Positions 1 through 46,723 of a DNA stretch of 46,723 nucleotides are shown here, in pieces. Position 1 is the first letter of the stretch. Each line of letters opens with the position of its first letter. This stretch comes from Firmicutes bacterium UBA3914 (lineage in GTDB: Bacteria; Bacillota; Limnochordia; Darwinibacteriales; Darwinibacteriaceae): NCBI GenBank assembly GCA_002391385.1, contig DGEY01000060.1, forward strand, positions 5,531-52,253, written 5' to 3'. The notes below the pieces were generated by a model, which had not been told where the DNA came from, did no database searches, and worked only from the letters and a program-made list of their open reading frames with translations. A program made the position numbers and the translations under genes.

Positions 1-1608
<1,608 letters not shown>

Positions 1609-1619
1609 GAGGAACTGAC

Positions 1620-1901
1620 ATGCTGGTGGGTACCTTGAGAGTGGAAGTATACATCCCCGGAGCCACATCCCTCAAGGATAAACGGCAGGTGGTCAAGGGT
1701 ATGATCCAGAAGGTTCAGCACCGCTTTAACGTGTCCATCGCCCAGCTGGACGGAGCGGATCTGTGGCAGAGGGCCACCATCGGAATCGCCATGGTGGGCG
1801 CAAGCCGCGAGCATGTGGAGCGGCAGCTGCAGCTGGTTTTGAACTTCCTTGATGCCGAACCCCGCTGGAGTGTGACCCAGGTGGAAATCGATTGGTGTTG
1901 A
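1620..1901 (+). CDS. DUF503 (YlxP-like) small protein
   Basis: ATG at 1620 begins MLVGTLRVEVYIPGATSLKDKRQV, the typical DUF503 N-terminus. The longer track ORF from 1290 is a read-through of the mnmA region in another frame. Confidence 0.8.
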   Translation: MLVGTLRVEVYIPGATSLKDKRQVVKGMIQKVQHRFNVSIAQLDGADLWQRATIGIAMVGASREHVERQLQLVLNFLDAEPRWSVTQVEIDWC

Positions 1902-1995
1902 GAGGTTTTCGCGCTCGCATAGGGAAGAGGTATGGAGAGGAAGGAACTAGCACCGCAGTTTCCAACCAAGATGCAGCAAGGAGGTTTATGCAGAA

Positions 1996-3582
1996 ATGAC
2001 AGAAGCTAGAACATCCAGACTAGCGGCAGTATTGAACCGGCCCAGCACTCGCTTCAATTTGTCGGCACCTCAGTTGGTGGAAGCCGCGCTCAGGCGGGGG
2101 GAAGGCAGGCTTTCTTCCACCGGCGCTTTCTCCACCACAACGGGGAAATACACCGGACGTTCGCCTAACGATAAGTTCATAGTGGAAGATGAAGTCACCC
2201 GGGATACGGTGGCCTGGGGCAAGGTTAACGTGCCCTTCAGCGAAGAGAAGTTCCACAAGATCTACGACCTGGTGCTGGACTTCCTGGAGCAGCGGGATGA
2301 GCTGTTTGTCTTTGATGGGTATGTGGGCGCCCACCCCGATCACAGTATGCCTCTGCGGGTGATCAACCAGTACGCCTGGCAGAATCTCTTTGCCCGTCAG
2401 CTGTTTATCCGTCCGCCCCGGGAAGCCCTTCAGGGCCATGAGCCCCAGTTTACGGTTATTGCTGTACCCGGCCTCCAGGCCGTCCCTGAACGGGATGGCA
2501 CCAATTCGGAAGCCTTTGTCATCGTCTCCTTCAAGGAGCGGGTGGTGCTCATTGGCGGCACCGCCTACGCCGGGGAAATCAAGAAGTCCATTTTTACTGT
2601 GATGAACTATCTTCTGCCCAGGGATGGAGTTTTGTCCATGCACTGCTCGGCGAACGTGGGTGCAGATGGTCGCACCGCCCTCTTTTTCGGGTTATCGGGG
2701 ACGGGCAAAACCACCCTTTCTGCAGATCCCCAGCGCAGGCTGGTGGGGGATGATGAGCACGGCTGGTCCGAAGGGGGCATCTTCAACCTGGAGGGCGGCT
2801 GCTACGCCAAGTGCATCAACTTGTCCCGGGAGCATGAGCCGCAGATCTGGGATGCTATCCGCTTCGGCGCGGTTTTGGAGAACGTGGTCCTGGATCCCCA
2901 CGAACACATCGCCGATTACGCCGACGGCTCCCTCACGGAAAACACCCGGTGCGCCTATCCCCTGGACTACATCCCCGGCAGGGTGGATCCCAGCATCGCG
3001 GGCCATCCCACCGCGGTGGTTTTCCTCACCGCCGATGCCTTTGGGGTTCTGCCCCCCATCAGCATCTTGGAAGATGAGCAGATTATGTACCACTTTATCT
3101 CCGGTTACACCAGTAAGCTGGCGGGCACCGAACGGGGCATCAAAGAGCCAGAGGCGACCTTTTCCGCCTGCTTCGGCGAGCCTTTCCTGCCGCTTAGCCC
3201 CTTGAAGTATGCGGAGATGCTGAAAGAGCGGGTAAACAAGCACGGGGCCAAGGTGTTTTTGATCAACACCGGCTGGTCCGGCGGCCCCTATGGCGTTGGG
3301 CAGCGCATCTCGCTGAAACACACAAGGCGCATGGTGACCGCGGCCCTCTCGGGCGAGCTGGACCATGTGGAAACGCGCCTGGATCCCATTTTCGGCTTCA
3401 AGGTACCCGTGAGCTGCCCAGATGTACCCAGCGAGATTCTGGATCCCAAAAAGACCTGGGACGACCCCGCGGCTTACGACGCCAAGGCCCGGGAGCTGGC
3501 CAAGGCTTTCCAGGCCAACTTCCAGGCGAAGTATGCCGGCTTGGCGCCGGAGGTACGCGCGGCGGGGCCCCGGCTGGACTAA
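1996..3582 (+). CDS. pckA: phosphoenolpyruvate carboxykinase (ATP)
   Basis: 528 aa with kinase-1a loop [11 protein letters not shown] and full-length ATP-PEPCK-like sequence. RBS AAGGAGG at 1978-1984. Confidence 0.95.
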
Positions 3583-3619
3583 AGGTTTGCCGGAGGCGGG
3601 GTATCCCGCCTCCTCCCTT

Positions 3620-3650
3620 GGGTACAGATGGTTCTGTACCCGTTTTTGTT
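3620..3650 (+). terminator. intrinsic terminator after pckA (second of two tandem hairpins)
   Basis: GGGTACAGA(3620-28)/TCTGTACCC(3633-41), a 9-bp stem with 4-nt loop, followed by GTTTTTGTT. It is preceded by a second perfect hairpin, GGAGGCGGG(3592-3600)/CCCGCCTCC(3605-13). Confidence 0.75.
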
Positions 3651-3657
3651 AGGTCCT

Positions 3658-3687
3658 GTGCCAAGCGCTTTCCCAGCCTGGTAAAAT
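3658..3687 (+). promoter_or_regulatory. candidate sigma-A promoter for the membrane-protein/ABC operon
   Basis: Extended -10 TGgTAAAAT (3679-3687) with a weak -35 GTGCCA about 18 nt upstream. Motif match only. Confidence 0.3.
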
Positions 3688-3786
3688 AGGTCAGGGGCCG
3701 GAAGGGAGTTGGTCTGAAGGCGGAGGGATTTTCCCTTTCCAGGTTCTAAGATCCGGGTGGAGCGTTATACACAAGGAGTGGGGCAC

Positions 3787-4614
3787 ATGGGCTTGATCAG
3801 CCTGGTGGTTTTGGGCGGATTGGCCGTGCTGCTGAGTATCTTAGGGTACGAGCTTGGGGGAGCAGTGCTTCTGGGCGGAACAGCCCTTCTTTACTGGGTG
3901 TCTGCCCGCAGGCGGGGCAGGACGCCGGTCTGGGGTCTGGCGGCAGTCTTGGTTCTGGCCTACATCTGTTTCGGGCACTTTATGCCTGTCAAGGAAACAA
4001 GCCGTGGACTGCAGTCCACCATGGGCATGAGCTCCGCGCTCTACCCCCAGGTCCGTTCGGGAGAGCTTGCGATCTACTTCGGGGGTGGAACCATAACCCA
4101 GGTACCCGGTGATGGCAGCGTCCATTACTGGGGCGTACTCGGAGGCCCATCGGGGGCCGCAAACATGGAGGGCGCGGAGGGAGAACTGGCCCAGATTCTG
4201 CTGCGGCAAAAGGTTCGGCCGTGGTGGGCTAACCGCCGGCGGGTGAACGCTTGGGACCTCGAGCTCTCTCCAAAGGTTTCTTGGTCCTTGGAACAGCGGC
4301 TGGCCCACTGCACGGGGAGCCTCGATCTGCGGGGCATCCCGGTGGAAACCCTGAGGCTCACCGTGCTTAACAGCCAGGTGACCATCTATGTGGACCGGGC
4401 GCTGGATCTGCACCTCACCGCCCTGGGCTCGCAGGTGAACCTGATCGTTCCTCCCGATCTAGCACTATCGCCAGGAGGGCAGAGGCTGCAGTTTCTGGGG
4501 AGCAACAACCTGGCAGAATTCACCGCACCTGGGGGAAGCCTGCGGTTGCACTGGGAGGGATTCCTCAGCTCCCTGGCCGTCGAGCGCCAGCGGGGGAGCG
4601 ATTCTCCCGGGTGA
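3787..4614 (+). CDS. hypothetical membrane protein with beta-rich C-terminal domain (possibly LiaF/DUF2154- or DUF4097-like)
   Basis: ATG 3787 lies 8 nt after AAGGAG. The N-terminus has 2-3 hydrophobic helices (LISLVVLGGLAVLLSIL, VWGLAAVLVLAYICF). The C-terminus has repeated short strand-like segments (LRLTVLNSQVTIYVD, LHLTALGSQVNLIVP). The family assignment is weak. Confidence 0.55.
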   Translation: MGLISLVVLGGLAVLLSILGYELGGAVLLGGTALLYWVSARRRGRTPVWGLAAVLVLAYICFGHFMPVKETSRGLQSTMGMSSALYPQVRSGELAIYFGGGTITQVPGDGSVHYWGVLGGPSGAANMEGAEGELAQILLRQKVRPWWANRRRVNAWDLELSPKVSWSLEQRLAHCTGSLDLRGIPVETLRLTVLNSQVTIYVDRALDLHLTALGSQVNLIVPPDLALSPGGQRLQFLGSNNLAEFTAPGGSLRLHWEGFLSSLAVERQRGSDSPG

Positions 4615-4681
4615 GAGAGGAAAAGACTGGAGGAGCTAGAATATGGAAGTTGTCCAGAGCTAGAGTGAGCGGGGGGATCGT

Positions 4682-5641
4682 ATGGTCCGGGTCGAATCTC
4701 TAGAGAAGACATATCCCGGCCGCCGGGGAGCGCCGCCGGTGAAGGCTGTGGACCGCGTTAGTTTCCAGGTTCCCCAGGGGCAGCTGGTGGGGCTTTTGGG
4801 CCCCAACGGCGCCGGCAAAACCACCATTGTGAAGATGATGTGCGGCTTGATCAGGCCCGATGCCGGACAGATCTTCATCAACGGCAAGGACATGGTCTGT
4901 CGGCGCACTGAGGCCCTAGTGGATGTGAGCGCGGTTTTGGAGGGCAACCGCAATATCTACTGGCGGCTAACCTGCCGGGAGAATCTGGAGTTCTTTGCGG
5001 CCCTCAAGGGGCGCAGCCCTCGGGAAATTCAGCCCGAGATCGCCCGTTACCTGGATCTTTTCAAGCTGAACGACAAGGCTGACACCGAGGCCCGGAAGCT
5101 GTCCAGGGGCATGCAGCAAAAACTGGCCACTGCGGTCGCGTTGATTGCCCAAAGCCGTGTGGTTCTCCTGGATGAACCCACCTTAGGCCTGGATGTGCAG
5201 GCTTCCTTGGAAATACGGGAGCTGCTGAAAAGGATCGTTCAGGACGAGGGGCGCACGGTGATCCTCACTTCCCACGACATGAATGTGGTGCAGGACACCT
5301 GCGAGAGGGTGATCATCATCAATGAAGGCCGCATCGTGGCCGACGACAGTATCGATCATCTTCTGGATTTGTTTCAGGTGAAGGTCTGCCGCATCGTCAT
5401 TGGCGAAAGCCTGACCCCCGCCCAGCAGCAGGCCATCCAGGCCTTACCCCAGGTGCTCTTGGAAGAGGAAAACAACGGCAAAATCGCACTTACTGTTCCC
5501 CTGGAGGATGCCCAAGTGCTCCATGAACTTTTTGGCATCCTGGCGGCCAACAGCACGGTGATCTGCGCCATCGAGCAGAAGCAGACAAGCTTTGAGCGCG
5601 TCTTTCTGGAGATCCTGGGAAGGAGCGAGCACGGTGCGTAA
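4682..5641 (+). CDS. ABC transporter ATP-binding protein (ABC-2/DrrA-like)
   Basis: Walker A GPNGAGKTT, signature LSRGMQQK, Walker B VVLLDEPTLGLD. Confidence 0.9.
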   Translation: MVRVESLEKTYPGRRGAPPVKAVDRVSFQVPQGQLVGLLGPNGAGKTTIVKMMCGLIRPDAGQIFINGKDMVCRRTEALVDVSAVLEGNRNIYWRLTCRENLEFFAALKGRSPREIQPEIARYLDLFKLNDKADTEARKLSRGMQQKLATAVALIAQSRVVLLDEPTLGLDVQASLEIRELLKRIVQDEGRTVILTSHDMNVVQDTCERVIIINEGRIVADDSIDHLLDLFQVKVCRIVIGESLTPAQQQAIQALPQVLLEEENNGKIALTVPLEDAQVLHELFGILAANSTVICAIEQKQTSFERVFLEILGRSEHGA

Positions 5642-6413
5642 AAAGCTGATCCTGTTTTGGGCATTTCTGAAGAGGCAGTATGTCTACTTCCGCCGCTACC
5701 TTTTCAACAGCCTAGGCGGTATGCTCACTTTGTATGTGGTCTTCCTGCTCATCTTGGGGGGCTACAAGGGGTTGGTTGCGCCAGCGGGCACGGAGGGGGA
5801 TACCCTGGAAGCTCTCGTGGTGGGTTACGTGCTCTGGTTCTTTTTGATGACCAGCTACCAGGACGTGTACAACACCGTCCGCAATGAATCCCTCACCGGT
5901 ACACTGGAGCAGCTGTATATGTCCACCCACGGTTTTGGCTGGGTGATGGGGGCCAATGTTGCCGCCGCGTTTTTAGCCAATCTGGTGATGGTGGCCCTGC
6001 TCTTGACCGCTGCCCTCTGGACCAGCGGCGCCGTGGTCAATATTGATGTGGGTGGGCTTTTGCCGGTTCTGGTGGGTACTCTCTTCGGGCCTGTGGCCAT
6101 AGGCTTTGCCGCAGCTGGTCTAGCTCTGGTCTTTAAGCGCATAGACAGCTACACGCAGATGGTGCAGTTTGTTTTGATTGCCCTGGTGGCTGTACCTGCG
6201 GAGAAAGCGTTTTGGCTGCGCCTTCTGCCGGGGAGCTTCGGCGCCAGCCTGGTGCGGGATATTATGATCCGCGGCCAGAGCCTGCTGGAGATCGGTTTAG
6301 CCAAGCTAGTTTTGTTGTTTTTGATTGGGATAGGGCACCTTGCCCTGGGCTATGGGGTTTACAAAGTGTGTGAAAAACGAGCCATGGTCTGGGGGATGTT
6401 GGGCCACTATTAA
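5634..6413 (+). CDS. ABC-2 type transporter permease
   Basis: GTG 5634 overlaps the ATPase stop codon. The protein is about 259 aa with around six hydrophobic segments, directly downstream of the ATPase. Confidence 0.8.
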   Translation: MRKKLILFWAFLKRQYVYFRRYLFNSLGGMLTLYVVFLLILGGYKGLVAPAGTEGDTLEALVVGYVLWFFLMTSYQDVYNTVRNESLTGTLEQLYMSTHGFGWVMGANVAAAFLANLVMVALLLTAALWTSGAVVNIDVGGLLPVLVGTLFGPVAIGFAAAGLALVFKRIDSYTQMVQFVLIALVAVPAEKAFWLRLLPGSFGASLVRDIMIRGQSLLEIGLAKLVLLFLIGIGHLALGYGVYKVCEKRAMVWGMLGHY

Positions 6414-6420
6414 CACTAAG

Positions 6421-6447
6421 GGGCTGGCGGCCGGGCCGCGCCAGCCC
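6421..6447 (+). terminator. GC-rich hairpin after the ABC permease (weak terminator; no clear T-tract)
   Basis: GGGCTGGCG(6421-29)/CGCCAGCCC(6439-47), a 9-bp stem. Confidence 0.35.
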
Positions 6448-6480
6448 GCAAGTTAGACGTCTATTATTAGGAGGGTTTTT

Positions 6481-7434
6481 GTGTCAGAACATCGTTTTGC
6501 CATCTTGATTGATGGTGAGAATATCGCCCCGCGGTTCTTAGGGCCCATCTTGGCCGAAATCAACCGCTCCGGCGAGATCATCTTGACTAGGGTCTACGGC
6601 GACTGGACCGAACCCCACATGGGTGGGTGGAAGGAGCTGCTGCAGAGCTATCCGGTCAGGCCGGTCCAGCAGTTCCGCTACGGGCAGAATGCCACCGACG
6701 GCGCCTTGATCATGGATGCCATTGAGATCGTGTCCACCAACCGGAATCCGGTCAATGCTTTTTGCATCGTATCCAGCGACAGCGACTATTACAGCTTGGC
6801 GCTGCGTTTGCGGGAGCACGGTATGTATGTGTGCGGCATCGGCCGCCAGGGCACCAAGAATATCTTAGTGCGTTCCTGCAATCGCTTTATCTACCTGGAA
6901 AACCTGGGTTTTTCCGGCAGTTCGGCTGTGGAGGAAGAAAACAAGACCTCACCGGGGGCCCTGCCGGTGGAGGATATTGTGCGGCGGGCCTATGAGGCTA
7001 GTGAGGAGGACAGCGATGGCTGGCTGCTTTTGGCCCATCTGGGACAGGCCATCCGCCGGGAGTTCTCCGATTTTGACCCCCGCAGCTACAACTACACCAA
7101 CCTCTTGGATATTCTCCGGTCCTACCCTGATCTCTTTGAGGTGCGGAGCAACAACAAGACGCCGCCGGTGTACTGGATGCGGGTCATTCCCAAAGATGCC
7201 GCGCCCCGCAAGCAGAGGGGTGTAATCAAGCGCTTTATGGGCAATTACGGTTTTATCCGCGGTGATAAGGGAGACTATTTCTTCACCAGGGCGAACCTGT
7301 CCGCGGATCAGCGGGACAAACATCTCAAGCCCGGTACGCCCGTGGAGTTTACGGAAATCAAGGCGCCTGATCCCAGCGGGGAGACTTCCCTGGAGAAGAA
7401 CGGCCGGGCCCAGAATGTAACCATAATCCATTAA
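6481..7434 (+). CDS. NYN (LabA-like PIN-fold) nuclease domain - OST-HTH/LOTUS - cold-shock-like OB domain protein
   Basis: N-terminus FAILIDGENI...VYGDW...IVSSDSDY is LabA/NYN-like. The middle region (DGWLLLAHLGQAIRREFSDFDPRSYNYTNLLDILRSYPDLFEV) is OST-HTH-like. The C-terminus GVIKRFMGNYGFIRGDKGDYFFTRANL...GTPVEF is CSD-like. RBS AGGAGGG precedes GTG 6481. Confidence 0.8.
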   Translation: MSEHRFAILIDGENIAPRFLGPILAEINRSGEIILTRVYGDWTEPHMGGWKELLQSYPVRPVQQFRYGQNATDGALIMDAIEIVSTNRNPVNAFCIVSSDSDYYSLALRLREHGMYVCGIGRQGTKNILVRSCNRFIYLENLGFSGSSAVEEENKTSPGALPVEDIVRRAYEASEEDSDGWLLLAHLGQAIRREFSDFDPRSYNYTNLLDILRSYPDLFEVRSNNKTPPVYWMRVIPKDAAPRKQRGVIKRFMGNYGFIRGDKGDYFFTRANLSADQRDKHLKPGTPVEFTEIKAPDPSGETSLEKNGRAQNVTIIH

Positions 7435-8756
7435 GAAGTCCGTAGGTACCTTCGGGCCAGCTCCAGGAGGGTTTGCGTTTCATTGAGATCAGGGTTTTCC
7501 CAGACCTGCTCCAGGAGATAATTGAGAATCTCGCCGATGATGGGCCCAGGCTTAAGGTCTAGGGCGGCCATCAGGTCGTGCCCATCTAGTTTCAGGTCCT
7601 TGAGGGAAAGGGCGCTTTCTTCCTGGAGGATAGCCCGGAGGCGGGCTTCCATCTCCTTGCCGAAGGCGATGATCTGCCGAACCGGAGCGTTCATGCCGGC
7701 CATATCGGCCTGGCGCAGTTTCACTAAGGCCAAGGCCAGCTCCGGGCCCACCTGGCCCAGGAATCTCCTGAGGGCCCGGTCCGAGGAGTGGGGATGCACC
7801 GAAAACATGTGGTACGTGATGAGCGCTGTCACTTGGCTGATCAAGCTGCTGCTGGCCCGCAGGCGCCGCAGCAGCTGCCCGGCCATGGCCGCGCTCAGCT
7901 CCGCGTGATCCCGCCCCAGGCTGTGCTGCTTGCCCAGGTCGTGGAGCAGGGCCGCCCAGCGCAGGGCTAAGTCCGGATGGGCGAAATGCGCCGCCGTGCA
8001 GGAGTGGGTGAGAAGATCATAGGGATGCTGGGGGCCCGCAGGCAGCCCCCGGCAGGCGGCCAGCTCCGGCAGGACCTTTTGCAGGAGGCCGCTTATGGTA
8101 AAGGTTTGCAGGGCAGAGAGGAGTTCTCTGCCCAGCAGCATCTTATTGAGCTCCGCGAGGATTCTCTCGGGGCTCACTGTAACTATGAGAGGTGCCAGCT
8201 TCGGCAGGACCTGTTCGGTCTTTTTCTCGATCCTAAAGCCCAAGGTGGCTTGGAAACGCAAAAGGCGCAGCATGCGCAGGGGGTCTTCCCGAAAACGGTG
8301 GGTAGGTTCCCCTACGGTAGCCAGCAGCTTTCTCCTCAGATGTTTGCGCCCTTGAAAGGGATCGATGAGGCGCCGGGCCAAGGGGTCGTACCCCAAGGCG
8401 TTGATGGTGAAATCGCGCCTGGCCAGGTCCAGTTCCAGGCGGTCCGTGAAGATGATGTAGTCGGGCCGCCTTTGGTCGCTGTAGGGTCCGTCGCTGCGCA
8501 TGGTGGTCACTTCCAGGCCTCTGCCTGCCACAAAGACGGTTACCGTACCAAACCTCTTGCCGGTGGGGAGGGATCCTGGAAAGAGCTCTTCCACCTGGTC
8601 CGGTACGGCGTCGGTGGCAATGTCCCAATCCGTGGGCTCAAGGCCCAGCAGGCTGTCGCGAACGGCCCCACCCACCAGGTAGGCCTGGAAGCCGTGCTCT
8701 TTGAGGATGGCACAGGCCTGCAGAGCCTCGGGGGGCACCTTGATGGTCATAAGCAC
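7431..8756 (-). CDS. cca: CCA-adding tRNA nucleotidyltransferase with HD domain
   Basis: Polymerase head motif GGAVRDSLLG...DWDIAT and an HD motif (LLHDLGK). 441 aa. Confidence 0.88.
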   Translation of the reverse strand: MLMTIKVPPEALQACAILKEHGFQAYLVGGAVRDSLLGLEPTDWDIATDAVPDQVEELFPGSLPTGKRFGTVTVFVAGRGLEVTTMRSDGPYSDQRRPDYIIFTDRLELDLARRDFTINALGYDPLARRLIDPFQGRKHLRRKLLATVGEPTHRFREDPLRMLRLLRFQATLGFRIEKKTEQVLPKLAPLIVTVSPERILAELNKMLLGRELLSALQTFTISGLLQKVLPELAACRGLPAGPQHPYDLLTHSCTAAHFAHPDLALRWAALLHDLGKQHSLGRDHAELSAAMAGQLLRRLRASSSLISQVTALITYHMFSVHPHSSDRALRRFLGQVGPELALALVKLRQADMAGMNAPVRQIIAFGKEMEARLRAILQEESALSLKDLKLDGHDLMAALDLKPGPIIGEILNYLLEQVWENPDLNETQTLLELARRYLRTS

Positions 8757-8872
8757 TCCTCCTCAGCGCCGTTTCACTTCGCCATTTCCCGCTCTTTCTC
8801 CTCTTCTGCGCAGGAATGCGCTTCTCCGTATGGAATTGTATTAGGCACAGCAGTCAACTAGGTGGTGAGTCA

Positions 8873-9595
8873 GTGCTAAGCAGTATTTCCCTGGAATTCG
8901 GTCCCTTGGTGCCGGCTCGCTTTGTTGAGCGCCCCAACCGCTTTGTGGTGCACTGCCGGCTGGAAAGCTCAGGGGAGCTGGTGGCAGCCCATCTGGCCGA
9001 TCCAGGGAGGCTCAAGGAACTTCTGGTGCCCGACGCGCGGCTCTATTTGCGCCAGGCAGCAGAGCCCACCCGGAAAACGCGGTGGTCGGTGATTTTGGTG
9101 CAGGCTGCCAGCTCGGTTTTAGTCTCCCTGCAGTCCGCACTGGTTAACCATCTGGCGGCGGAGGCTCTGCGCCGGGGGGCCATCGCCGAGCTCGCCGAGT
9201 GGCATGTGCTGCGCAGCGAGTATACCCAGGGCGGCTCCCGCTTCGACTTTCTCCTGGAAAACGATGGGGGAGAAAAGCTGCTTCTGGAAGTGAAGAGCTG
9301 CACGCTGGTGCAGGAGGGCACTGCCCTCTTCCCGGATGCTGTCACCGCGAGGGGGACAAGGCATGTACAGGAGCTGACGGAGCTGCAGTCCACGGGGGAG
9401 TTTCAGGGCGGAGTGCTCTTTGTGGTGCAGAGGGCAGATGCCAAGACCTTCAGCCCCGCAGCCCAGATCGATCCCCGCTTTGCGCAAGCTCTGCGCCGTG
9501 CCCAGCAAGCAGGAGTTCGCGTTCTGTCGTATAACTGCACTGTAGAGGAAACAGCCATCACCTGGGGGCACAGGCTCCCAGTAGATCTTGGGTAG
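8873..9595 (+). CDS. sfsA: sugar fermentation stimulation protein SfsA (DNA-binding/nuclease-fold)
   Basis: ARFVERPNRFVVHCRL...AHLADPGRLKELL is typical of SfsA. I prefer GTG 8873 behind GGTGGTGAG over the track ATG 8816. Confidence 0.82.
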   Translation: MLSSISLEFGPLVPARFVERPNRFVVHCRLESSGELVAAHLADPGRLKELLVPDARLYLRQAAEPTRKTRWSVILVQAASSVLVSLQSALVNHLAAEALRRGAIAELAEWHVLRSEYTQGGSRFDFLLENDGGEKLLLEVKSCTLVQEGTALFPDAVTARGTRHVQELTELQSTGEFQGGVLFVVQRADAKTFSPAAQIDPRFAQALRRAQQAGVRVLSYNCTVEETAITWGHRLPVDLG

Positions 9596-9607
9596 GAGGG
9601 TGGTTCC

Positions 9608-10591
9608 ATGGTGGCGGAGCTGGTGACCAAAACGCACATTGCCATTATTTGGGATTTTGACAAGACCCTGATCCCCGGTTATATGCAGGAGCCGCTGTTC
9701 CGGTACTACAACGTGGACGGCCGCGCCTTCTGGCGTGAGGTCAATGCCCTGCCCAAGTATCTCCGCCGGGAAGGCAATGAAATGGTGGCCGAGGACAGCA
9801 TCTACCTGAACCATATCCTATCTTATGTGCGGGCAGGTATCTTCCGCGGCCTCAACAACAAGCTGCTCAGGCAGCTCGGCAGTGAACTGGAGTTTTACCC
9901 TGGACTGCCCGAGTTCTTCCAAGCGGTGAAGGACTATGTGGCCAACGATCCTGTATATCGTAAATACGATATCAAAGTGGAACACTATATTGTCAGCACC
10001 GGCCTGCGGCAGATGATCTTGGGGAGCAAGATCGCCAACTACGTGGACGGCATCTGGGCCTGCGAGTTTGTGGAGGTGCGCCTTCCCCCGGGCTTTCTCA
10101 AGGGCGGTGTCCCGGAAGTGCCCGAAGAGGAAATTGTGATCCAGGATATTGGCTATGTGATCGACAACACCACCAAAACCCGGGCCATCTTTGAGATCAA
10201 CAAGGGGGTCAACAAACTGGAAGGGATCGATGTAAACAGCTATATTCCCCGCTCTGAACGGCGCATTCCCTTCCAGAACATGATCTACATCGCCGATGGC
10301 CCCAGTGACGTTCCCGTCTTTTCCTTGATCAACCAAAACGGGGGCAGGACCTATGGCGTCTATGCCCGGGGTGCCCGGGAGGAATTCGCGCAGGTGAATA
10401 AGCTGCAGCAGCAGCGGAGGATCCACGCCTTTGGCGAGGCCAACTACGAGCCCAATACCCAGACCTATATGTGGATTATGAACGCAGTGCAAGAAATAGC
10501 CGATACTATTGTGCGCAATACGGAGTTTGTGCTCTCCAGCAGAGCAGGTGAATCTCCGCGGCATTTGAACGGACAGGGGGATCTGGAGTGA
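9608..10591 (+). CDS. HAD-superfamily hydrolase/phosphatase-like protein (large cap insertions)
   Basis: Motif I IIWDFDKTL (DxDxT), motif II VSTG, motif IV YIADGPSDVP. 327 aa. Confidence 0.72.
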   Translation: MVAELVTKTHIAIIWDFDKTLIPGYMQEPLFRYYNVDGRAFWREVNALPKYLRREGNEMVAEDSIYLNHILSYVRAGIFRGLNNKLLRQLGSELEFYPGLPEFFQAVKDYVANDPVYRKYDIKVEHYIVSTGLRQMILGSKIANYVDGIWACEFVEVRLPPGFLKGGVPEVPEEEIVIQDIGYVIDNTTKTRAIFEINKGVNKLEGIDVNSYIPRSERRIPFQNMIYIADGPSDVPVFSLINQNGGRTYGVYARGAREEFAQVNKLQQQRRIHAFGEANYEPNTQTYMWIMNAVQEIADTIVRNTEFVLSSRAGESPRHLNGQGDLE

Positions 10592-11520
10592 AGGAGCTTT
10601 TAGCGAAGTGGGGTCCTGAATTCAGGCAGGCGGACATCACCTCTGTGGAGGATGGGGTTTGGCGCGTGCAGTTGGGGCAGGAAACCTACATTCTCAAACA
10701 CAGGACGGCCCGCAGCCGGGTCTGGGAGGAATACGACCTGCTCAACTGGCTCACGGCCCAAGGACAGCCCATTTCGCCCCTGCTGTTTACCAAGGAGGAA
10801 ACGCCCTGGGCCGAGTACCAGCTGGGGATTTATGTGCTCTACCGCTTTGTGGAAGGCACCCCCGGGGATAAGCTGGGCGGCTACACCGCGGCCTTTGCCA
10901 GGGAAGCTGGGGCTACATTGGCAAGGCTGCATCGGGTTCTGGCGGAATACCCCGCGGGCGATTCCTTCCCCGTCTTTGATCTCTTTCAGGAAGCGGCCAG
11001 CTACGCCTGGCCCGCGGTGCAGAGCCATGCCGCCCTGAAGTTCGGCCACAGCCTGCATCCCCTGAAGGAAGCCATCGGCGGCGAACTGGTGAACCCCTAC
11101 GAAGCCCTGCCCAGGCAGCTCATCCACAGGGATTTCCATCCCGGGAATCTCATCTTCCGGGACGGCAGGATTGTGGGCATTCTAGATTTCGACCGGGTCC
11201 GCCTGGGAATCCGCCTATTTGACCTTTGTTATCTGGCCACCGCCGTGCTGAGCGGGGAGTTTGATCGGCCCCAAAGGCGCCGGGAATGGTTGGGCTTTGT
11301 CCGGGAGCTGATCGTAGGGTATTGTTCGGTGGAACCACTCACCAGAACTGAAGGATTTGCCTTCCTCCATATCATCTACCTGATTCAGCTTTTGTTCATC
11401 GCCCATTACCTGGATCTGGGCAGCACTTCCCTGGCGGACAAAAACATGGCCATGCTGCTTTGGATCCATGAACAGCAGGACTTCTTCCGACCCATCATCG
11501 AAAAGTTGGTGGCGGGATAG
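10588..11520 (+). CDS. APH/CotS/homoserine-kinase-II-family phosphotransferase
   Basis: Catalytic loop IHRDFHPGNLIF and metal-binding ILDFD. GTG 10588 overlaps the upstream stop codon (GTGA). Confidence 0.8.
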   Translation: MKELLAKWGPEFRQADITSVEDGVWRVQLGQETYILKHRTARSRVWEEYDLLNWLTAQGQPISPLLFTKEETPWAEYQLGIYVLYRFVEGTPGDKLGGYTAAFAREAGATLARLHRVLAEYPAGDSFPVFDLFQEAASYAWPAVQSHAALKFGHSLHPLKEAIGGELVNPYEALPRQLIHRDFHPGNLIFRDGRIVGILDFDRVRLGIRLFDLCYLATAVLSGEFDRPQRRREWLGFVRELIVGYCSVEPLTRTEGFAFLHIIYLIQLLFIAHYLDLGSTSLADKNMAMLLWIHEQQDFFRPIIEKLVAG

Positions 11521-11534
11521 GCAGGTGAGGCAGG

Positions 11535-12740
11535 ATGCAGGAGTATGATGAACTGGCGCAGCTTTTAGGAGAGCTGCTGCCCCGAGGCGCTCTGCTCAGG
11601 GCGGTCTTGAGCAAGCGGCGCCGCAAATCCATTCCCTATGAACGGGTGTCGCTGCGGCCTCTGGAATTAAGGGGCCGCTTACACTACCAAGCTGCTTACC
11701 ACCTGGGGGATAAGGTGCAGCACCGCAATCTCCTGCCCGGGGAGGCCGGCGAGCTGATCCGCGGGCTTCTGCAGGACGACTTCCGCCAAGCCCTCCTCTG
11801 TACGGAGGAGGCGGATTACCAGGTGCTCCTGGGCAAAAAGGGGGGAGGGAAGATCCTGCGCCAGCCGCCTTCCCAGCGTAGGGCAGAGGCGAACCTGGCC
11901 CACGACCGTCCCAAGCGCTACATCCTCCAGGAGGGCACCCCCTATCCCTTCTTGGTGGAGCTGGGGGTGATGAACAGCGCCGGACGGGTCTTGGCCAAGC
12001 GCTACCACAAGTTCCGGCAGCTCAACAAGTATTTGGAGATAGTGGAGGACTGCCTGCCCCATCTCCAGCCACGGGACGGCGGGGTGCTGAACGTGGTGGA
12101 TTTCGGCAGCGGCAGAGCCTATCTTACCTTTGCCCTCTATCACTATCTGGTGGAGGAGCTGCAGCTGCCCGTTCGCCTAACGGGTTTGGACCTGAAGGAA
12201 GATGTGGTGGCTTTCTGCAGCGAGATGGCCAAAAAGCTCGGCTACAAGCACCTGGAGTTTGTCTGCGCCGATATCCGGGACTTTGCCGCGGAGGGTCAAG
12301 TGGATCTGGTGGTTTCTCTGCATGCCTGCGATGTGGCCACCGATTTCGCCCTGGCCCAGGCTGTGCGGTGGGGCGCTCGGGTAATTTTGGCGGTCCCCTG
12401 CTGCCAGCACGAAATCTTCACTCAGCTCCAAAAGGGGACCCAGTCAGTGCTTTTGCAGCACGGCATCCTCAAGGAGCGCACCGCGGCGCTGCTCACCGAT
12501 GCCGCCAGGGGAAAGCTTCTGGAGATGCAGGGCTATGCTGTACAGATCATGGAGTTCATTGACCTGGAGCACACGCCCAAGAACCTGTTGATTAGGGCTT
12601 TCCGGGGCGGGCACCAAAAGCGCGGGCAGGCGGCCCGGGAATATGCCGAGTTTAAGGAGTATTGGGGCATCAAGCCCACTTTAGAAGTTCTTTTGGCGGA
12701 GGGGAACGGCCATGCTCAAGTTGAGCCCGGAAGTAAGTAA
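11535..12740 (+). CDS. SAM-dependent methyltransferase (Methyltransf_32/METTL25-like core with about 170-aa N-terminal extension)
   Basis: Motif I VVDFGSGRAYLT, then DLVVSLHACD and PCCQHE. Confidence 0.78.
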   Translation: MQEYDELAQLLGELLPRGALLRAVLSKRRRKSIPYERVSLRPLELRGRLHYQAAYHLGDKVQHRNLLPGEAGELIRGLLQDDFRQALLCTEEADYQVLLGKKGGGKILRQPPSQRRAEANLAHDRPKRYILQEGTPYPFLVELGVMNSAGRVLAKRYHKFRQLNKYLEIVEDCLPHLQPRDGGVLNVVDFGSGRAYLTFALYHYLVEELQLPVRLTGLDLKEDVVAFCSEMAKKLGYKHLEFVCADIRDFAAEGQVDLVVSLHACDVATDFALAQAVRWGARVILAVPCCQHEIFTQLQKGTQSVLLQHGILKERTAALLTDAARGKLLEMQGYAVQIMEFIDLEHTPKNLLIRAFRGGHQKRGQAAREYAEFKEYWGIKPTLEVLLAEGNGHAQVEPGSK

Positions 12741-13623
12741 CGCTTTAGCGCAAAACAAGCCGGTGGTGGCTTTAGAGTCCACCATTATCGCCCACGGCTT
12801 CCCCTATCCAGAAAACTACCAGCTGGCCTTGGAGCTGGAAGGGCTGCTTTGGGAGGAGGGGGTAGTACCGGCCACCATCGCCATCTTAGGGGGGCAGCTT
12901 AAGGTGGGGCTATCCGAAGAGGAGATCCACTATTTAGCCCAGTCCGGCGGTGTGCCCAAGGCCAGTCTGCGGGATGTTCCCCTCTTGGCGGCTTTAGGTT
13001 TGGATGGGGCCACAACCGTGGCTGCAACCATGCAGATCGCCCATTGGGCAGGCATCAAAGTCTTTGTCACCGGCGGCATCGGAGGGGTGCACCGGGCCGC
13101 GGAACAGACCTTTGATGTATCTGCCGATCTGCAGGCTTTAGCGATGTATAGTGTTATGGTAGTCTGTGCCGGGGCCAAATCGGTGCTGGATCTCCCCAAG
13201 ACCCTGGAGGTTCTGGAAAGCCAGGGCACCAGCGTCATCGGGTATCAAACGGACAGCTTTCCCGCCTTTTACCTCAGGGAGAGCGGCCTGAAGGTTGACT
13301 ACCGACTGGATGGGCCGGAGCAGATCGTGGAGGCCTTCCGGGTCAAAGAAAGGCTGGGCATCCCCGGCGGCATGGTTGTGGTGACACCCATTCCCGAGGA
13401 GGATGCCTTGGATGGGGAGCGGTTCAACGCCTGGCTGGAGCAGATTCTCGGAGAATGTGCCGCCCAGGGTATTACCGGCAAGGACGTGACTCCCTTTATC
13501 CTCCGCCGGCTGCACGAGATCAGCGGGGGCGAGACAGTGCGGGCCAATATCGCCCTGGTGAAGAACAACCTCAAGCTCGGCGCGCAGCTGGCCAAGGCCT
13601 ACTGCCGGGCGGGTCAGCCATGA
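12712..13623 (+). CDS. psuG: pseudouridine-5'-phosphate glycosidase
   Basis: LSPEVSNALAQNKPVVALESTIIAHGFPYPEN and full-length PsuG/YeiN-like sequence. The 5' end overlaps the methyltransferase 3' end by 29 nt. Confidence 0.92.
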   Translation: MLKLSPEVSNALAQNKPVVALESTIIAHGFPYPENYQLALELEGLLWEEGVVPATIAILGGQLKVGLSEEEIHYLAQSGGVPKASLRDVPLLAALGLDGATTVAATMQIAHWAGIKVFVTGGIGGVHRAAEQTFDVSADLQALAMYSVMVVCAGAKSVLDLPKTLEVLESQGTSVIGYQTDSFPAFYLRESGLKVDYRLDGPEQIVEAFRVKERLGIPGGMVVVTPIPEEDALDGERFNAWLEQILGECAAQGITGKDVTPFILRRLHEISGGETVRANIALVKNNLKLGAQLAKAYCRAGQP

Positions 13624-14510
13624 TCGGGGTCTTCGGAGACCTGGTCTTAGATATTTCCGTCAGAACCCACGGGCCCCTGCAGCCCCGCAGTGACGTTACG
13701 GGGGAGATCACCTGCCGGGGAGGGGGTTCCGCGGCCAACGTCGCGGCTTGGCTGGCCAGCTTGGGCAGTCAGGTGCGCTTGGCGGGAGCCGTGGGCAGCG
13801 ATCCCCTGGGCAGCCAGCTGGCTGCGGAGCTCGACAGCCTGGGAATCGAGCTTTTTCTCGTGGAAAAGCCCGGTCCCAGCGGGATGATTCTGCTCTTCGT
13901 GGATGAGCAGGGGGAGAGGACCATGGTCACCTCCCGGGGGGCCAACCTCCTCTTTGAGCCCATCGATCTATCTGAACGCTTTTTCACCGGCTTAGGCCAT
14001 CTGCACCTTACCGGCTATTCCTTCTTCGGTTCCGAGCCTTTGCGCGAAGCGGCAGCAGAGCTTCTGGACAGGGCGCGTCGGCGGGGCATCCCCTTCTCGG
14101 TGGATCCCGCTTCCTACGCCCTTTTGGCGGAGTTTGGTAGAGAAAGGTTTCTGCGGCTCACCCGCGGGGCGGCGGTGCTTTTTCCCAATCTGGATGAGGG
14201 CCGTGTCCTCACCGGGGCCAGGGAACCGGAGGCGGTGGCCCGTGAACTCCTCCGCTTTTACCCCCGGGTGGTGCTCACCCTGGGCGCCCAGGGCTGTCTG
14301 TGGGCGGCGGAGGAGGGGTTGGGCTTTGTGCCTGCCCCGGCTGTGGAGCCTGTGGATACAACAGGGGCCGGCGATGCCTTTGCCGCTGGTTTCCTCCACG
14401 CCTTCTGCCGCGGAGAGGGCTTGGCGGCAAGCGCCCGCATGGGTAGCGCCACCGCCGGTCGGTGCATCTGTGTCCGGGGGGCCCGACCTGCGGGGGATGG
14501 AACACCTTGA
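13620..14510 (+). CDS. psuK: PfkB-family carbohydrate/nucleoside kinase, pseudouridine kinase by context
   Basis: ATG 13620 overlaps the psuG stop codon (ATGA). Motifs GGGSAANVA and DTTGAGDAF. The track ORF from 13455 is an out-of-frame read-through extension. Confidence 0.78.
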
Positions 14511-14534
14511 CAGCCGGTGTGATTATGTTAGAGT
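14507..14534 (+). promoter_or_regulatory. candidate sigma-A promoter for glnS
   Basis: TTGACA (14507-12), a 16-nt spacer, then TGtTAGAGT (extended -10, 14526-34). Motif match only. Confidence 0.4.
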
Positions 14535-14562
14535 GGATAAGAGGAAAGCTAGAGGAGAGGAT

Positions 14563-16233
14563 ATGCCGATGGATACCAACACCACCCCCAGCAACTTCAT
14601 CCGCAGCATTATTGAAGAGGACCTGGCTTCGGGCAAGGTTAAGAAGGTGGTCACCAGGTTCCCACCGGAGCCCAATGGCTACCTGCATATCGGGCATGCC
14701 AAGTCCATCTGCCTAAACTTCGGCTTAGCCAAGGATTACAACGGCACCTGCCACCTGCGTTTTGATGATACCAACCCGGAGAAAGAAGATGTGGAATACA
14801 TCGAAAGCATCATGGAGGACGTGCGCTGGCTGGGCTTTGACTGGGGCGAGCACCTGTACTACGCCTCCGATTATTTCCCCCAGCTTTACGATTTCGCGGT
14901 GGAGCTGATCAAACAGGGGAAGGCTTACGTCTGTGAGCTCAGCGCGGAGCAGATCCGGGAGTACCGGGGTACCCTGACCGAACCGGGCAAAGAAAGCCCT
15001 TACCGCAACCGCTCCGTGGAGGAGAATCTGGAGCTCTTCGAAAGGATGAAAAACGGCGAGTTCGAAGAGGGCAGCCATGTGCTCCGGGCCAAGATCGATA
15101 TGGCCGCGCCCAACGTGGTCATGCGGGATCCGGTGCTATACCGCATCAAGAAGGTGCCCCACCACCGCACAGGTGACCAGTGGGTGATTTATCCCATGTA
15201 TGATTTTACCCACTGTCTGTCCGATGCCATCGAGGGCATTACCCATTCCATCTGCACGCTGGAGTTCGAGAACAACAGGCCGCTCTACGAGTGGATCCTG
15301 GAACAGGTTTATCCCAAACCCCATCCCCAGCAGATCGAGTTTGCCCGCTTGAACTTGAGTTATACCGTGATGAGCAAGCGCAAACTGCTGCAGCTGGTGG
15401 AAAAGGGCATTGTGCGGGGCTGGGACGATCCCCGGATGCCCACCCTGGCCGGCCTGCGCCGCCGGGGCTACACACCTGAAGCCATCCGGGATTTCTGCGA
15501 GCGCATCGGTGTGGCCAAGGCCAACAGCATCGTAGATTACGCCCTGCTGGAGCACTGCCTGCGGGATGATCTCAACCAAAAGGCACCCCGGGCCATGGCG
15601 GTGCTGCGTCCCCTGAAGGTGGTGATTGAAAACTACCCAGAGGGCCAGGTGGAGTACCTGGAAGCGGTGAACAACCCCAATGATCCGAAAGCGGGCACCC
15701 GTTTGGTTCCCTTTGCTCGGGAGATCTTTATCGAACGGGATGACTTTATGCTCGATCCGCCGAAGAAGTTCTACCGCTTGGCTCCGGGCCGGGAGGTACG
15801 CCTGCGCTTCGCCTATTTCATCAAGTGTACCGACGTGATCCTCGATGAGGCCGGGAATGTGGTGGAACTGCGGGCCGTTTACGATCCCGAGACCAAGGGC
15901 GGATCCGCTCCGGATGGGCGCAAGGTGAAGGCCACGCTGCACTGGGTGGCGGCGGAGCATTCCCTGCCCGCGGAGGTGCGCCTCTACGATCACCTGTTCA
16001 ACAAGGAGGATCCCAACGAGGGCGATCTCTTTGAGAACCTCAATCCCAACTCCCTGGAGGTTCTCAGCGATGCCCGGGTTGAGTTGAGCCTGAAGGATGT
16101 TCAGCCCGGCGACAAGTTCCAGTTCGAGCGGCTCGGGTATTTCTGCGCCGACCTCGATTCCACGGCGGAGCGGCTGGTTTTCAACCGCACGGTACCCCTG
16201 AAGGATACCTGGGCCAAACTGCAGAAGAAGTAG
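14563..16233 (+). CDS. glnS: glutamine--tRNA ligase
   Basis: ATG 14563 follows [25 protein letters not shown] (HIGH motif) and VMSKRK (KMSKS motif). 556 aa of GlnRS-like sequence. Confidence 0.95.
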
Positions 16234-16242
16234 CAAGCGATC

Positions 16243-16281
16243 AAAAAAGGGGAACCCGGGCCTGAGCTTGGGTTCCCCTTT
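16243..16281. terminator. shared terminator between convergent glnS and luxS
   Basis: AAAGGGGAACCC(16246-57)/GGGTTCCCCTTT(16270-81), a 12-bp stem. The A6 tract on the left gives a U-tract for the minus-strand (luxS) transcript. Confidence 0.72.
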
Positions 16282-16288
16282 AGCGCGG

Positions 16289-16753
16289 CTAGCTCTTCGC
16301 CGCTTGGTATCTTTCTGCCAGCCTTTCTTTCACCGCCCTGGCGTATTCCTTGGCGCCGAACAGGGAGAGGTCCCGGTAGTTGCCGCACTGCACGGGGCTG
16401 CGGGCCGGGACTGTCTCTGCTTCCAGCACTTTCCCCAAGGCGCGAATCAGGGCCTGGGCAACCTCAGCTTCACTGGCCTGGCCCAGTTTGATCAGGTAGA
16501 ACCCCGTGCGGCAGCCCATGGGGGAAAGGTCGATCACCCCCTGCAGTTCTGCCCGGAGGAATCCCGCCAGGAAGTGCTCCAGCGCGTGCACCGCGCCGGT
16601 GGACATAATCTCCTGATTGGGCTGGGTGAAGCGGAGATCGTACTTCGTGATGACATCACCCTTGGGGGTGTGGAAGATCTCCGCCTGCCGGACATACGGT
16701 GCCTGAACCTTGGTGTGGTCCAGGGAAAAGCTCTCTACTTTAATCTCGTTCAT
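16289..16753 (-). CDS. luxS: S-ribosylhomocysteine lyase
   Basis: HALEH metal motif and a conserved Cys (MGCRTGFY). 154 aa. Confidence 0.95.
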   Translation of the reverse strand: MNEIKVESFSLDHTKVQAPYVRQAEIFHTPKGDVITKYDLRFTQPNQEIMSTGAVHALEHFLAGFLRAELQGVIDLSPMGCRTGFYLIKLGQASEAEVAQALIRALGKVLEAETVPARSPVQCGNYRDLSLFGAKEYARAVKERLAERYQAAKS

Positions 16754-16757
16754 GGCC

Positions 16758-17453
16758 TCATCCTTCCGGTGCTTCTGTGCTGATGCGGTTCAGCTCATCC
16801 AGGAGCGCTTGGATCGCCTCCCCTTTAGCTTCCTGGTTGAGCATCTGGCGGGGAGTCATGTCCCCATCCCAGTACACCCGGTTGGCACTGGCGTTGTTGT
16901 TGATGGTGGAACCTTCCAAAGAAGCGCCAGCAAAAACGCCGCGGCTCATGGAGTAGCTGTACATGGCCGCTTTCAGCTGGATGTCGGTGCCCGCCTCCGC
17001 AGAGCGGCCCACGGGTCCCGCGGCCAGGGAGATGTTGCCGCCTAAGGTGATCCGCCCCTCCTGCAGGCTTTTGATGCCTTCTTCCGTGGCCACCACCAAA
17101 ACCAGGGAGATGTTCTGCAAACCGATCTGCAGTCCATAGGAGAGGCCCATCATTTCTACGAAATAGGGGCCGTACCACTTGCCTGTGGACTCATCGCGCC
17201 TAAGCACTACCCCTTCGCCGTATCTGCCGCCCACGCCCAGCCCCGCCTTGATAACCGACGGGAAGATGGCGACTCCGTGGGCGGTGCGCAGCATGCTCTG
17301 GAGCTGTTCAGAGTCTGGCTGCTGGGTCATCTCTTTCAGGACGGCGGCGGCTTCTTCCAAGATTTCCCCGGGAAGCTTAGCCGCGGCGGCAAGACTGCTG
17401 AACAGGAGGACCAAAATCAGCGCCAAACACAGTACTCTCTTCATCCCTTTCAC
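16758..17453 (-). CDS. secreted SYLF (Ysc84/DUF500) lipid-binding-domain protein
   Basis: Signal peptide MKRVLCLALILVLLFSSLAAAA, then GVAIFPSVIKAGLGVGGRYGEGVV...TLGGNISLAAGPVGR, which is typical of SYLF. Confidence 0.78.
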   Translation of the reverse strand: MKGMKRVLCLALILVLLFSSLAAAAKLPGEILEEAAAVLKEMTQQPDSEQLQSMLRTAHGVAIFPSVIKAGLGVGGRYGEGVVLRRDESTGKWYGPYFVEMMGLSYGLQIGLQNISLVLVVATEEGIKSLQEGRITLGGNISLAAGPVGRSAEAGTDIQLKAAMYSYSMSRGVFAGASLEGSTINNNASANRVYWDGDMTPRQMLNQEAKGEAIQALLDELNRISTEAPEG

Positions 17454-17527
17454 TTCCTTTCTAGAGTCGATACTCTGCTAGGGCAACCCTTTCCAGAATA
17501 TACATGGGAAGGAAAGGGGGCCCAAGC

Positions 17528-18283
17528 ATGTCCCGTTTGTACATTCTCATCCTGCCCAAGGGTGTGGGCTGGTGTATTCTAGCCGCCTTAGGTGTGGTGA
17601 TCCTGCTGGCCCTTTACCACAACTATCCCTTGGGTCTACACGCCTTGAGCCTCCTGCATCAAGAGATCGTCTATGATGTGATGCTGGATGCGGGGCACGG
17701 CGGCATCGACCCAGGGGCCATTGGGGCAGGTGAGCTCTATGAAAAAGACTATGTGCTGGACATCGTGCTGCAGATGGCCGCAATCCTGGAAAGCAGGGGC
17801 CTGAAGGTGGGGCTCACCCGGGATTCTGATCGCGATGTGAGCCACCTGGTGAGTGAAGGCACCCGCCACCGCCGGGATCTCCTGGGCCGTTTTAAGCTCA
17901 TGAACCAGGCCCAGGTGGGCATGAGCGTGCACGCCAATGCGGCTAAGGATTCCAGCGAAGCTGGGGCCATCGTGTTTTTCATGAAAGACAGCTACCTGGG
18001 TGAGCGCTACGCCCAGCTGGTGCTGGAAGAGCTGGCCAAGGTGCAGGTGCTCAATGAGCGGGCACCCATACCCCGCAGCACGCTCCTGCTTTTAAAGGCC
18101 AGGCCCCCCGTTGTCCTGGTGGAAGTGGGGTTCATGTCCAATCCAGCTGACCTCGCCAAACTTGGCGATCCCCAGTTCCGCTCGGCACTGGCCCAAAGGC
18201 TCAGCCAGGCCATCCTGCATTTCTGGGAGTGGCGCCATGCTGAGCAGTCAGAGCTGGGCCCTCAGCCGCTGCAGCAGCCCTAG
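17528..18283 (+). CDS. cwlD: N-acetylmuramoyl-L-alanine amidase, CwlD-like (germination-specific)
   Basis: One N-terminal TM helix, then the Amidase_3 motifs DAGHGGIDPGA, SVHANA and VEVGFMSNP. I prefer ATG 17528 behind GGAAAGGGGG over ATG 17504. Confidence 0.8.
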   Translation: MSRLYILILPKGVGWCILAALGVVILLALYHNYPLGLHALSLLHQEIVYDVMLDAGHGGIDPGAIGAGELYEKDYVLDIVLQMAAILESRGLKVGLTRDSDRDVSHLVSEGTRHRRDLLGRFKLMNQAQVGMSVHANAAKDSSEAGAIVFFMKDSYLGERYAQLVLEELAKVQVLNERAPIPRSTLLLLKARPPVVLVEVGFMSNPADLAKLGDPQFRSALAQRLSQAILHFWEWRHAEQSELGPQPLQQP

Positions 18284-18964
18284 CACGACTTGGTTCAAGC
18301 CCGCCAGAACTTCATCTAGGGTTTGGTAGAAGGCCTGGCCCGCCTCTTCATCAGCTTGATCAGACATGGCCTGCAAGCTGAGGTAGGGTATGCCGTTTGC
18401 CGCTGCCACCTGGGCGATGGCCGCGGCTTCCATGTCTGTGCACAGGGCCCCGGGGAAAAACCGGAGGATTTCCTCCCTCTGCTCCCGGGAATGGACAAAG
18501 AGATCGCCTGAGACCACCAGGCCCTGATGTACCCGCTGAGCCCCCAGCTTTTCCACGGCTGCTTCCGCTGCCAATTCCACCAGATCGGGATCCGCGGGGA
18601 AGAGGCTTGTGGCCAGCCGCGGGATTACTCCCCGCTCATAGCCAAACCCCCGGGCATCCACATCATGCTGCTGAGCTCCCGTGGAGATGACCACATCGCC
18701 AATACGCACCTCGGGGCTGATGGCCCCCGCTACCCCGCAGGTTAGAATCACCCGGGGTTTGAAATGATCTATGGTGTATTGAGTCGCCAAGGCGGCGTTG
18801 ACTTTTCCAATGCCGCAGCGCGCGAGCACCGCATCCAGACCCAGCAGCTGGCCCCGGTAAATGGGCAGATCCACAAAGGACGCTGCCACTTCCTGTGCCT
18901 GGGACAGCTGGGCGCGCAGCTGTGCCACTTCTTCTTCCATGGCTGCGATTATTGCCACATCCAA
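18248..18964 (-). CDS. mtnN: 5'-methylthioadenosine/S-adenosylhomocysteine nucleosidase
   Basis: [17 protein letters not shown] and [11 protein letters not shown] motifs. 238 aa. Confidence 0.9.
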
Positions 18965-19081
18965 GTTGTTTCACCTCCGGTTTTAGTCTACCACAAAGTG
19001 GGATGGCAGGGAAGGTACCTCACCCGCAGTGTCGTATTGAGTAGAAAGGGAAAGAGCTTTGAGAAGGGAAGGATTCTAGAA

Positions 19082-20428
19082 GTGCGAGAACTTCTTTTTA
19101 ACCACAGTTACGCGGGGCCCTTTGTGCGCCCAGATGAACTAGAGCACCTGGCACCGGCGGTGGCCCTGGCCCACAGGCAGCTGCACGAGGGGTCAGGTGC
19201 CGGGAGCAGTTTTTTGGGCTGGCTCGATCTTCCGGCCAAGTTTGATCGTGGGGAACTGGCCCGCCTGAAGGAGGCCGCCCAACGGATCCAGCAGCAGAGC
19301 CAGGCCCTGATCGTGATCGGCATCGGCGGGTCTTATCTGGGAGCCCGGGCCGTGATTTCCGCGCTATCCCACTCCTTTTACAACGTGCTGAGGAGCGAGG
19401 TCCGCCAGTGGCCCCAGATTTTCTTTGCGGGGCAGAACATCAGCGGGAAGTACCTTGAGGATCTGCTGGAGCTCGTGGCCGACCTGGACATTTCCGTGAA
19501 CGTGATCTCCAAATCCGGCACCACCACGGAGCCTGCCATCGCCTTCCGCCTTTTCCGGGAGCTTTTGGAGAAGAAATATGGGGCGGCAGGGGCCAGGGAG
19601 AGGATCTACGTCACCACCGACAGCTCCAAAGGTGCCCTGCGGGCCATGGCGGAAGCGGAAGGTTACACCAGCTTTGTTATACCCGACGATGTTGGGGGCA
19701 GGTTTTCCGTTTTGACGCCGGTGGGGCTCCTGCCCATCGCCGCAGCCGGCATTGACATCGAGGCGCTCCTGGAGGGTGCGGCCGCGGCCCGGGGCTGGTT
19801 CAGCCGGCCGGAGCTCAGTGAAAACGGTGCCTACCAGTATGCGGCCCTGCGCAGCATTCTCCAGCGCAAAGGGAAGAGCATCGAGGTTTTGGTGAACTAC
19901 GAACCTTCCCTCCACTATTTCAGCGAATGGTGGAAACAGCTGTTTGGCGAAAGCGAGGGCAAGGACCACAAGGGCATCTACCCAGCCAGCGTCAACTTCA
20001 CAACCGATCTCCATTCCCTGGGCCAGTTTATGCAGGACGGTGCCCGCAGCCTCTTTGCCACCACCATCTGGGTGGAAACAGGGGCAGGGCTGGAGGTACC
20101 CCATGATCCCGGCGACCGGGACGGACTCAACTACCTGGCGGGCAGAACCCTTGCTGAAATCAACCGGAAGGCTTTTCAGGGCACGCTCTTGGCCCATACC
20201 GACGGGGGAGTGCCCAACCTGGTGGTGGATGTACCCGAGCTGAGCCCCTTCTACCTCGGGGCACTGATTTACTTCTTCGAAAAGGCTTGTGCCCTGAGCG
20301 GTTACCTTTTGGGGGTCAATCCTTTCGATCAGCCCGGCGTGGAGATGTACAAGCGGAATATGTTTGCCCTCCTGGGCAAGCCGGGCTTTGAGGAGGCCAG
20401 GAAACAGCTGGAGCAGCGGTTGAAGTAG
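19082..20428 (+). CDS. pgi: glucose-6-phosphate isomerase (Bacillus-type, about 450 aa)
   Basis: [12 protein letters not shown] and [10 protein letters not shown] motifs. GTG 19082 follows GAAGGGAAGGA. The upstream part of the track ORF is antisense to mtnN. Confidence 0.9.
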
Positions 20429-20438
20429 GAGGCATTCC

Positions 20439-21386
20439 ATGAGACCTGAACTTTATCCTTTGACGTTTCACCCCATCTACAAAGAGAAGATCTGGGGAGG
20501 CAGGCGGCTGGAACAGATCCTGGGACGGGCCCTGCCTCCCGGATCCGTCGGCGAAAGCTGGGATGTGGCCGCACATCCCCACGGCACCAGCGTGGTGGAA
20601 CGGGGGCCTTTGGCGGGCAAGAACCTGGTGGAATTGATGGAAGAATATGGTGAAGAGCTGCTGGGCAGCGCTGTTCCCGCCTCGGGGAGGTTTCCCCTTT
20701 TGTTTAAGCTCATCGACGCCCAGGATGACCTTTCGGTGCAGGTCCATCCCCACGATGACTATGCCCAGGCGCAGGGCGAGCCGTGGGGCAAAACCGAGTT
20801 GTGGTATATAGTGCACAGCGAGCCCGGTGCCTGGATCGTCTGGGGTCTGAAGCCCGGCGTGACCAAAGGTCAGTTCGCCCAGGCCATTGAGGAGGGGGGC
20901 CAGGCCATCTTAGCCTGCCTAAACAAGGTCCCTGTCCGGCCAGGTGAGATCTACCCCGTCTCCGCGGGACTGGTGCATGCTTTGGGGGCAGGCTGCCTGG
21001 TCGCGGAGATCCAGCAGAATTCCGATACCACCTACCGGGTCTACGATTGGGACCGCGTCGATGCCCAAGGGCAATCCCGCGAGCTCCATATCCAAGAGGC
21101 GCTGGATGTGATCGATTTTTCGCCCCGAGCCCTTGATGGAGGCTACCAGCTGGCCCGCTGCTCCCGTTATTTTCACTTCGCCGTGCTGGACAAACCCCAA
21201 GGGCTTCTCCTTGAGCTGGAAGATAGGTTCCAGGTTTTAACTGCTCTAGGGGGGAGGGCGGAGATTAGGTGTCAAGGTTCCGTCTCCGAGCTGGCGGCGG
21301 GCCAGTCCTGCCTGCTGCCCGCGGCTTTGGGCAGCTGCTGGCTGCAGGCGGAAGGTGTTGTGCTGCAGAGCAGCCCCCCTAGGTAG
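20439..21386 (+). CDS. manA: mannose-6-phosphate isomerase, class I
   Basis: PIYKEKIWGG, QVHPHDDYA and ELWY motifs. 315 aa. Confidence 0.88.
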   Translation: MRPELYPLTFHPIYKEKIWGGRRLEQILGRALPPGSVGESWDVAAHPHGTSVVERGPLAGKNLVELMEEYGEELLGSAVPASGRFPLLFKLIDAQDDLSVQVHPHDDYAQAQGEPWGKTELWYIVHSEPGAWIVWGLKPGVTKGQFAQAIEEGGQAILACLNKVPVRPGEIYPVSAGLVHALGAGCLVAEIQQNSDTTYRVYDWDRVDAQGQSRELHIQEALDVIDFSPRALDGGYQLARCSRYFHFAVLDKPQGLLLELEDRFQVLTALGGRAEIRCQGSVSELAAGQSCLLPAALGSCWLQAEGVVLQSSPPR

Positions 21387-21400
21387 GCTGCTCTCGTTTT
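21367..21400 (+). terminator. terminator-like hairpin spanning the manA stop codon, directly before the znuA start
   Basis: AGAGCAGC(21367-74)/GCTGCTCT(21387-94), an 8-bp stem with 12-nt loop, followed by CGTTTT. Confidence 0.4.
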
Positions 21401-21406
21401 GGAAAG

Positions 21407-22324
21407 GTGGGTGATTGTGTGCAGCGAAACGTCCGCGGCGTGCTGTTGGCTGTTCTGATCTGGGGACTGTTTTGGGGGAGCACTCCTCTCCTCGCGGCCC
21501 GGCCCGTGCAGGTGGTGGCCACCTTTTCCATCCTGCAGGATTTCGTGGAGCAGGTGGGGGGAGAGGCGGTGACCGTAAGTTCTCTGGTACCCCTGGGGGC
21601 GGATCCCCATACCTGGGAACCCTCGCCCCGGGAGGCGGGTTTGGTGGCCAGGGCCGAGTTGGTGGTGGCCAACGGGGCAGGTTTCGATGATTGGCTGCTG
21701 CCCTTGGTGAAAAGCGCTGCCCGGCCAGGGATCCCCCTGCTCCAGCTCTCGGAGGGGCTGGTCCCTGATGTGGATCACCACGATCACGGTCACGGTCACG
21801 GGCATACAGCCGATCCCCATCTGTGGCTCAGCGTGCCCAATGCCGTAGCCTATGTGGAAAGGATCGCCGCGGCCTTAACGGAGCTGCGGCCGGAGCTGGG
21901 CGACTTTTTTGCCGGGCGCGCCCAGGCGTACATCCAGGAGCTCTGGGCCCTGGACGAGAGGTTCCGGGCTGAGCTGGAGACCATCCCTGCAGAAAGCAGG
22001 GTGATCATCACTTACCACAACGCTTTTGGCCATCTGGCTGAGCGCTACGGCTTTGCCGTGGTGGAATTCCTGGTGGAAAACCCGGAGGCAGAGCCCAATC
22101 CCCGGGATCTAGGGCGGTTGGTGGAGCTTTTGGGCAGGCTGGATAGGCCTGTGGTGTTCACCGAACCGCAGATCAGCAGCGGCACCCGCTACATGCAGGC
22201 CCTGGCCCGGGAAGCGGGGGCCGCGGTCCATGTGCTCTACAGCGACAGCCTCACCAGTGAGGTGCCCACCTATCTGCAGATGATGGCGTACAATTTACAG
22301 ACGTTAGTGGAGGCCTGGAGATGA
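21407..22324 (+). CDS. znuA: metal (zinc-type) ABC transporter substrate-binding protein with His-rich loop
   Basis: TroA/ZnuA-like sequence with signal/TM segment VLLAVLIWGLFWG and His-rich loop DVDHHDHGHGHGHTADPH. Confidence 0.85.
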   Translation: MGDCVQRNVRGVLLAVLIWGLFWGSTPLLAARPVQVVATFSILQDFVEQVGGEAVTVSSLVPLGADPHTWEPSPREAGLVARAELVVANGAGFDDWLLPLVKSAARPGIPLLQLSEGLVPDVDHHDHGHGHGHTADPHLWLSVPNAVAYVERIAAALTELRPELGDFFAGRAQAYIQELWALDERFRAELETIPAESRVIITYHNAFGHLAERYGFAVVEFLVENPEAEPNPRDLGRLVELLGRLDRPVVFTEPQISSGTRYMQALAREAGAAVHVLYSDSLTSEVPTYLQMMAYNLQTLVEAWR

Positions 22325-23094
22325 AGGTGCAAGCAGCGGAGTTAGCCCTGGATATCCAGAACCTGACCGCAGGCTACCAGGAGCGCATCGTTTTGCGCGA
22401 TGTGTCCTGGCAGGTGCCCCGGGGGACTTTAGCGGCCATTATCGGCCCCAACGGCGGCGGTAAATCCACCCTGCTCAAAACCGCCGTGGGCCTGCTCAAA
22501 CCTGTGAGCTACGACGCCCTGACCCTGCTTGGGCAGAGCCCAGAGGAGGGGCGTAACAGGGCAGCCTACCTGCCCCAGGGGGAAGAGGTGGATTGGGCTT
22601 TTCCCATCACTGTCCTGGAAGTGGTGCTCCAGGGACGGCTGGTGAGAAAGGGCCTCTGGGGCCGGCTGCGCCGGGAAGACTATGCCGCCAGCCGTTCAGC
22701 CCTGGAGTTCTTCGGTCTGGGAGGCCTGGAGAAGGTGCAGATCGGCGCCCTCAGCGGGGGGCAGCGGCAGCGGGTATTTCTAGCCCGGGCACTGGTTCAG
22801 GAGGCAGACCTGATCCTCTTGGACGAACCCACAACGGGCCTTGATGCCCAAGCCCAGCACGAGCTGGCGGATCTTTTGGTGGAGCTGAGGAAAGCTGGCA
22901 AGACCATCATTGCCGCCACCCATGACCTGGACTGCTTGACCGAGTGCTTTGATCAAGTTTTGGCCCTCAACGGCAGGGTGCTGGCGGTGGGTACCCCCGC
23001 TCAAGTTTTGACGGAGGAGATCATGGTGGAGCTGTTCGCCAGGCACTTTCCCAAAGTGGGTGAGGGTGGGGAGGTTATGCTGCATGAATCTTGA
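22321..23094 (+). CDS. znuC: metal ABC transporter ATP-binding protein
   Basis: Walker A GPNGGGKST, signature LSGGQRQR, Walker B LILLDEPTTGLD. The start overlaps the znuA stop codon. Confidence 0.88.
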   Translation: MKVQAAELALDIQNLTAGYQERIVLRDVSWQVPRGTLAAIIGPNGGGKSTLLKTAVGLLKPVSYDALTLLGQSPEEGRNRAAYLPQGEEVDWAFPITVLEVVLQGRLVRKGLWGRLRREDYAASRSALEFFGLGGLEKVQIGALSGGQRQRVFLARALVQEADLILLDEPTTGLDAQAQHELADLLVELRKAGKTIIAATHDLDCLTECFDQVLALNGRVLAVGTPAQVLTEEIMVELFARHFPKVGEGGEVMLHES

Positions 23095-23920
23095 ACTCTT
23101 GCTGGAGCCTTTGCAGTACGGGTTTATGGTGCGGGCCTTTGTGGGCGTGGGACTTGTGGCCGTCGTGGCGGCAGCCATCGGTACCTTTGTGGTGCTCAAG
23201 GGTCTGGCCTTCATGGGTGATGCCATTGCCCACACCGCCTTCACCGGCATCGCCGTGGGACTGCTTTTAGGCATCAGCATCCACGTCAGTGCCCTGTTCT
23301 TTGCTCTTGTAACTTCCCTGGGGGTTGTGGTTTTGACCCGGGTTTCCAATGTGAGGAACGATACGGCCCTGGCCATTCTCTTCACCGGTGTCTTTGCTTT
23401 GGGCATTGTGCTTCTGTCCACAAGCCCCGGCTTCATGGGCGATCTGAACAGTCTGCTCCTCGGCTCGGTGCTGGCCATCCAAGCCAGGGAGATTGTCCTA
23501 ATTGCCGCCTTTGCCCTGCTGCTTGTGGTGGTCTTAGTGTTGTTTTTCCCCCAGCTGGTACTGGCTTCCTTTGACCCCCTGGGGGCTGAAGCCGCTGGTT
23601 TTCCCGTGGTGCTGTTCCAGAGCCTGCTGCTGGCCCTGACTGCCGTGGCCATAGTCATTTCCATCCAAGCGGTGGGAGTTGTGCTGGTTGTGGCCCTCTT
23701 GATCACGCCCGCGGCCACCGCGGGGCTCGTCACCAAGCGGCTTAAGCTGCAGATACTGCTGGCGGCACTGTTTGGTTTGGTCTCTTCCTTCCTGGGCCTG
23801 TACATCTCCTATTTCTTCGGTGCACCGCCGGGGGCCACGGTGGTCTTGGTGGCAACCCTCTTTTTCACGGCGGCCCTGACCATCCAGAGGCTGCGGAGCA
23901 GGGGAGGGGCGGCATGCTAG
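23084..23920 (+). CDS. znuB: metal ABC transporter permease
   Basis: ATG 23084 overlaps the znuC stop codon. Polytopic ABC-3 family-like sequence (LLEPLQYGFMVRA...). Confidence 0.88.
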   Translation: MNLELLLEPLQYGFMVRAFVGVGLVAVVAAAIGTFVVLKGLAFMGDAIAHTAFTGIAVGLLLGISIHVSALFFALVTSLGVVVLTRVSNVRNDTALAILFTGVFALGIVLLSTSPGFMGDLNSLLLGSVLAIQAREIVLIAAFALLLVVVLVLFFPQLVLASFDPLGAEAAGFPVVLFQSLLLALTAVAIVISIQAVGVVLVVALLITPAATAGLVTKRLKLQILLAALFGLVSSFLGLYISYFFGAPPGATVVLVATLFFTAALTIQRLRSRGGAAC

Positions 23921-24864
23921 ACCATCCCTATGTGCTTACGGCCATTGTAGAGGAGCAGGAAGAGGGGCTCATGGTTAGGGATATCGTCTGCGGCCGGCTG
24001 GGGCTCACCCGGGGCCTGCTCAGGCGCATGAAGAAGGGCGGCGGGATCTTCCTCAACGGCCAGAGGGATTACTTGAGCAGAAGGGTCCGGGCCGGGGATC
24101 AGATCCAGATCGTCTTTTTCGATGAGGCTACGGAGCTGCAGCCGGAGGCGCTCCCTTTAGACATCGTCTATGAAGATGATTATCTCTTGGTGGTGAACAA
24201 ACCCCCGGGGATGGCGGCCCACCCCACCGGGAGCTATCAAGAAGGCACGCTGGCCAATGCCATCGCCCATTACTGGCAGGTTCTGGGCCTGAAGACCAAG
24301 GTGCGTTTGGTCCACCGTTTGGATAAGGACACCTCCGGACTGATCCTGGTGGCCAAAGAACCCTATACCCACCATGGGCTCGTGCAGCAGCTGCGCCGGC
24401 GGGAGCTGGTTAGGGAATACCTGGCGCTGGTCCGGGGCCAGCTCCGGGAAGATCAGGGTGTCATTGAGGCACCCATCGCCCGGATGCAGGACCACGGGGT
24501 CAAGCGGACGGCGGACCCCCAGGGTAAGGCGGCCAGGACGGTGTACCAGGTGCTGCGCCGGGGCCAGGAGGCAACTTTGGTGCGGGCGCGCTTGGGAAGC
24601 GGGCGCACCCACCAGATCCGGGTGCACTTTTCCCATCTAGGCTACCCCGTGGTGGGAGATCCCCTCTACGGTGAGGCCCTGCCGGAGCTGCCGGGGCAGG
24701 CCCTCCACTCCTGGCGGGTGGAGTTCATCCATCCCCGCACTGGGGGGCAGTGCGTGTTCACCTGTCCACTGCCTAAGGAAATGCTGTCTTTGTGGAAAAG
24801 GATGCGGGAAGGAGAAGTGGCAAGGAATGCAGATCACAGCGAACATGATTCAAAGGGGTGCTAA
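23914..24864 (+). CDS. rluD: RluA-family 23S rRNA pseudouridine synthase (RluD-like, with S4 domain)
   Basis: HRLDKDTSGLILVAK catalytic motif and GRTHQIRVH. Confidence 0.9.
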   Translation: MLDHPYVLTAIVEEQEEGLMVRDIVCGRLGLTRGLLRRMKKGGGIFLNGQRDYLSRRVRAGDQIQIVFFDEATELQPEALPLDIVYEDDYLLVVNKPPGMAAHPTGSYQEGTLANAIAHYWQVLGLKTKVRLVHRLDKDTSGLILVAKEPYTHHGLVQQLRRRELVREYLALVRGQLREDQGVIEAPIARMQDHGVKRTADPQGKAARTVYQVLRRGQEATLVRARLGSGRTHQIRVHFSHLGYPVVGDPLYGEALPELPGQALHSWRVEFIHPRTGGQCVFTCPLPKEMLSLWKRMREGEVARNADHSEHDSKGC

Positions 24865-25252
24865 AGCGGGGCTAGAGACCACCTGGGAACTGGCTAAAGT
24901 GGTGGTGCCCACGGCGGTGGTGGTGGCTCTTTTTAAGGCCAGCGGCCTTTTGGAGAGCATCACTGCGCTTTTTGCCCCCTATCTGAGCTGGTTTGGGCTG
25001 TCGGGAGATGCTGCTGTGGTGCTTTTTAGCGGCTATTTCATCAACCTCTACGCCGCGGCGGGCAGCATCATGGCCCTCACCCTCAGCTGGCAGGAGATCA
25101 CCATCTGCGCGGTGATGCTCACCTTCTGCCATTCGCTGCTGGTGGAGCTGCCCATCAGCAAAAAGGCGGGCAGCCCCTTAAGCTATATTTTCTTCATCCG
25201 CCTCGGCTGCTCGCTGGCGGTGGGCTGGCTCTTGGGGGTGGTGCTGTCGTGA
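24827..25252 (+). CDS. nucleoside-recognition (Gate) domain membrane protein
   Basis: ATG 24827. About 141 aa, hydrophobic, with Gate-domain-like sequence. The upstream part of the track ORF is an out-of-frame read-through of rluD. Confidence 0.65.
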   Translation: MQITANMIQRGAKAGLETTWELAKVVVPTAVVVALFKASGLLESITALFAPYLSWFGLSGDAAVVLFSGYFINLYAAAGSIMALTLSWQEITICAVMLTFCHSLLVELPISKKAGSPLSYIFFIRLGCSLAVGWLLGVVLS

Positions 25253-25668
25253 CGGTGCTGTGGGAAGGATTTGTGCAGGGAGTCAGGGGAGTTATCACCA
25301 TCGGACTGATAGTTGTTCCTTTGATGATCGTTCTGGAGATCGCCCAGGGCAACGGCTGGCTGCAGAAGCTGAACCACTACGCGGCTAAGCCCTTTAGGCG
25401 CATTGGCGTTGGCGAGGAGGGCGTTTTTCCGCTGGTGGTGGCCATGCTCTTCGGCTTGACCTACGGCTCGGGCCTGATCATCAACCATGTGCGCACCGGG
25501 CAGGTGAGCGCCAGGGAGGCAAAGGTTATCGGCACCTTCATGGCCATAGCCCATGCCCTGGTGGAAGATACCATCATCTTCCTGGTCCTGGGGGCACCGC
25601 TTTTGCTGCTGTTGGTGCCTAGGTTAGTTTTGGCCTTTGCCATGTCGTACATCGTGTCCAAACGCTAA
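25249..25668 (+). CDS. nucleoside-recognition (Gate) domain membrane protein, second subunit
   Basis: 139 aa, hydrophobic, with the start overlapping the upstream stop codon. The paired arrangement resembles SpmA/SpmB-type pairs. Confidence 0.65.
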   Translation: MTVLWEGFVQGVRGVITIGLIVVPLMIVLEIAQGNGWLQKLNHYAAKPFRRIGVGEEGVFPLVVAMLFGLTYGSGLIINHVRTGQVSAREAKVIGTFMAIAHALVEDTIIFLVLGAPLLLLLVPRLVLAFAMSYIVSKR

Positions 25669-26909
25669 GGCAGGGGCACAATTTGCAGTCCCTTGAGCAG
25701 CCAGTGGTAGAGGCCGGGGGTTAGATCCAGCTGCAGCAGTAGGCTGGTGGAACCCGTGGGTACCACCACAATCACCGCGAAGGGTTCCAGGCTGATCTGG
25801 ACTATCTCCCACTGGGCGCCCTCCGCCAGAGCGAACAGCAGGTCCGCGGTTGCCGCTGGATCCTGGCGCAGATCGGGCGCGAAGAGGGCCTCCAGCGCAC
25901 TCCGGTCTTGGTCGGCCAGGGCAGCCTGGAGATCCTGCACAAACTGCGCGCAGGAATCCCGGATTTCCTGGGGCACATCCGGTGCCGCGGGCGTGAGGTG
26001 GAAGTGGTACATCTGCAGGAAACCGGCGGTCTCCTGCCAGGCCATGGCTGCTGTATAGCGGGGGCCGCGCTCGGTGGAAAAGACTACCACATAGGTGCCG
26101 CTGGGATCCTCGGGCACCTGGACAACTTCACTGGTAACTGTGCCGAAATACATGGGCAGGCTGGCTAGATACTGGGCCAGCCCTTTTTCCTGCAGCGCTG
26201 GGCTGAGCAGCTCGCTCAGTTCAGTCAGGCTGCGCTGGTTCAAAGCCCTGGTGAACCTGTTGATCTGCAGTTGGATCCGGGAGGCGATCCCCGTGGGGCG
26301 GGGACTTTCCGTGGGAAGTTCCGCCTCTGCTTCTTCCTCCTCAACCGGTTCTGCAGCGGCTTCGCCGTTCTGGGCCAGCTCCTCCAGGGCAGCGGCTCTG
26401 CTAAGCAGCTTCACGGTGGGATACCCGGCTGAGGGCGCCAAATGGATCAGCTGGAAGGTACCTTCGGCATCAAGTTGCACCACTTCTCCCGCAGCCACTT
26501 CCCATTCTTCTGGGAGCTGCAGCACCACCGTCCATTCCTCCACTGGCGCTGTGAACTCCGGCAGCCAGAGCTGGTCCCGCCCCAGCACCGCCTCGTGCAG
26601 CTGCGGTTCCACCAACCCCTCGTAGGAGAAGGTGATTGTTTGGGGACCCAGCTCCCGCAGGGCAAAGATCACCGCGGTGCCGTGGGCAGATCTTTCCACG
26701 CTGTATTCCACCAGACTGTCGGCCCAGAATTCGGTGACGTGGGCCTCAGGGAAGAGGAGCAGTGACTGGGATGCGGTCTCCGGTTTGAGAATCACTTCCC
26801 CCGATACCCGCAGAAAACCGCTCTCCGGCAGGTAAAAAACGTGAATGCTAGCTGCTGCTGTCGCCGAGAGCAGCAGGCACAAAAGCAGTACTGCCAGGCT
26901 TCTTCTCAT
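25665..26909 (-). CDS. secreted hypothetical protein with acidic linker
   Basis: I prefer ATG 26909 (RBS GGGGGG about 8 nt upstream), which gives signal peptide MRRSLAVLLLCLLLSATAAAS. There is a central EPVEEEEAEAE linker. No family recognised. Confidence 0.62.
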   Translation of the reverse strand: MRRSLAVLLLCLLLSATAAASIHVFYLPESGFLRVSGEVILKPETASQSLLLFPEAHVTEFWADSLVEYSVERSAHGTAVIFALRELGPQTITFSYEGLVEPQLHEAVLGRDQLWLPEFTAPVEEWTVVLQLPEEWEVAAGEVVQLDAEGTFQLIHLAPSAGYPTVKLLSRAAALEELAQNGEAAAEPVEEEEAEAELPTESPRPTGIASRIQLQINRFTRALNQRSLTELSELLSPALQEKGLAQYLASLPMYFGTVTSEVVQVPEDPSGTYVVVFSTERGPRYTAAMAWQETAGFLQMYHFHLTPAAPDVPQEIRDSCAQFVQDLQAALADQDRSALEALFAPDLRQDPAATADLLFALAEGAQWEIVQISLEPFAVIVVVPTGSTSLLLQLDLTPGLYHWLLKGLQIVPLP

Positions 26910-26983
26910 CCTGTACCCCCCTAGTGATTTCCCGCGGGGCGCTCCCCGTAGGGGCCCTCCTCTCCTAATGTTTAACTTTTTCA

Positions 26984-27012
26984 TTGAAATCCCTGCCTAG
27001 AGTTGGTATAAT
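26984..27012 (+). promoter_or_regulatory. near-consensus sigma-A promoter for the aminotransferase-reductase fusion gene
   Basis: TTGAAA (26984-89), a 17-nt spacer, then TGgTATAAT (extended -10, 27004-12). Confidence 0.55.
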
Positions 27013-27016
27013 TAGC

Positions 27017-27039
27017 ATTGTGCACAAAGTGTGCTCAAT
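27017..27039 (+). promoter_or_regulatory. 10-3-10 inverted repeat just downstream of the -10 box (operator or 5'-UTR hairpin)
   Basis: ATTGTGCACA (27017-26) aag TGTGCTCAAT (27030-39), with 9 of 10 positions complementary. Confidence 0.4.
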
Positions 27040-27058
27040 ACTCCGGGGAGGTACAAGG

Positions 27059-29674
27059 ATGCATCCGTACATAGAATTTGTCAATCCGCACCTGGGAAAA
27101 CTGCTCCAGGATATCGGTCTGGATAAGCGTTTTCAGCGGGGCCAAGGCCCTTACCTCTATGACCATACGGGGCAGGAGTACCTTGACTGCATTGCCGCCT
27201 ACGGCGCGCTGCCCTTTGGCTACAACCCTCCCGAGATCTGGCGGGCCCTGCATGAACTGGAGGCGCGTCAGGAGCCCAGCTTCATCCAGCCCTCCCTTCT
27301 GGAAGCCGCGGGGGAGCTGGCCGCCCGCTTGATTGCCCTCGCCCCCAGCGGATTTCAGTATGTCACCTTTGCCAACAGCGGGGCCGAGGCTGTGGAGGCC
27401 GCCTTCAAACTGGTGCGGGCCAAAACGGGCAAACCTGTGATCCTCTCCACCAGAAACAGCTTCCACGGCAAAACGCTGGGCGCCCTGTCGGCAACCGGCA
27501 ATGAAAACTACCAAAGCGCCTTCGGGGCTCCGGTTCCGGGCTTTCGCCACATTCCCTACGGGGATCTGGAGGCCCTGGAAAGCTATCTAGCAGAACACGC
27601 CGGGGATACGGCAGCCTTTATCGTGGAGCCCATTCAGGGAGAAGGGGGCATTGTGGAGCCGCCCCAGGGCTACCTGAAGCAGGTACAGGAGCTTTGTGCC
27701 CGCCATGGGGTACTGACCATCTTCGATGAAATCCAAACTGGTTTGGGGCGTACCGGCGCGCTCTTTGCCTGCGCCGAAGAAGGGGTTACGCCCGATGTGA
27801 TGGTGTTGGCCAAGGCCCTGGGCGGAGGCCTTATTCCCATCGGAGCGGTGCTCTGCCGGGCAGAGGTCTACACAGAGGATTTCGGCCTGAAGCACTCCTC
27901 CACCTTTGCCGGCAACTCCCTGGGCGCCCGGGTGGGCCTGGCCGTCCTGGAGCTCTTGACCAAAGACGATGGTGCCCTCCTGCGGTCCGTCCGGGAAAAA
28001 GGGGCCAAGCTCAAGGCTGGCCTAGAGCGGGTCGCGGCCAAGTACCCGCAGGTGGTGAAGGCCATCCGCGGGCGCGGCTTTATGCTGGGCATCGAGTTTG
28101 TCAATTCCCGGGATCCCTATCCCCACAGCCTGCTGGGGGTTATGGCCGAGCAGGAGCTGCTCACCCCCATGGTGGCCTCTTACCTTTTGAACGTGGAGCG
28201 GGTGCGGGTGGCCCCCACCCTTAACGGTGCCAGTGTGATCCGCATCGAGCCCCCCCTGACCATGGGCGAGACGGAGATCGAACGGGTGGTGCAGGCGGTG
28301 GAACGGGCTTGCGGACTTCTCGCCTCTAGAAACACCGCTGCCTTTTTGGGTCACCTCATCGGCTACAGCCGCCCGGCTGCTTTGAACGGTGCGGCTCAGC
28401 CCCAAACGGTGGAGGAGGCCCGTCCCCAACCGGGCGATGGCCGCTTCGCCTTCTTGGTGCACCCCGTGGATTTGGACAATTACTCTGAATTCGACGCCAG
28501 CTTGGCGGACTTAACAGCTGAACAGCTGGAGGATCTCAGCTCCCGCTGGAATGATCTGGTGGAACCTTTTGTGGTGGCCAGCACAAGGGTGGTGGACAAC
28601 TGCGGCCGCAGTGCCTACGGCGATTTCATCTGCGTGCCCAAAACCGCCGCCCAGCTCTTGGCCATGGATAAGGAACAGTCCAGACGGGAGATCCTGGCTG
28701 CCATTGACTTAGCCGTGGAGCGGGGGGCGCGCCTTGTGGGACTGGGGGCCTACACCTCCGTTGTGACCATGGGGGGTAGGCAGCTCCTGCCCTACACCGA
28801 TGTGGCCCTGACCACCGGCAACAGTTACACAGTGGTTTCCGGTGTGGAAGCGGCCGTTTCAGCTGCCAAAGAGGTTGGACTGGAAATGGCCACCGCCACC
28901 GGGGCGGTGGTGGGGGCCGGTGGGGCCATCGGTAAGGCCTTGGCCATTCTCCTGAGTGAGCAGGTGCAGAACCTGATCCTGATCGGCAACCCTGCCCGTC
29001 CGGAAAAAAGCGAATACCGCATGCTCAAGGTGGCGGTGGAGATCATCCAGCACCTGCGCACCCTTGCCGGTTCCGGCCGCCAATTGGCCCCGGGCAGCTT
29101 GGGCGCCTTTGCGGCGCAGCTGGACTCTGTACCGGCGGAAGATGCGCCCTTGAGCGTGTGGGTGGAGTTTGCCCGGGAAGTGCTGGCCAGCGGCGCTCCC
29201 TTGACCTTGACTGTGGACAGCCGGGCGCACCTGCCCCGGGCCGATCTGATTCTGGCGGCCACCAGCAGCCTGGAAGCGCTGATCACCCCCGATGTGCTCA
29301 AGCGGGGTGCGGTGGTCTGTGACATGTCCAGACCCAGCAACGTGAGTAAGGAGGTGCTGGAGGAGCGCCCCGATGTCTTGGTAATCGATGGCGGAGTGAT
29401 TGCCCTGCCCGGCAGCCCCGATCTGGGCTGGAATTTCGGTTTTGAAAAGGGTACGGCCTTTGCCTGCATGTCTGAAACCATGATGCTGGCCCTGGAGGGG
29501 CGCTACGAGCACATGAGCATAGGGGCTGACCTCAGCCTGGAGCACCTGGAGCTGATGCGCGGCCTCGCCAAGAAGCTGGGCTTTACCCTGGCGGGATTTC
29601 GGGCCTTTGACCGGCCCTTGGATCCAGCTGTGTGGGAGCGGGTGCGGGCCCTGCGGAAAAAAGAGACAGCCTAA
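27059..29674 (+). CDS. bifunctional fusion: class-III PLP aminotransferase (N-terminal) + acyl-ACP reductase (AAR)-family NAD(P)-dependent thioester reductase (C-terminal)
   Basis: N-terminal half: FANSGAEAVEAA, IVEPIQGEGG, FDEIQTGLGRTG and the Lys in VLAKALGGG. C-terminal half (from about 28441): FAFLVHPVDL, GLGAYTSVV, LTTGNSYTV, GAVVGAGGAIGKA, VIDGGV and AFACMSETMMLALEG. These are colinear with my recollection of Synechococcus AAR, including the catalytic-Cys motif FACFAEAM. ATG 27059 follows GGGGAGG. Confidence 0.82.
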   Translation: MHPYIEFVNPHLGKLLQDIGLDKRFQRGQGPYLYDHTGQEYLDCIAAYGALPFGYNPPEIWRALHELEARQEPSFIQPSLLEAAGELAARLIALAPSGFQYVTFANSGAEAVEAAFKLVRAKTGKPVILSTRNSFHGKTLGALSATGNENYQSAFGAPVPGFRHIPYGDLEALESYLAEHAGDTAAFIVEPIQGEGGIVEPPQGYLKQVQELCARHGVLTIFDEIQTGLGRTGALFACAEEGVTPDVMVLAKALGGGLIPIGAVLCRAEVYTEDFGLKHSSTFAGNSLGARVGLAVLELLTKDDGALLRSVREKGAKLKAGLERVAAKYPQVVKAIRGRGFMLGIEFVNSRDPYPHSLLGVMAEQELLTPMVASYLLNVERVRVAPTLNGASVIRIEPPLTMGETEIERVVQAVERACGLLASRNTAAFLGHLIGYSRPAALNGAAQPQTVEEARPQPGDGRFAFLVHPVDLDNYSEFDASLADLTAEQLEDLSSRWNDLVEPFVVASTRVVDNCGRSAYGDFICVPKTAAQLLAMDKEQSRREILAAIDLAVERGARLVGLGAYTSVVTMGGRQLLPYTDVALTTGNSYTVVSGVEAAVSAAKEVGLEMATATGAVVGAGGAIGKALAILLSEQVQNLILIGNPARPEKSEYRMLKVAVEIIQHLRTLAGSGRQLAPGSLGAFAAQLDSVPAEDAPLSVWVEFAREVLASGAPLTLTVDSRAHLPRADLILAATSSLEALITPDVLKRGAVVCDMSRPSNVSKEVLEERPDVLVIDGGVIALPGSPDLGWNFGFEKGTAFACMSETMMLALEGRYEHMSIGADLSLEHLELMRGLAKKLGFTLAGFRAFDRPLDPAVWERVRALRKKETA

Positions 29675-29691
29675 AGAAAATGGAGTATAAT
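29663..29691 (+). promoter_or_regulatory. candidate promoter for the DegT-dapF-glpQ unit, overlapping the upstream terminator
   Basis: GAGACA (29663-68), a 17-nt spacer, then TATAAT (29686-91). Motif match only. Confidence 0.35.
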
Positions 29692-29718
29692 AAAAGCCGG
29701 GGTTCTGCCCGGTTTTTT
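29692..29718 (+). terminator. intrinsic terminator after the fusion gene
   Basis: AAAAGCCGGG(29692-701)/CCCGGTTTTT(29708-17), a 10-bp stem with one G-U pair and a 6-nt loop, running into a T6 tract. Confidence 0.6.
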
Positions 29719-29763
29719 CCTTCCAAGAGGAATCGGGGCAGACCTCCAGAACAGTTAGAAGTG

Positions 29764-31044
29764 ATGAGGATGGGAGTGGTGAGCGTGGAGAAACTGGCGA
29801 TCCACGGAGGTCCTCCCGTTAGGACCAAGCCGTGGGTGTCCAAATATATGGGCAGTGAGGCCTTGGGAGCCGAAGAGAAGGCCAGGGTTCTTCAGGTGTT
29901 GGAGAAAAAGCGCATCTTCCGTTACCTCCCCGACGGTCTGGAAACATCTGAGGCCGCGGCCCTGGAAGAGGAGTACAAGCGCTTTGTGGGTACCGACTAT
30001 GCCCTGGCGGTCAATTCGGGCACTTCGGCCCTGATCTGCGCGCTGATCGCCGTGGGCGTGGGACCGGGTCATGAAGTGATCATCCCCGCCTATACCTGGG
30101 TGGCCACCGCTGCCGCGGTGGCTGTAGTGGGCGCTGTACCTGTTTTGGCGGAGGTGGATTCCAGTTTGACCTTGGATCCCCAGGATCTCGAGGCCAAGAT
30201 CACTTCCCGCACCAAGGCGGTCATTGTGGTGCACATGCGGGGGATTTCCGCGGCCATGGATGAGATTCTGGCCGTGGCCCAAAAGCACAACCTCATGGTT
30301 ATTGAGGATGTGGCCCAGGCCAATGGAGGCACTTACCGCGGCCGTCCCTTGGGCTCTTTGGGCCATGTGGGCTGCTTCAGCCTGCAGCAATCCAAAGTCA
30401 TTGCCGCGGGGGAGGGGGGCATGCTGGTCACCAACTCCGAGGAGCTGTGGCAGCGGGCGGTTTTGTACCACGATGGGGCCGGCTATCAGTTCCGTTTCCT
30501 GGAACGAAAGATACCCGCCTTCCCCGGCCAGAATTACCGCCTCACCGAGCTGCAGGCAGCCCTTTCCCTGGGCCAGCTGGAGAAAATGCCAGATCTTGTA
30601 CGCGCTACCCGGGAGAACAAGCGCAAACTGGTGGAACGGCTCCGCAACCAGGAGAAGATCGAACTTTCCCCCGTGTTCGGCACAGAGCGTGATCTGGGAG
30701 TCAGCCTGATCTTTTACGTGGCAGACGAGGAAAAGGCGAGGCTAACCGCGCAGGCTCTCACCGCAGAAGGCATCCCGGCCTTCCAGGTCTGGGACCGCAG
30801 GGCCCGCGATCAGCATATCTACGTGAACTGGGAGTTCCTCATGGCCAAGCGGGATCCCTGGGGTAGAAGTTATCCCTGGAGTTTGGCGGAGGGGAGCAGC
30901 GTGGACTATTCCCCCGAGACCTGCCCCCAGACCTTAGCCCTGTTGAGCCGGGCCGTTCAAATTCACCTCAATCACCTGGTTACCGAAGAAGACTTGCGGG
31001 ATATTGAGGCTGCCATTAACAAGGTCGCCTTTCATCTGCTGTAG
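29764..31044 (+). CDS. DegT/DnrJ/EryC1/StrS-family PLP aminotransferase
   Basis: AVNSGTSAL, IEDVAQA and the active-site Lys in FSLQQSKVIAAGEGG. The start is uncertain (ATG 29764, ATG 29770 or GTG 29785). Confidence 0.83.
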   Translation: MRMGVVSVEKLAIHGGPPVRTKPWVSKYMGSEALGAEEKARVLQVLEKKRIFRYLPDGLETSEAAALEEEYKRFVGTDYALAVNSGTSALICALIAVGVGPGHEVIIPAYTWVATAAAVAVVGAVPVLAEVDSSLTLDPQDLEAKITSRTKAVIVVHMRGISAAMDEILAVAQKHNLMVIEDVAQANGGTYRGRPLGSLGHVGCFSLQQSKVIAAGEGGMLVTNSEELWQRAVLYHDGAGYQFRFLERKIPAFPGQNYRLTELQAALSLGQLEKMPDLVRATRENKRKLVERLRNQEKIELSPVFGTERDLGVSLIFYVADEEKARLTAQALTAEGIPAFQVWDRRARDQHIYVNWEFLMAKRDPWGRSYPWSLAEGSSVDYSPETCPQTLALLSRAVQIHLNHLVTEEDLRDIEAAINKVAFHLL

Positions 31045-31059
31045 TGGGGAGGGAGAAGG

Positions 31060-31863
31060 GTGGAATATGCTTTTAGCAAATACCACGGCCTGGGCAATGA
31101 CTTCATTTTCATGGAAGACTTTGGAGGAAAACTGCTACCGGAAGGCGAAGAGCTAGCAAGATTGCTCTGTCACCGCCACTTTGGGATCGGAGCAGACGGC
31201 CTTGTGCTGATCACCAAAGAGGCTGGGCTGTTCACCATGCGCATCTTTAACGCCGATGGTTCCGAGGCTGAAATGTGCGGCAATGCCGTCCGCTGCATGG
31301 CCCACTATCTGCTGGACCAGGCTTTGGCGGAAGGACCTGCGCTGCGCATCGGCACTTTGGCCGGGGTGAAGGAGATTGTGGCCAGTGGTGGACTGTACAG
31401 GGTGGATATGGGTGAGCCAGATTTGGAGGGGCCGCTGTCCCTTGCGGCCTCTGGGCGGGAATGGATCTGCCACCCTGTTTCCATGGGCAATCCCCACGCG
31501 GTGGTCTTTGTGGACGACGTAGATGAGGTCAACCTGGCCATGTGGGGCCCAACCCTGGAAAACCACCCGGTGTGGCCCCAGAAGGCCAACATCGAGTTCG
31601 TCCAGGTTGTGAGTGCCAACCGGCTGAAAGTGCGGGTGTGGGAGCGGGGGGCAGGGCCCACCCTGGCCTGCGGAACCGGCGCGTGTGCAGCCGCGGTGGT
31701 GTCCATCAGGGAAGGCTTCGTCCAGTCACCGGTGGAGGTTGTGCTCCCCGGCGGCGAGCTCACCATTGAGTGGAGTGCAGGCAATCATGTCTCTATGTCC
31801 GGGCCGGCCACCAAGGTTTTCGCCGGCAGGATAGATCTGGAAGCACTAAAAGGCGGGAGATGA
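31060..31863 (+). CDS. dapF: diaminopimelate epimerase
   Basis: YHGLGNDFIF plus both catalytic Cys motifs (MCGNAVRC, ACGTGACA). GTG start follows GGGAGGGAGAAGG. Confidence 0.93.
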   Translation: MEYAFSKYHGLGNDFIFMEDFGGKLLPEGEELARLLCHRHFGIGADGLVLITKEAGLFTMRIFNADGSEAEMCGNAVRCMAHYLLDQALAEGPALRIGTLAGVKEIVASGGLYRVDMGEPDLEGPLSLAASGREWICHPVSMGNPHAVVFVDDVDEVNLAMWGPTLENHPVWPQKANIEFVQVVSANRLKVRVWERGAGPTLACGTGACAAAVVSIREGFVQSPVEVVLPGGELTIEWSAGNHVSMSGPATKVFAGRIDLEALKGGR

Positions 31864-32579
31864 TAAGCGTGATCGTAATAGCACATCGGGGCTACTCGGC
31901 GAAAGCCCCGGAGAACACCATGGCAGCATTCGAGTTGGCCCTCGCGGCCGGGACGGACGGAATTGAACTTGACGTGCACCTCACCGGTGACGGGGAAATC
32001 GTGGTGATCCACGATGACACGGTGAACCGGACCACAGATGGCAAGGGCCCTGTAGGGGCCTTTACCCTGGCGGAACTGCAGGCTCTAGATGCCGGTTCCT
32101 GGTTTGCCCCCGAGTTTGCAGGTGAAAAAATCCCCACCTTGAAGAAGGTTCTGGAGCTGCTGAAGGACAAAGATGTCCTGCTCAACATCGAGGTCAAGAC
32201 TGGGTTGGGCTTTGAGCAACTCAACGAACAACTGGTGCAGCTGCTGGATCGCTATGACTTCTGGGAACGCACTATTATATCCTCGTTTAACCACTATGCC
32301 CTGGCTCACCTGGTGGGTTTGAAGCCCCAGGCCCGCACCGCGATCCTCTACACAGCGGCCCTGGTAAACCCCTGGGTCTATGCCAAGAGCATCGGGGCCA
32401 CGGTGCTCCATCCCTATCATCACGCCGTTATTCCCGAAATTGTCACCGCGGCTCAGCAAAACGGGATGATGGTCAACGTCTGGACAGTGGATGAAGAGGC
32501 AGATGTTGAGCGGATGAAACTGTGCCGCATCGACGGCATCATCACCAACCAGGTGGAAAGAGTTAAGAGCCTGCTCTAG
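31860..32579 (+). CDS. glycerophosphodiester phosphodiesterase
   Basis: IAHRGYSAKAPENT and IELDVHLTGDGEIVVIHD (GDPD motifs). ATG 31860 overlaps the dapF stop codon. Confidence 0.88.
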   Translation: MISVIVIAHRGYSAKAPENTMAAFELALAAGTDGIELDVHLTGDGEIVVIHDDTVNRTTDGKGPVGAFTLAELQALDAGSWFAPEFAGEKIPTLKKVLELLKDKDVLLNIEVKTGLGFEQLNEQLVQLLDRYDFWERTIISSFNHYALAHLVGLKPQARTAILYTAALVNPWVYAKSIGATVLHPYHHAVIPEIVTAAQQNGMMVNVWTVDEEADVERMKLCRIDGIITNQVERVKSLL

Positions 32580-32607
32580 TCTAAAGCAAAGTCTTGCAGT
32601 GAACCCG

Positions 32608-32638
32608 GTGCCCTTTTGGATCAAGAGGGCACTCTTTT
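32608..32638 (+). terminator. intrinsic terminator after the phosphodiesterase gene
   Basis: GTGCCCT(32608-14)/AGGGCAC(32626-32) followed by TCTTTT. Confidence 0.6.
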
Positions 32639-32656
32639 ACGAAGGGAGGTCCGGCT

Positions 32657-33547
32657 GTGACCGTTTTGGAGACGGTGGAGCTGAAGAAGAACTTTGGAGA
32701 CATCTCTGCCCTCAAGGGTGTGAACTTAGCTGTGCGGAGGGGGGAGATCCACGGCTTTATCGGCCCCAACGGCGCGGGAAAGACGACCACCATGCGCATC
32801 CTGCTGGGTTTGCTCAAGCCCACTGCCGGTACAGCAACGGTTTTCGGCAGAGATGCCTGGAAAGATGCGGTGGAGATCCACCGGCAGGTGGCCTATGTGC
32901 CCGGGGAAGTGCAGCTGTGGCCCAACCTCACAGGCGGTGAGGTCTTGGATCTTTTGGCGCGCCTTAGGGGGCCAGGAAACGAGCGCCTCCGCGGGGAGCT
33001 CCTGGAGCGGTTTGACCTCGATCCCAGCCGCAAATGCGGCACCTATTCCAAGGGAAACCGGCAGAAGGTTGCCCTCATTGCCGCCCTGTCCAGCGGGGCG
33101 GAACTGCTGATCCTGGATGAGCCCACTTCAGGCCTGGACCCCCTTATGGAGCAGGTGTTCCAGGACTGCCTGCAGGAGTTGAGGGCCCAGGGACGGAGCG
33201 TGCTCCTTTCCAGCCATATTCTCTCCGAAGTGGAAAAGGTCTGCGACCGGGTCAGCATTATCCGGGACGGCGTGATTATCGAAAGCGGCACCCTGGTCGA
33301 GCTGAGGCATCTGACCAGCACACACGTTGCTGTGCAGACCAAAAGGCCCCTGGAGGGCCTGGAGCAGTTCAGCGGCGTCCATGACCTTCAGGAGCGGGGT
33401 GGAGTTACGTACTTCTCGGTGGAAGCCGAGGAACTGGGCGCGGTGATGGCCCATCTGAGCAGGTTTGAGATTGTGCGGCTGGAGTGCGCCCCGCCCACCT
33501 TGGAGGATCTATTCATCCGCCATTACGAAGGGGAGACCCGGCGATGA
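32657..33547 (+). CDS. ABC transporter ATP-binding protein
   Basis: Walker A GPNGAGKTT, signature YSKGNRQK, Walker B LLILDEPTSGLD. GTG start. Confidence 0.9.
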   Translation: MTVLETVELKKNFGDISALKGVNLAVRRGEIHGFIGPNGAGKTTTMRILLGLLKPTAGTATVFGRDAWKDAVEIHRQVAYVPGEVQLWPNLTGGEVLDLLARLRGPGNERLRGELLERFDLDPSRKCGTYSKGNRQKVALIAALSSGAELLILDEPTSGLDPLMEQVFQDCLQELRAQGRSVLLSSHILSEVEKVCDRVSIIRDGVIIESGTLVELRHLTSTHVAVQTKRPLEGLEQFSGVHDLQERGGVTYFSVEAEELGAVMAHLSRFEIVRLECAPPTLEDLFIRHYEGETRR

Positions 33548-35145
33548 AGCGCAACTTTGCGGGCACCTTGACCTTAAGCAGGTTTTTCTGGCGCCAGGAG
33601 CGGCGTCAGGTGGTGCTGTGGGCGTTGGCCATCGTGCTCCTCAACTTCCTGGTTGTGGTCTCGTATGCCCAGATCTACAAAAGCCCGGCAGAGCGCGCCG
33701 CCATGGCCCAGACCATGCGCAACCCGGCCATGACCTTCATGCTGGGACCGGGCTGGGGCCTGGACAACTACACCATCGGCGCCATGGTGGGCCACGAGAT
33801 GCTGCTCTTTGCGGCCATGCTTGCGGCCATCATGAATATCCTGGTGGTACAGGCCCTCACCAGAAGCTCGGAAGAAGATGGCCGGCACGAGCTGCTGCTC
33901 TCCCTGCCCGTGGGCTCCTTGAGCAGTCTGGCCGCCCCGTTGGTTCTGGCACTGATGCAAAATGCAGGTCTGGCCCTGGCCACCGGGCTCGCCCTGTGGG
34001 TCCCGGGGGTGGAGTCAGTGGATCTCGCGGGCTCTCTGCTCTTCGGCACCGCGGTGGGCACCACCGGTTTCTTTTTTGCGGGTTTGACCGCTCTCTTTGC
34101 CCAGCTGGCAGAGACTTCCCGGGCCAACCTAATTCTTTCCCTATCAGTCCTGGGCCTGCTCTATGTACTGAGGGGCCTGGGTGATCTGGGCCGGGAATGG
34201 TTGTCTTTAGCCACTCCCTTGGGTTTGATCCTGCGCACCCAAGTGTATGTGGCCAATTACTGGTGGCCTGTGGGGATCATGCTGGCCGCCGCTGGGGTTC
34301 TGTGGACCGGTGCCTTCCGCTTGAACTGGGGACGGGACCTGGGCTCCGGTTATCTCCGGGCCCGGGCCGGCAGGCAGCGGGCTTCCAGGCTCTTGCGCAG
34401 CCCCTTCGGGTTGGCCCTCCGCCTGCAGCGCAGCGCCATCATCAGCTGGCTTTGTGCCCTGCTTCTCCTGGGCGCCTCCTACGGTTCGGTCTTCGCTGAT
34501 CTGGAAGAGTTTCTGGCGGGGAACGAATTCCTGCGGGAAATCCTCCCCTCGGTCCAGGGCTATTCCTTGACGGAGCAGTTTTTGAGTATGGTGATTGACG
34601 TCACGGCTATGCTGGCGGTAATTCCCGCCCTCCTCCCTGTGGTGCGGTTGGTCAAAGAAGAAAAAGCAGGCCGCCTGGAAAGCCTTCTGGCCCTGCCGGT
34701 CTCCCGCCTGAATCTGCTTTTGGGTTTTCTGCTCCTGGGCGTTTTGGTGAGCGCCCTGGCCATGCTGGCTTCGGGCCTGGGCTTGGGCTTAGCTGTCCAG
34801 GCGGTGCTGGGGGAGGGGCCGCCCTTAACCTCAGTCCTTGTGGCCAGCTTGGCACAGCTCCCCGGCATGCTGGTCATGCTGGGCGCGGCGGTGGTGATTG
34901 TGGGCTTCTGTCCGCGCTTCACCGTCCTGCTCTGGGCTTATGTGGCCTATTCCGTATTCGCCGTCTATTTCGGCGTCTTGATCAACCTGCCCCAGTGGGC
35001 GGTCAAGCTCTCGCCCTTTGGTTGGAATCCCCAGCTGCCCGTGGAGCCCTTTGAGGTTCAGACGGCCCTGCTTTTGCTGGGATTGGCGGTACTCCTCTGT
35101 GCCGCCGGCGCTTGGGGTTATGTCAGGCGGGATCTGGATCTTTGA
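33544..35145 (+). CDS. large ABC-2-type permease (about 533 aa, about 12 hydrophobic segments)
   Basis: ATG 33544 overlaps the ATPase stop codon (ATGA). Polytopic membrane protein. Confidence 0.8.
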   Translation: MKRNFAGTLTLSRFFWRQERRQVVLWALAIVLLNFLVVVSYAQIYKSPAERAAMAQTMRNPAMTFMLGPGWGLDNYTIGAMVGHEMLLFAAMLAAIMNILVVQALTRSSEEDGRHELLLSLPVGSLSSLAAPLVLALMQNAGLALATGLALWVPGVESVDLAGSLLFGTAVGTTGFFFAGLTALFAQLAETSRANLILSLSVLGLLYVLRGLGDLGREWLSLATPLGLILRTQVYVANYWWPVGIMLAAAGVLWTGAFRLNWGRDLGSGYLRARAGRQRASRLLRSPFGLALRLQRSAIISWLCALLLLGASYGSVFADLEEFLAGNEFLREILPSVQGYSLTEQFLSMVIDVTAMLAVIPALLPVVRLVKEEKAGRLESLLALPVSRLNLLLGFLLLGVLVSALAMLASGLGLGLAVQAVLGEGPPLTSVLVASLAQLPGMLVMLGAAVVIVGFCPRFTVLLWAYVAYSVFAVYFGVLINLPQWAVKLSPFGWNPQLPVEPFEVQTALLLLGLAVLLCAAGAWGYVRRDLDL

Positions 35146-35162
35146 TTTGAGGGATGGTGATC

Positions 35163-35198
35163 AAAAAAAGAGCTGCCTGCAGCAAGCAGCTCTTTTTT
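35163..35198. terminator. bidirectional intrinsic terminator
   Basis: AAAAAAGAGCTGC(35164-76)/GCAGCTCTTTTTT(35186-98). The A/T tracts on both sides can serve both convergent units. Confidence 0.8.
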
Positions 35199-35209
35199 GG
35201 TGCCCTGGA

Positions 35210-36211
35210 TTAGATCACGCCGTCCAGGTCTGCCCCGGCCAGGGCCACAACCAGATCTACACAGGCCTGGACATCTCCCAGATCCACCATTTCCGAAGGC
35301 GAGTGCACATAGCGGGTGGGGATGGAGATGGTTCCCGAAGGGACCCCTTCCTTGGTCAGGTGGATGGCCCCCGCGTCGGTGCCGCCCCGTTCCAGTACTT
35401 CCATCTGGTAGGGGATCCCTCCTGCTTCGCACAGGTCCACCAGGAGGTCTTTAACCCTGGGATGGGCAATGAGGGAGGAATCCTTGACCTTGATCGCGGC
35501 CCCCTTGCCCAAGCTGACGGCCATGTGCCTGGCCTCAGGGGTATCGCCGGTGAGGGTCACGTCCAGGGCGATGCCCAGGTCAGGGTCAAGGCCAAAGGCC
35601 GCGGTGCGGGCGCCCCTCAGGCCCACTTCTTCCTGGGTGGTGAACACGCAGTACAGGGTGTGTTTGGGTTTTTCGATCCTTCTCAGGGCTTCCACCAGTA
35701 CCGCGCAGCCAATGCGGTCATCCATGCTTTTGGCCACCAGGCGGTTCCCCAGGTCGGCGAACTCCCGGTGGAAGATGCCGAACTCCCCGATGCTCACCTT
35801 CTCCAGAGCTTCTTCTTTCGTTGCTGCGCCAATATCGATGTACAGTTTGTCCAGGGTCAGCTCTTTCCACTCGGTCTTGCCCTCTTGGTAGATGACGCCC
35901 ATGGTTCCGTTGGCAAAGCGGACCCGGTTGCCCACGAGGGTTGTGATGCCCACTCCGCCGATGGGGGAGAAGCGCAGGAATCCGTCCTCGTCGATGTAGG
36001 TGACCACAATCCCGATTTCATCGGTATGGGCCGCGAACATGATTTTCTTGCCGTCGGAGGAGCCGTGCTTGATGGCAATGAGGTTGCCTAAAACATCTGT
36101 GCGGAGTTCATCCACGTGGTCTTTGACCAGCTCTCGAATCAAGTCTGTAACTTCCCTCTCATACCCCGAAGGGCCGAAGGCCTGTGTTAGCTGCTCAATG
36201 ATGGCTTTCAA
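35210..36211 (-). CDS. M42 family metallopeptidase (TET/FrvX/YsdC-like), paralog 3 of 3
   Basis: SGYEREV, HTDEIG, DDRIG and QEEVGLRGA motifs. Confidence 0.9.
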   Translation of the reverse strand: MKAIIEQLTQAFGPSGYEREVTDLIRELVKDHVDELRTDVLGNLIAIKHGSSDGKKIMFAAHTDEIGIVVTYIDEDGFLRFSPIGGVGITTLVGNRVRFANGTMGVIYQEGKTEWKELTLDKLYIDIGAATKEEALEKVSIGEFGIFHREFADLGNRLVAKSMDDRIGCAVLVEALRRIEKPKHTLYCVFTTQEEVGLRGARTAAFGLDPDLGIALDVTLTGDTPEARHMAVSLGKGAAIKVKDSSLIAHPRVKDLLVDLCEAGGIPYQMEVLERGGTDAGAIHLTKEGVPSGTISIPTRYVHSPSEMVDLGDVQACVDLVVALAGADLDGVI

Positions 36212-37233
36212 CTCAATCCCGCCCTTTCTTCAAGCCGTGCTAGATAATGCTTAACCAGCTGGTATGCTCCTTCAAAATCGTCTTTGCACATCACTGCCGC
36301 CGGAGAGTGGATGTAGCGGCAGGGTACGGAGATCACCGCAACTTTTACCCCGGCCCGGGACAGCTGAATCTGGCCGGCATCTGTGCCCCCGGCGGTGCTG
36401 CGGCGGACCTGCACTTTGATTCCCTTTTCCGCGGCCAGGGCCAAGAGCTCCTGGACGAGTTCGGGGTTCGGGATCACCGAGCGGTCCATAACCGAGATGG
36501 CCGGTCCCTCCCCTAGGGCAGTGGCCTGTTTATGGTCGTCCGTCCCCGGCACATCGGAGGCTGTGGTCCCCTCCAGAACCAGGGCCAGATCAGGTTCCAC
36601 TTGGTAGGCGGCCACGCCGGCACCCCGCAGGCCCACTTCTTCTTGAACGGTAAAGGCGGCAATCAAGGGGAAGGAGACCTCTTCCTGCAGCAGGCGGATG
36701 AGCAGGGCGCAGCCCACCCGGTCGTCCAGGGCTTTGGCCTTCACCCTGTTTTCGCCCAGCTCTTCGTATTCGGTGGTGAAATAGGCGATTTCCCCAAGCT
36801 GCACCAGTTTCTCCGCCTCTTCTCTGTTCTTGGCGCCAATATCAATGACCATTTCCCTGATGGTAAAGGCCTTTTCCCTTTCTTCGGGCCTCTGCAGGTG
36901 GATGGGCTTGCTGCCGATCACGCCCGGCACTTTTTTCCTGCCCACCACTACCGTTTTGGCCACTAGAACCCTGGGATCAACTCCGCCGATGGGGCGGAAC
37001 TTCAGATAGCCGTCCCCGTCAATCCCCACAACCATCAAGGCCACTTCGTCCATGTGCGCGGCCAGCATCACCTTGGGTCCGGGAGCATCGGGGTTTTTAA
37101 TGGCCAAGAGGTTGCCCAGGGCATCTGTTTTCACGATCTGGACATGGGGTTCGATTGCGGCACGGATCAGGTCCCGTACCTCGTCTTCCTGCCCAGGCGC
37201 GCCGTTGGCTTGGGTTAGGCGGGCTAAAAGCAT
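36208..37233 (-). CDS. M42 family metallopeptidase, paralog 2 of 3
   Basis: PGQEDEV, HMDEVA, DDRVG and QEEVGLRGA motifs. 4-nt overlap with the downstream paralog. Confidence 0.9.
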   Translation of the reverse strand: MLLARLTQANGAPGQEDEVRDLIRAAIEPHVQIVKTDALGNLLAIKNPDAPGPKVMLAAHMDEVALMVVGIDGDGYLKFRPIGGVDPRVLVAKTVVVGRKKVPGVIGSKPIHLQRPEEREKAFTIREMVIDIGAKNREEAEKLVQLGEIAYFTTEYEELGENRVKAKALDDRVGCALLIRLLQEEVSFPLIAAFTVQEEVGLRGAGVAAYQVEPDLALVLEGTTASDVPGTDDHKQATALGEGPAISVMDRSVIPNPELVQELLALAAEKGIKVQVRRSTAGGTDAGQIQLSRAGVKVAVISVPCRYIHSPAAVMCKDDFEGAYQLVKHYLARLEERAGLS

Positions 37234-38285
37234 GTCAATCCCTCCACAAATTCATGATCGAGGCCGGCAATGAACATGGCCATTAAGCGCCCTGTAGCCT
37301 GGATGTCCCGGTAATCCAGGGTTTCCACGGGGGTGTGCATATAACGCAGGGGAATAGACAGTAAAATAGTGGCTACTCCGCTGCGAGCCACCTGCATGGC
37401 GTAGGCATCGGTTCCTCCTGGATAGGGCGAGGGGTCCAGGGAATAGCTGATGTTCCATTCCTTGGCCGTTTCCACCATGCGGGCATGCAGCTTGGGATGA
37501 ACATGGGGTCCGATGGCAATGCCCGGTCCTTTGGACAGCTTGATGGTTTCCTCTTCGCTCAGCCCCGGGGAATCACCGAAGCCCACATCTATGGCAATCC
37601 CGATATCGGGGACAATACCGTAGGTGCTGGTCACTGCCCCCCGCAGGCCAACCTCTTCCTGCACGGTGGCCACACCGTACACATCCGCCTGGTGCGTGAC
37701 GGTGGACAGGACCTGGAAGCATTCTAAAATGGCGGCTACTCCCGCCCGATCGTCAAAAGCTTTGCCGGAGAGGAAGGAGCCCGCAAGCTGGGAAACCCGG
37801 CGCTTCAGGGTGACCAGATCGCCCACCCGCACCTGGCGCTTAGCCTCTTCTGCGCTGGCAAAACCGGCGTCGATGAACAGATCTTCCATCTTCACCGCCT
37901 TGCCCTGTTCCCCCGGCGCCTGGATATGGGGCGGCTTTGCGCCGATGATACCCGTGAGTGTTCCTTTCCTGCCGTGGATTACAACTTCCTGGGCCAGCAG
38001 CACCCGCTGGTCAAAACCGCCAACAGTACTGAAGCGCAGGAAGCCTTCCTTCTCAATTTTGGTGATGATTAACCCAATTTCGTCCATGTGGGCGGCTAGC
38101 ATCACTTTGGGCCTGGGTTCTGGTCCCTGGCCCCTTTTGAGCAAGATCAGATTGCCTAGTTTATCGGTGCGAGCCTCGTCCGCCCAGGGACAGCCCTGCT
38201 TGATCAGTTCCAACAGCCCGAACTCGTAGCCTGATACACCTGGTGCTTCGCTCAAGCTGCGAAAAACGTCTTTTACATCCACCAA
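37224..38285 (-). CDS. M42 family metallopeptidase, paralog 1 of 3
   Basis: SGYEFG, HMDEIG, DDRAG and QEEVGLRGA motifs. GTG start follows GGAGGGA. Confidence 0.9.
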   Translation of the reverse strand: MVDVKDVFRSLSEAPGVSGYEFGLLELIKQGCPWADEARTDKLGNLILLKRGQGPEPRPKVMLAAHMDEIGLIITKIEKEGFLRFSTVGGFDQRVLLAQEVVIHGRKGTLTGIIGAKPPHIQAPGEQGKAVKMEDLFIDAGFASAEEAKRQVRVGDLVTLKRRVSQLAGSFLSGKAFDDRAGVAAILECFQVLSTVTHQADVYGVATVQEEVGLRGAVTSTYGIVPDIGIAIDVGFGDSPGLSEEETIKLSKGPGIAIGPHVHPKLHARMVETAKEWNISYSLDPSPYPGGTDAYAMQVARSGVATILLSIPLRYMHTPVETLDYRDIQATGRLMAMFIAGLDHEFVEGLTCF

Positions 38286-38388
38286 TTTCCCTCCTATCCT
38301 CCAGGTTTAACTGTATTATTTCTGGTTGCTAAAGGAAAAACCTGCATCAGCGAGAATTAAACTAGAGCAGGTGGAAAGGGGCTGCAGC

Positions 38389-38844
38389 ATGGTGAACAGC
38401 GGTGTCTATGTGCTCTGGCTGTATCTGCCGCGCCGGGTTTCCCTCACGGTTGGCAAACTGGGGACCTTTTCCTTTCCCCCAGGTGTCTATGCCTACAGCG
38501 GGAGCGCCCAGCGCCACCTCCAGCAGCGCATCGCCAGGCACCGCCGGGCAGCTAAGAAGCTGCACTGGCACATCGACTATTTTCGCGCCGCTGCGGAGCT
38601 GCTGGGTTTTGTCGTGTTTCCCGGGGCCCCGAAAGAAGGGGAATGCCGCTGCGCGGAGCAGCTACTGCGTTTGCCCGGAGCGGCTCTACCTGCACCAGGC
38701 CTCGGTTCCTCGGACTGCTCCTGCGGCAGTCACCTGGTCTACCTGCCCAGTCTGCAGCCTGGGCTAGTAGCGCTTGGCCACGCGGTTGAGAATATTGAGC
38801 TGGGTGCGGCAAAGCCGCTCGCATTCTTCGATGCTGGAGATTAG
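38389..38844 (+). CDS. DUF123 / GIY-YIG (Uri-superfamily) endonuclease-like protein
   Basis: GVYVLWLYL...GKLG.F.FP.GVYAYSGSA...L..RI.RH....KKLHWHIDY matches the DUF123 pattern. A C-terminal Cys cluster is present (CRCAE, SSDCSCGSH). Confidence 0.65.
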   Translation: MVNSGVYVLWLYLPRRVSLTVGKLGTFSFPPGVYAYSGSAQRHLQQRIARHRRAAKKLHWHIDYFRAAAELLGFVVFPGAPKEGECRCAEQLLRLPGAALPAPGLGSSDCSCGSHLVYLPSLQPGLVALGHAVENIELGAAKPLAFFDAGD

Positions 38845-38958
38845 ATCCAGGTTCTTCTTGGGATGCAGCTGCCCGATGCTTTCTTCGCACAGGGCCTGAA
38901 GTTCAGTCAGGCGTTCCGCTAATCTCCAGATGATGTCACTTGGCGACATGAACGACAT
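38764..38958 (-). CDS. small helical hypothetical protein (64 aa)
   Basis: Intact ORF with amphipathic helical sequence. It overlaps the 3' end of the DUF123 ORF by 81 nt. No family recognised. Confidence 0.35.
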   Translation of the reverse strand: MSFMSPSDIIWRLAERLTELQALCEESIGQLHPKKNLDLISSIEECERLCRTQLNILNRVAKRY

Positions 38959-39013
38959 CCTCTCTCAAGTAATCTAGCGTCACAATTATATCACAGAACT
39001 GGGAGGGTTTTGC

Positions 39014-40405
39014 TTGCTTTCGGAAAGCGTAATCACGGACGTGCTGTTGGCCGCCCTATCCACCGGCGGTGATTTTGCCGAGATTTTCATGGAAGACACT
39101 TTCAACACCCAGATCCGCATGCTGGACGGTGCGGTGGAAGAGGCAGTGAGCGGAAGGGACCACGGGGTAGGGATTCGCATTTTCCAAGGTCTGCGCTCGG
39201 TCTATGCCTACACCAATGACCTGAGGCGGGAGAGCTTGATGAAAACGGCCAGGGAGGCCGCGGCGGCGCTGCCTGGGGTTCCCCAGGGCAAGACGGTGGT
39301 CCTGGCCCGGATGGCCGTGGATAGGTTCAACCCGGTGCGCCTGGAGCCCAGGCAGGTTCCCCACCGTGACAAGGTTGAGGTGATGAAGAAGGCCCACCTG
39401 GCCGCGGCGGGCTTCCATGAGCAGATCACGCAGGTTGTGGTGCACTACCTGGATGTGGATCAGAATGTGCTCATTGCCAATTCCGAGGGCCTACTCGCGG
39501 AGGACCGCAGGGTGCGGACCCGGCTGTCCATCAACGCGGTGGCCACCCGGGGCGAGGAAAAACAGTCGGCTTTCCGCGGCCCCGGCCGGCACATGGGCTT
39601 TGAACTATTTGAACGCATCGATGTGGAGGAAATCGCCCGGGATGCTGCCCACAGCGCGGTGACCATGGTCAATGCCGATTACGCGCCGGGTGGGAAGTAT
39701 CCGGTGATCATCGACAACGAGTTTGGCGGGGTCATTTTCCACGAGGCCTGCGGCCACAGCCTGGAAGCCACCAGCGTGGCCAAGGGGGTTTCCGAGTTCA
39801 GCGGCAAGCTCGGGGAAAAGATCGCCAGCGAGCTGGTGACCGCGGTGGATGACGGCACCATCCCCAACGCCTGGGGGTCCCAGAACATCGACGATGAGGG
39901 TACCAAAACCAGAAGAAATGTGCTCATCGAGAAGGGCATACTCAAAGGGTATATGATCGATCGCCTCAACGCCCGCCGCATGGGTATGGAACCCACCGGC
40001 AATGCCCGGAGGCAGTCGTATAAATTCGCCCCCACCTCCCGCATGACCAATACCTTTATCTGTGCCGGTGAATCCACCCGCGAGGAGATCATCGCCAACA
40101 CCGAATACGGCTTGTACGCTAAGCGCATGGGCGGCGGTTCAGTGAACCCAGCCACCGGTGAGTTCAACTTCGCGGTGGCGGAGGGCTACATGGTGCGGGG
40201 CGGCAAGATCGCCGAACCTGTGCGGGGAGCCACCCTCATCGGCAGGGGTTCGGAGATCCTGCAGAAGATCGACATGGTGGCCTCCAACTTGGCCACGGGC
40301 CAGGGTATGTGCGGTTCGGTGAGCGGCTCCATCCCCGCAGATGTGGGTCAGCCCACCATCAGGGTAACAGAGATGACTGTAGGCGGACGGAAGGAGGCCA
40401 ACTGA
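39014..40405 (+). CDS. tldD: TldD-family metalloprotease
   Basis: HEACGHSLE zinc motif in full-length TldD-like sequence. TTG start follows GGGAGGG. Confidence 0.92.
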   Translation: MLSESVITDVLLAALSTGGDFAEIFMEDTFNTQIRMLDGAVEEAVSGRDHGVGIRIFQGLRSVYAYTNDLRRESLMKTAREAAAALPGVPQGKTVVLARMAVDRFNPVRLEPRQVPHRDKVEVMKKAHLAAAGFHEQITQVVVHYLDVDQNVLIANSEGLLAEDRRVRTRLSINAVATRGEEKQSAFRGPGRHMGFELFERIDVEEIARDAAHSAVTMVNADYAPGGKYPVIIDNEFGGVIFHEACGHSLEATSVAKGVSEFSGKLGEKIASELVTAVDDGTIPNAWGSQNIDDEGTKTRRNVLIEKGILKGYMIDRLNARRMGMEPTGNARRQSYKFAPTSRMTNTFICAGESTREEIIANTEYGLYAKRMGGGSVNPATGEFNFAVAEGYMVRGGKIAEPVRGATLIGRGSEILQKIDMVASNLATGQGMCGSVSGSIPADVGQPTIRVTEMTVGGRKEAN

Positions 40406-41760
40406 TGGATTTTCGGGAGTTTAAGGAACGTGTCTTCGCGGCTGGGAAGGCCAACGGCCTGGAGGAACTGGAAGTCTACGCCACCCGTTCCCGCAGTGTG
40501 AACGTGCGGGTGTTTGATGGTCAGGTGGATGATTACCGGGTCAGCGTAGAGCAGGGTGTGGGCCTGCGGGCCCGCTTCGGGGGCAAAGTGGGCTATGCCT
40601 ATGTGGAAAAACTGGATGAGGATTCCGTGGACTTCCTAGTCCAGGGGGTCAAGGCCAATGCCCAGATCATCGAATCCGCCGACGAAGTGGTTTTCCACGA
40701 GGGTTCAGCGAGTTATCCCCAGGTTGTGTGTTACAATGAAGATCTGGACCGCCTCTCTCCAGAGGAGATGATGGCCTTCTGCCTGGAGCTGGAAAAAACC
40801 GCTTTGGCCGCGGACGAACGGGTGTTCAAAGTGTCCAACGCCGTGACAGGCTGCGGGCAGACCGAGGTCTATATCGCCAACACCAGGGGCCTGGAACAGG
40901 GGTACAGAAGCAATGGGGTATTCAGCTACCTCAGTGCTGTGGTGCGCCAAAACGGCCAGGTCAAAACGGGGTATAAAGTCCTGTTTGACCGGGATTGGTC
41001 CACGTTCCAGGCTGATAAGATGGCCAGGGAAGCGGTGGAGGAAGCGGTATCCCTCTTGGGGGCTTCCAGCGTGTCCTCGGGCAGCTATCGGGTCTTGCTG
41101 CGGCGGGATGTGGCCCGGGAGCTTCTGGCCACTTTCGTCCCTGTTTTCTCCGCCGAATCGGTGCAAAAGGGGCTTTCGCTTCTCAAGGGCAAGTTGGGCC
41201 AGACCATCGCCAGTCCCCTGATCACCTTAGTTGATGACCCTCTGCTGGAAAACGGTGCCGGATCTGCTCCCTTTGACGGCGAAGGGGTGGCAGCCCGCAC
41301 CAAACGGGTGATTGAAGCTGGCCGCTTAACCACTTTCCTGCACAACCTGAAAACGGCCCGCAAAGATGGGGTGGACTCTACCGGCAACGCCTCCCGGCCC
41401 TCCTTTAAATCGCCCGTGGGTATTGCTCCCACCAACTTCTTCATTGAACCGGGGGAATATGCTTATCCTGAGCTAGTGGAGAGCCTGGATGATGGCCTAA
41501 TCATCATTGATGTGCAGGGAACCCACTCCGGTGCCAATCCCGTTTCCGGCGACTTTTCCCTGGGCGCCTTCGGCTACCTGGTGGAGGGCGGGAGAATCGT
41601 CCGGCCCGTGGATCAGATTACCATCGCCGGCAACTTCTTTAAGCTGCTGGAATCCGTAGAGGCTATCGGGTCTGACCTGGAGTTTGAAGTACCCAGTGTG
41701 AGGGGCAATGTGGGTTCACCTTCCCTGATCATCAGCGGGCTGGCCGTGGCCGGCAACTAG
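40405..41760 (+). CDS. pmbA: PmbA/TldE-family protease partner
   Basis: ATG 40405 overlaps the tldD stop codon (TGATG). PmbA-like sequence (GDFSLGAFGYLVEGG). Confidence 0.9.
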   Translation: MDFREFKERVFAAGKANGLEELEVYATRSRSVNVRVFDGQVDDYRVSVEQGVGLRARFGGKVGYAYVEKLDEDSVDFLVQGVKANAQIIESADEVVFHEGSASYPQVVCYNEDLDRLSPEEMMAFCLELEKTALAADERVFKVSNAVTGCGQTEVYIANTRGLEQGYRSNGVFSYLSAVVRQNGQVKTGYKVLFDRDWSTFQADKMAREAVEEAVSLLGASSVSSGSYRVLLRRDVARELLATFVPVFSAESVQKGLSLLKGKLGQTIASPLITLVDDPLLENGAGSAPFDGEGVAARTKRVIEAGRLTTFLHNLKTARKDGVDSTGNASRPSFKSPVGIAPTNFFIEPGEYAYPELVESLDDGLIIIDVQGTHSGANPVSGDFSLGAFGYLVEGGRIVRPVDQITIAGNFFKLLESVEAIGSDLEFEVPSVRGNVGSPSLIISGLAVAGN

Positions 41761-41772
41761 GAGGCGGCAGCA

Positions 41773-42303
41773 ATGAAGCTGGACGCGAAGTTAGCGGCAA
41801 ATGTGGGCGTGCTCACGGCGGTGTCCATTGTGCTCACCCGCTTTTTTGGGGTGATTGTTCCCATTGCCGGCGCCAATGCCCTGCGCCTGAGCTTTGGGGA
41901 GGCGCCCATCATGCTGGCAGGTGTCCTCTTCGGACCGGCGGGGGGAGCTTTGGCCGGCGTGGCCGCGGATTTGGTGGGCTTTTTGATCAATTCTTTTGGG
42001 GGGCCCTACCATCCTGGGTTGACCTTAAGCATGGGCCTCACCGGGCTGATTCCCGGGCTGCTGCTGCACAGCAAGCGCAATGAGCTCACGGTCCTGCAGG
42101 TGGGCCTGATCGTACTGCTCACAGATCTCATCACGGGTGTGCTCCTCAACACGCTGTGGCTGTCCCAGATGTTTGGTGGGGGGTTCTTTGAACTTCTGGG
42201 CATGCGGCTTGTGGCCAGGCTGCTCACCGTGCCCTTGTACACAGTCACGGTGTACTGGGCCAGCAGAGCCTATCGCTTCTACCTGGCCGGCGGCAGCCGC
42301 TGA
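41773..42303 (+). CDS. folT: folate-family ECF transporter S component
   Basis: 176 aa with about six TM segments. RLSFGEAPIMLAGVLFGPAGGALAGVAADLVGFLIN is FolT-like. RBS GGAGG at 41759-63. Confidence 0.78.
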   Translation: MKLDAKLAANVGVLTAVSIVLTRFFGVIVPIAGANALRLSFGEAPIMLAGVLFGPAGGALAGVAADLVGFLINSFGGPYHPGLTLSMGLTGLIPGLLLHSKRNELTVLQVGLIVLLTDLITGVLLNTLWLSQMFGGGFFELLGMRLVARLLTVPLYTVTVYWASRAYRFYLAGGSR

Positions 42304-42341
42304 GCTCTGCCCTCTTGCGAATTTCGCACCGAGGGGCCCCG

Positions 42342-42370
42342 TTGAAGGTGCGGCGGTTTTGTGCTATTAT
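42342..42370 (+). promoter_or_regulatory. candidate sigma-A promoter for the small ORF
   Basis: TTGAAG (42342-47), a 17-nt spacer, then TGcTATTAT (42362-70). Confidence 0.4.
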
Positions 42371-42408
42371 ATGTTTAAAAATTGTCTCAATGGAGTGTGA
42401 AGTTCCGC

Positions 42409-42636
42409 ATGGAAATTGACCCGCCGAAACGGTGGAAGCTTTGGAAGGCAGAGATTTTATACAGACTGCCTCAAGAATCGCGCAAGAAGATCAAGAACCT
42501 GCTGAAGTTGGGCGATGAATATAAAAGCAGTGGGGAGGAAGAGCTGGCGGAGCACTGCTACCACCTCTCCAGGAAACTGGCTGAGCAGGCCCGCGCGGTG
42601 CACCTGCTGAAGAAAATAGAACAACGGGTGAGATAA
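42409..42636 (+). CDS. small helical hypothetical protein (75 aa)
   Basis: ORF with a Lys/Glu-rich helical sequence, preceded by GGAG at 42392. No family recognised. Confidence 0.42.
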   Translation: MEIDPPKRWKLWKAEILYRLPQESRKKIKNLLKLGDEYKSSGEEELAEHCYHLSRKLAEQARAVHLLKKIEQRVR

Positions 42637-42663
42637 ATACTTACCCGGCCCCCTGGGGCCTGC

Positions 42664-42692
42664 TTGATCTGCAGCCCCAAGTGAGATAGAAT
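42664..42692 (+). promoter_or_regulatory. candidate sigma-A promoter for arsR-family gene, with TGAAA-tc-TTTCA palindrome (42700-42711) downstream
   Basis: TTGATC (42664-69), a 17-nt spacer, then TAGAAT (42687-92). A 5-2-5 inverted repeat lies between the -10 box and the start codon. Confidence 0.42.
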
Positions 42693-42723
42693 GATATTAT
42701 GAAATCTTTCACAAGGGGGTCGG

Positions 42724-43002
42724 GTGATGGAGCGGATCAAAACATGCGCGCAGCGCTTTCATGTGCTCGCGGACCCGATTCGACTGCAGATACTCCTCTT
42801 GCTTCAGGGGCAGGAAATGTGTGTCGGGCAGTTGGCTGAAGTGCTCGGCGTTAACCAACCTACGGTTTCCTATCATCTCAAGCGGCTGCACAGGGCTGGG
42901 TTGGTGGAGAGGCGCGCGGAAAACACCTGGAACTATTATTCCGTCTGTACAGACCTGCGCAGCTGGGTGAACCATGAGATCGATCATCTGCTCCAAGCGT
43001 AA
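42724..43002 (+). CDS. ArsR/SmtB-family transcriptional repressor
   Basis: FHVLADPIRLQILLLL...CVGQLAEVLGVNQPTVSYHLKRLHRAGLV is a winged HTH. Confidence 0.88.
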   Translation: MMERIKTCAQRFHVLADPIRLQILLLLQGQEMCVGQLAEVLGVNQPTVSYHLKRLHRAGLVERRAENTWNYYSVCTDLRSWVNHEIDHLLQA

Positions 43003-43029
43003 CCCACTGCCCAAGCAAGGGGGCTATCG

Positions 43030-43350
43030 GTGAGAGATTTGAAGAGAATAACCAAGGCACCGTCGCTTTGGCGAGCGGTGCTCATGATCTGGCGGGCAGG
43101 CTTAGAATCCTTCAAGCGGGGCGACCAGCCCACGGCGCTGCAGGAGAAGCTGGCTCGGCTGGAGCGGGAGCACCTGGAGCTATCCCGGCTGGTGCATGAC
43201 TACGAAACGAAGCTGCACAGTATCGCCAGGAACAACCAGGAGCTGGTCCAGGCCAAAAAGGAGCTGGAGTGGGGCTACCACGCCTTGCTCTTGGAAAACA
43301 ACATGCTCAAGGAAGAGATTTTCAGGCTCAAGGGCAAACCGCTCAACTGA
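43030..43350 (+). CDS. coiled-coil hypothetical protein (106 aa)
   Basis: GTG start 27 nt after the arsR stop codon. Heptad-like LARLEREHLELSRLVHDYETKLHS...ELEWGYHALLLENNMLKEEIFRLKG. Confidence 0.48.
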   Translation: MRDLKRITKAPSLWRAVLMIWRAGLESFKRGDQPTALQEKLARLEREHLELSRLVHDYETKLHSIARNNQELVQAKKELEWGYHALLLENNMLKEEIFRLKGKPLN

Positions 43351-43359
43351 GAATGCGGA

Positions 43360-43392
43360 GGAGTCGAGGCGCTTTGACTCCTTCTTCTTTTT
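43360..43392 (+). terminator. weak intrinsic terminator
   Basis: GGAGTC(43360-65)/GACTCC(43376-81) followed by TTCTTCTTTTT. Confidence 0.4.
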
Positions 43393-43425
43393 GAGGGGAA
43401 GCCAAGGAGAAAGGAAGTTTGCTGC

Positions 43426-43899
43426 ATGCAGGCGAGAAAGATGGTTCTAACTGCCCTTTTAGTGGGGGTAGTGGCTGTGGTGACTATGGTAGTGAACATT
43501 CCCCTGCCGGGGGTGAAGGGCTATGTCAACATCGGCGACACCGTGGTGCTGCTCTCCGGTGTGCTCTTCGGTCCGCTCACAGGGCTGGCAGCCGGCGGCC
43601 TTGGTTCAGCCCTCGCGGATCTTCTGCTGGGCTACGGGTTTTGGGCCCCCTGGACACTGCTGATCAAAGGCCTGGAGGGGCTGGCCGCGGGCTGGCTCAT
43701 TGGGCGCTGGGAGAAGGCCGCCTGGGCAGTGGGCCCCGCCGCGGCCCTGATGGTTTTGGGCTATTTCCTCGCGGGCAGCATCATCTACGGCTGGGGACCG
43801 GCCCTGGCCTCACTGCCCGGCGATCTGCTCCAGGGGGCAGTCAGTGCCGCCCTCTGCCTGCTTCTCCACGGACCTTTGAAGAAATACCTGGCGTCCTAA
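43426..43899 (+). CDS. ECF transporter S component (PF07155/RibU-like family; substrate unknown)
   Basis: 157 aa with about five TM segments. YVNIGDTVVLLSGVLFGPLTGLAAGGLGSALADLLLGY matches the pattern. Confidence 0.72.
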   Translation: MQARKMVLTALLVGVVAVVTMVVNIPLPGVKGYVNIGDTVVLLSGVLFGPLTGLAAGGLGSALADLLLGYGFWAPWTLLIKGLEGLAAGWLIGRWEKAAWAVGPAAALMVLGYFLAGSIIYGWGPALASLPGDLLQGAVSAALCLLLHGPLKKYLAS

Positions 43900-43913
43900 G
43901 TGGCGGAACAGGC

Positions 43914-43941
43914 ACACTTCTCCCGGGGTGCTCATAGAATA
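43914..43941 (+). promoter_or_regulatory. candidate mother-cell (sigma-K/sigma-E type) promoter upstream of sigK
   Basis: AC (43914-15), a 17-nt spacer, then CATAGAATA (43933-41). This matches my recollection of the sigma-K consensus, AC-(16-17)-CATAnnnTA. Confidence 0.35.
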
Positions 43942-43977
43942 TAAGGCTTGAGTGCAGGGAGAAGGGGGGCACCAGCT

Positions 43978-44325
43978 TTGTTTTCCTCACTGATCAGCGC
44001 CTTTGGCTCGCTGCTCGTGGAAGGAATTGGTTTCTTAACGGGATTCATTACCAGCGGGAGCGCCTTTCCCAAGCCCCTCCGGCCGGAAGAGGAACGGGAA
44101 CTGCTCCTGAAAAAAGAAGCAGGAGACGAAGGTGCCCGCAACATTCTCATCGAGCGGAACCTTCGTCTCGTGGCGCATGTGGTAAAGAAGTTCGACAACA
44201 CCGGTGAAGACACGGAAGATCTAATCTCCATTGGTGTGATCGGCCTCATCAAGGCCATCAACACTTTTGATCCCGGCAAAAACACCCGCCTAGCTACCTA
44301 TGCGGCCAGGTGCATTGAAAATGAG
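43978..44325 (+). pseudogene. sigK: 5' segment of the sigma-K gene (spoIVCB-like): pro-sequence through region 2.4, interrupted
   Basis: TTG 43978 follows [19 protein letters not shown]...[40 protein letters not shown]...[13 protein letters not shown] is colinear with my recollection of B. subtilis SigK. Homology stops after codon GAG 44323-25. The remaining ORF (to 44514) is antisense to the GH65 gene. Confidence 0.85.
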
Positions 44326-44340
44326 AATTCACTGTCAATG
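44313..44340. repeat. 28-bp imperfect palindrome centred on the sigK break
   Basis: CATTGAaaatgaga/attcactgTCAATG. The outer 6 bp are perfect and 10 of 14 arm positions are complementary. The axis lies at 44326/44327. Confidence 0.6.
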
Positions 44341-46656
44341 GGGAATGCTGATCTGCCCATCCGCCTCCACCCCGTAGGGCTGGCCGTGGACCACCAGGTC
44401 GCAGCGGGCGCCGCCCTCCTGGCTGATCACCACCTCGGAGGGGGTGACCTGTACCTTCAGGCGGTGGCCCCGGAAGAGCAGGCCGAAGGAATAGCTCTTC
44501 CAGCGACCGGGTAGGAACGGCCGCAGCGTGAGGCGGTCGTTTTCTATGCGCAGGCCGGCGAATCCGTACACAATGGCCATCCAGGTGCCAGCCATGCTGG
44601 TGATATGCAGACCGTCATCGGTGTCCTTGTTGTAGTTGTCCAAATCTAGGCGCGCGGTGCGCAGGTAAAGCTCGTAGGCCTTGTCGTGGTAGCCAATCTC
44701 CGCGGCGATGATAGCATGGACGCAGGGCGACAGCGACGATTCGTGAACCGTCATGGGTTCATAGAAATCGAAGTTGCGCTTTTTTGTCTCCAGATCATAC
44801 AGATGCCCCAGGAAGAACAGGCCCTGCAGCACATCGGCCTGCTTGATGAAGCAGGAGCGTAGGATGCGGTCCCAGGACCAGTTCTGGTTCAGGGGCAGAT
44901 CCTCCGGGGAAAGATCCGCCACGGTGAGAAGCTCCTTATCCATGAATCCATCCTGCTGCTCAAACACCCCCAGCTCTTCCACGTAGGGATAGTACATGCG
45001 GGCGGCAATATCGCTCCAGTGTTCCAGCTCAGACTGCTGGAGTTGCAGTTTGTCCACCAGCTTGCGGTAGCTGTCGGGTTTGGCCCGGCGCAGCTCCGCC
45101 AGGACTTCCATGGTGTATTCCAGGCACCAGACCGCGATGCGGTTGGTGTACCAGTTGTTGTTCACGTTGTTTTCGTATTCGTTGGGGCCGGTGACACCCA
45201 AAATCATGTACACGCCTTTTCTGGGCTGGAAAGTCACCCGGCTGGCCCAGAAGCGGCAGATCTCCACCAGAACCTCCAGGCCATAGTCCTCCAGATACTG
45301 CCCGTCGCCTGTGTAGCGCACGTAGTTGAAGATGGCGTAGGCGATGGCGCCGTTGCGGTGGATTTCCTCAAAGGTGATCTCCCACTCGTTGTGGCACTCT
45401 TCGCCGTTCATGGTGACCATGGGGTAGAGGGCGCCCTTGAGCCCCAGCTTGCGGGCGTTTTCTTTGGCCTTTTCCAGGTGGTTGTAGCGGTAGAGCAGCA
45501 GATTCCGGGCGATCTCCGGCTCCCTGGTGCCCAAATAGAAGGGCAGGCAGTAGGCCTCCGTATCCCAGTAGGTGCCCCCTCCGTACTTTTCCCCCGTGAA
45601 TCCCTTGGGACCGATGTTCAGGCGGGGGTCTTCCCCTGTGTAGGTCTGATGCAGGTGGAAGATGTTGAAGCGGATGCCCTGTTGGGCAGCGGGATCCCCC
45701 TCAATGACAATATCGCTTTCCCCCCAGGTTTTGGCCCAAGCCTGGGCATGGCGGGCAAAGAGCTCCCGGTAGTTGTGGGAACAGTAGCGGCGCACCAGCT
45801 CCAGGGCCCGCTGGGAGACCAGCTCCCGGGGATGGTCGCGGCTGGTGGTAACCGCCACAAGCTTTTCTAGAGAAACCGTCTCGCCAGAGTGCACCGTAAG
45901 CTCAGCCTCTGCCCCGGCATAGCGCGGGCGCGCCGTGGGGCGGACCTCCACAGCCGCTTCCTCCTGGCCCCGGTAGAGGCGGAAGGTGCTGGCTGCCGCC
46001 ACCACAAAGCCAGATTTTTTCACTTCCATGGTGACCAGCTGATAGTCTTCCCCGCTGAACTCCTCCACCCGCTGCCAGAAATCCTCGCCGTAATTGGCGT
46101 CTTCGTTGACCACATTGCCCTCGAGGTAGGGGGTGAATTTGACCTGTGCTCCCCGGCCCGGGGGATCAACCAGCAGTGTTAGGCTGTAGCGGATGCAGGC
46201 CAGCTCCCGCCGGTCTTTACTGACAAAACGCCGGGCCTCAACGGAATAGACCCGCCCTTCCCCATCTTCCACCTGGAAGGAACGGACCAGCTCGCCCCGG
46301 TACATGTCCAAAGTGCGCCGGAACTTGCTGGGCCGCCAGGTATGTAGATCCAGCACCCTGCCGTCCAGCTGCACATCGATGCCGATGAAATTGACCGCAT
46401 TCAACACCTTGGCGAAGTACTCCGGGTAGCCCACCTTCCACCAGCCCACCACCGTGCGGTCGGGGTAGTAAACGCCGGCGATGTAGGTTCCCTGGAGGTG
46501 ATCCCCTGAATAGCTTTCCTCGAAGTTTCCGCGCAGGCCCATGTATCCGTTGCCTAAGCTCATGATGCTCTCCATGAACCTGTTGGACTCTGGATGGAAT
46601 CCCTCTTCGCTTACACTCCATTCGTCGATTCCCAGAAGTGGTCTCAGAACTATCAC
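44335..46656 (-). CDS. glycoside hydrolase family 65 disaccharide phosphorylase (maltose/kojibiose/trehalose phosphorylase-like)
   Basis: 773 aa. N-terminal [15 protein letters not shown], then a central catalytic (alpha/alpha)6-like region ([19 protein letters not shown]). The GTG start at 46656 has a poorly spaced RBS, so the exact start is uncertain. Confidence 0.9.
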
Positions 46657-46701
46657 TCTCCCGCGCTGGCTTTAACTTATTCTACCCCACTTTCCGCATC
46701 C

Positions 46702-46716
46702 TGGCAATCGTTTGCA
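46702..46716. promoter_or_regulatory. LacI/CcpA-type operator-like palindrome upstream of the GH65 gene
   Basis: TGGCAATCGTTTGCA contains GCAA-t-CG-t-TTGC, about 50 nt upstream of the GH65 start codon. Confidence 0.3.
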
Positions 46717-46723
46717 CAACAGC

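Follow-up and report, generated by a model that had tools for sequence, protein, structure and literature searches.

A class-III transaminase fused to an acyl-ACP reductase-like domain in Candidatus Darwinibacter: a probable thioester-to-amine enzyme of the TamH type

A single 871-codon gene of Candidatus Darwinibacter (Limnochordia), from an anaerobic digester, joins a class-III transaminase to a domain with the fold of the cyanobacterial acyl-ACP reductase (AAR). Its product is probably a bifunctional enzyme of the TamH/Tmar_2123 type, which would reduce a thioester to an aldehyde and then transaminate that product to a primary amine. The identities of the two domains, the fold of the second, the conservation of the catalytic residues and the close homology to a previously expressed enzyme were all directly observed.

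The gene occupies positions 27059-29674 on the plus strand of the window, by which we mean the whole 46.7-kb stretch of DNA analyzed, and ends in a TAA stop codon (29672-29674). The identical protein, or near-identical variants of it, is found on many Limnochordia and Ca. Darwinibacter contigs. The open reading frame containing the gene runs from a TTG at 26984 to 29674. Translation likely starts at the ATG at 27059 rather than at this TTG, because a GGAGG ribosome-binding site precedes the ATG and because homologues likewise start with MHPY or MHPF. A promoter-like site lies immediately 5' of the gene. The features of the gene are as follows:

26984..27012, plus strand: sigma-70-like promoter candidate, TTGAAA-17-TATAAT, TG-extended, 11/12 consensus (consensus match only)
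27047..27051, plus strand: ribosome-binding site GGAGG, 7 nt upstream of the ATG
27059..29674, plus strand: coding sequence of the transaminase-reductase fusion, 871 aa (open reading frame, profile matches, homologues)
27134..28309, plus strand: class-III (fold-type I) PLP aminotransferase domain, residues 26-417 (Pfam PF00202, E 4e-92)
27812..27814, plus strand: Lys252, PLP Schiff-base lysine in VLAKALGGG (codon AAG verified; aligned to the PigE lysine)
28346..28438, plus strand: Pro/Gln-rich inter-domain linker, residues ~430-460 (…GYSRPAALNGAAQPQTVEEARPQPGDG; DSSP and alignment)
28439..29638, plus strand: AAR-fold thioester reductase domain, residues ~461-860 (TIGR04058, PigE, PDB and Foldseek matches)
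28913..28933, plus strand: nucleotide-binding motif GAGGAIG, residues 619-625 (aligned to AAR GATGDIG)
29465..29467, plus strand: Cys803, predicted acyl-accepting catalytic cysteine (codon TGC verified; equivalent to AAR Cys294)

The N-terminal half matches the Aminotran_3 profile (PF00202) over its full length and scores 309.4 bits, where the gathering cut-off is 30.5 (residues 26-417, profile positions 14-402/403). It carries both the Schiff-base lysine and the surrounding PLP-binding motifs EPIQGEGG (residue 190), DEIQTGLGRTG (223) and LAKALGGG (250), and is thus a member of the class-III aminotransferases. The nearest solved sequences are PigE (PDB 4PPM; 313 bits, E 2.4e-92) and the putrescine aminotransferase YgjG (291 bits). 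Lys252 aligns with the lysine of the PigE segment MLSKSLSGG and is unchanged in all 12 homologues of alignment A1. The most variable part of that alignment is the inter-domain linker, in which DSSP assigned neither helix nor strand to residues 434-460.

Foldseek searches with the full-length model returned transaminase matches only, the top ones again being PigE 4PPM and YgjG, and the C-terminal domain was therefore modelled separately. This AlphaFold model (pLDDT 84.9) was most similar to AAR (6JZU/6JZY; E 1.5e-20, target-normalised TM-score (TMt) 0.79). The second-best fold match was to structures that their PDB titles name ‘carmabin TAD’, and unrelated folds came next, at E 2e-5 or worse. 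At the level of sequence, the C-terminal 441 aa scored 154 bits against PigE's N-terminal domain and 76.6 bits (E 2e-21) against the AAR family profile TIGR04058 (AcACP_reductase), and among PDB sequences they matched 4PPM (E 1.6e-24) and Synechococcus AAR 6JZQ (E 3.6e-15), a likeness to PigE and AAR that far exceeds chance. The TIGR04058 score does not reach the equivalog cut-off of 449.7. Both halves together gave 563.8 bits against the PigE profile NF053554, below its cut-off of 850, and matched it with the halves swapped (the transaminase at profile positions 383-730, the C-terminal half at 1-193). Judged by these scores, the reductase domain is a homologue of AAR that shares its fold, yet not an AAR orthologue, and as both values fall far under the cut-offs, substrate specificity is not transferable.

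The residues on which reductase chemistry would depend are in place. The translation contains FAFLVH (residue 463), GAYTSVV (563), LTTGNSYTV (584), VVGAGGAIGKA (617), VIDGGV (775) and AFACMSETMMLALEG (800). Cys803 lines up both with AAR Cys294 and with the cysteine of PigE, numbered Cys296 in the Serratia 39006 protein (PMC8341465), and is unchanged in 12 full-length and 8 domain sequences. Within the nucleotide-binding motif G619, A620, G622, I624 and G625 are unchanged in homologues, and across homologues of 57-83% identity K252, G619-G625 and C803 are all kept. Mean column identity is 71% for the full fusion across the class and 67% for the C-terminal domain. An initial annotation, made from the sequence, had described a class-III aminotransferase joined to an AAR-family domain, and profile, PDB and fold matches bear this out. 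Every motif that it quoted is present in the translation, the blocks that it paired with AAR line up in the 6JZQ alignment, Cys803 with AAR Cys294 included, and the cysteine codon that it placed at 29465-67 is indeed TGC. It had taken loss of this cysteine in a proper alignment as grounds for abandoning the assignment; the residue proved invariant.

From homologues we infer a reductase activity, its cofactor, the amino donor and channelling between the two sites. The AAR-fold domain would load onto Cys803 the acyl group of a phosphopantetheine thioester (acyl-ACP, possibly acyl-CoA), and the resulting enzyme thioester would be reduced to the aldehyde by NAD(P)H bound at GAGGAIG. The PLP transaminase, acting through Lys252, would then convert the aldehyde to a primary amine, probably with L-glutamate as amino donor. 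As transamination would occur in cis, in the N-terminal domain, we propose that the reactive aldehyde is not released. The same route from thioester through aldehyde to primary amine had been put forward in the initial annotation, and it draws support from sequence, fold and the literature on homologues.

Relatives of the fusion were sought among contigs. When genome contigs were scanned with the full-length alignment, stand-alone EPIQGEGG aminotransferases dominated the output, and no more than about six full-length relatives were retrieved. A scan of metagenome contigs with the C-terminal domain alone succeeded, and neighbors were surveyed in 46 dereplicated fusion sequence groups. In relatives of 48-50% identity, a fatty acyl-AMP ligase (FAAL) and a carrier protein are fused or adjacent to the fusion. 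AMP-binding and PP-binding domains are fused N-terminally in the scanned proteins of loci L126 and L129, and we infer the same for L130, L133 and L138 from their similar size. In L142 both domains are encoded by an adjacent gene, and the scanned adjacent gene of L135 encodes AMP-binding domains only. The family core thus occurs alone, beside a FAAL-ACP gene, or within a four-domain FAAL-ACP-transaminase-reductase protein. This arrangement follows the logic of TamA plus TamH, and these architectures support carrier-bound acyl groups as the usual substrates of the family.

The surroundings of the Darwinibacter gene are of another kind. A Pfam scan of 40 open reading frames of at least 150 aa, covering most of the window, found housekeeping genes only, with no fatty-acid or lipid genes and no aldehyde-deformylating oxygenase (ADO), carrier protein, AMP-ligase or PKS/NRPS; the absence of a nearby ADO, remarked on in the initial annotation, thus holds for the scanned frames. 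A regular-expression search of the window in six frames likewise found no phosphopantetheine attachment motif. We considered a biosynthetic gene cluster in the window and rejected it on these two results. Two neighbors stand out:

25665..26984, minus strand: 439-aa protein with a signal-peptide-like N-terminus, divergent from the fusion (no Pfam or NCBIfam match)
29764..31044, plus strand: DegT/DnrJ/EryC1-family aminotransferase gene (Pfam PF01041, E 4e-77)

The DegT gene scores under all NCBIfam equivalog cut-offs, has a promoter-like site of its own (29663-29691) and lies downstream of the fusion in 5 of the 46 sequence groups, all from Limnochordia. Homologues of the 439-aa protein occupy the equivalent position in L005, L085-L091, L094 and L096. 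Both genes are conserved neighbors in Limnochordia, the 439-aa gene there only, and are candidates for a functional link to the fusion. Limnochordia neighborhoods share long-range synteny, from PGI to M42 peptidases, and across the 46 groups no universally conserved neighbor was found, the best candidates being clade-specific. The partners found upstream in Symbiobacterium, a 174-aa HTH protein and a 307-aa protein, were both sought in the window and neither was found. The 307-aa protein matched nothing in Pfam, NCBIfam or the PDB sequences and, in profile comparison, did not resemble the AAR-like domain; it is annotated ‘quinate 5-dehydrogenase’ and also precedes stand-alone AAR-like genes.

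Several gene adjacencies had hinted at other roles. dapF lies downstream in the window and in close relatives, lysS lies near stand-alone homologues, and in three relatives that are more distant the gene after the fusion is dapB-like. A part in the lysine/DAP pathway, the idea that these raised, was dropped, as the adjacency tracks long-range synteny and the DapB-like genes of L005 and L087 lack the catalytic His-His dyad. A link to beta-alanine and CoA through coaX, found near stand-alone homologues, is unsupported, since coaX-dusB-greA-lysS is a generic conserved housekeeping block.

Two alternatives would deny the C-terminal domain its proposed chemistry. That it is instead a shikimate/quinate-type or amino-acid dehydrogenase, or resembles glutamyl-tRNA reductase (GluTR), is very improbable. 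Source annotations do call such proteins ‘predicted amino acid dehydrogenase’, as does the older COG5322 label, and the Rossmann segment (residues 718-768) gives weak Pfam matches to THF_DHG_CYH_C (21 bits) and Shikimate_DH (19.1 bits). Both are sub-threshold (the Shikimate_DH gathering cut-off is 24.3) and span only about 50 residues, whereas the AAR and PigE matches extend over the whole domain; the GluTR profile hemA scored 13.4. Foldseek placed shikimate dehydrogenase at E 4.8e-4 with TM-scores of 0.32-0.45, far behind AAR, and returned no GluTR among its best 50 matches. The AAR catalytic cysteine is invariant, and orthologous domains were negative for alcohol dehydrogenase activity (PMC10829540). 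We therefore rejected all three identities on HMM scores and fold search, and the comparison with these dehydrogenase and GluTR families, by which the initial annotation had proposed that it be judged, comes out in favor of AAR. A catalytically silent reductase domain, structural or regulatory, in a protein with free aldehydes or amines as its substrates and omega-transamination as its only activity, is somewhat less far-fetched and still quite improbable. The closest expressed orthologues have been shown active as transaminases only, and truncated, transaminase-only versions stay active (PMC10829540); PtTamH is inactive on acyl-CoA alone (PMC9594044). The reductase domain of PtTamH is active, however, when given its acyl-ACP (PMC9594044), and the FAAL-ACP modules fused or adjacent in relatives make sense only with a working reductase. 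The C-terminal domain itself is strongly constrained (67%), with Cys803, GxGxxG and many other residues invariant.

A third alternative keeps the chemistry and changes the substrate. The enzyme might act not on a fatty acyl group but on a small or functionalised acyl thioester (keto-acyl as in PigE, amino-acyl or malonyl). A diamine, an omega-amino acid or an amino-ketone, the last cyclising to an imine, would result, and a DapB-like reductase and the DegT-type aminotransferase would process it in a conserved Limnochordia pathway outside any biosynthetic gene cluster. We regard this as unlikely, though well ahead of the two preceding readings. In its favor, the nearest solved relatives of the transaminase are PigE, whose substrate is a keto-aldehyde, and YgjG; the scanned frames of the window offer a housekeeping context without lipid genes; and the high conservation of the fusion across the class (71% mean column identity) suggests a core rather than an accessory role. 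In all close relatives from Limnochordia the fusion is followed by a DegT-family aminotransferase, and a DapB-like gene lies next to it in L005, L087 and L093, whose fusions are 63-66% identical. The L005 and L087 DapB-like genes pass TIGR00036 narrowly and have lost the His-His dyad, judged by what we take to be the canonical DapB motif, HHxxKxDxPSGTA; such a loss would fit an altered cyclic-imine substrate. Yet, given the long-range synteny of Limnochordia, common descent alone may explain these adjacencies, the DegT gene carries a promoter-like site of its own, and no neighbor is common to the 46 sequence groups. Where relatives have a clear partner it is FAAL-ACP, an indication of fatty acids, and thermophile orthologues favored long aliphatic aldehydes in vitro (PMC10829540).

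For the TamH/Tmar_2123-type enzyme that we prefer, the most likely candidate substrate is an aliphatic acyl chain attached to the housekeeping ACP or to a carrier whose gene lies elsewhere in the genome. The ‘fatty’ amine raised, with a question mark, in the initial annotation is plausible as a product, although the window holds no carrier protein or acyl-activating gene. ‘Fatty’ is not established, because the transaminase is closest to PigE and the putrescine aminotransferase, which take functionalised or short substrates.

In this Firmicutes clade the fusion shows strong conservation and a housekeeping setting, and a fatty amine or other amine metabolite of these digester and thermophile bacteria would therefore be new physiology rather than new enzymology. 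Tentatively, and with more doubt than confidence, we suggest that the fusions of Limnochordia and of Symbiobacterium/Thermaerobacter mark a conserved, chromosomally fixed amine pathway with no dedicated ligase or carrier and no natural-product tailoring. If so, its source would be housekeeping acyl-ACP or a small keto- or amino-acyl thioester; candidates for the amine would be an alkylamine or aminolipid precursor for the envelope, a diamine and a cyclic imine; and possible partners would be the DegT-type aminotransferase, the DapB-like reductase without the His-His dyad and the 307-aa protein.

The initial annotation did not recognise the fusion as a characterised enzyme, and here it must be amended: the architecture is already published for PtTamH, PP_2782/KecF and the Thermaerobacter/Thermincola fusions and, in reversed order, for PigE. 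The Darwinibacter protein unites in a single polypeptide a class-III transaminase at its N-terminal end and an AAR-like domain at its C-terminal end, and its reductase domain has the catalytic cysteine and GxGxxG motif. In architecture and catalytic residues it belongs to the TamH/PP_2782/Tmar_2123 type, of which descriptions and partial tests have appeared since 2021-2024. With it the natural ‘acid-to-amine’ fusion enzymes gain a member from Limnochordia; these enzymes are of interest for biocatalytic amine synthesis, and thermophile versions of them have already been expressed.

Its closest counterparts are those of thermophiles. TmFusion (Tmar_2123, Thermaerobacter marianensis) arranges its domains in the same order; identity is 62% over the transaminase and 50% over the reductase, and on this close homology we treat the Darwinibacter fusion as a putative orthologue of the expressed protein. 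Symbiobacterium thermophilum WP_011194901, given as an orthologue of the thermophile fusions (Prout, Hailes & Ward, RSC Adv 2024, PMC10829540), is 59% identical overall. TmFusion, TsFusion and WP_011194901 share with our protein the N-terminus MHP(Y/F)…VNPHLG, the cysteine, GxGxxG and a context outside biosynthetic gene clusters. The linker is about 30 aa here and more than 100 aa in T. marianensis, and the host belongs to a different class, Limnochordia, and comes from an anaerobic digester. In Symbiobacterium the HTH gene and the 307-aa gene lie upstream, whereas here the gene is flanked by the divergent exported protein and the downstream DegT aminotransferase. Three thermophile fusions and PP_2782/KecF have been expressed and their transaminase activity measured, in the case of the thermophile fusions with aliphatic aldehydes and L-Glu as substrates (PMC10829540).

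The complete reaction has been shown in vitro for PtTamH of the Pseudoalteromonas tunicata tambjamine YP1 pathway, an enzyme that matches our protein in its two domains and their order and turns TamA-bound C12-ACP into dodecylamine with NADH and L-Glu; with TamA it takes C12 acid through C12 aldehyde to C12 amine and is NADH-specific and ACP-dependent (PMC9594044). PtTamH is only ~28-32% identical to the thermophile fusions (PMC10829540), and it resides in a natural-product cluster with its ligase-ACP partner TamA, whereas this window has neither partner nor cluster. PigE, of the Serratia prodigiosin MAP pathway, is the best-scoring characterised homologue of both halves and performs thioester reduction followed by aldehyde transamination (PMC8341465). 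Its domain order is reversed, with the reductase N-terminal and the transaminase C-terminal, and it belongs to the pig cluster and takes a 3-acetyl-octanoyl thioester to a cyclic imine. AAR of Synechococcus elongatus (6JZQ/6JZU/6JZY) has the fold of our reductase domain at ~21% identity, with Cys294 and GATGDIG aligned, and by analogy the fusion would be expected to use an AAR-like ping-pong, acyl-enzyme mechanism. AAR stands alone and passes its aldehyde to ADO; in our protein a fused transaminase is the partner, and ADO is absent from the scanned frames of the window. PP_2782/KecF, of the koreenceine-type alkaloid clusters of Pseudomonas, shares the transaminase-AAR architecture (PMC10829540, PMC6498172) at ~29% identity over 768 aligned residues, with a larger, insertion-bearing transaminase domain. 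It lies inside a type-II-PKS-like cluster, where its proposed part is the release of an ACP-bound polyketide in aldehyde form and the amination of that aldehyde (PMC10829540, PMC6498172).

A single long open reading frame encodes the fusion, in which a class-III transaminase is joined through a Pro/Gln-rich linker to a reductase domain with the fold of AAR, the cyanobacterial acyl-ACP reductase. Translation probably starts at ATG 27059, giving a product of 871 aa; homologues begin with MHPY or MHPF at this same point. A gene of the opposite strand diverges from it, with the two start codons only about 75 nt apart. The features around the gene are as follows.

25665-26984, - strand: 439-aa protein, no family match; its N-terminus resembles a signal peptide and it contains an acidic stretch of low complexity
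26984-29674, + strand: open reading frame of the fusion
26984-27012, + strand: near-consensus promoter-like site (TTGAAA, 17 nt, TATAAT, with TG; 11/12 matches)
27047-27051, + strand: GGAGG, 5' of ATG 27059
29764-31044, + strand: DegT/DnrJ/EryC1-family aminotransferase, below every NCBIfam equivalog cut-off

Translation of the fusion recovered all the motifs quoted in the initial annotation where it had placed them, and the codon it proposed for a catalytic cysteine, TGC at 29465-29467 inside AFACMSETMMLALEG, encodes Cys803. The transaminase domain matches Pfam Aminotran_3 over residues 26-417 (E 4e-92). Among solved sequences it is nearest to the PigE transaminase domain (4PPM, 313 bits) and the putrescine aminotransferase YgjG (291 bits), with acetylornithine and ornithine aminotransferases next, and Lys252 pairs with the Schiff-base lysine in alignment.

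We scanned the C-terminal domain as the last 441 aa. Among NCBIfam models it matched the PigE N-terminal domain (154 bits) and TIGR04058, long-chain acyl-ACP reductase (76.6 bits, E 2e-21), against 13.4 bits for hemA (glutamyl-tRNA reductase) and a sub-threshold 19.1 bits for Pfam Shikimate_DH. In the PDB, the sequence search hit PigE at E 1.6e-24 and Synechococcus AAR (6JZQ) at E 3.6e-15. The alignment to 6JZQ pairs GAYTSVV with GGFTSII, TTGNSYT with TTGNTHT, VVGAGGAIGKA with VVGATGDIGSA, and ACMSETMMLALEG with ACFAEAMLLEFEG; by this last pairing Cys803 therefore falls on AAR Cys294. An AlphaFold model of residues 455-871 (pLDDT 84.9, pTM 0.85) had AAR 6JZU/6JZY as its top fold matches (E 1.5e-20, target-normalised TM-score 0.79), and PDB entries titled 'TAD from carmabin biosynthetic pathway' came second (E ~1e-18). 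These carmabin entries (9E4S/9E4U/9E50/9E56, released in 2025) share 15-16% identity with residues 455-871 and, by their titles, cover structures with NAD(H) bound as well as a disulfide between Cys2238 and dephosphoCoA.

Dehydrogenases do appear further down the fold search, where FolD, formate dehydrogenase and shikimate dehydrogenase follow at E 2e-5 to 5e-4 and TM <=0.45, a gap of at least 13 orders of magnitude; glutamyl-tRNA reductase is absent from the top 50 fold matches. Because of the HMM, PDB sequence and fold results, the AAR assignment stands: shikimate/quinate dehydrogenase and glutamyl-tRNA reductase, which the initial annotation had named as competing families, do not outscore AAR, and the cysteine, whose loss it had also considered, is kept in proper alignment. 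We regard it as extremely improbable that the C-terminal domain is a dehydrogenase. That the domain is catalytically silent is only slightly easier to credit. In an alignment of 12 homologues (57-83% identity), K252, G619/A620/G622/I624/G625 and C803 are invariant. When the C-terminal domain is aligned by itself, mean column identity is 67%, which indicates strong selection on the reductase domain and makes a relic unlikely.

We consider it likely that this is a bifunctional enzyme of the type of TamH and Tmar_2123 (the Thermaerobacter marianensis protein, here TmFusion), converting an acyl thioester to an aldehyde and then to a primary amine. Cys803 would accept the acyl group from a phosphopantetheine thioester, NAD(P)H would reduce it to the aldehyde, and PLP/PMP-dependent transamination at Lys252 would yield the amine. 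What the fusion itself shows is its two domains, their fold, conservation of the residues needed for catalysis, and close homology; that the reductase is active, which cofactor, amino donor and substrate are used, and that the aldehyde is channelled, we infer. The feature is real, and the thioester-to-amine chemistry that the initial annotation proposed was correctly read, as judged from domains, fold, catalytic residues and homologues.

The window is housekeeping throughout in gene content, including mnmA, pckA, CCA-adding enzyme, psuG/psuK, GlxRS, pgi, manA, znuABC, rluD, dapF, GDPD, ABC exporters, three M42 peptidases, tldD/pmbA, an ECF S-component and a GH65 phosphorylase. The M42 genes are tandem paralogues (glutamyl aminopeptidase/endoglucanase-like, 35210-38285, - strand), a triplet also kept in related Limnochordia contigs, and the TldD/PmbA metallopeptidase pair occupies adjoining genes (39014-41760, + strand) just downstream of a DUF123 protein (38326-38844). 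Pfam scans of 40 ORFs of at least 150 aa, covering most of the window, found no carrier protein, AMP-ligase, PKS/NRPS or fatty-acid gene and, as initially annotated, no aldehyde-deformylating oxygenase; no phosphopantetheine-site motif occurs in any frame of the window. The fusion gene is highly conserved in its clade, outside any biosynthetic cluster.

Genomes and metagenomes together yielded 61 loci of the fusion, which form 46 groups at 80% identity; no neighbour is universal across these groups. Close Limnochordia relatives keep the order of unknown exported protein (opposite strand), fusion, DegT-family aminotransferase, dapF and GDPD; the exported 439-aa protein keeps its position beside the fusion in Limnochordia only. 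In three Limnochordia-type loci alone (L005, 12746-13480; L087, 10695-11435; L093), a DapB-like gene lies 58-118 nt 3' of the fusion. In all close Limnochordia relatives the DegT-family gene is placed between the fusion (in L087, the DapB-like gene) and dapF, and its best NCBIfam match in the window is LegC-like (187 bits versus a cut-off of 420). The DapB-like genes of L005 and L087 narrowly pass TIGR00036 (147 and 144 bits versus 122). Canonical DapB carries an HHxxK dyad, which YNPDK or YPRSK replaces in these two; with the His-His dyad lost, they may be cyclic-imine reductases acting on a different substrate.

The main rival reading concerns substrate and not chemistry: the natural substrate would be a functionalised or short acyl thioester instead of a plain fatty acyl chain, its product passing to the DapB-like and DegT enzymes. 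We judge this reading rather unlikely. The local gene order lies within much longer synteny and is therefore weak evidence for a functional link. Relatives at 48-50% identity carry AMP-binding domains of the fatty acyl-AMP ligase type (FAAL) and PP-binding domains. In L126 (6395-11257) and L129 (5498-11308), FAAL and carrier domains precede the transaminase-reductase core, making a four-domain acid-to-amine protein, and L130, L133 and L138 (1609-1672 aa) probably have the same set, judging by size. Elsewhere the partner is the gene directly upstream, with both domains in L142, and with AMP-binding domains only in the L135 gene scanned; L144 presumably has such a partner too, judging by an equal-length cluster-mate. 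FAAL-ACP fused or adjacent in relatives argues for carrier-bound acyl chains as the family's usual substrates. The very large relatives span 1600-1977 aa and are often followed by an MmgE/PrpD-family gene; one, L166 (5186-11119), bears a GNAT/FemAB-like N-terminal extension instead of FAAL and carrier domains.

A 307-aa protein (WP_011194900, annotated 'quinate 5-dehydrogenase') recurs beside other members, as listed here.

L001, 8508-9977; L003, 8475-9972; L107; L111: Symbiobacterium-type loci, directly upstream of the fusion
L149, L150, L153, L157, L162, L167: 5' of stand-alone AAR-like genes
L158, L159: also present

In L001, L003, L107 and L111, and in at least L153, L157 and L162, a 174-aa HTH gene lies ahead of it, and the stand-alone AAR-like genes in the loci examined are flanked by dusB and greA-lysS. 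Nothing in Pfam, NCBIfam or the PDB sequences matches the protein, and its gene is absent from the window; it would appear to be a conserved but uncharacterised partner of AAR-like reductases.

Contigs with the window's 871-aa protein, unchanged or in near-identical form, number >200, and their sources name them Limnochordia or Candidatus Darwinibacter; full-length homologues (56-85% identity) extend across Limnochordia and Symbiobacterium. With the C-terminal domain as query, 1.84 billion cluster representatives yielded 2847 proteins at E <=1e-3 (623 at E <=1e-30). The best 150 include 43 sized as transaminase-reductase fusions (800-1010 aa), 34 stand-alone proteins (330-440 aa), nine of ~1400 aa with, by match position, the core plus a C-terminal extension, and 12 longer than 1450 aa. 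By these counts the architecture is common.

The initial annotation had not recognised the fusion as a characterised enzyme; a full-text literature search shows that the architecture has been published several times, and the fusion is an added member of an already known, partly characterised family. Prout et al. (2024) studied a KecF homologue, PP_2782 of P. putida, alongside the fusions of three thermophiles (Thermaerobacter marianensis, T. subterraneus and Thermincola ferriacetica) and mapped AAR Cys294 and GATGDIG onto these proteins; the activity they measured was transaminase, with long aliphatic aldehydes preferred and L-Glu accepted (PMC10829540). Compared with TmFusion, taken from the supplement of that paper, the window protein is 62% identical in the transaminase domain and 50% in the reductase domain; its identity to S. 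thermophilum WP_011194901 (P0117), listed there as an orthologue, is 59%. PigE, now re-assigned to thioester reductase plus transaminase, has both domains in reversed order (PMC8341465). PtTamH, a 941-aa protein of P. tunicata, carries an omega-transaminase at its N-terminus and an AAR-like thioester reductase at its C-terminus. Together with TamA, a ligase-ACP protein, and supplied with ATP, NADH and L-Glu, it turns C12 acid into C12 amine; without Glu in the reaction the aldehyde can be detected, acyl-CoA does not serve as substrate, and NADPH cannot replace NADH (PMC9594044). The FAAL-ACP relatives follow the same logic as TamA and TamH, within one operon or one polypeptide.

Follow-up and report, generated by a model that had tools for sequence, protein, structure and literature searches.

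In Bacillus subtilis, sigK is split into spoIVCB and spoIIIC by the 48-kb skin element and the recombinase SpoIVCA is ~500 aa long, while Skr, its directionality factor (RDF), is a 64-aa ORF that overlaps the 5′ end of spoIVCA (PMC6957869). In C. difficile, the sigK-intervening element skinCd (14.6 kb) is excised in the mother cell by CD1231, a 505-aa serine recombinase that depends on the RDF CD1234, and the cell-type specificity comes from a component controlled by sigma-E and SpoIIID (PMC5025042). The survey of Galperin et al. covers elements of 2.6-48 kb with 2-67 proteins in Bacilli, Clostridia, Negativicutes and Tissierellia; prophage-like content is not universal among them, and spoIVCA, usually immediately upstream of spoIIIC, is the sole gene shared by an otherwise non-uniform cargo (bioRxiv 10.1101/2022.02.25.481979). 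The gin element of B. cereus gerE is another non-prophage element that interrupts a sporulation gene and has its own developmentally regulated recombination system, with the recombinases GirC and GirX and a 9-bp core (PMC5595907). In large serine recombinases, directionality is ascribed to the coiled coil of the zinc ribbon and to directionality factors acting on it. The block on attL x attR recombination is mediated by the coiled coil (PMC3783163). Loss of the coiled coil in LI Int deltaCC (PMC5499577) or change in phiC31 E449K (PMC7337939) lifts this block without a directionality factor. Both are laboratory constructs that keep the zinc ribbon, and LI integrase stripped of its coiled coil yields some L x R deletion product even when no RDF is present but is a poor enzyme (PMC5499577).

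We describe here a split sigK in a window of 46,723 nucleotides (the whole stretch of DNA analysed) from Firmicutes bacterium UBA3914, and in contigs that continue it. Relative to the survey of Galperin et al., in which none is reported for Limnochordia, it is a new occurrence in this class. As in the loci of the B. subtilis group, the gene is split after residue 116, SigK has a pro-sequence and the upstream motifs resemble those of mother-cell promoters; SigK of C. difficile, in contrast, has no pro-sequence (PMC5025042). Unlike the B. subtilis skin, the element is only 4.0 kb long and carries no phage-like genes, its cargo being a GH65 enzyme and a beta-phosphoglucomutase. Its 280-aa recombinase is devoid of both zinc ribbon and coiled coil, and there is no skr ORF. 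The element also lies in the opposite orientation, so that the recombinase gene and the 3′ half of sigK are immediate neighbours on the same strand. It resembles the small elements of Galperin et al. in this position and in its cargo, but its recombinase gene measures 0.84 kb against the ~1.5 kb implied there for spoIVCA, and the elements of its relatives go down to 1.62 kb, below the surveyed range (bioRxiv 10.1101/2022.02.25.481979). It shares with skinCd the interruption of sigK and, in our proposal, mother-cell excision that relies on a serine recombinase and is under cell-type-specific control. It differs from gin in its target gene, recombinases and core. Our proposal resembles what was engineered in the integrases, except that the loss occurred naturally, goes further and has been conserved, with intermediates in sister lineages. 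Split sigK elements are known; the stripped-down recombinase is new relative to the skin and integrase literature cited here.

The two halves of sigK

The ORF that starts at TTG 43978 encodes residues 1-116 of pro-sigma-K up to position 44325 (Table 1). It covers positions 5-117 of the 227 positions of the SigK model TIGR02846 with 161 bits, short of the 298.65 that the model demands of a full-length protein, and Pfam Sigma70_r2 is covered only at 1-60 of 71. The last SigK-like codon is 44323-25, the HMM match stopping at ORF residue 117-121, and the antisense-GH65 tail that follows is a by-product of the insertion. Public gene callers start the 5′ half at the same TTG and give a product of 178 aa. 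A tblastn search for the C-terminal half gave no match within the window. Sequence beyond the window end was taken from three contigs of the same strain (L001, L003 and L004) that are 99.99% identical to positions 34335-46723. There the C-terminal half (117 aa beginning with ILMHLR; a 115-aa ORF for the gene callers) was found on the same strand, 3,991 bp further on. When the halves were joined in silico at their common GA, an uninterrupted full-length SigK was obtained that scored 332.5 bits against TIGR02846, above the cut-off, over positions 5-225 of 227, whereas SigE models gave 249 bits, under their own cut-off. The same junction was present on all 5 of the independently assembled contigs compared, out of 24 (NCBI and Logan assemblies). 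In public records the two halves are annotated as unrelated small sigma-70 fragments. On the same contigs, spoIIIA genes lie close by.

Upstream of the 5′ half, the blocks AACAGGCACA and CATAGAATA are both kept in more than 20 related genomes, including the element-free L080 and L083. We take these blocks to be the mother-cell sigma (sigma-K/sigma-E) pattern AC-N16/17-CATAnnnTA of the B. subtilis consensus, and by this resemblance the region is probably a promoter read by such a factor. A promoter-like motif, CCATTATAnCATG-N17-CATAG, precedes the recombinase gene and is conserved in 25 species. A preliminary description of the window had recognized the N-terminal half of pro-sigma-K, the antisense origin of its tail, the absence of the C-terminal half from the window and a sigma-K/sigma-E-type -10 box. 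It had also predicted a matching 3′ fragment and read the split as the mark of a skin-type element. Each of these points agrees with our results, the two halves lying on the same strand and encoding, once joined, a full-length SigK.

Table 1. Features at the interrupted sigK (window coordinates) and predicted excision products
Feature	Position	Strand	Basis
Promoter-like region of sigK: AACAGGCACA (43907-16), 16-bp spacer, CATAGAATA (-10 box, 43933-41)	43907-43941	+	Conservation
Ribosome-binding site GGGAGAAGGGGGG before the TTG start at 43978	43957-43969	+	Sequence; G-rich block conserved there
5′ half of sigK (spoIVCB equivalent): pro-sequence and regions 1.2 to 2.4	43978-44325	+	TIGR02846, Sigma70_r2, dN/dS
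attL: B arm GTGCATTGAAAAT (44310-22), central GA, the putative crossover dinucleotide (44323-24), P′ arm GAATTCACTGTCAA (44325-38)	44310-44338		Conservation, shared core
Read-through tail of the truncated sigK ORF	44326-44514	+	Antisense to GH65 3′ end; not sigK sequence
Part of the sigK-intervening element within the window (2,398 bp)	44326-46723		Contigs L001, L003, L004
GH65 glycoside phosphorylase or hydrolase, 773 aa, element cargo	44335-46656	-	NF010380, 1136 bits (cut-off 838)
Predicted attB after excision: GTGCATTGAAAAT-GA-GATCTTAATGCAC; junction k-mer GGTGCATTGAAAATGAGATCTTAATGCACCTGCG			In silico
Predicted attP; junction k-mer GTTTGTCAGTGAACTCGAGAATTCACTGTCAATGG			In silico

Element, att sites and recombinase

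The element is 3,991 bp long and holds three genes: two for enzymes of sugar metabolism, namely a GH65 phosphorylase and a beta-phosphoglucomutase, and one for a serine recombinase of the SpoIVCA family. Its last ~1,593 bp lie beyond the window end and comprise the beta-phosphoglucomutase gene (minus strand), the putative recombinase promoter, the recombinase gene (plus strand) and attR, after which the 3′ half of sigK begins. GH65, which had previously been taken for a mere neighbour of sigK, is cargo of the element. It is found within the element in ~19 species, at 64-81% identity, and its stop codon, which occupies 44335-37 and appears as TCA in the plus strand, sits in the P′ arm of attL. 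The beta-phosphoglucomutase scored 243 bits against TIGR01990 (cut-off 189.4), giving a GH65 and beta-phosphoglucomutase gene pair, called at family level. No phage genes were found in the element, which lacks the prophage-like gene content of classical skin elements. The rest of the window consists of housekeeping genes, with neither phage genes nor a second recombinase, and an Rfam scan of the window gave no matches.

The only sequence common to attL and attR at the junction is GAGA (44323-26), and the GA at the centre of the sites is invariant in both in 22 of 22 species. Once reconstructed, attB and attP each form a dyad around GA 44323-24, and in attL the half-site cores CATTGAA (44313-19) and TTCACTG (44328-34) lie at equal distance from it. 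All four half-sites read CA(T/G)TGAA...TTCA(C/A)TG, or nTnAAGTkACnGT from the centre outward, and conservation of the P and P′ arms ends at position 13. The preliminary description had proposed as recombinase site a palindrome at the break, with its axis at 44326.5. Its arms are real (44313-24 and 44329-40, 10 of 12 positions complementary) and the break does carry a shared core with inverted half-sites, but the conserved and presumably functional dyad lies 3 bp further left, on GA. The outer ATG of the right arm of the palindrome is not kept in other species, and the palindrome is a feature of the hybrid attL in this species. Its 6-bp arms alone are weak evidence because perfect 6-bp inverted repeats with a 10-20 bp spacer start about once per 210 bp in the window. 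Around the element, no extra half-site cores of the kind seen in resolvase res sites were found beyond the att sites.

The recombinase gene is situated at the element edge and its ORF runs across attR, which supplies the last codons; its stop overlaps the Met codon of ILMHLR as TAATG. The protein is made of a Resolvase domain (PF00239, positions 2-144 of 145) and a Recombinase domain (PF07508, 3-100 of 102), with no other domains, and the serine motif YARVSTEEQ as well as DPDRLSR are invariant. A spoIVCA-like large serine recombinase had been expected between the sigK halves: a SpoIVCA homologue is indeed there, but with 280 aa it is not large. No PF13408 (zinc ribbon) match was found in this protein, which ends 5 residues past the Recombinase-domain match. 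In the alignment its ORF stops where relatives begin SRRR...CxxCG, and the zinc ribbon with its coiled coil is absent. It is 47% identical to SpoIVCA of the B. subtilis group and 52-58% identical to enzymes from Anoxybacillus and Thermoactinomycetaceae encoded beside a split sigK, and it aligns to residues 63-296 of SPbeta SprA. An AF2 model, made from a protein (P0001) 99% identical to the recombinase derived from L003, best matched the NTD+RD structures of SprA and phiC31. In this model, residues 112-145 form a helix (alpha-E) and the chain ends after helix 264-278. No serine recombinase of the SpoIVCA/integrase family is known to us to work without its zinc-ribbon domain.

A Skr-type ORF lies upstream of the full-length relatives and is removed here by a deletion of ~85 nt; an HMM of the Skr N-terminus gave no match in the window or in L001-L003. 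Within one clade, the recombinase is found in successively reduced forms: 466 aa with a Skr ORF (L023), 381-383 aa with a zinc ribbon and a Skr ORF but no coiled coil (L020, L024), 381 aa with the Skr ORF gone (L019), and 280-287 aa with neither zinc ribbon nor Skr ORF. Two further short proteins were rejected as members of the series or as traces of excision. P0020 (304 aa), considered as a product of the circle junction, results from a frameshift that carries the reading frame on into the 3′ half of sigK and does not represent attP. P0083 (282 aa), considered as an independent short form, corresponds to the N-terminal half of a full-length SpoIVCA broken by a frameshift, with its zinc ribbon in a separate ORF. 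Completion of the recombinase ORF across attP in the circle was likewise discarded, as it would add only ~16 antisense-GH65 residues before a stop.

Relatives and the search for excision products

The same layout was found in ~25 species-level MAGs (Limnochordia/Bacillota), with elements of 1.6-4.4 kb. Over 15 of these species, dN/dS was 0.054 for the 5′ half of sigK, 0.032 for the 3′ half, 0.084 for the recombinase, 0.092 for GH65 and 0.099 for beta-phosphoglucomutase, with dS of ~1 or more. By these sequence comparisons, purifying selection has preserved the two parts of sigK, the recombinase and the att half-sites in ~25 species. An empty site was identified in a relative with 79% SigK identity, which has an intact sigK in identical synteny; in the search of genome contigs for relatives, the best match was 84%. 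The rejoined SigK of this species was absent from a set of 5.8 billion protein clusters, in which the best full-length match was 82% identical; the top full-length matches were rejected as rejoined products, since they come from element-free relatives. The exact attP junction had no match in metagenome contigs, and a degenerate attB pattern had 8, all in distant sigma genes (47-55% identity). The missing attB and attP are weak evidence because assemblies favour the majority, integrated form.

Excision and its alternatives

On the reading that we consider probable, at roughly 75%, the 5′ half of sigK is followed in the window by the opening 2.4 kb of a skin-type element fixed in a Limnochordia-like lineage, and the recombinase of this element excises it in sporulation, as we propose without a directionality factor. 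During sporulation, a mother-cell sigma factor would transcribe the recombinase from its upstream motif. Dimers of the recombinase would recognize attL and attR through their 13-bp half-sites and cleave the DNA at the central GA, and subunit rotation would delete the element as a 4-kb circle, leaving attB in the restored sigK, while the forespore chromosome would retain the element. The zinc-ribbon/coiled-coil module, which blocks attL x attR recombination in canonical enzymes, and the Skr-type ORF would both have been lost; because of this double loss, we propose that no directionality factor is needed and that timing is set by transcription of the recombinase alone. That a 280-aa enzyme with only catalytic and recombinase domains suffices for precise, developmentally timed excision at 28-bp sites, without zinc ribbon, coiled coil or RDF, is a proposal to which we give even odds. 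Such an enzyme would have arisen from SpoIVCA/Skr by stepwise loss, in which the coiled coil went first, Skr second and the zinc ribbon last, every stage being extant in sister lineages.

Excision in the mother cell could instead depend on a helper encoded elsewhere, which would be either another large serine recombinase of full length, a directionality factor from an unlinked locus or a host protein that bends DNA and provides site selection. The zinc-ribbon domain normally gives much of the att-site binding (PMC3783163), LI integrase is inefficient without its coiled coil (PMC5499577), many COG1961 recombinases often occur in Firmicute genomes (bioRxiv 10.1101/2022.02.25.481979), and the genome was inspected over 46.7 kb plus ~10 kb. 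We nevertheless find a helper rather improbable: the four half-sites are alike, the end of attP conservation at 13 bp per half-site fits a protein without an outer-site reader, no Skr-like ORF was found in the window or in the 22-kb loci, and strong purifying selection acts on the truncated recombinase gene in all of the species. That the element is frozen, with an inactive recombinase, a permanently split sigK and sporulation no longer completed, is very unlikely. Although two of the four modules typical of the family are missing from the recombinase and searches of public assemblies gave no rejoined sigK, a dead gene would have decayed, whereas the sigK halves, recombinase and att half-sites are intact in 15-25 species, at dN/dS of 0.03-0.08 with synonymous sites saturated. 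The nearby spoIIIA genes also speak against a frozen element.

The TAATG overlap and the C-terminal ORF predicted by gene callers could also suggest a split sigma factor, whose halves would be made as separate polypeptides, the second translationally coupled to the recombinase, and would assemble without DNA rearrangement. We regard this as scarcely credible, as the break falls within region 2.4, the N-terminal half would bear a 62-residue antisense-derived tail, and the conserved catalytic recombinase and dyad att sites would be left unexplained; the ATG and the stop, moreover, follow from the conserved ILM codons. Practically no weight is left for a decayed sigK duplicate or an assembly artefact at 44325, which the preliminary description had named as what would overturn it, and to which a window showing only half a gene might point. 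The precisely matching 3′ half 4 kb away and the layout shared by ~25 species speak against decay, and the recurrence of the junction on independent contigs and in those species speaks against misassembly.

The clade forms a natural deletion series at the same sigK site, from full-length enzymes with Skr, through enzymes without coiled coil, with and then without Skr, to enzymes without zinc ribbon, all under purifying selection. This series makes it possible to test which minimal module can find and recombine two sites, and whether the RDF becomes dispensable once the coiled coil is gone. If our proposal is true, these proteins are a branch of the large serine recombinases that performs excision alone, and a compact enzyme encoded by 0.84 kb that makes deletions at 28-bp sites without an RDF would be a useful tool. 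These results also indicate that a skin element can be reduced to ordinary metabolic genes beside its recombinase (1.6-4 kb) and be vertically inherited over a long time.

A sigK gene split by a 3,991-bp element

An open reading frame begins at TTG 43978. It aligns to positions 5-117 of 227 of the SigK equivalog model TIGR02846 (161 bits, for a full-length cut-off of 298.65 bits) and only to 1-60 of 71 of Pfam Sigma70_r2; from 44326 its frame runs on for 62 codons, which lie antisense to a GH65 gene at its 3' end. A tblastn search with the SigK C-terminal half gave no match within the window. The preliminary description, which held that sigK is split at this point and that the rest of the gene is missing from the window, was thus correct.

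The GH65 protein is found with an identical sequence in 275 blocks of a public collection (24 contigs read, 5 shown). Contigs L001, L003 and L004 share 99.99% identity with window 34335-46723 (1 mismatch in 12,389 bp) and therefore continue the window. The matching sigK 3' half was found on them, 3,991 bp separating codon 116 from ILMHLR; it had been invisible at first because the window stops 67 bp upstream of the GH65 start. About 96% of the intervening element is coding (see table). The 233-aa protein joined in silico reached 332.5 bits with TIGR02846 (positions 5-225 of 227), exceeding the equivalog cut-off and far above any SigE model. Just downstream of the sigK 3' half (region L001 3306-7555, L002 6792-7808), a UPF0236 transposase-like gene is found in L001 and L002, L001 carrying in addition a cluster of rve / Mu-transposase C, AAA_22 and DUF6431; L003 has an assembly gap there (run of N, 7790-7878). 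This region is an insertion hot spot adjoining the element, at which strains differ.

Features of the element and of its surroundings (numbers in brackets: gene order in the sigK direction)
Feature	Location	Strand or orientation	Size	Match
sigK 5' half (1)	window, from 43978
GH65 (2)	window 44335-46656	minus; antisense to sigK		NF010380, 1136 bits
HAD protein, beta-phosphoglucomutase (3)		antisense to sigK	222 aa	TIGR01990, 243 bits (cut-off 189)
Recombinase (4)	L003 8334-9176	sense	280 aa	Resolvase, Recombinase
sigK 3' half, from ILMHLRSTRR... (5)		sense	117 residues	Sigma70_r4
Skr-like ORF, Limnochordia clade	L020 5137-; L023 1092-; L024 9898-; L048 9748-
Small conserved ORF	window 42382-42636		84 aa (75-79 aa as called on public contigs)	no Pfam match
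ArsR-family regulator	window 42724-43002
Small conserved ORF	window 43030-43350		106 aa	no Pfam match
439-aa ORF	window 25665-26984	minus, opposite to 896-aa ORF	439 aa	no Pfam match
896-aa ORF	window 26984-29674		896 aa	class-III aminotransferase, residues 51-442 only

Window 1-43900 carries the usual housekeeping genes of a chromosome (MnmA, PEP carboxykinase, CCA-adding enzyme, Glu/Gln-tRNA synthetase, PGI, ZnuABC, RluD-like, DapF, three M42 peptidases, TldD/PmbA); it lacks phage genes, a further recombinase and any match to Rfam. The two small conserved ORFs flank the ArsR-family gene between two ECF-transporter S-component genes, and both are retained in an element-free relative (L080). 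The second half of the 896-aa ORF is either unexplained or an over-extension of the ORF in GC-rich DNA.

Attachment sites and distribution of the element

The 5' junction (attL, window) reads GCCAGGTGCATTGAAAAT-GA-GAATTCACTGTCAATGG and the 3' junction (attR, L003) reads CGTTTGTCAGTGAACTC-GA-GATCTTAATGCACCTGCG. GAGA (window 44323-26) is the sole sequence common to both at the break, so the crossover must lie within it. Arm exchange gives attB as GTGCATTGAAAAT GA GATCTTAATGCAC, whose outer 7-bp inverted repeats are perfect, and attP as TTGTCAGTGAACTC GA GAATTCACTGTCAA, complementary at 12/14 positions. Each forms a dyad around the first GA (window 44323-24), which is invariant in attL and in attR among 22 species; in the same species the conservation of the element-side arms reaches position 13 and not beyond. 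On the top strand, the single pattern CA(T/G)TGAA...TTCA(C/A)TG fits all four half-sites. The palindrome noted in the preliminary description does exist (arms 44313-24 and 44329-40, 10/12 complementary), but it shares only its left arm with this dyad: its right arm lies 3 bp further out and its outer ATG is found only in this species. This comparison makes it a property of the hybrid attL and not the conserved dyad. The GH65 stop codon sits in the P' arm, and the recombinase ORF crosses attR to end in ...LSVNSRS, its stop overlapping the sigK ILM codons (TAATG).

A scan with the recombinase alignment, one genome per species, returned 74 loci. We examined 27 loci with this layout (25 from the scan, the window strain L003, and L048), and all 27 have the order sigK-5', cargo, recombinase, sigK-3'. 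The 26 relatives are MAGs of uncultured Bacillota or Limnochordia, many from anaerobic digesters, L048 being 'Ca. Darwinibacter acetoxidans'. Elements of 3.96-4.41 kb carry GH65, bPGM and recombinase; those of 1.62-1.93 kb (L019, L025-27, L068) carry bPGM and recombinase only. From species to species the identities of GH65, bPGM, recombinase and SigK drop in step, a pattern that fits vertical inheritance of the element. A relative whose SigK is 79% identical carries sigK uninterrupted (L080 4574-5275, L081 1323-2024) in the gene neighbourhood of the window (TldD/PmbA, ECF-S, ArsR, ..., sigK, HAD phosphatase, YqeH-like GTPase, ..., EF-P, spoIIIA), which makes an empty-site comparison; its attB reads TGTATCGAAAATGAAATTTTAATGCAT.

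The same scan recovered classical SpoIVCA genes of the B. subtilis group (47% identity), Anoxybacillus, Paenibacillus and Thermoactinomycetaceae. In these loci also the sigK 5' half ends at residue 116, so that insertion site and recombinase are homologous to those of the B. subtilis skin element. In another lineage (L092 5852-7870, 47% identity) a frameshift splits SpoIVCA into ORFs of 282 aa and 233 aa (zinc ribbon), with a 58-aa upstream ORF and a convergent sigK 5' fragment; either an error in sequencing or the decay of a skin element may account for this.

A recombinase without zinc ribbon, coiled coil or Skr

In the recombinase, Pfam recognises two domains only, Resolvase (2-144 of 145) and Recombinase (3-100 of 102), and the protein aligns to residues 63-296 of SPbeta SprA. 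Its AlphaFold model (pLDDT 79) comprises a catalytic domain, a long alpha-E helix (112-145) and a recombinase domain, and stops after helix 264-278; the closest structures are SprA-DNA complexes and the phiC31 'N-terminal and recombinase domains' construct. Among curated NCBIfam models it also matches XisF (78 bits), the developmentally regulated excision recombinase of the heterocyst fdxN element, from the same superfamily. Within the clade the protein occurs as 466 aa with zinc ribbon and coiled coil (L023; cf. the homologue P0042, 456 aa), as 381-383 aa with the zinc ribbon kept and the coiled-coil segment deleted (L019, L020, L024; cf. P0021, P0023, P0027) and as 280-287 aa with neither. 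In the alignment, forms of 280-283 aa end where longer relatives go on with the zinc ribbon (SRRR...LLSGLxRCxxCG). That the short gene is a pseudogene is contradicted by its dN/dS of 0.084 at dS of about 1 or more (15 species), a value similar to that of GH65 (0.092) and bPGM (0.099), the sigK halves having 0.054 and 0.032, and by the invariance of the serine motif and of DPDRLSR. Where the short recombinases start differs between species; in L013 a stop codon directly before LIAIYARVST (~9985-10010) implies a non-ATG start.

In B. subtilis the directionality factor (RDF) of the skin element is Skr; its 64-aa ORF begins ahead of spoIVCA and extends over the 5' end of that gene in a different frame (PMC6957869). 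At nearly all full-length SpoIVCA loci that we fetched (L028-L072), a frame +2 ORF begins 82-97 nt upstream of the SpoIVCA start, with a conserved N-terminus of the type MKVKIIxGxxxDKxIxDCYxYLxxxYRKE, indicating that this arrangement is widely conserved. Such loci come from the Bacillus subtilis group, Anoxybacillus, Paenibacillus, Thermoactinomycetaceae, Desulfitobacteriaceae and others. The ~85 nt for this N-terminus are absent in every 280-287 aa form and in L019. An HMM of it matched just upstream of the recombinase only in the four Limnochordia-clade loci of the table, which were in its training set, and in a B. spizizenii control, so that only the control and the negatives are informative; neither the window nor the 22-kb loci of this species gave a match. 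The interpretation given in the preliminary description is supported, with three corrections: the centre of the dyad, GH65 as cargo, and a recombinase that is not large.

Proposed excision and relation to known skin elements

Upstream of the recombinase, 25/25 species have CCATTATAnCATG, a spacer of ~17 bp, aCATAG(a/t)nT, then GGGAGGTG and the start codon. Upstream of sigK, AACAGGCACA-N16-CATAGAATA (window 43907-41) is kept in all, and the -10 box reported earlier is indeed CATAGAATA at 43933-41. In B. subtilis, -10 boxes of the CATA type are the hallmark of sigma E and sigma K, the mother-cell factors, either of which may act here. Processing of a pro-protein is also probable, since SigK retains its pro-sequence at the N-terminus.

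The data establish the anatomy of the element, selection on its genes and sites, the symmetry of these sites and homology to SpoIVCA and skin; the mechanism of excision is a proposal. The recombinase would be transcribed in the mother cell, its dimers would bind the four similar 13-bp half-sites and cleave at GA, and subunit rotation would release a 4-kb circle and restore sigK. The zinc ribbon of canonical enzymes recognises the outer portion of 20-25-bp half-sites and also sets the position of the coiled coil, by which attL x attR synapsis is blocked until the RDF acts (PMC3783163, PMC5025042). When LI integrase is deprived of its coiled coil, it relaxes DNA and, with no RDF present, yields some product of L x R deletion (PMC5499577). 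Coiled coil, Skr and zinc ribbon would have been lost in that order, a plausible path since one-way excision in a terminal cell needs neither integration nor a block, and one that the short conserved stretch in attP fits. Excision may rely on a helper encoded elsewhere. Neither rejoined sigK nor a circle junction of this species was found in assembled data, which is weak evidence because assemblies show the majority form.

Published skin elements span 2.6-48 kb and 2-67 genes in Bacilli, Clostridia, Negativicutes and Tissierellia; spoIVCA usually adjoins spoIIIC, and no other gene is common (bioRxiv 10.1101/2022.02.25.481979). Non-phage intervening elements are also known, such as gin in gerE (PMC5595907), so that split sigK, small size and non-phage cargo are ordinary extensions of known biology. 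An incomplete literature search retrieved no description of a skin element in Limnochordia, of skin elements as small as 1.6 kb or, above all, of a conserved SpoIVCA without zinc ribbon, coiled coil or Skr, for which an earlier description is possible. That sigK is split conforms to expectation; what comes as a surprise for the serine-recombinase field is a naturally minimised recombinase with graded relatives, which is directly testable.
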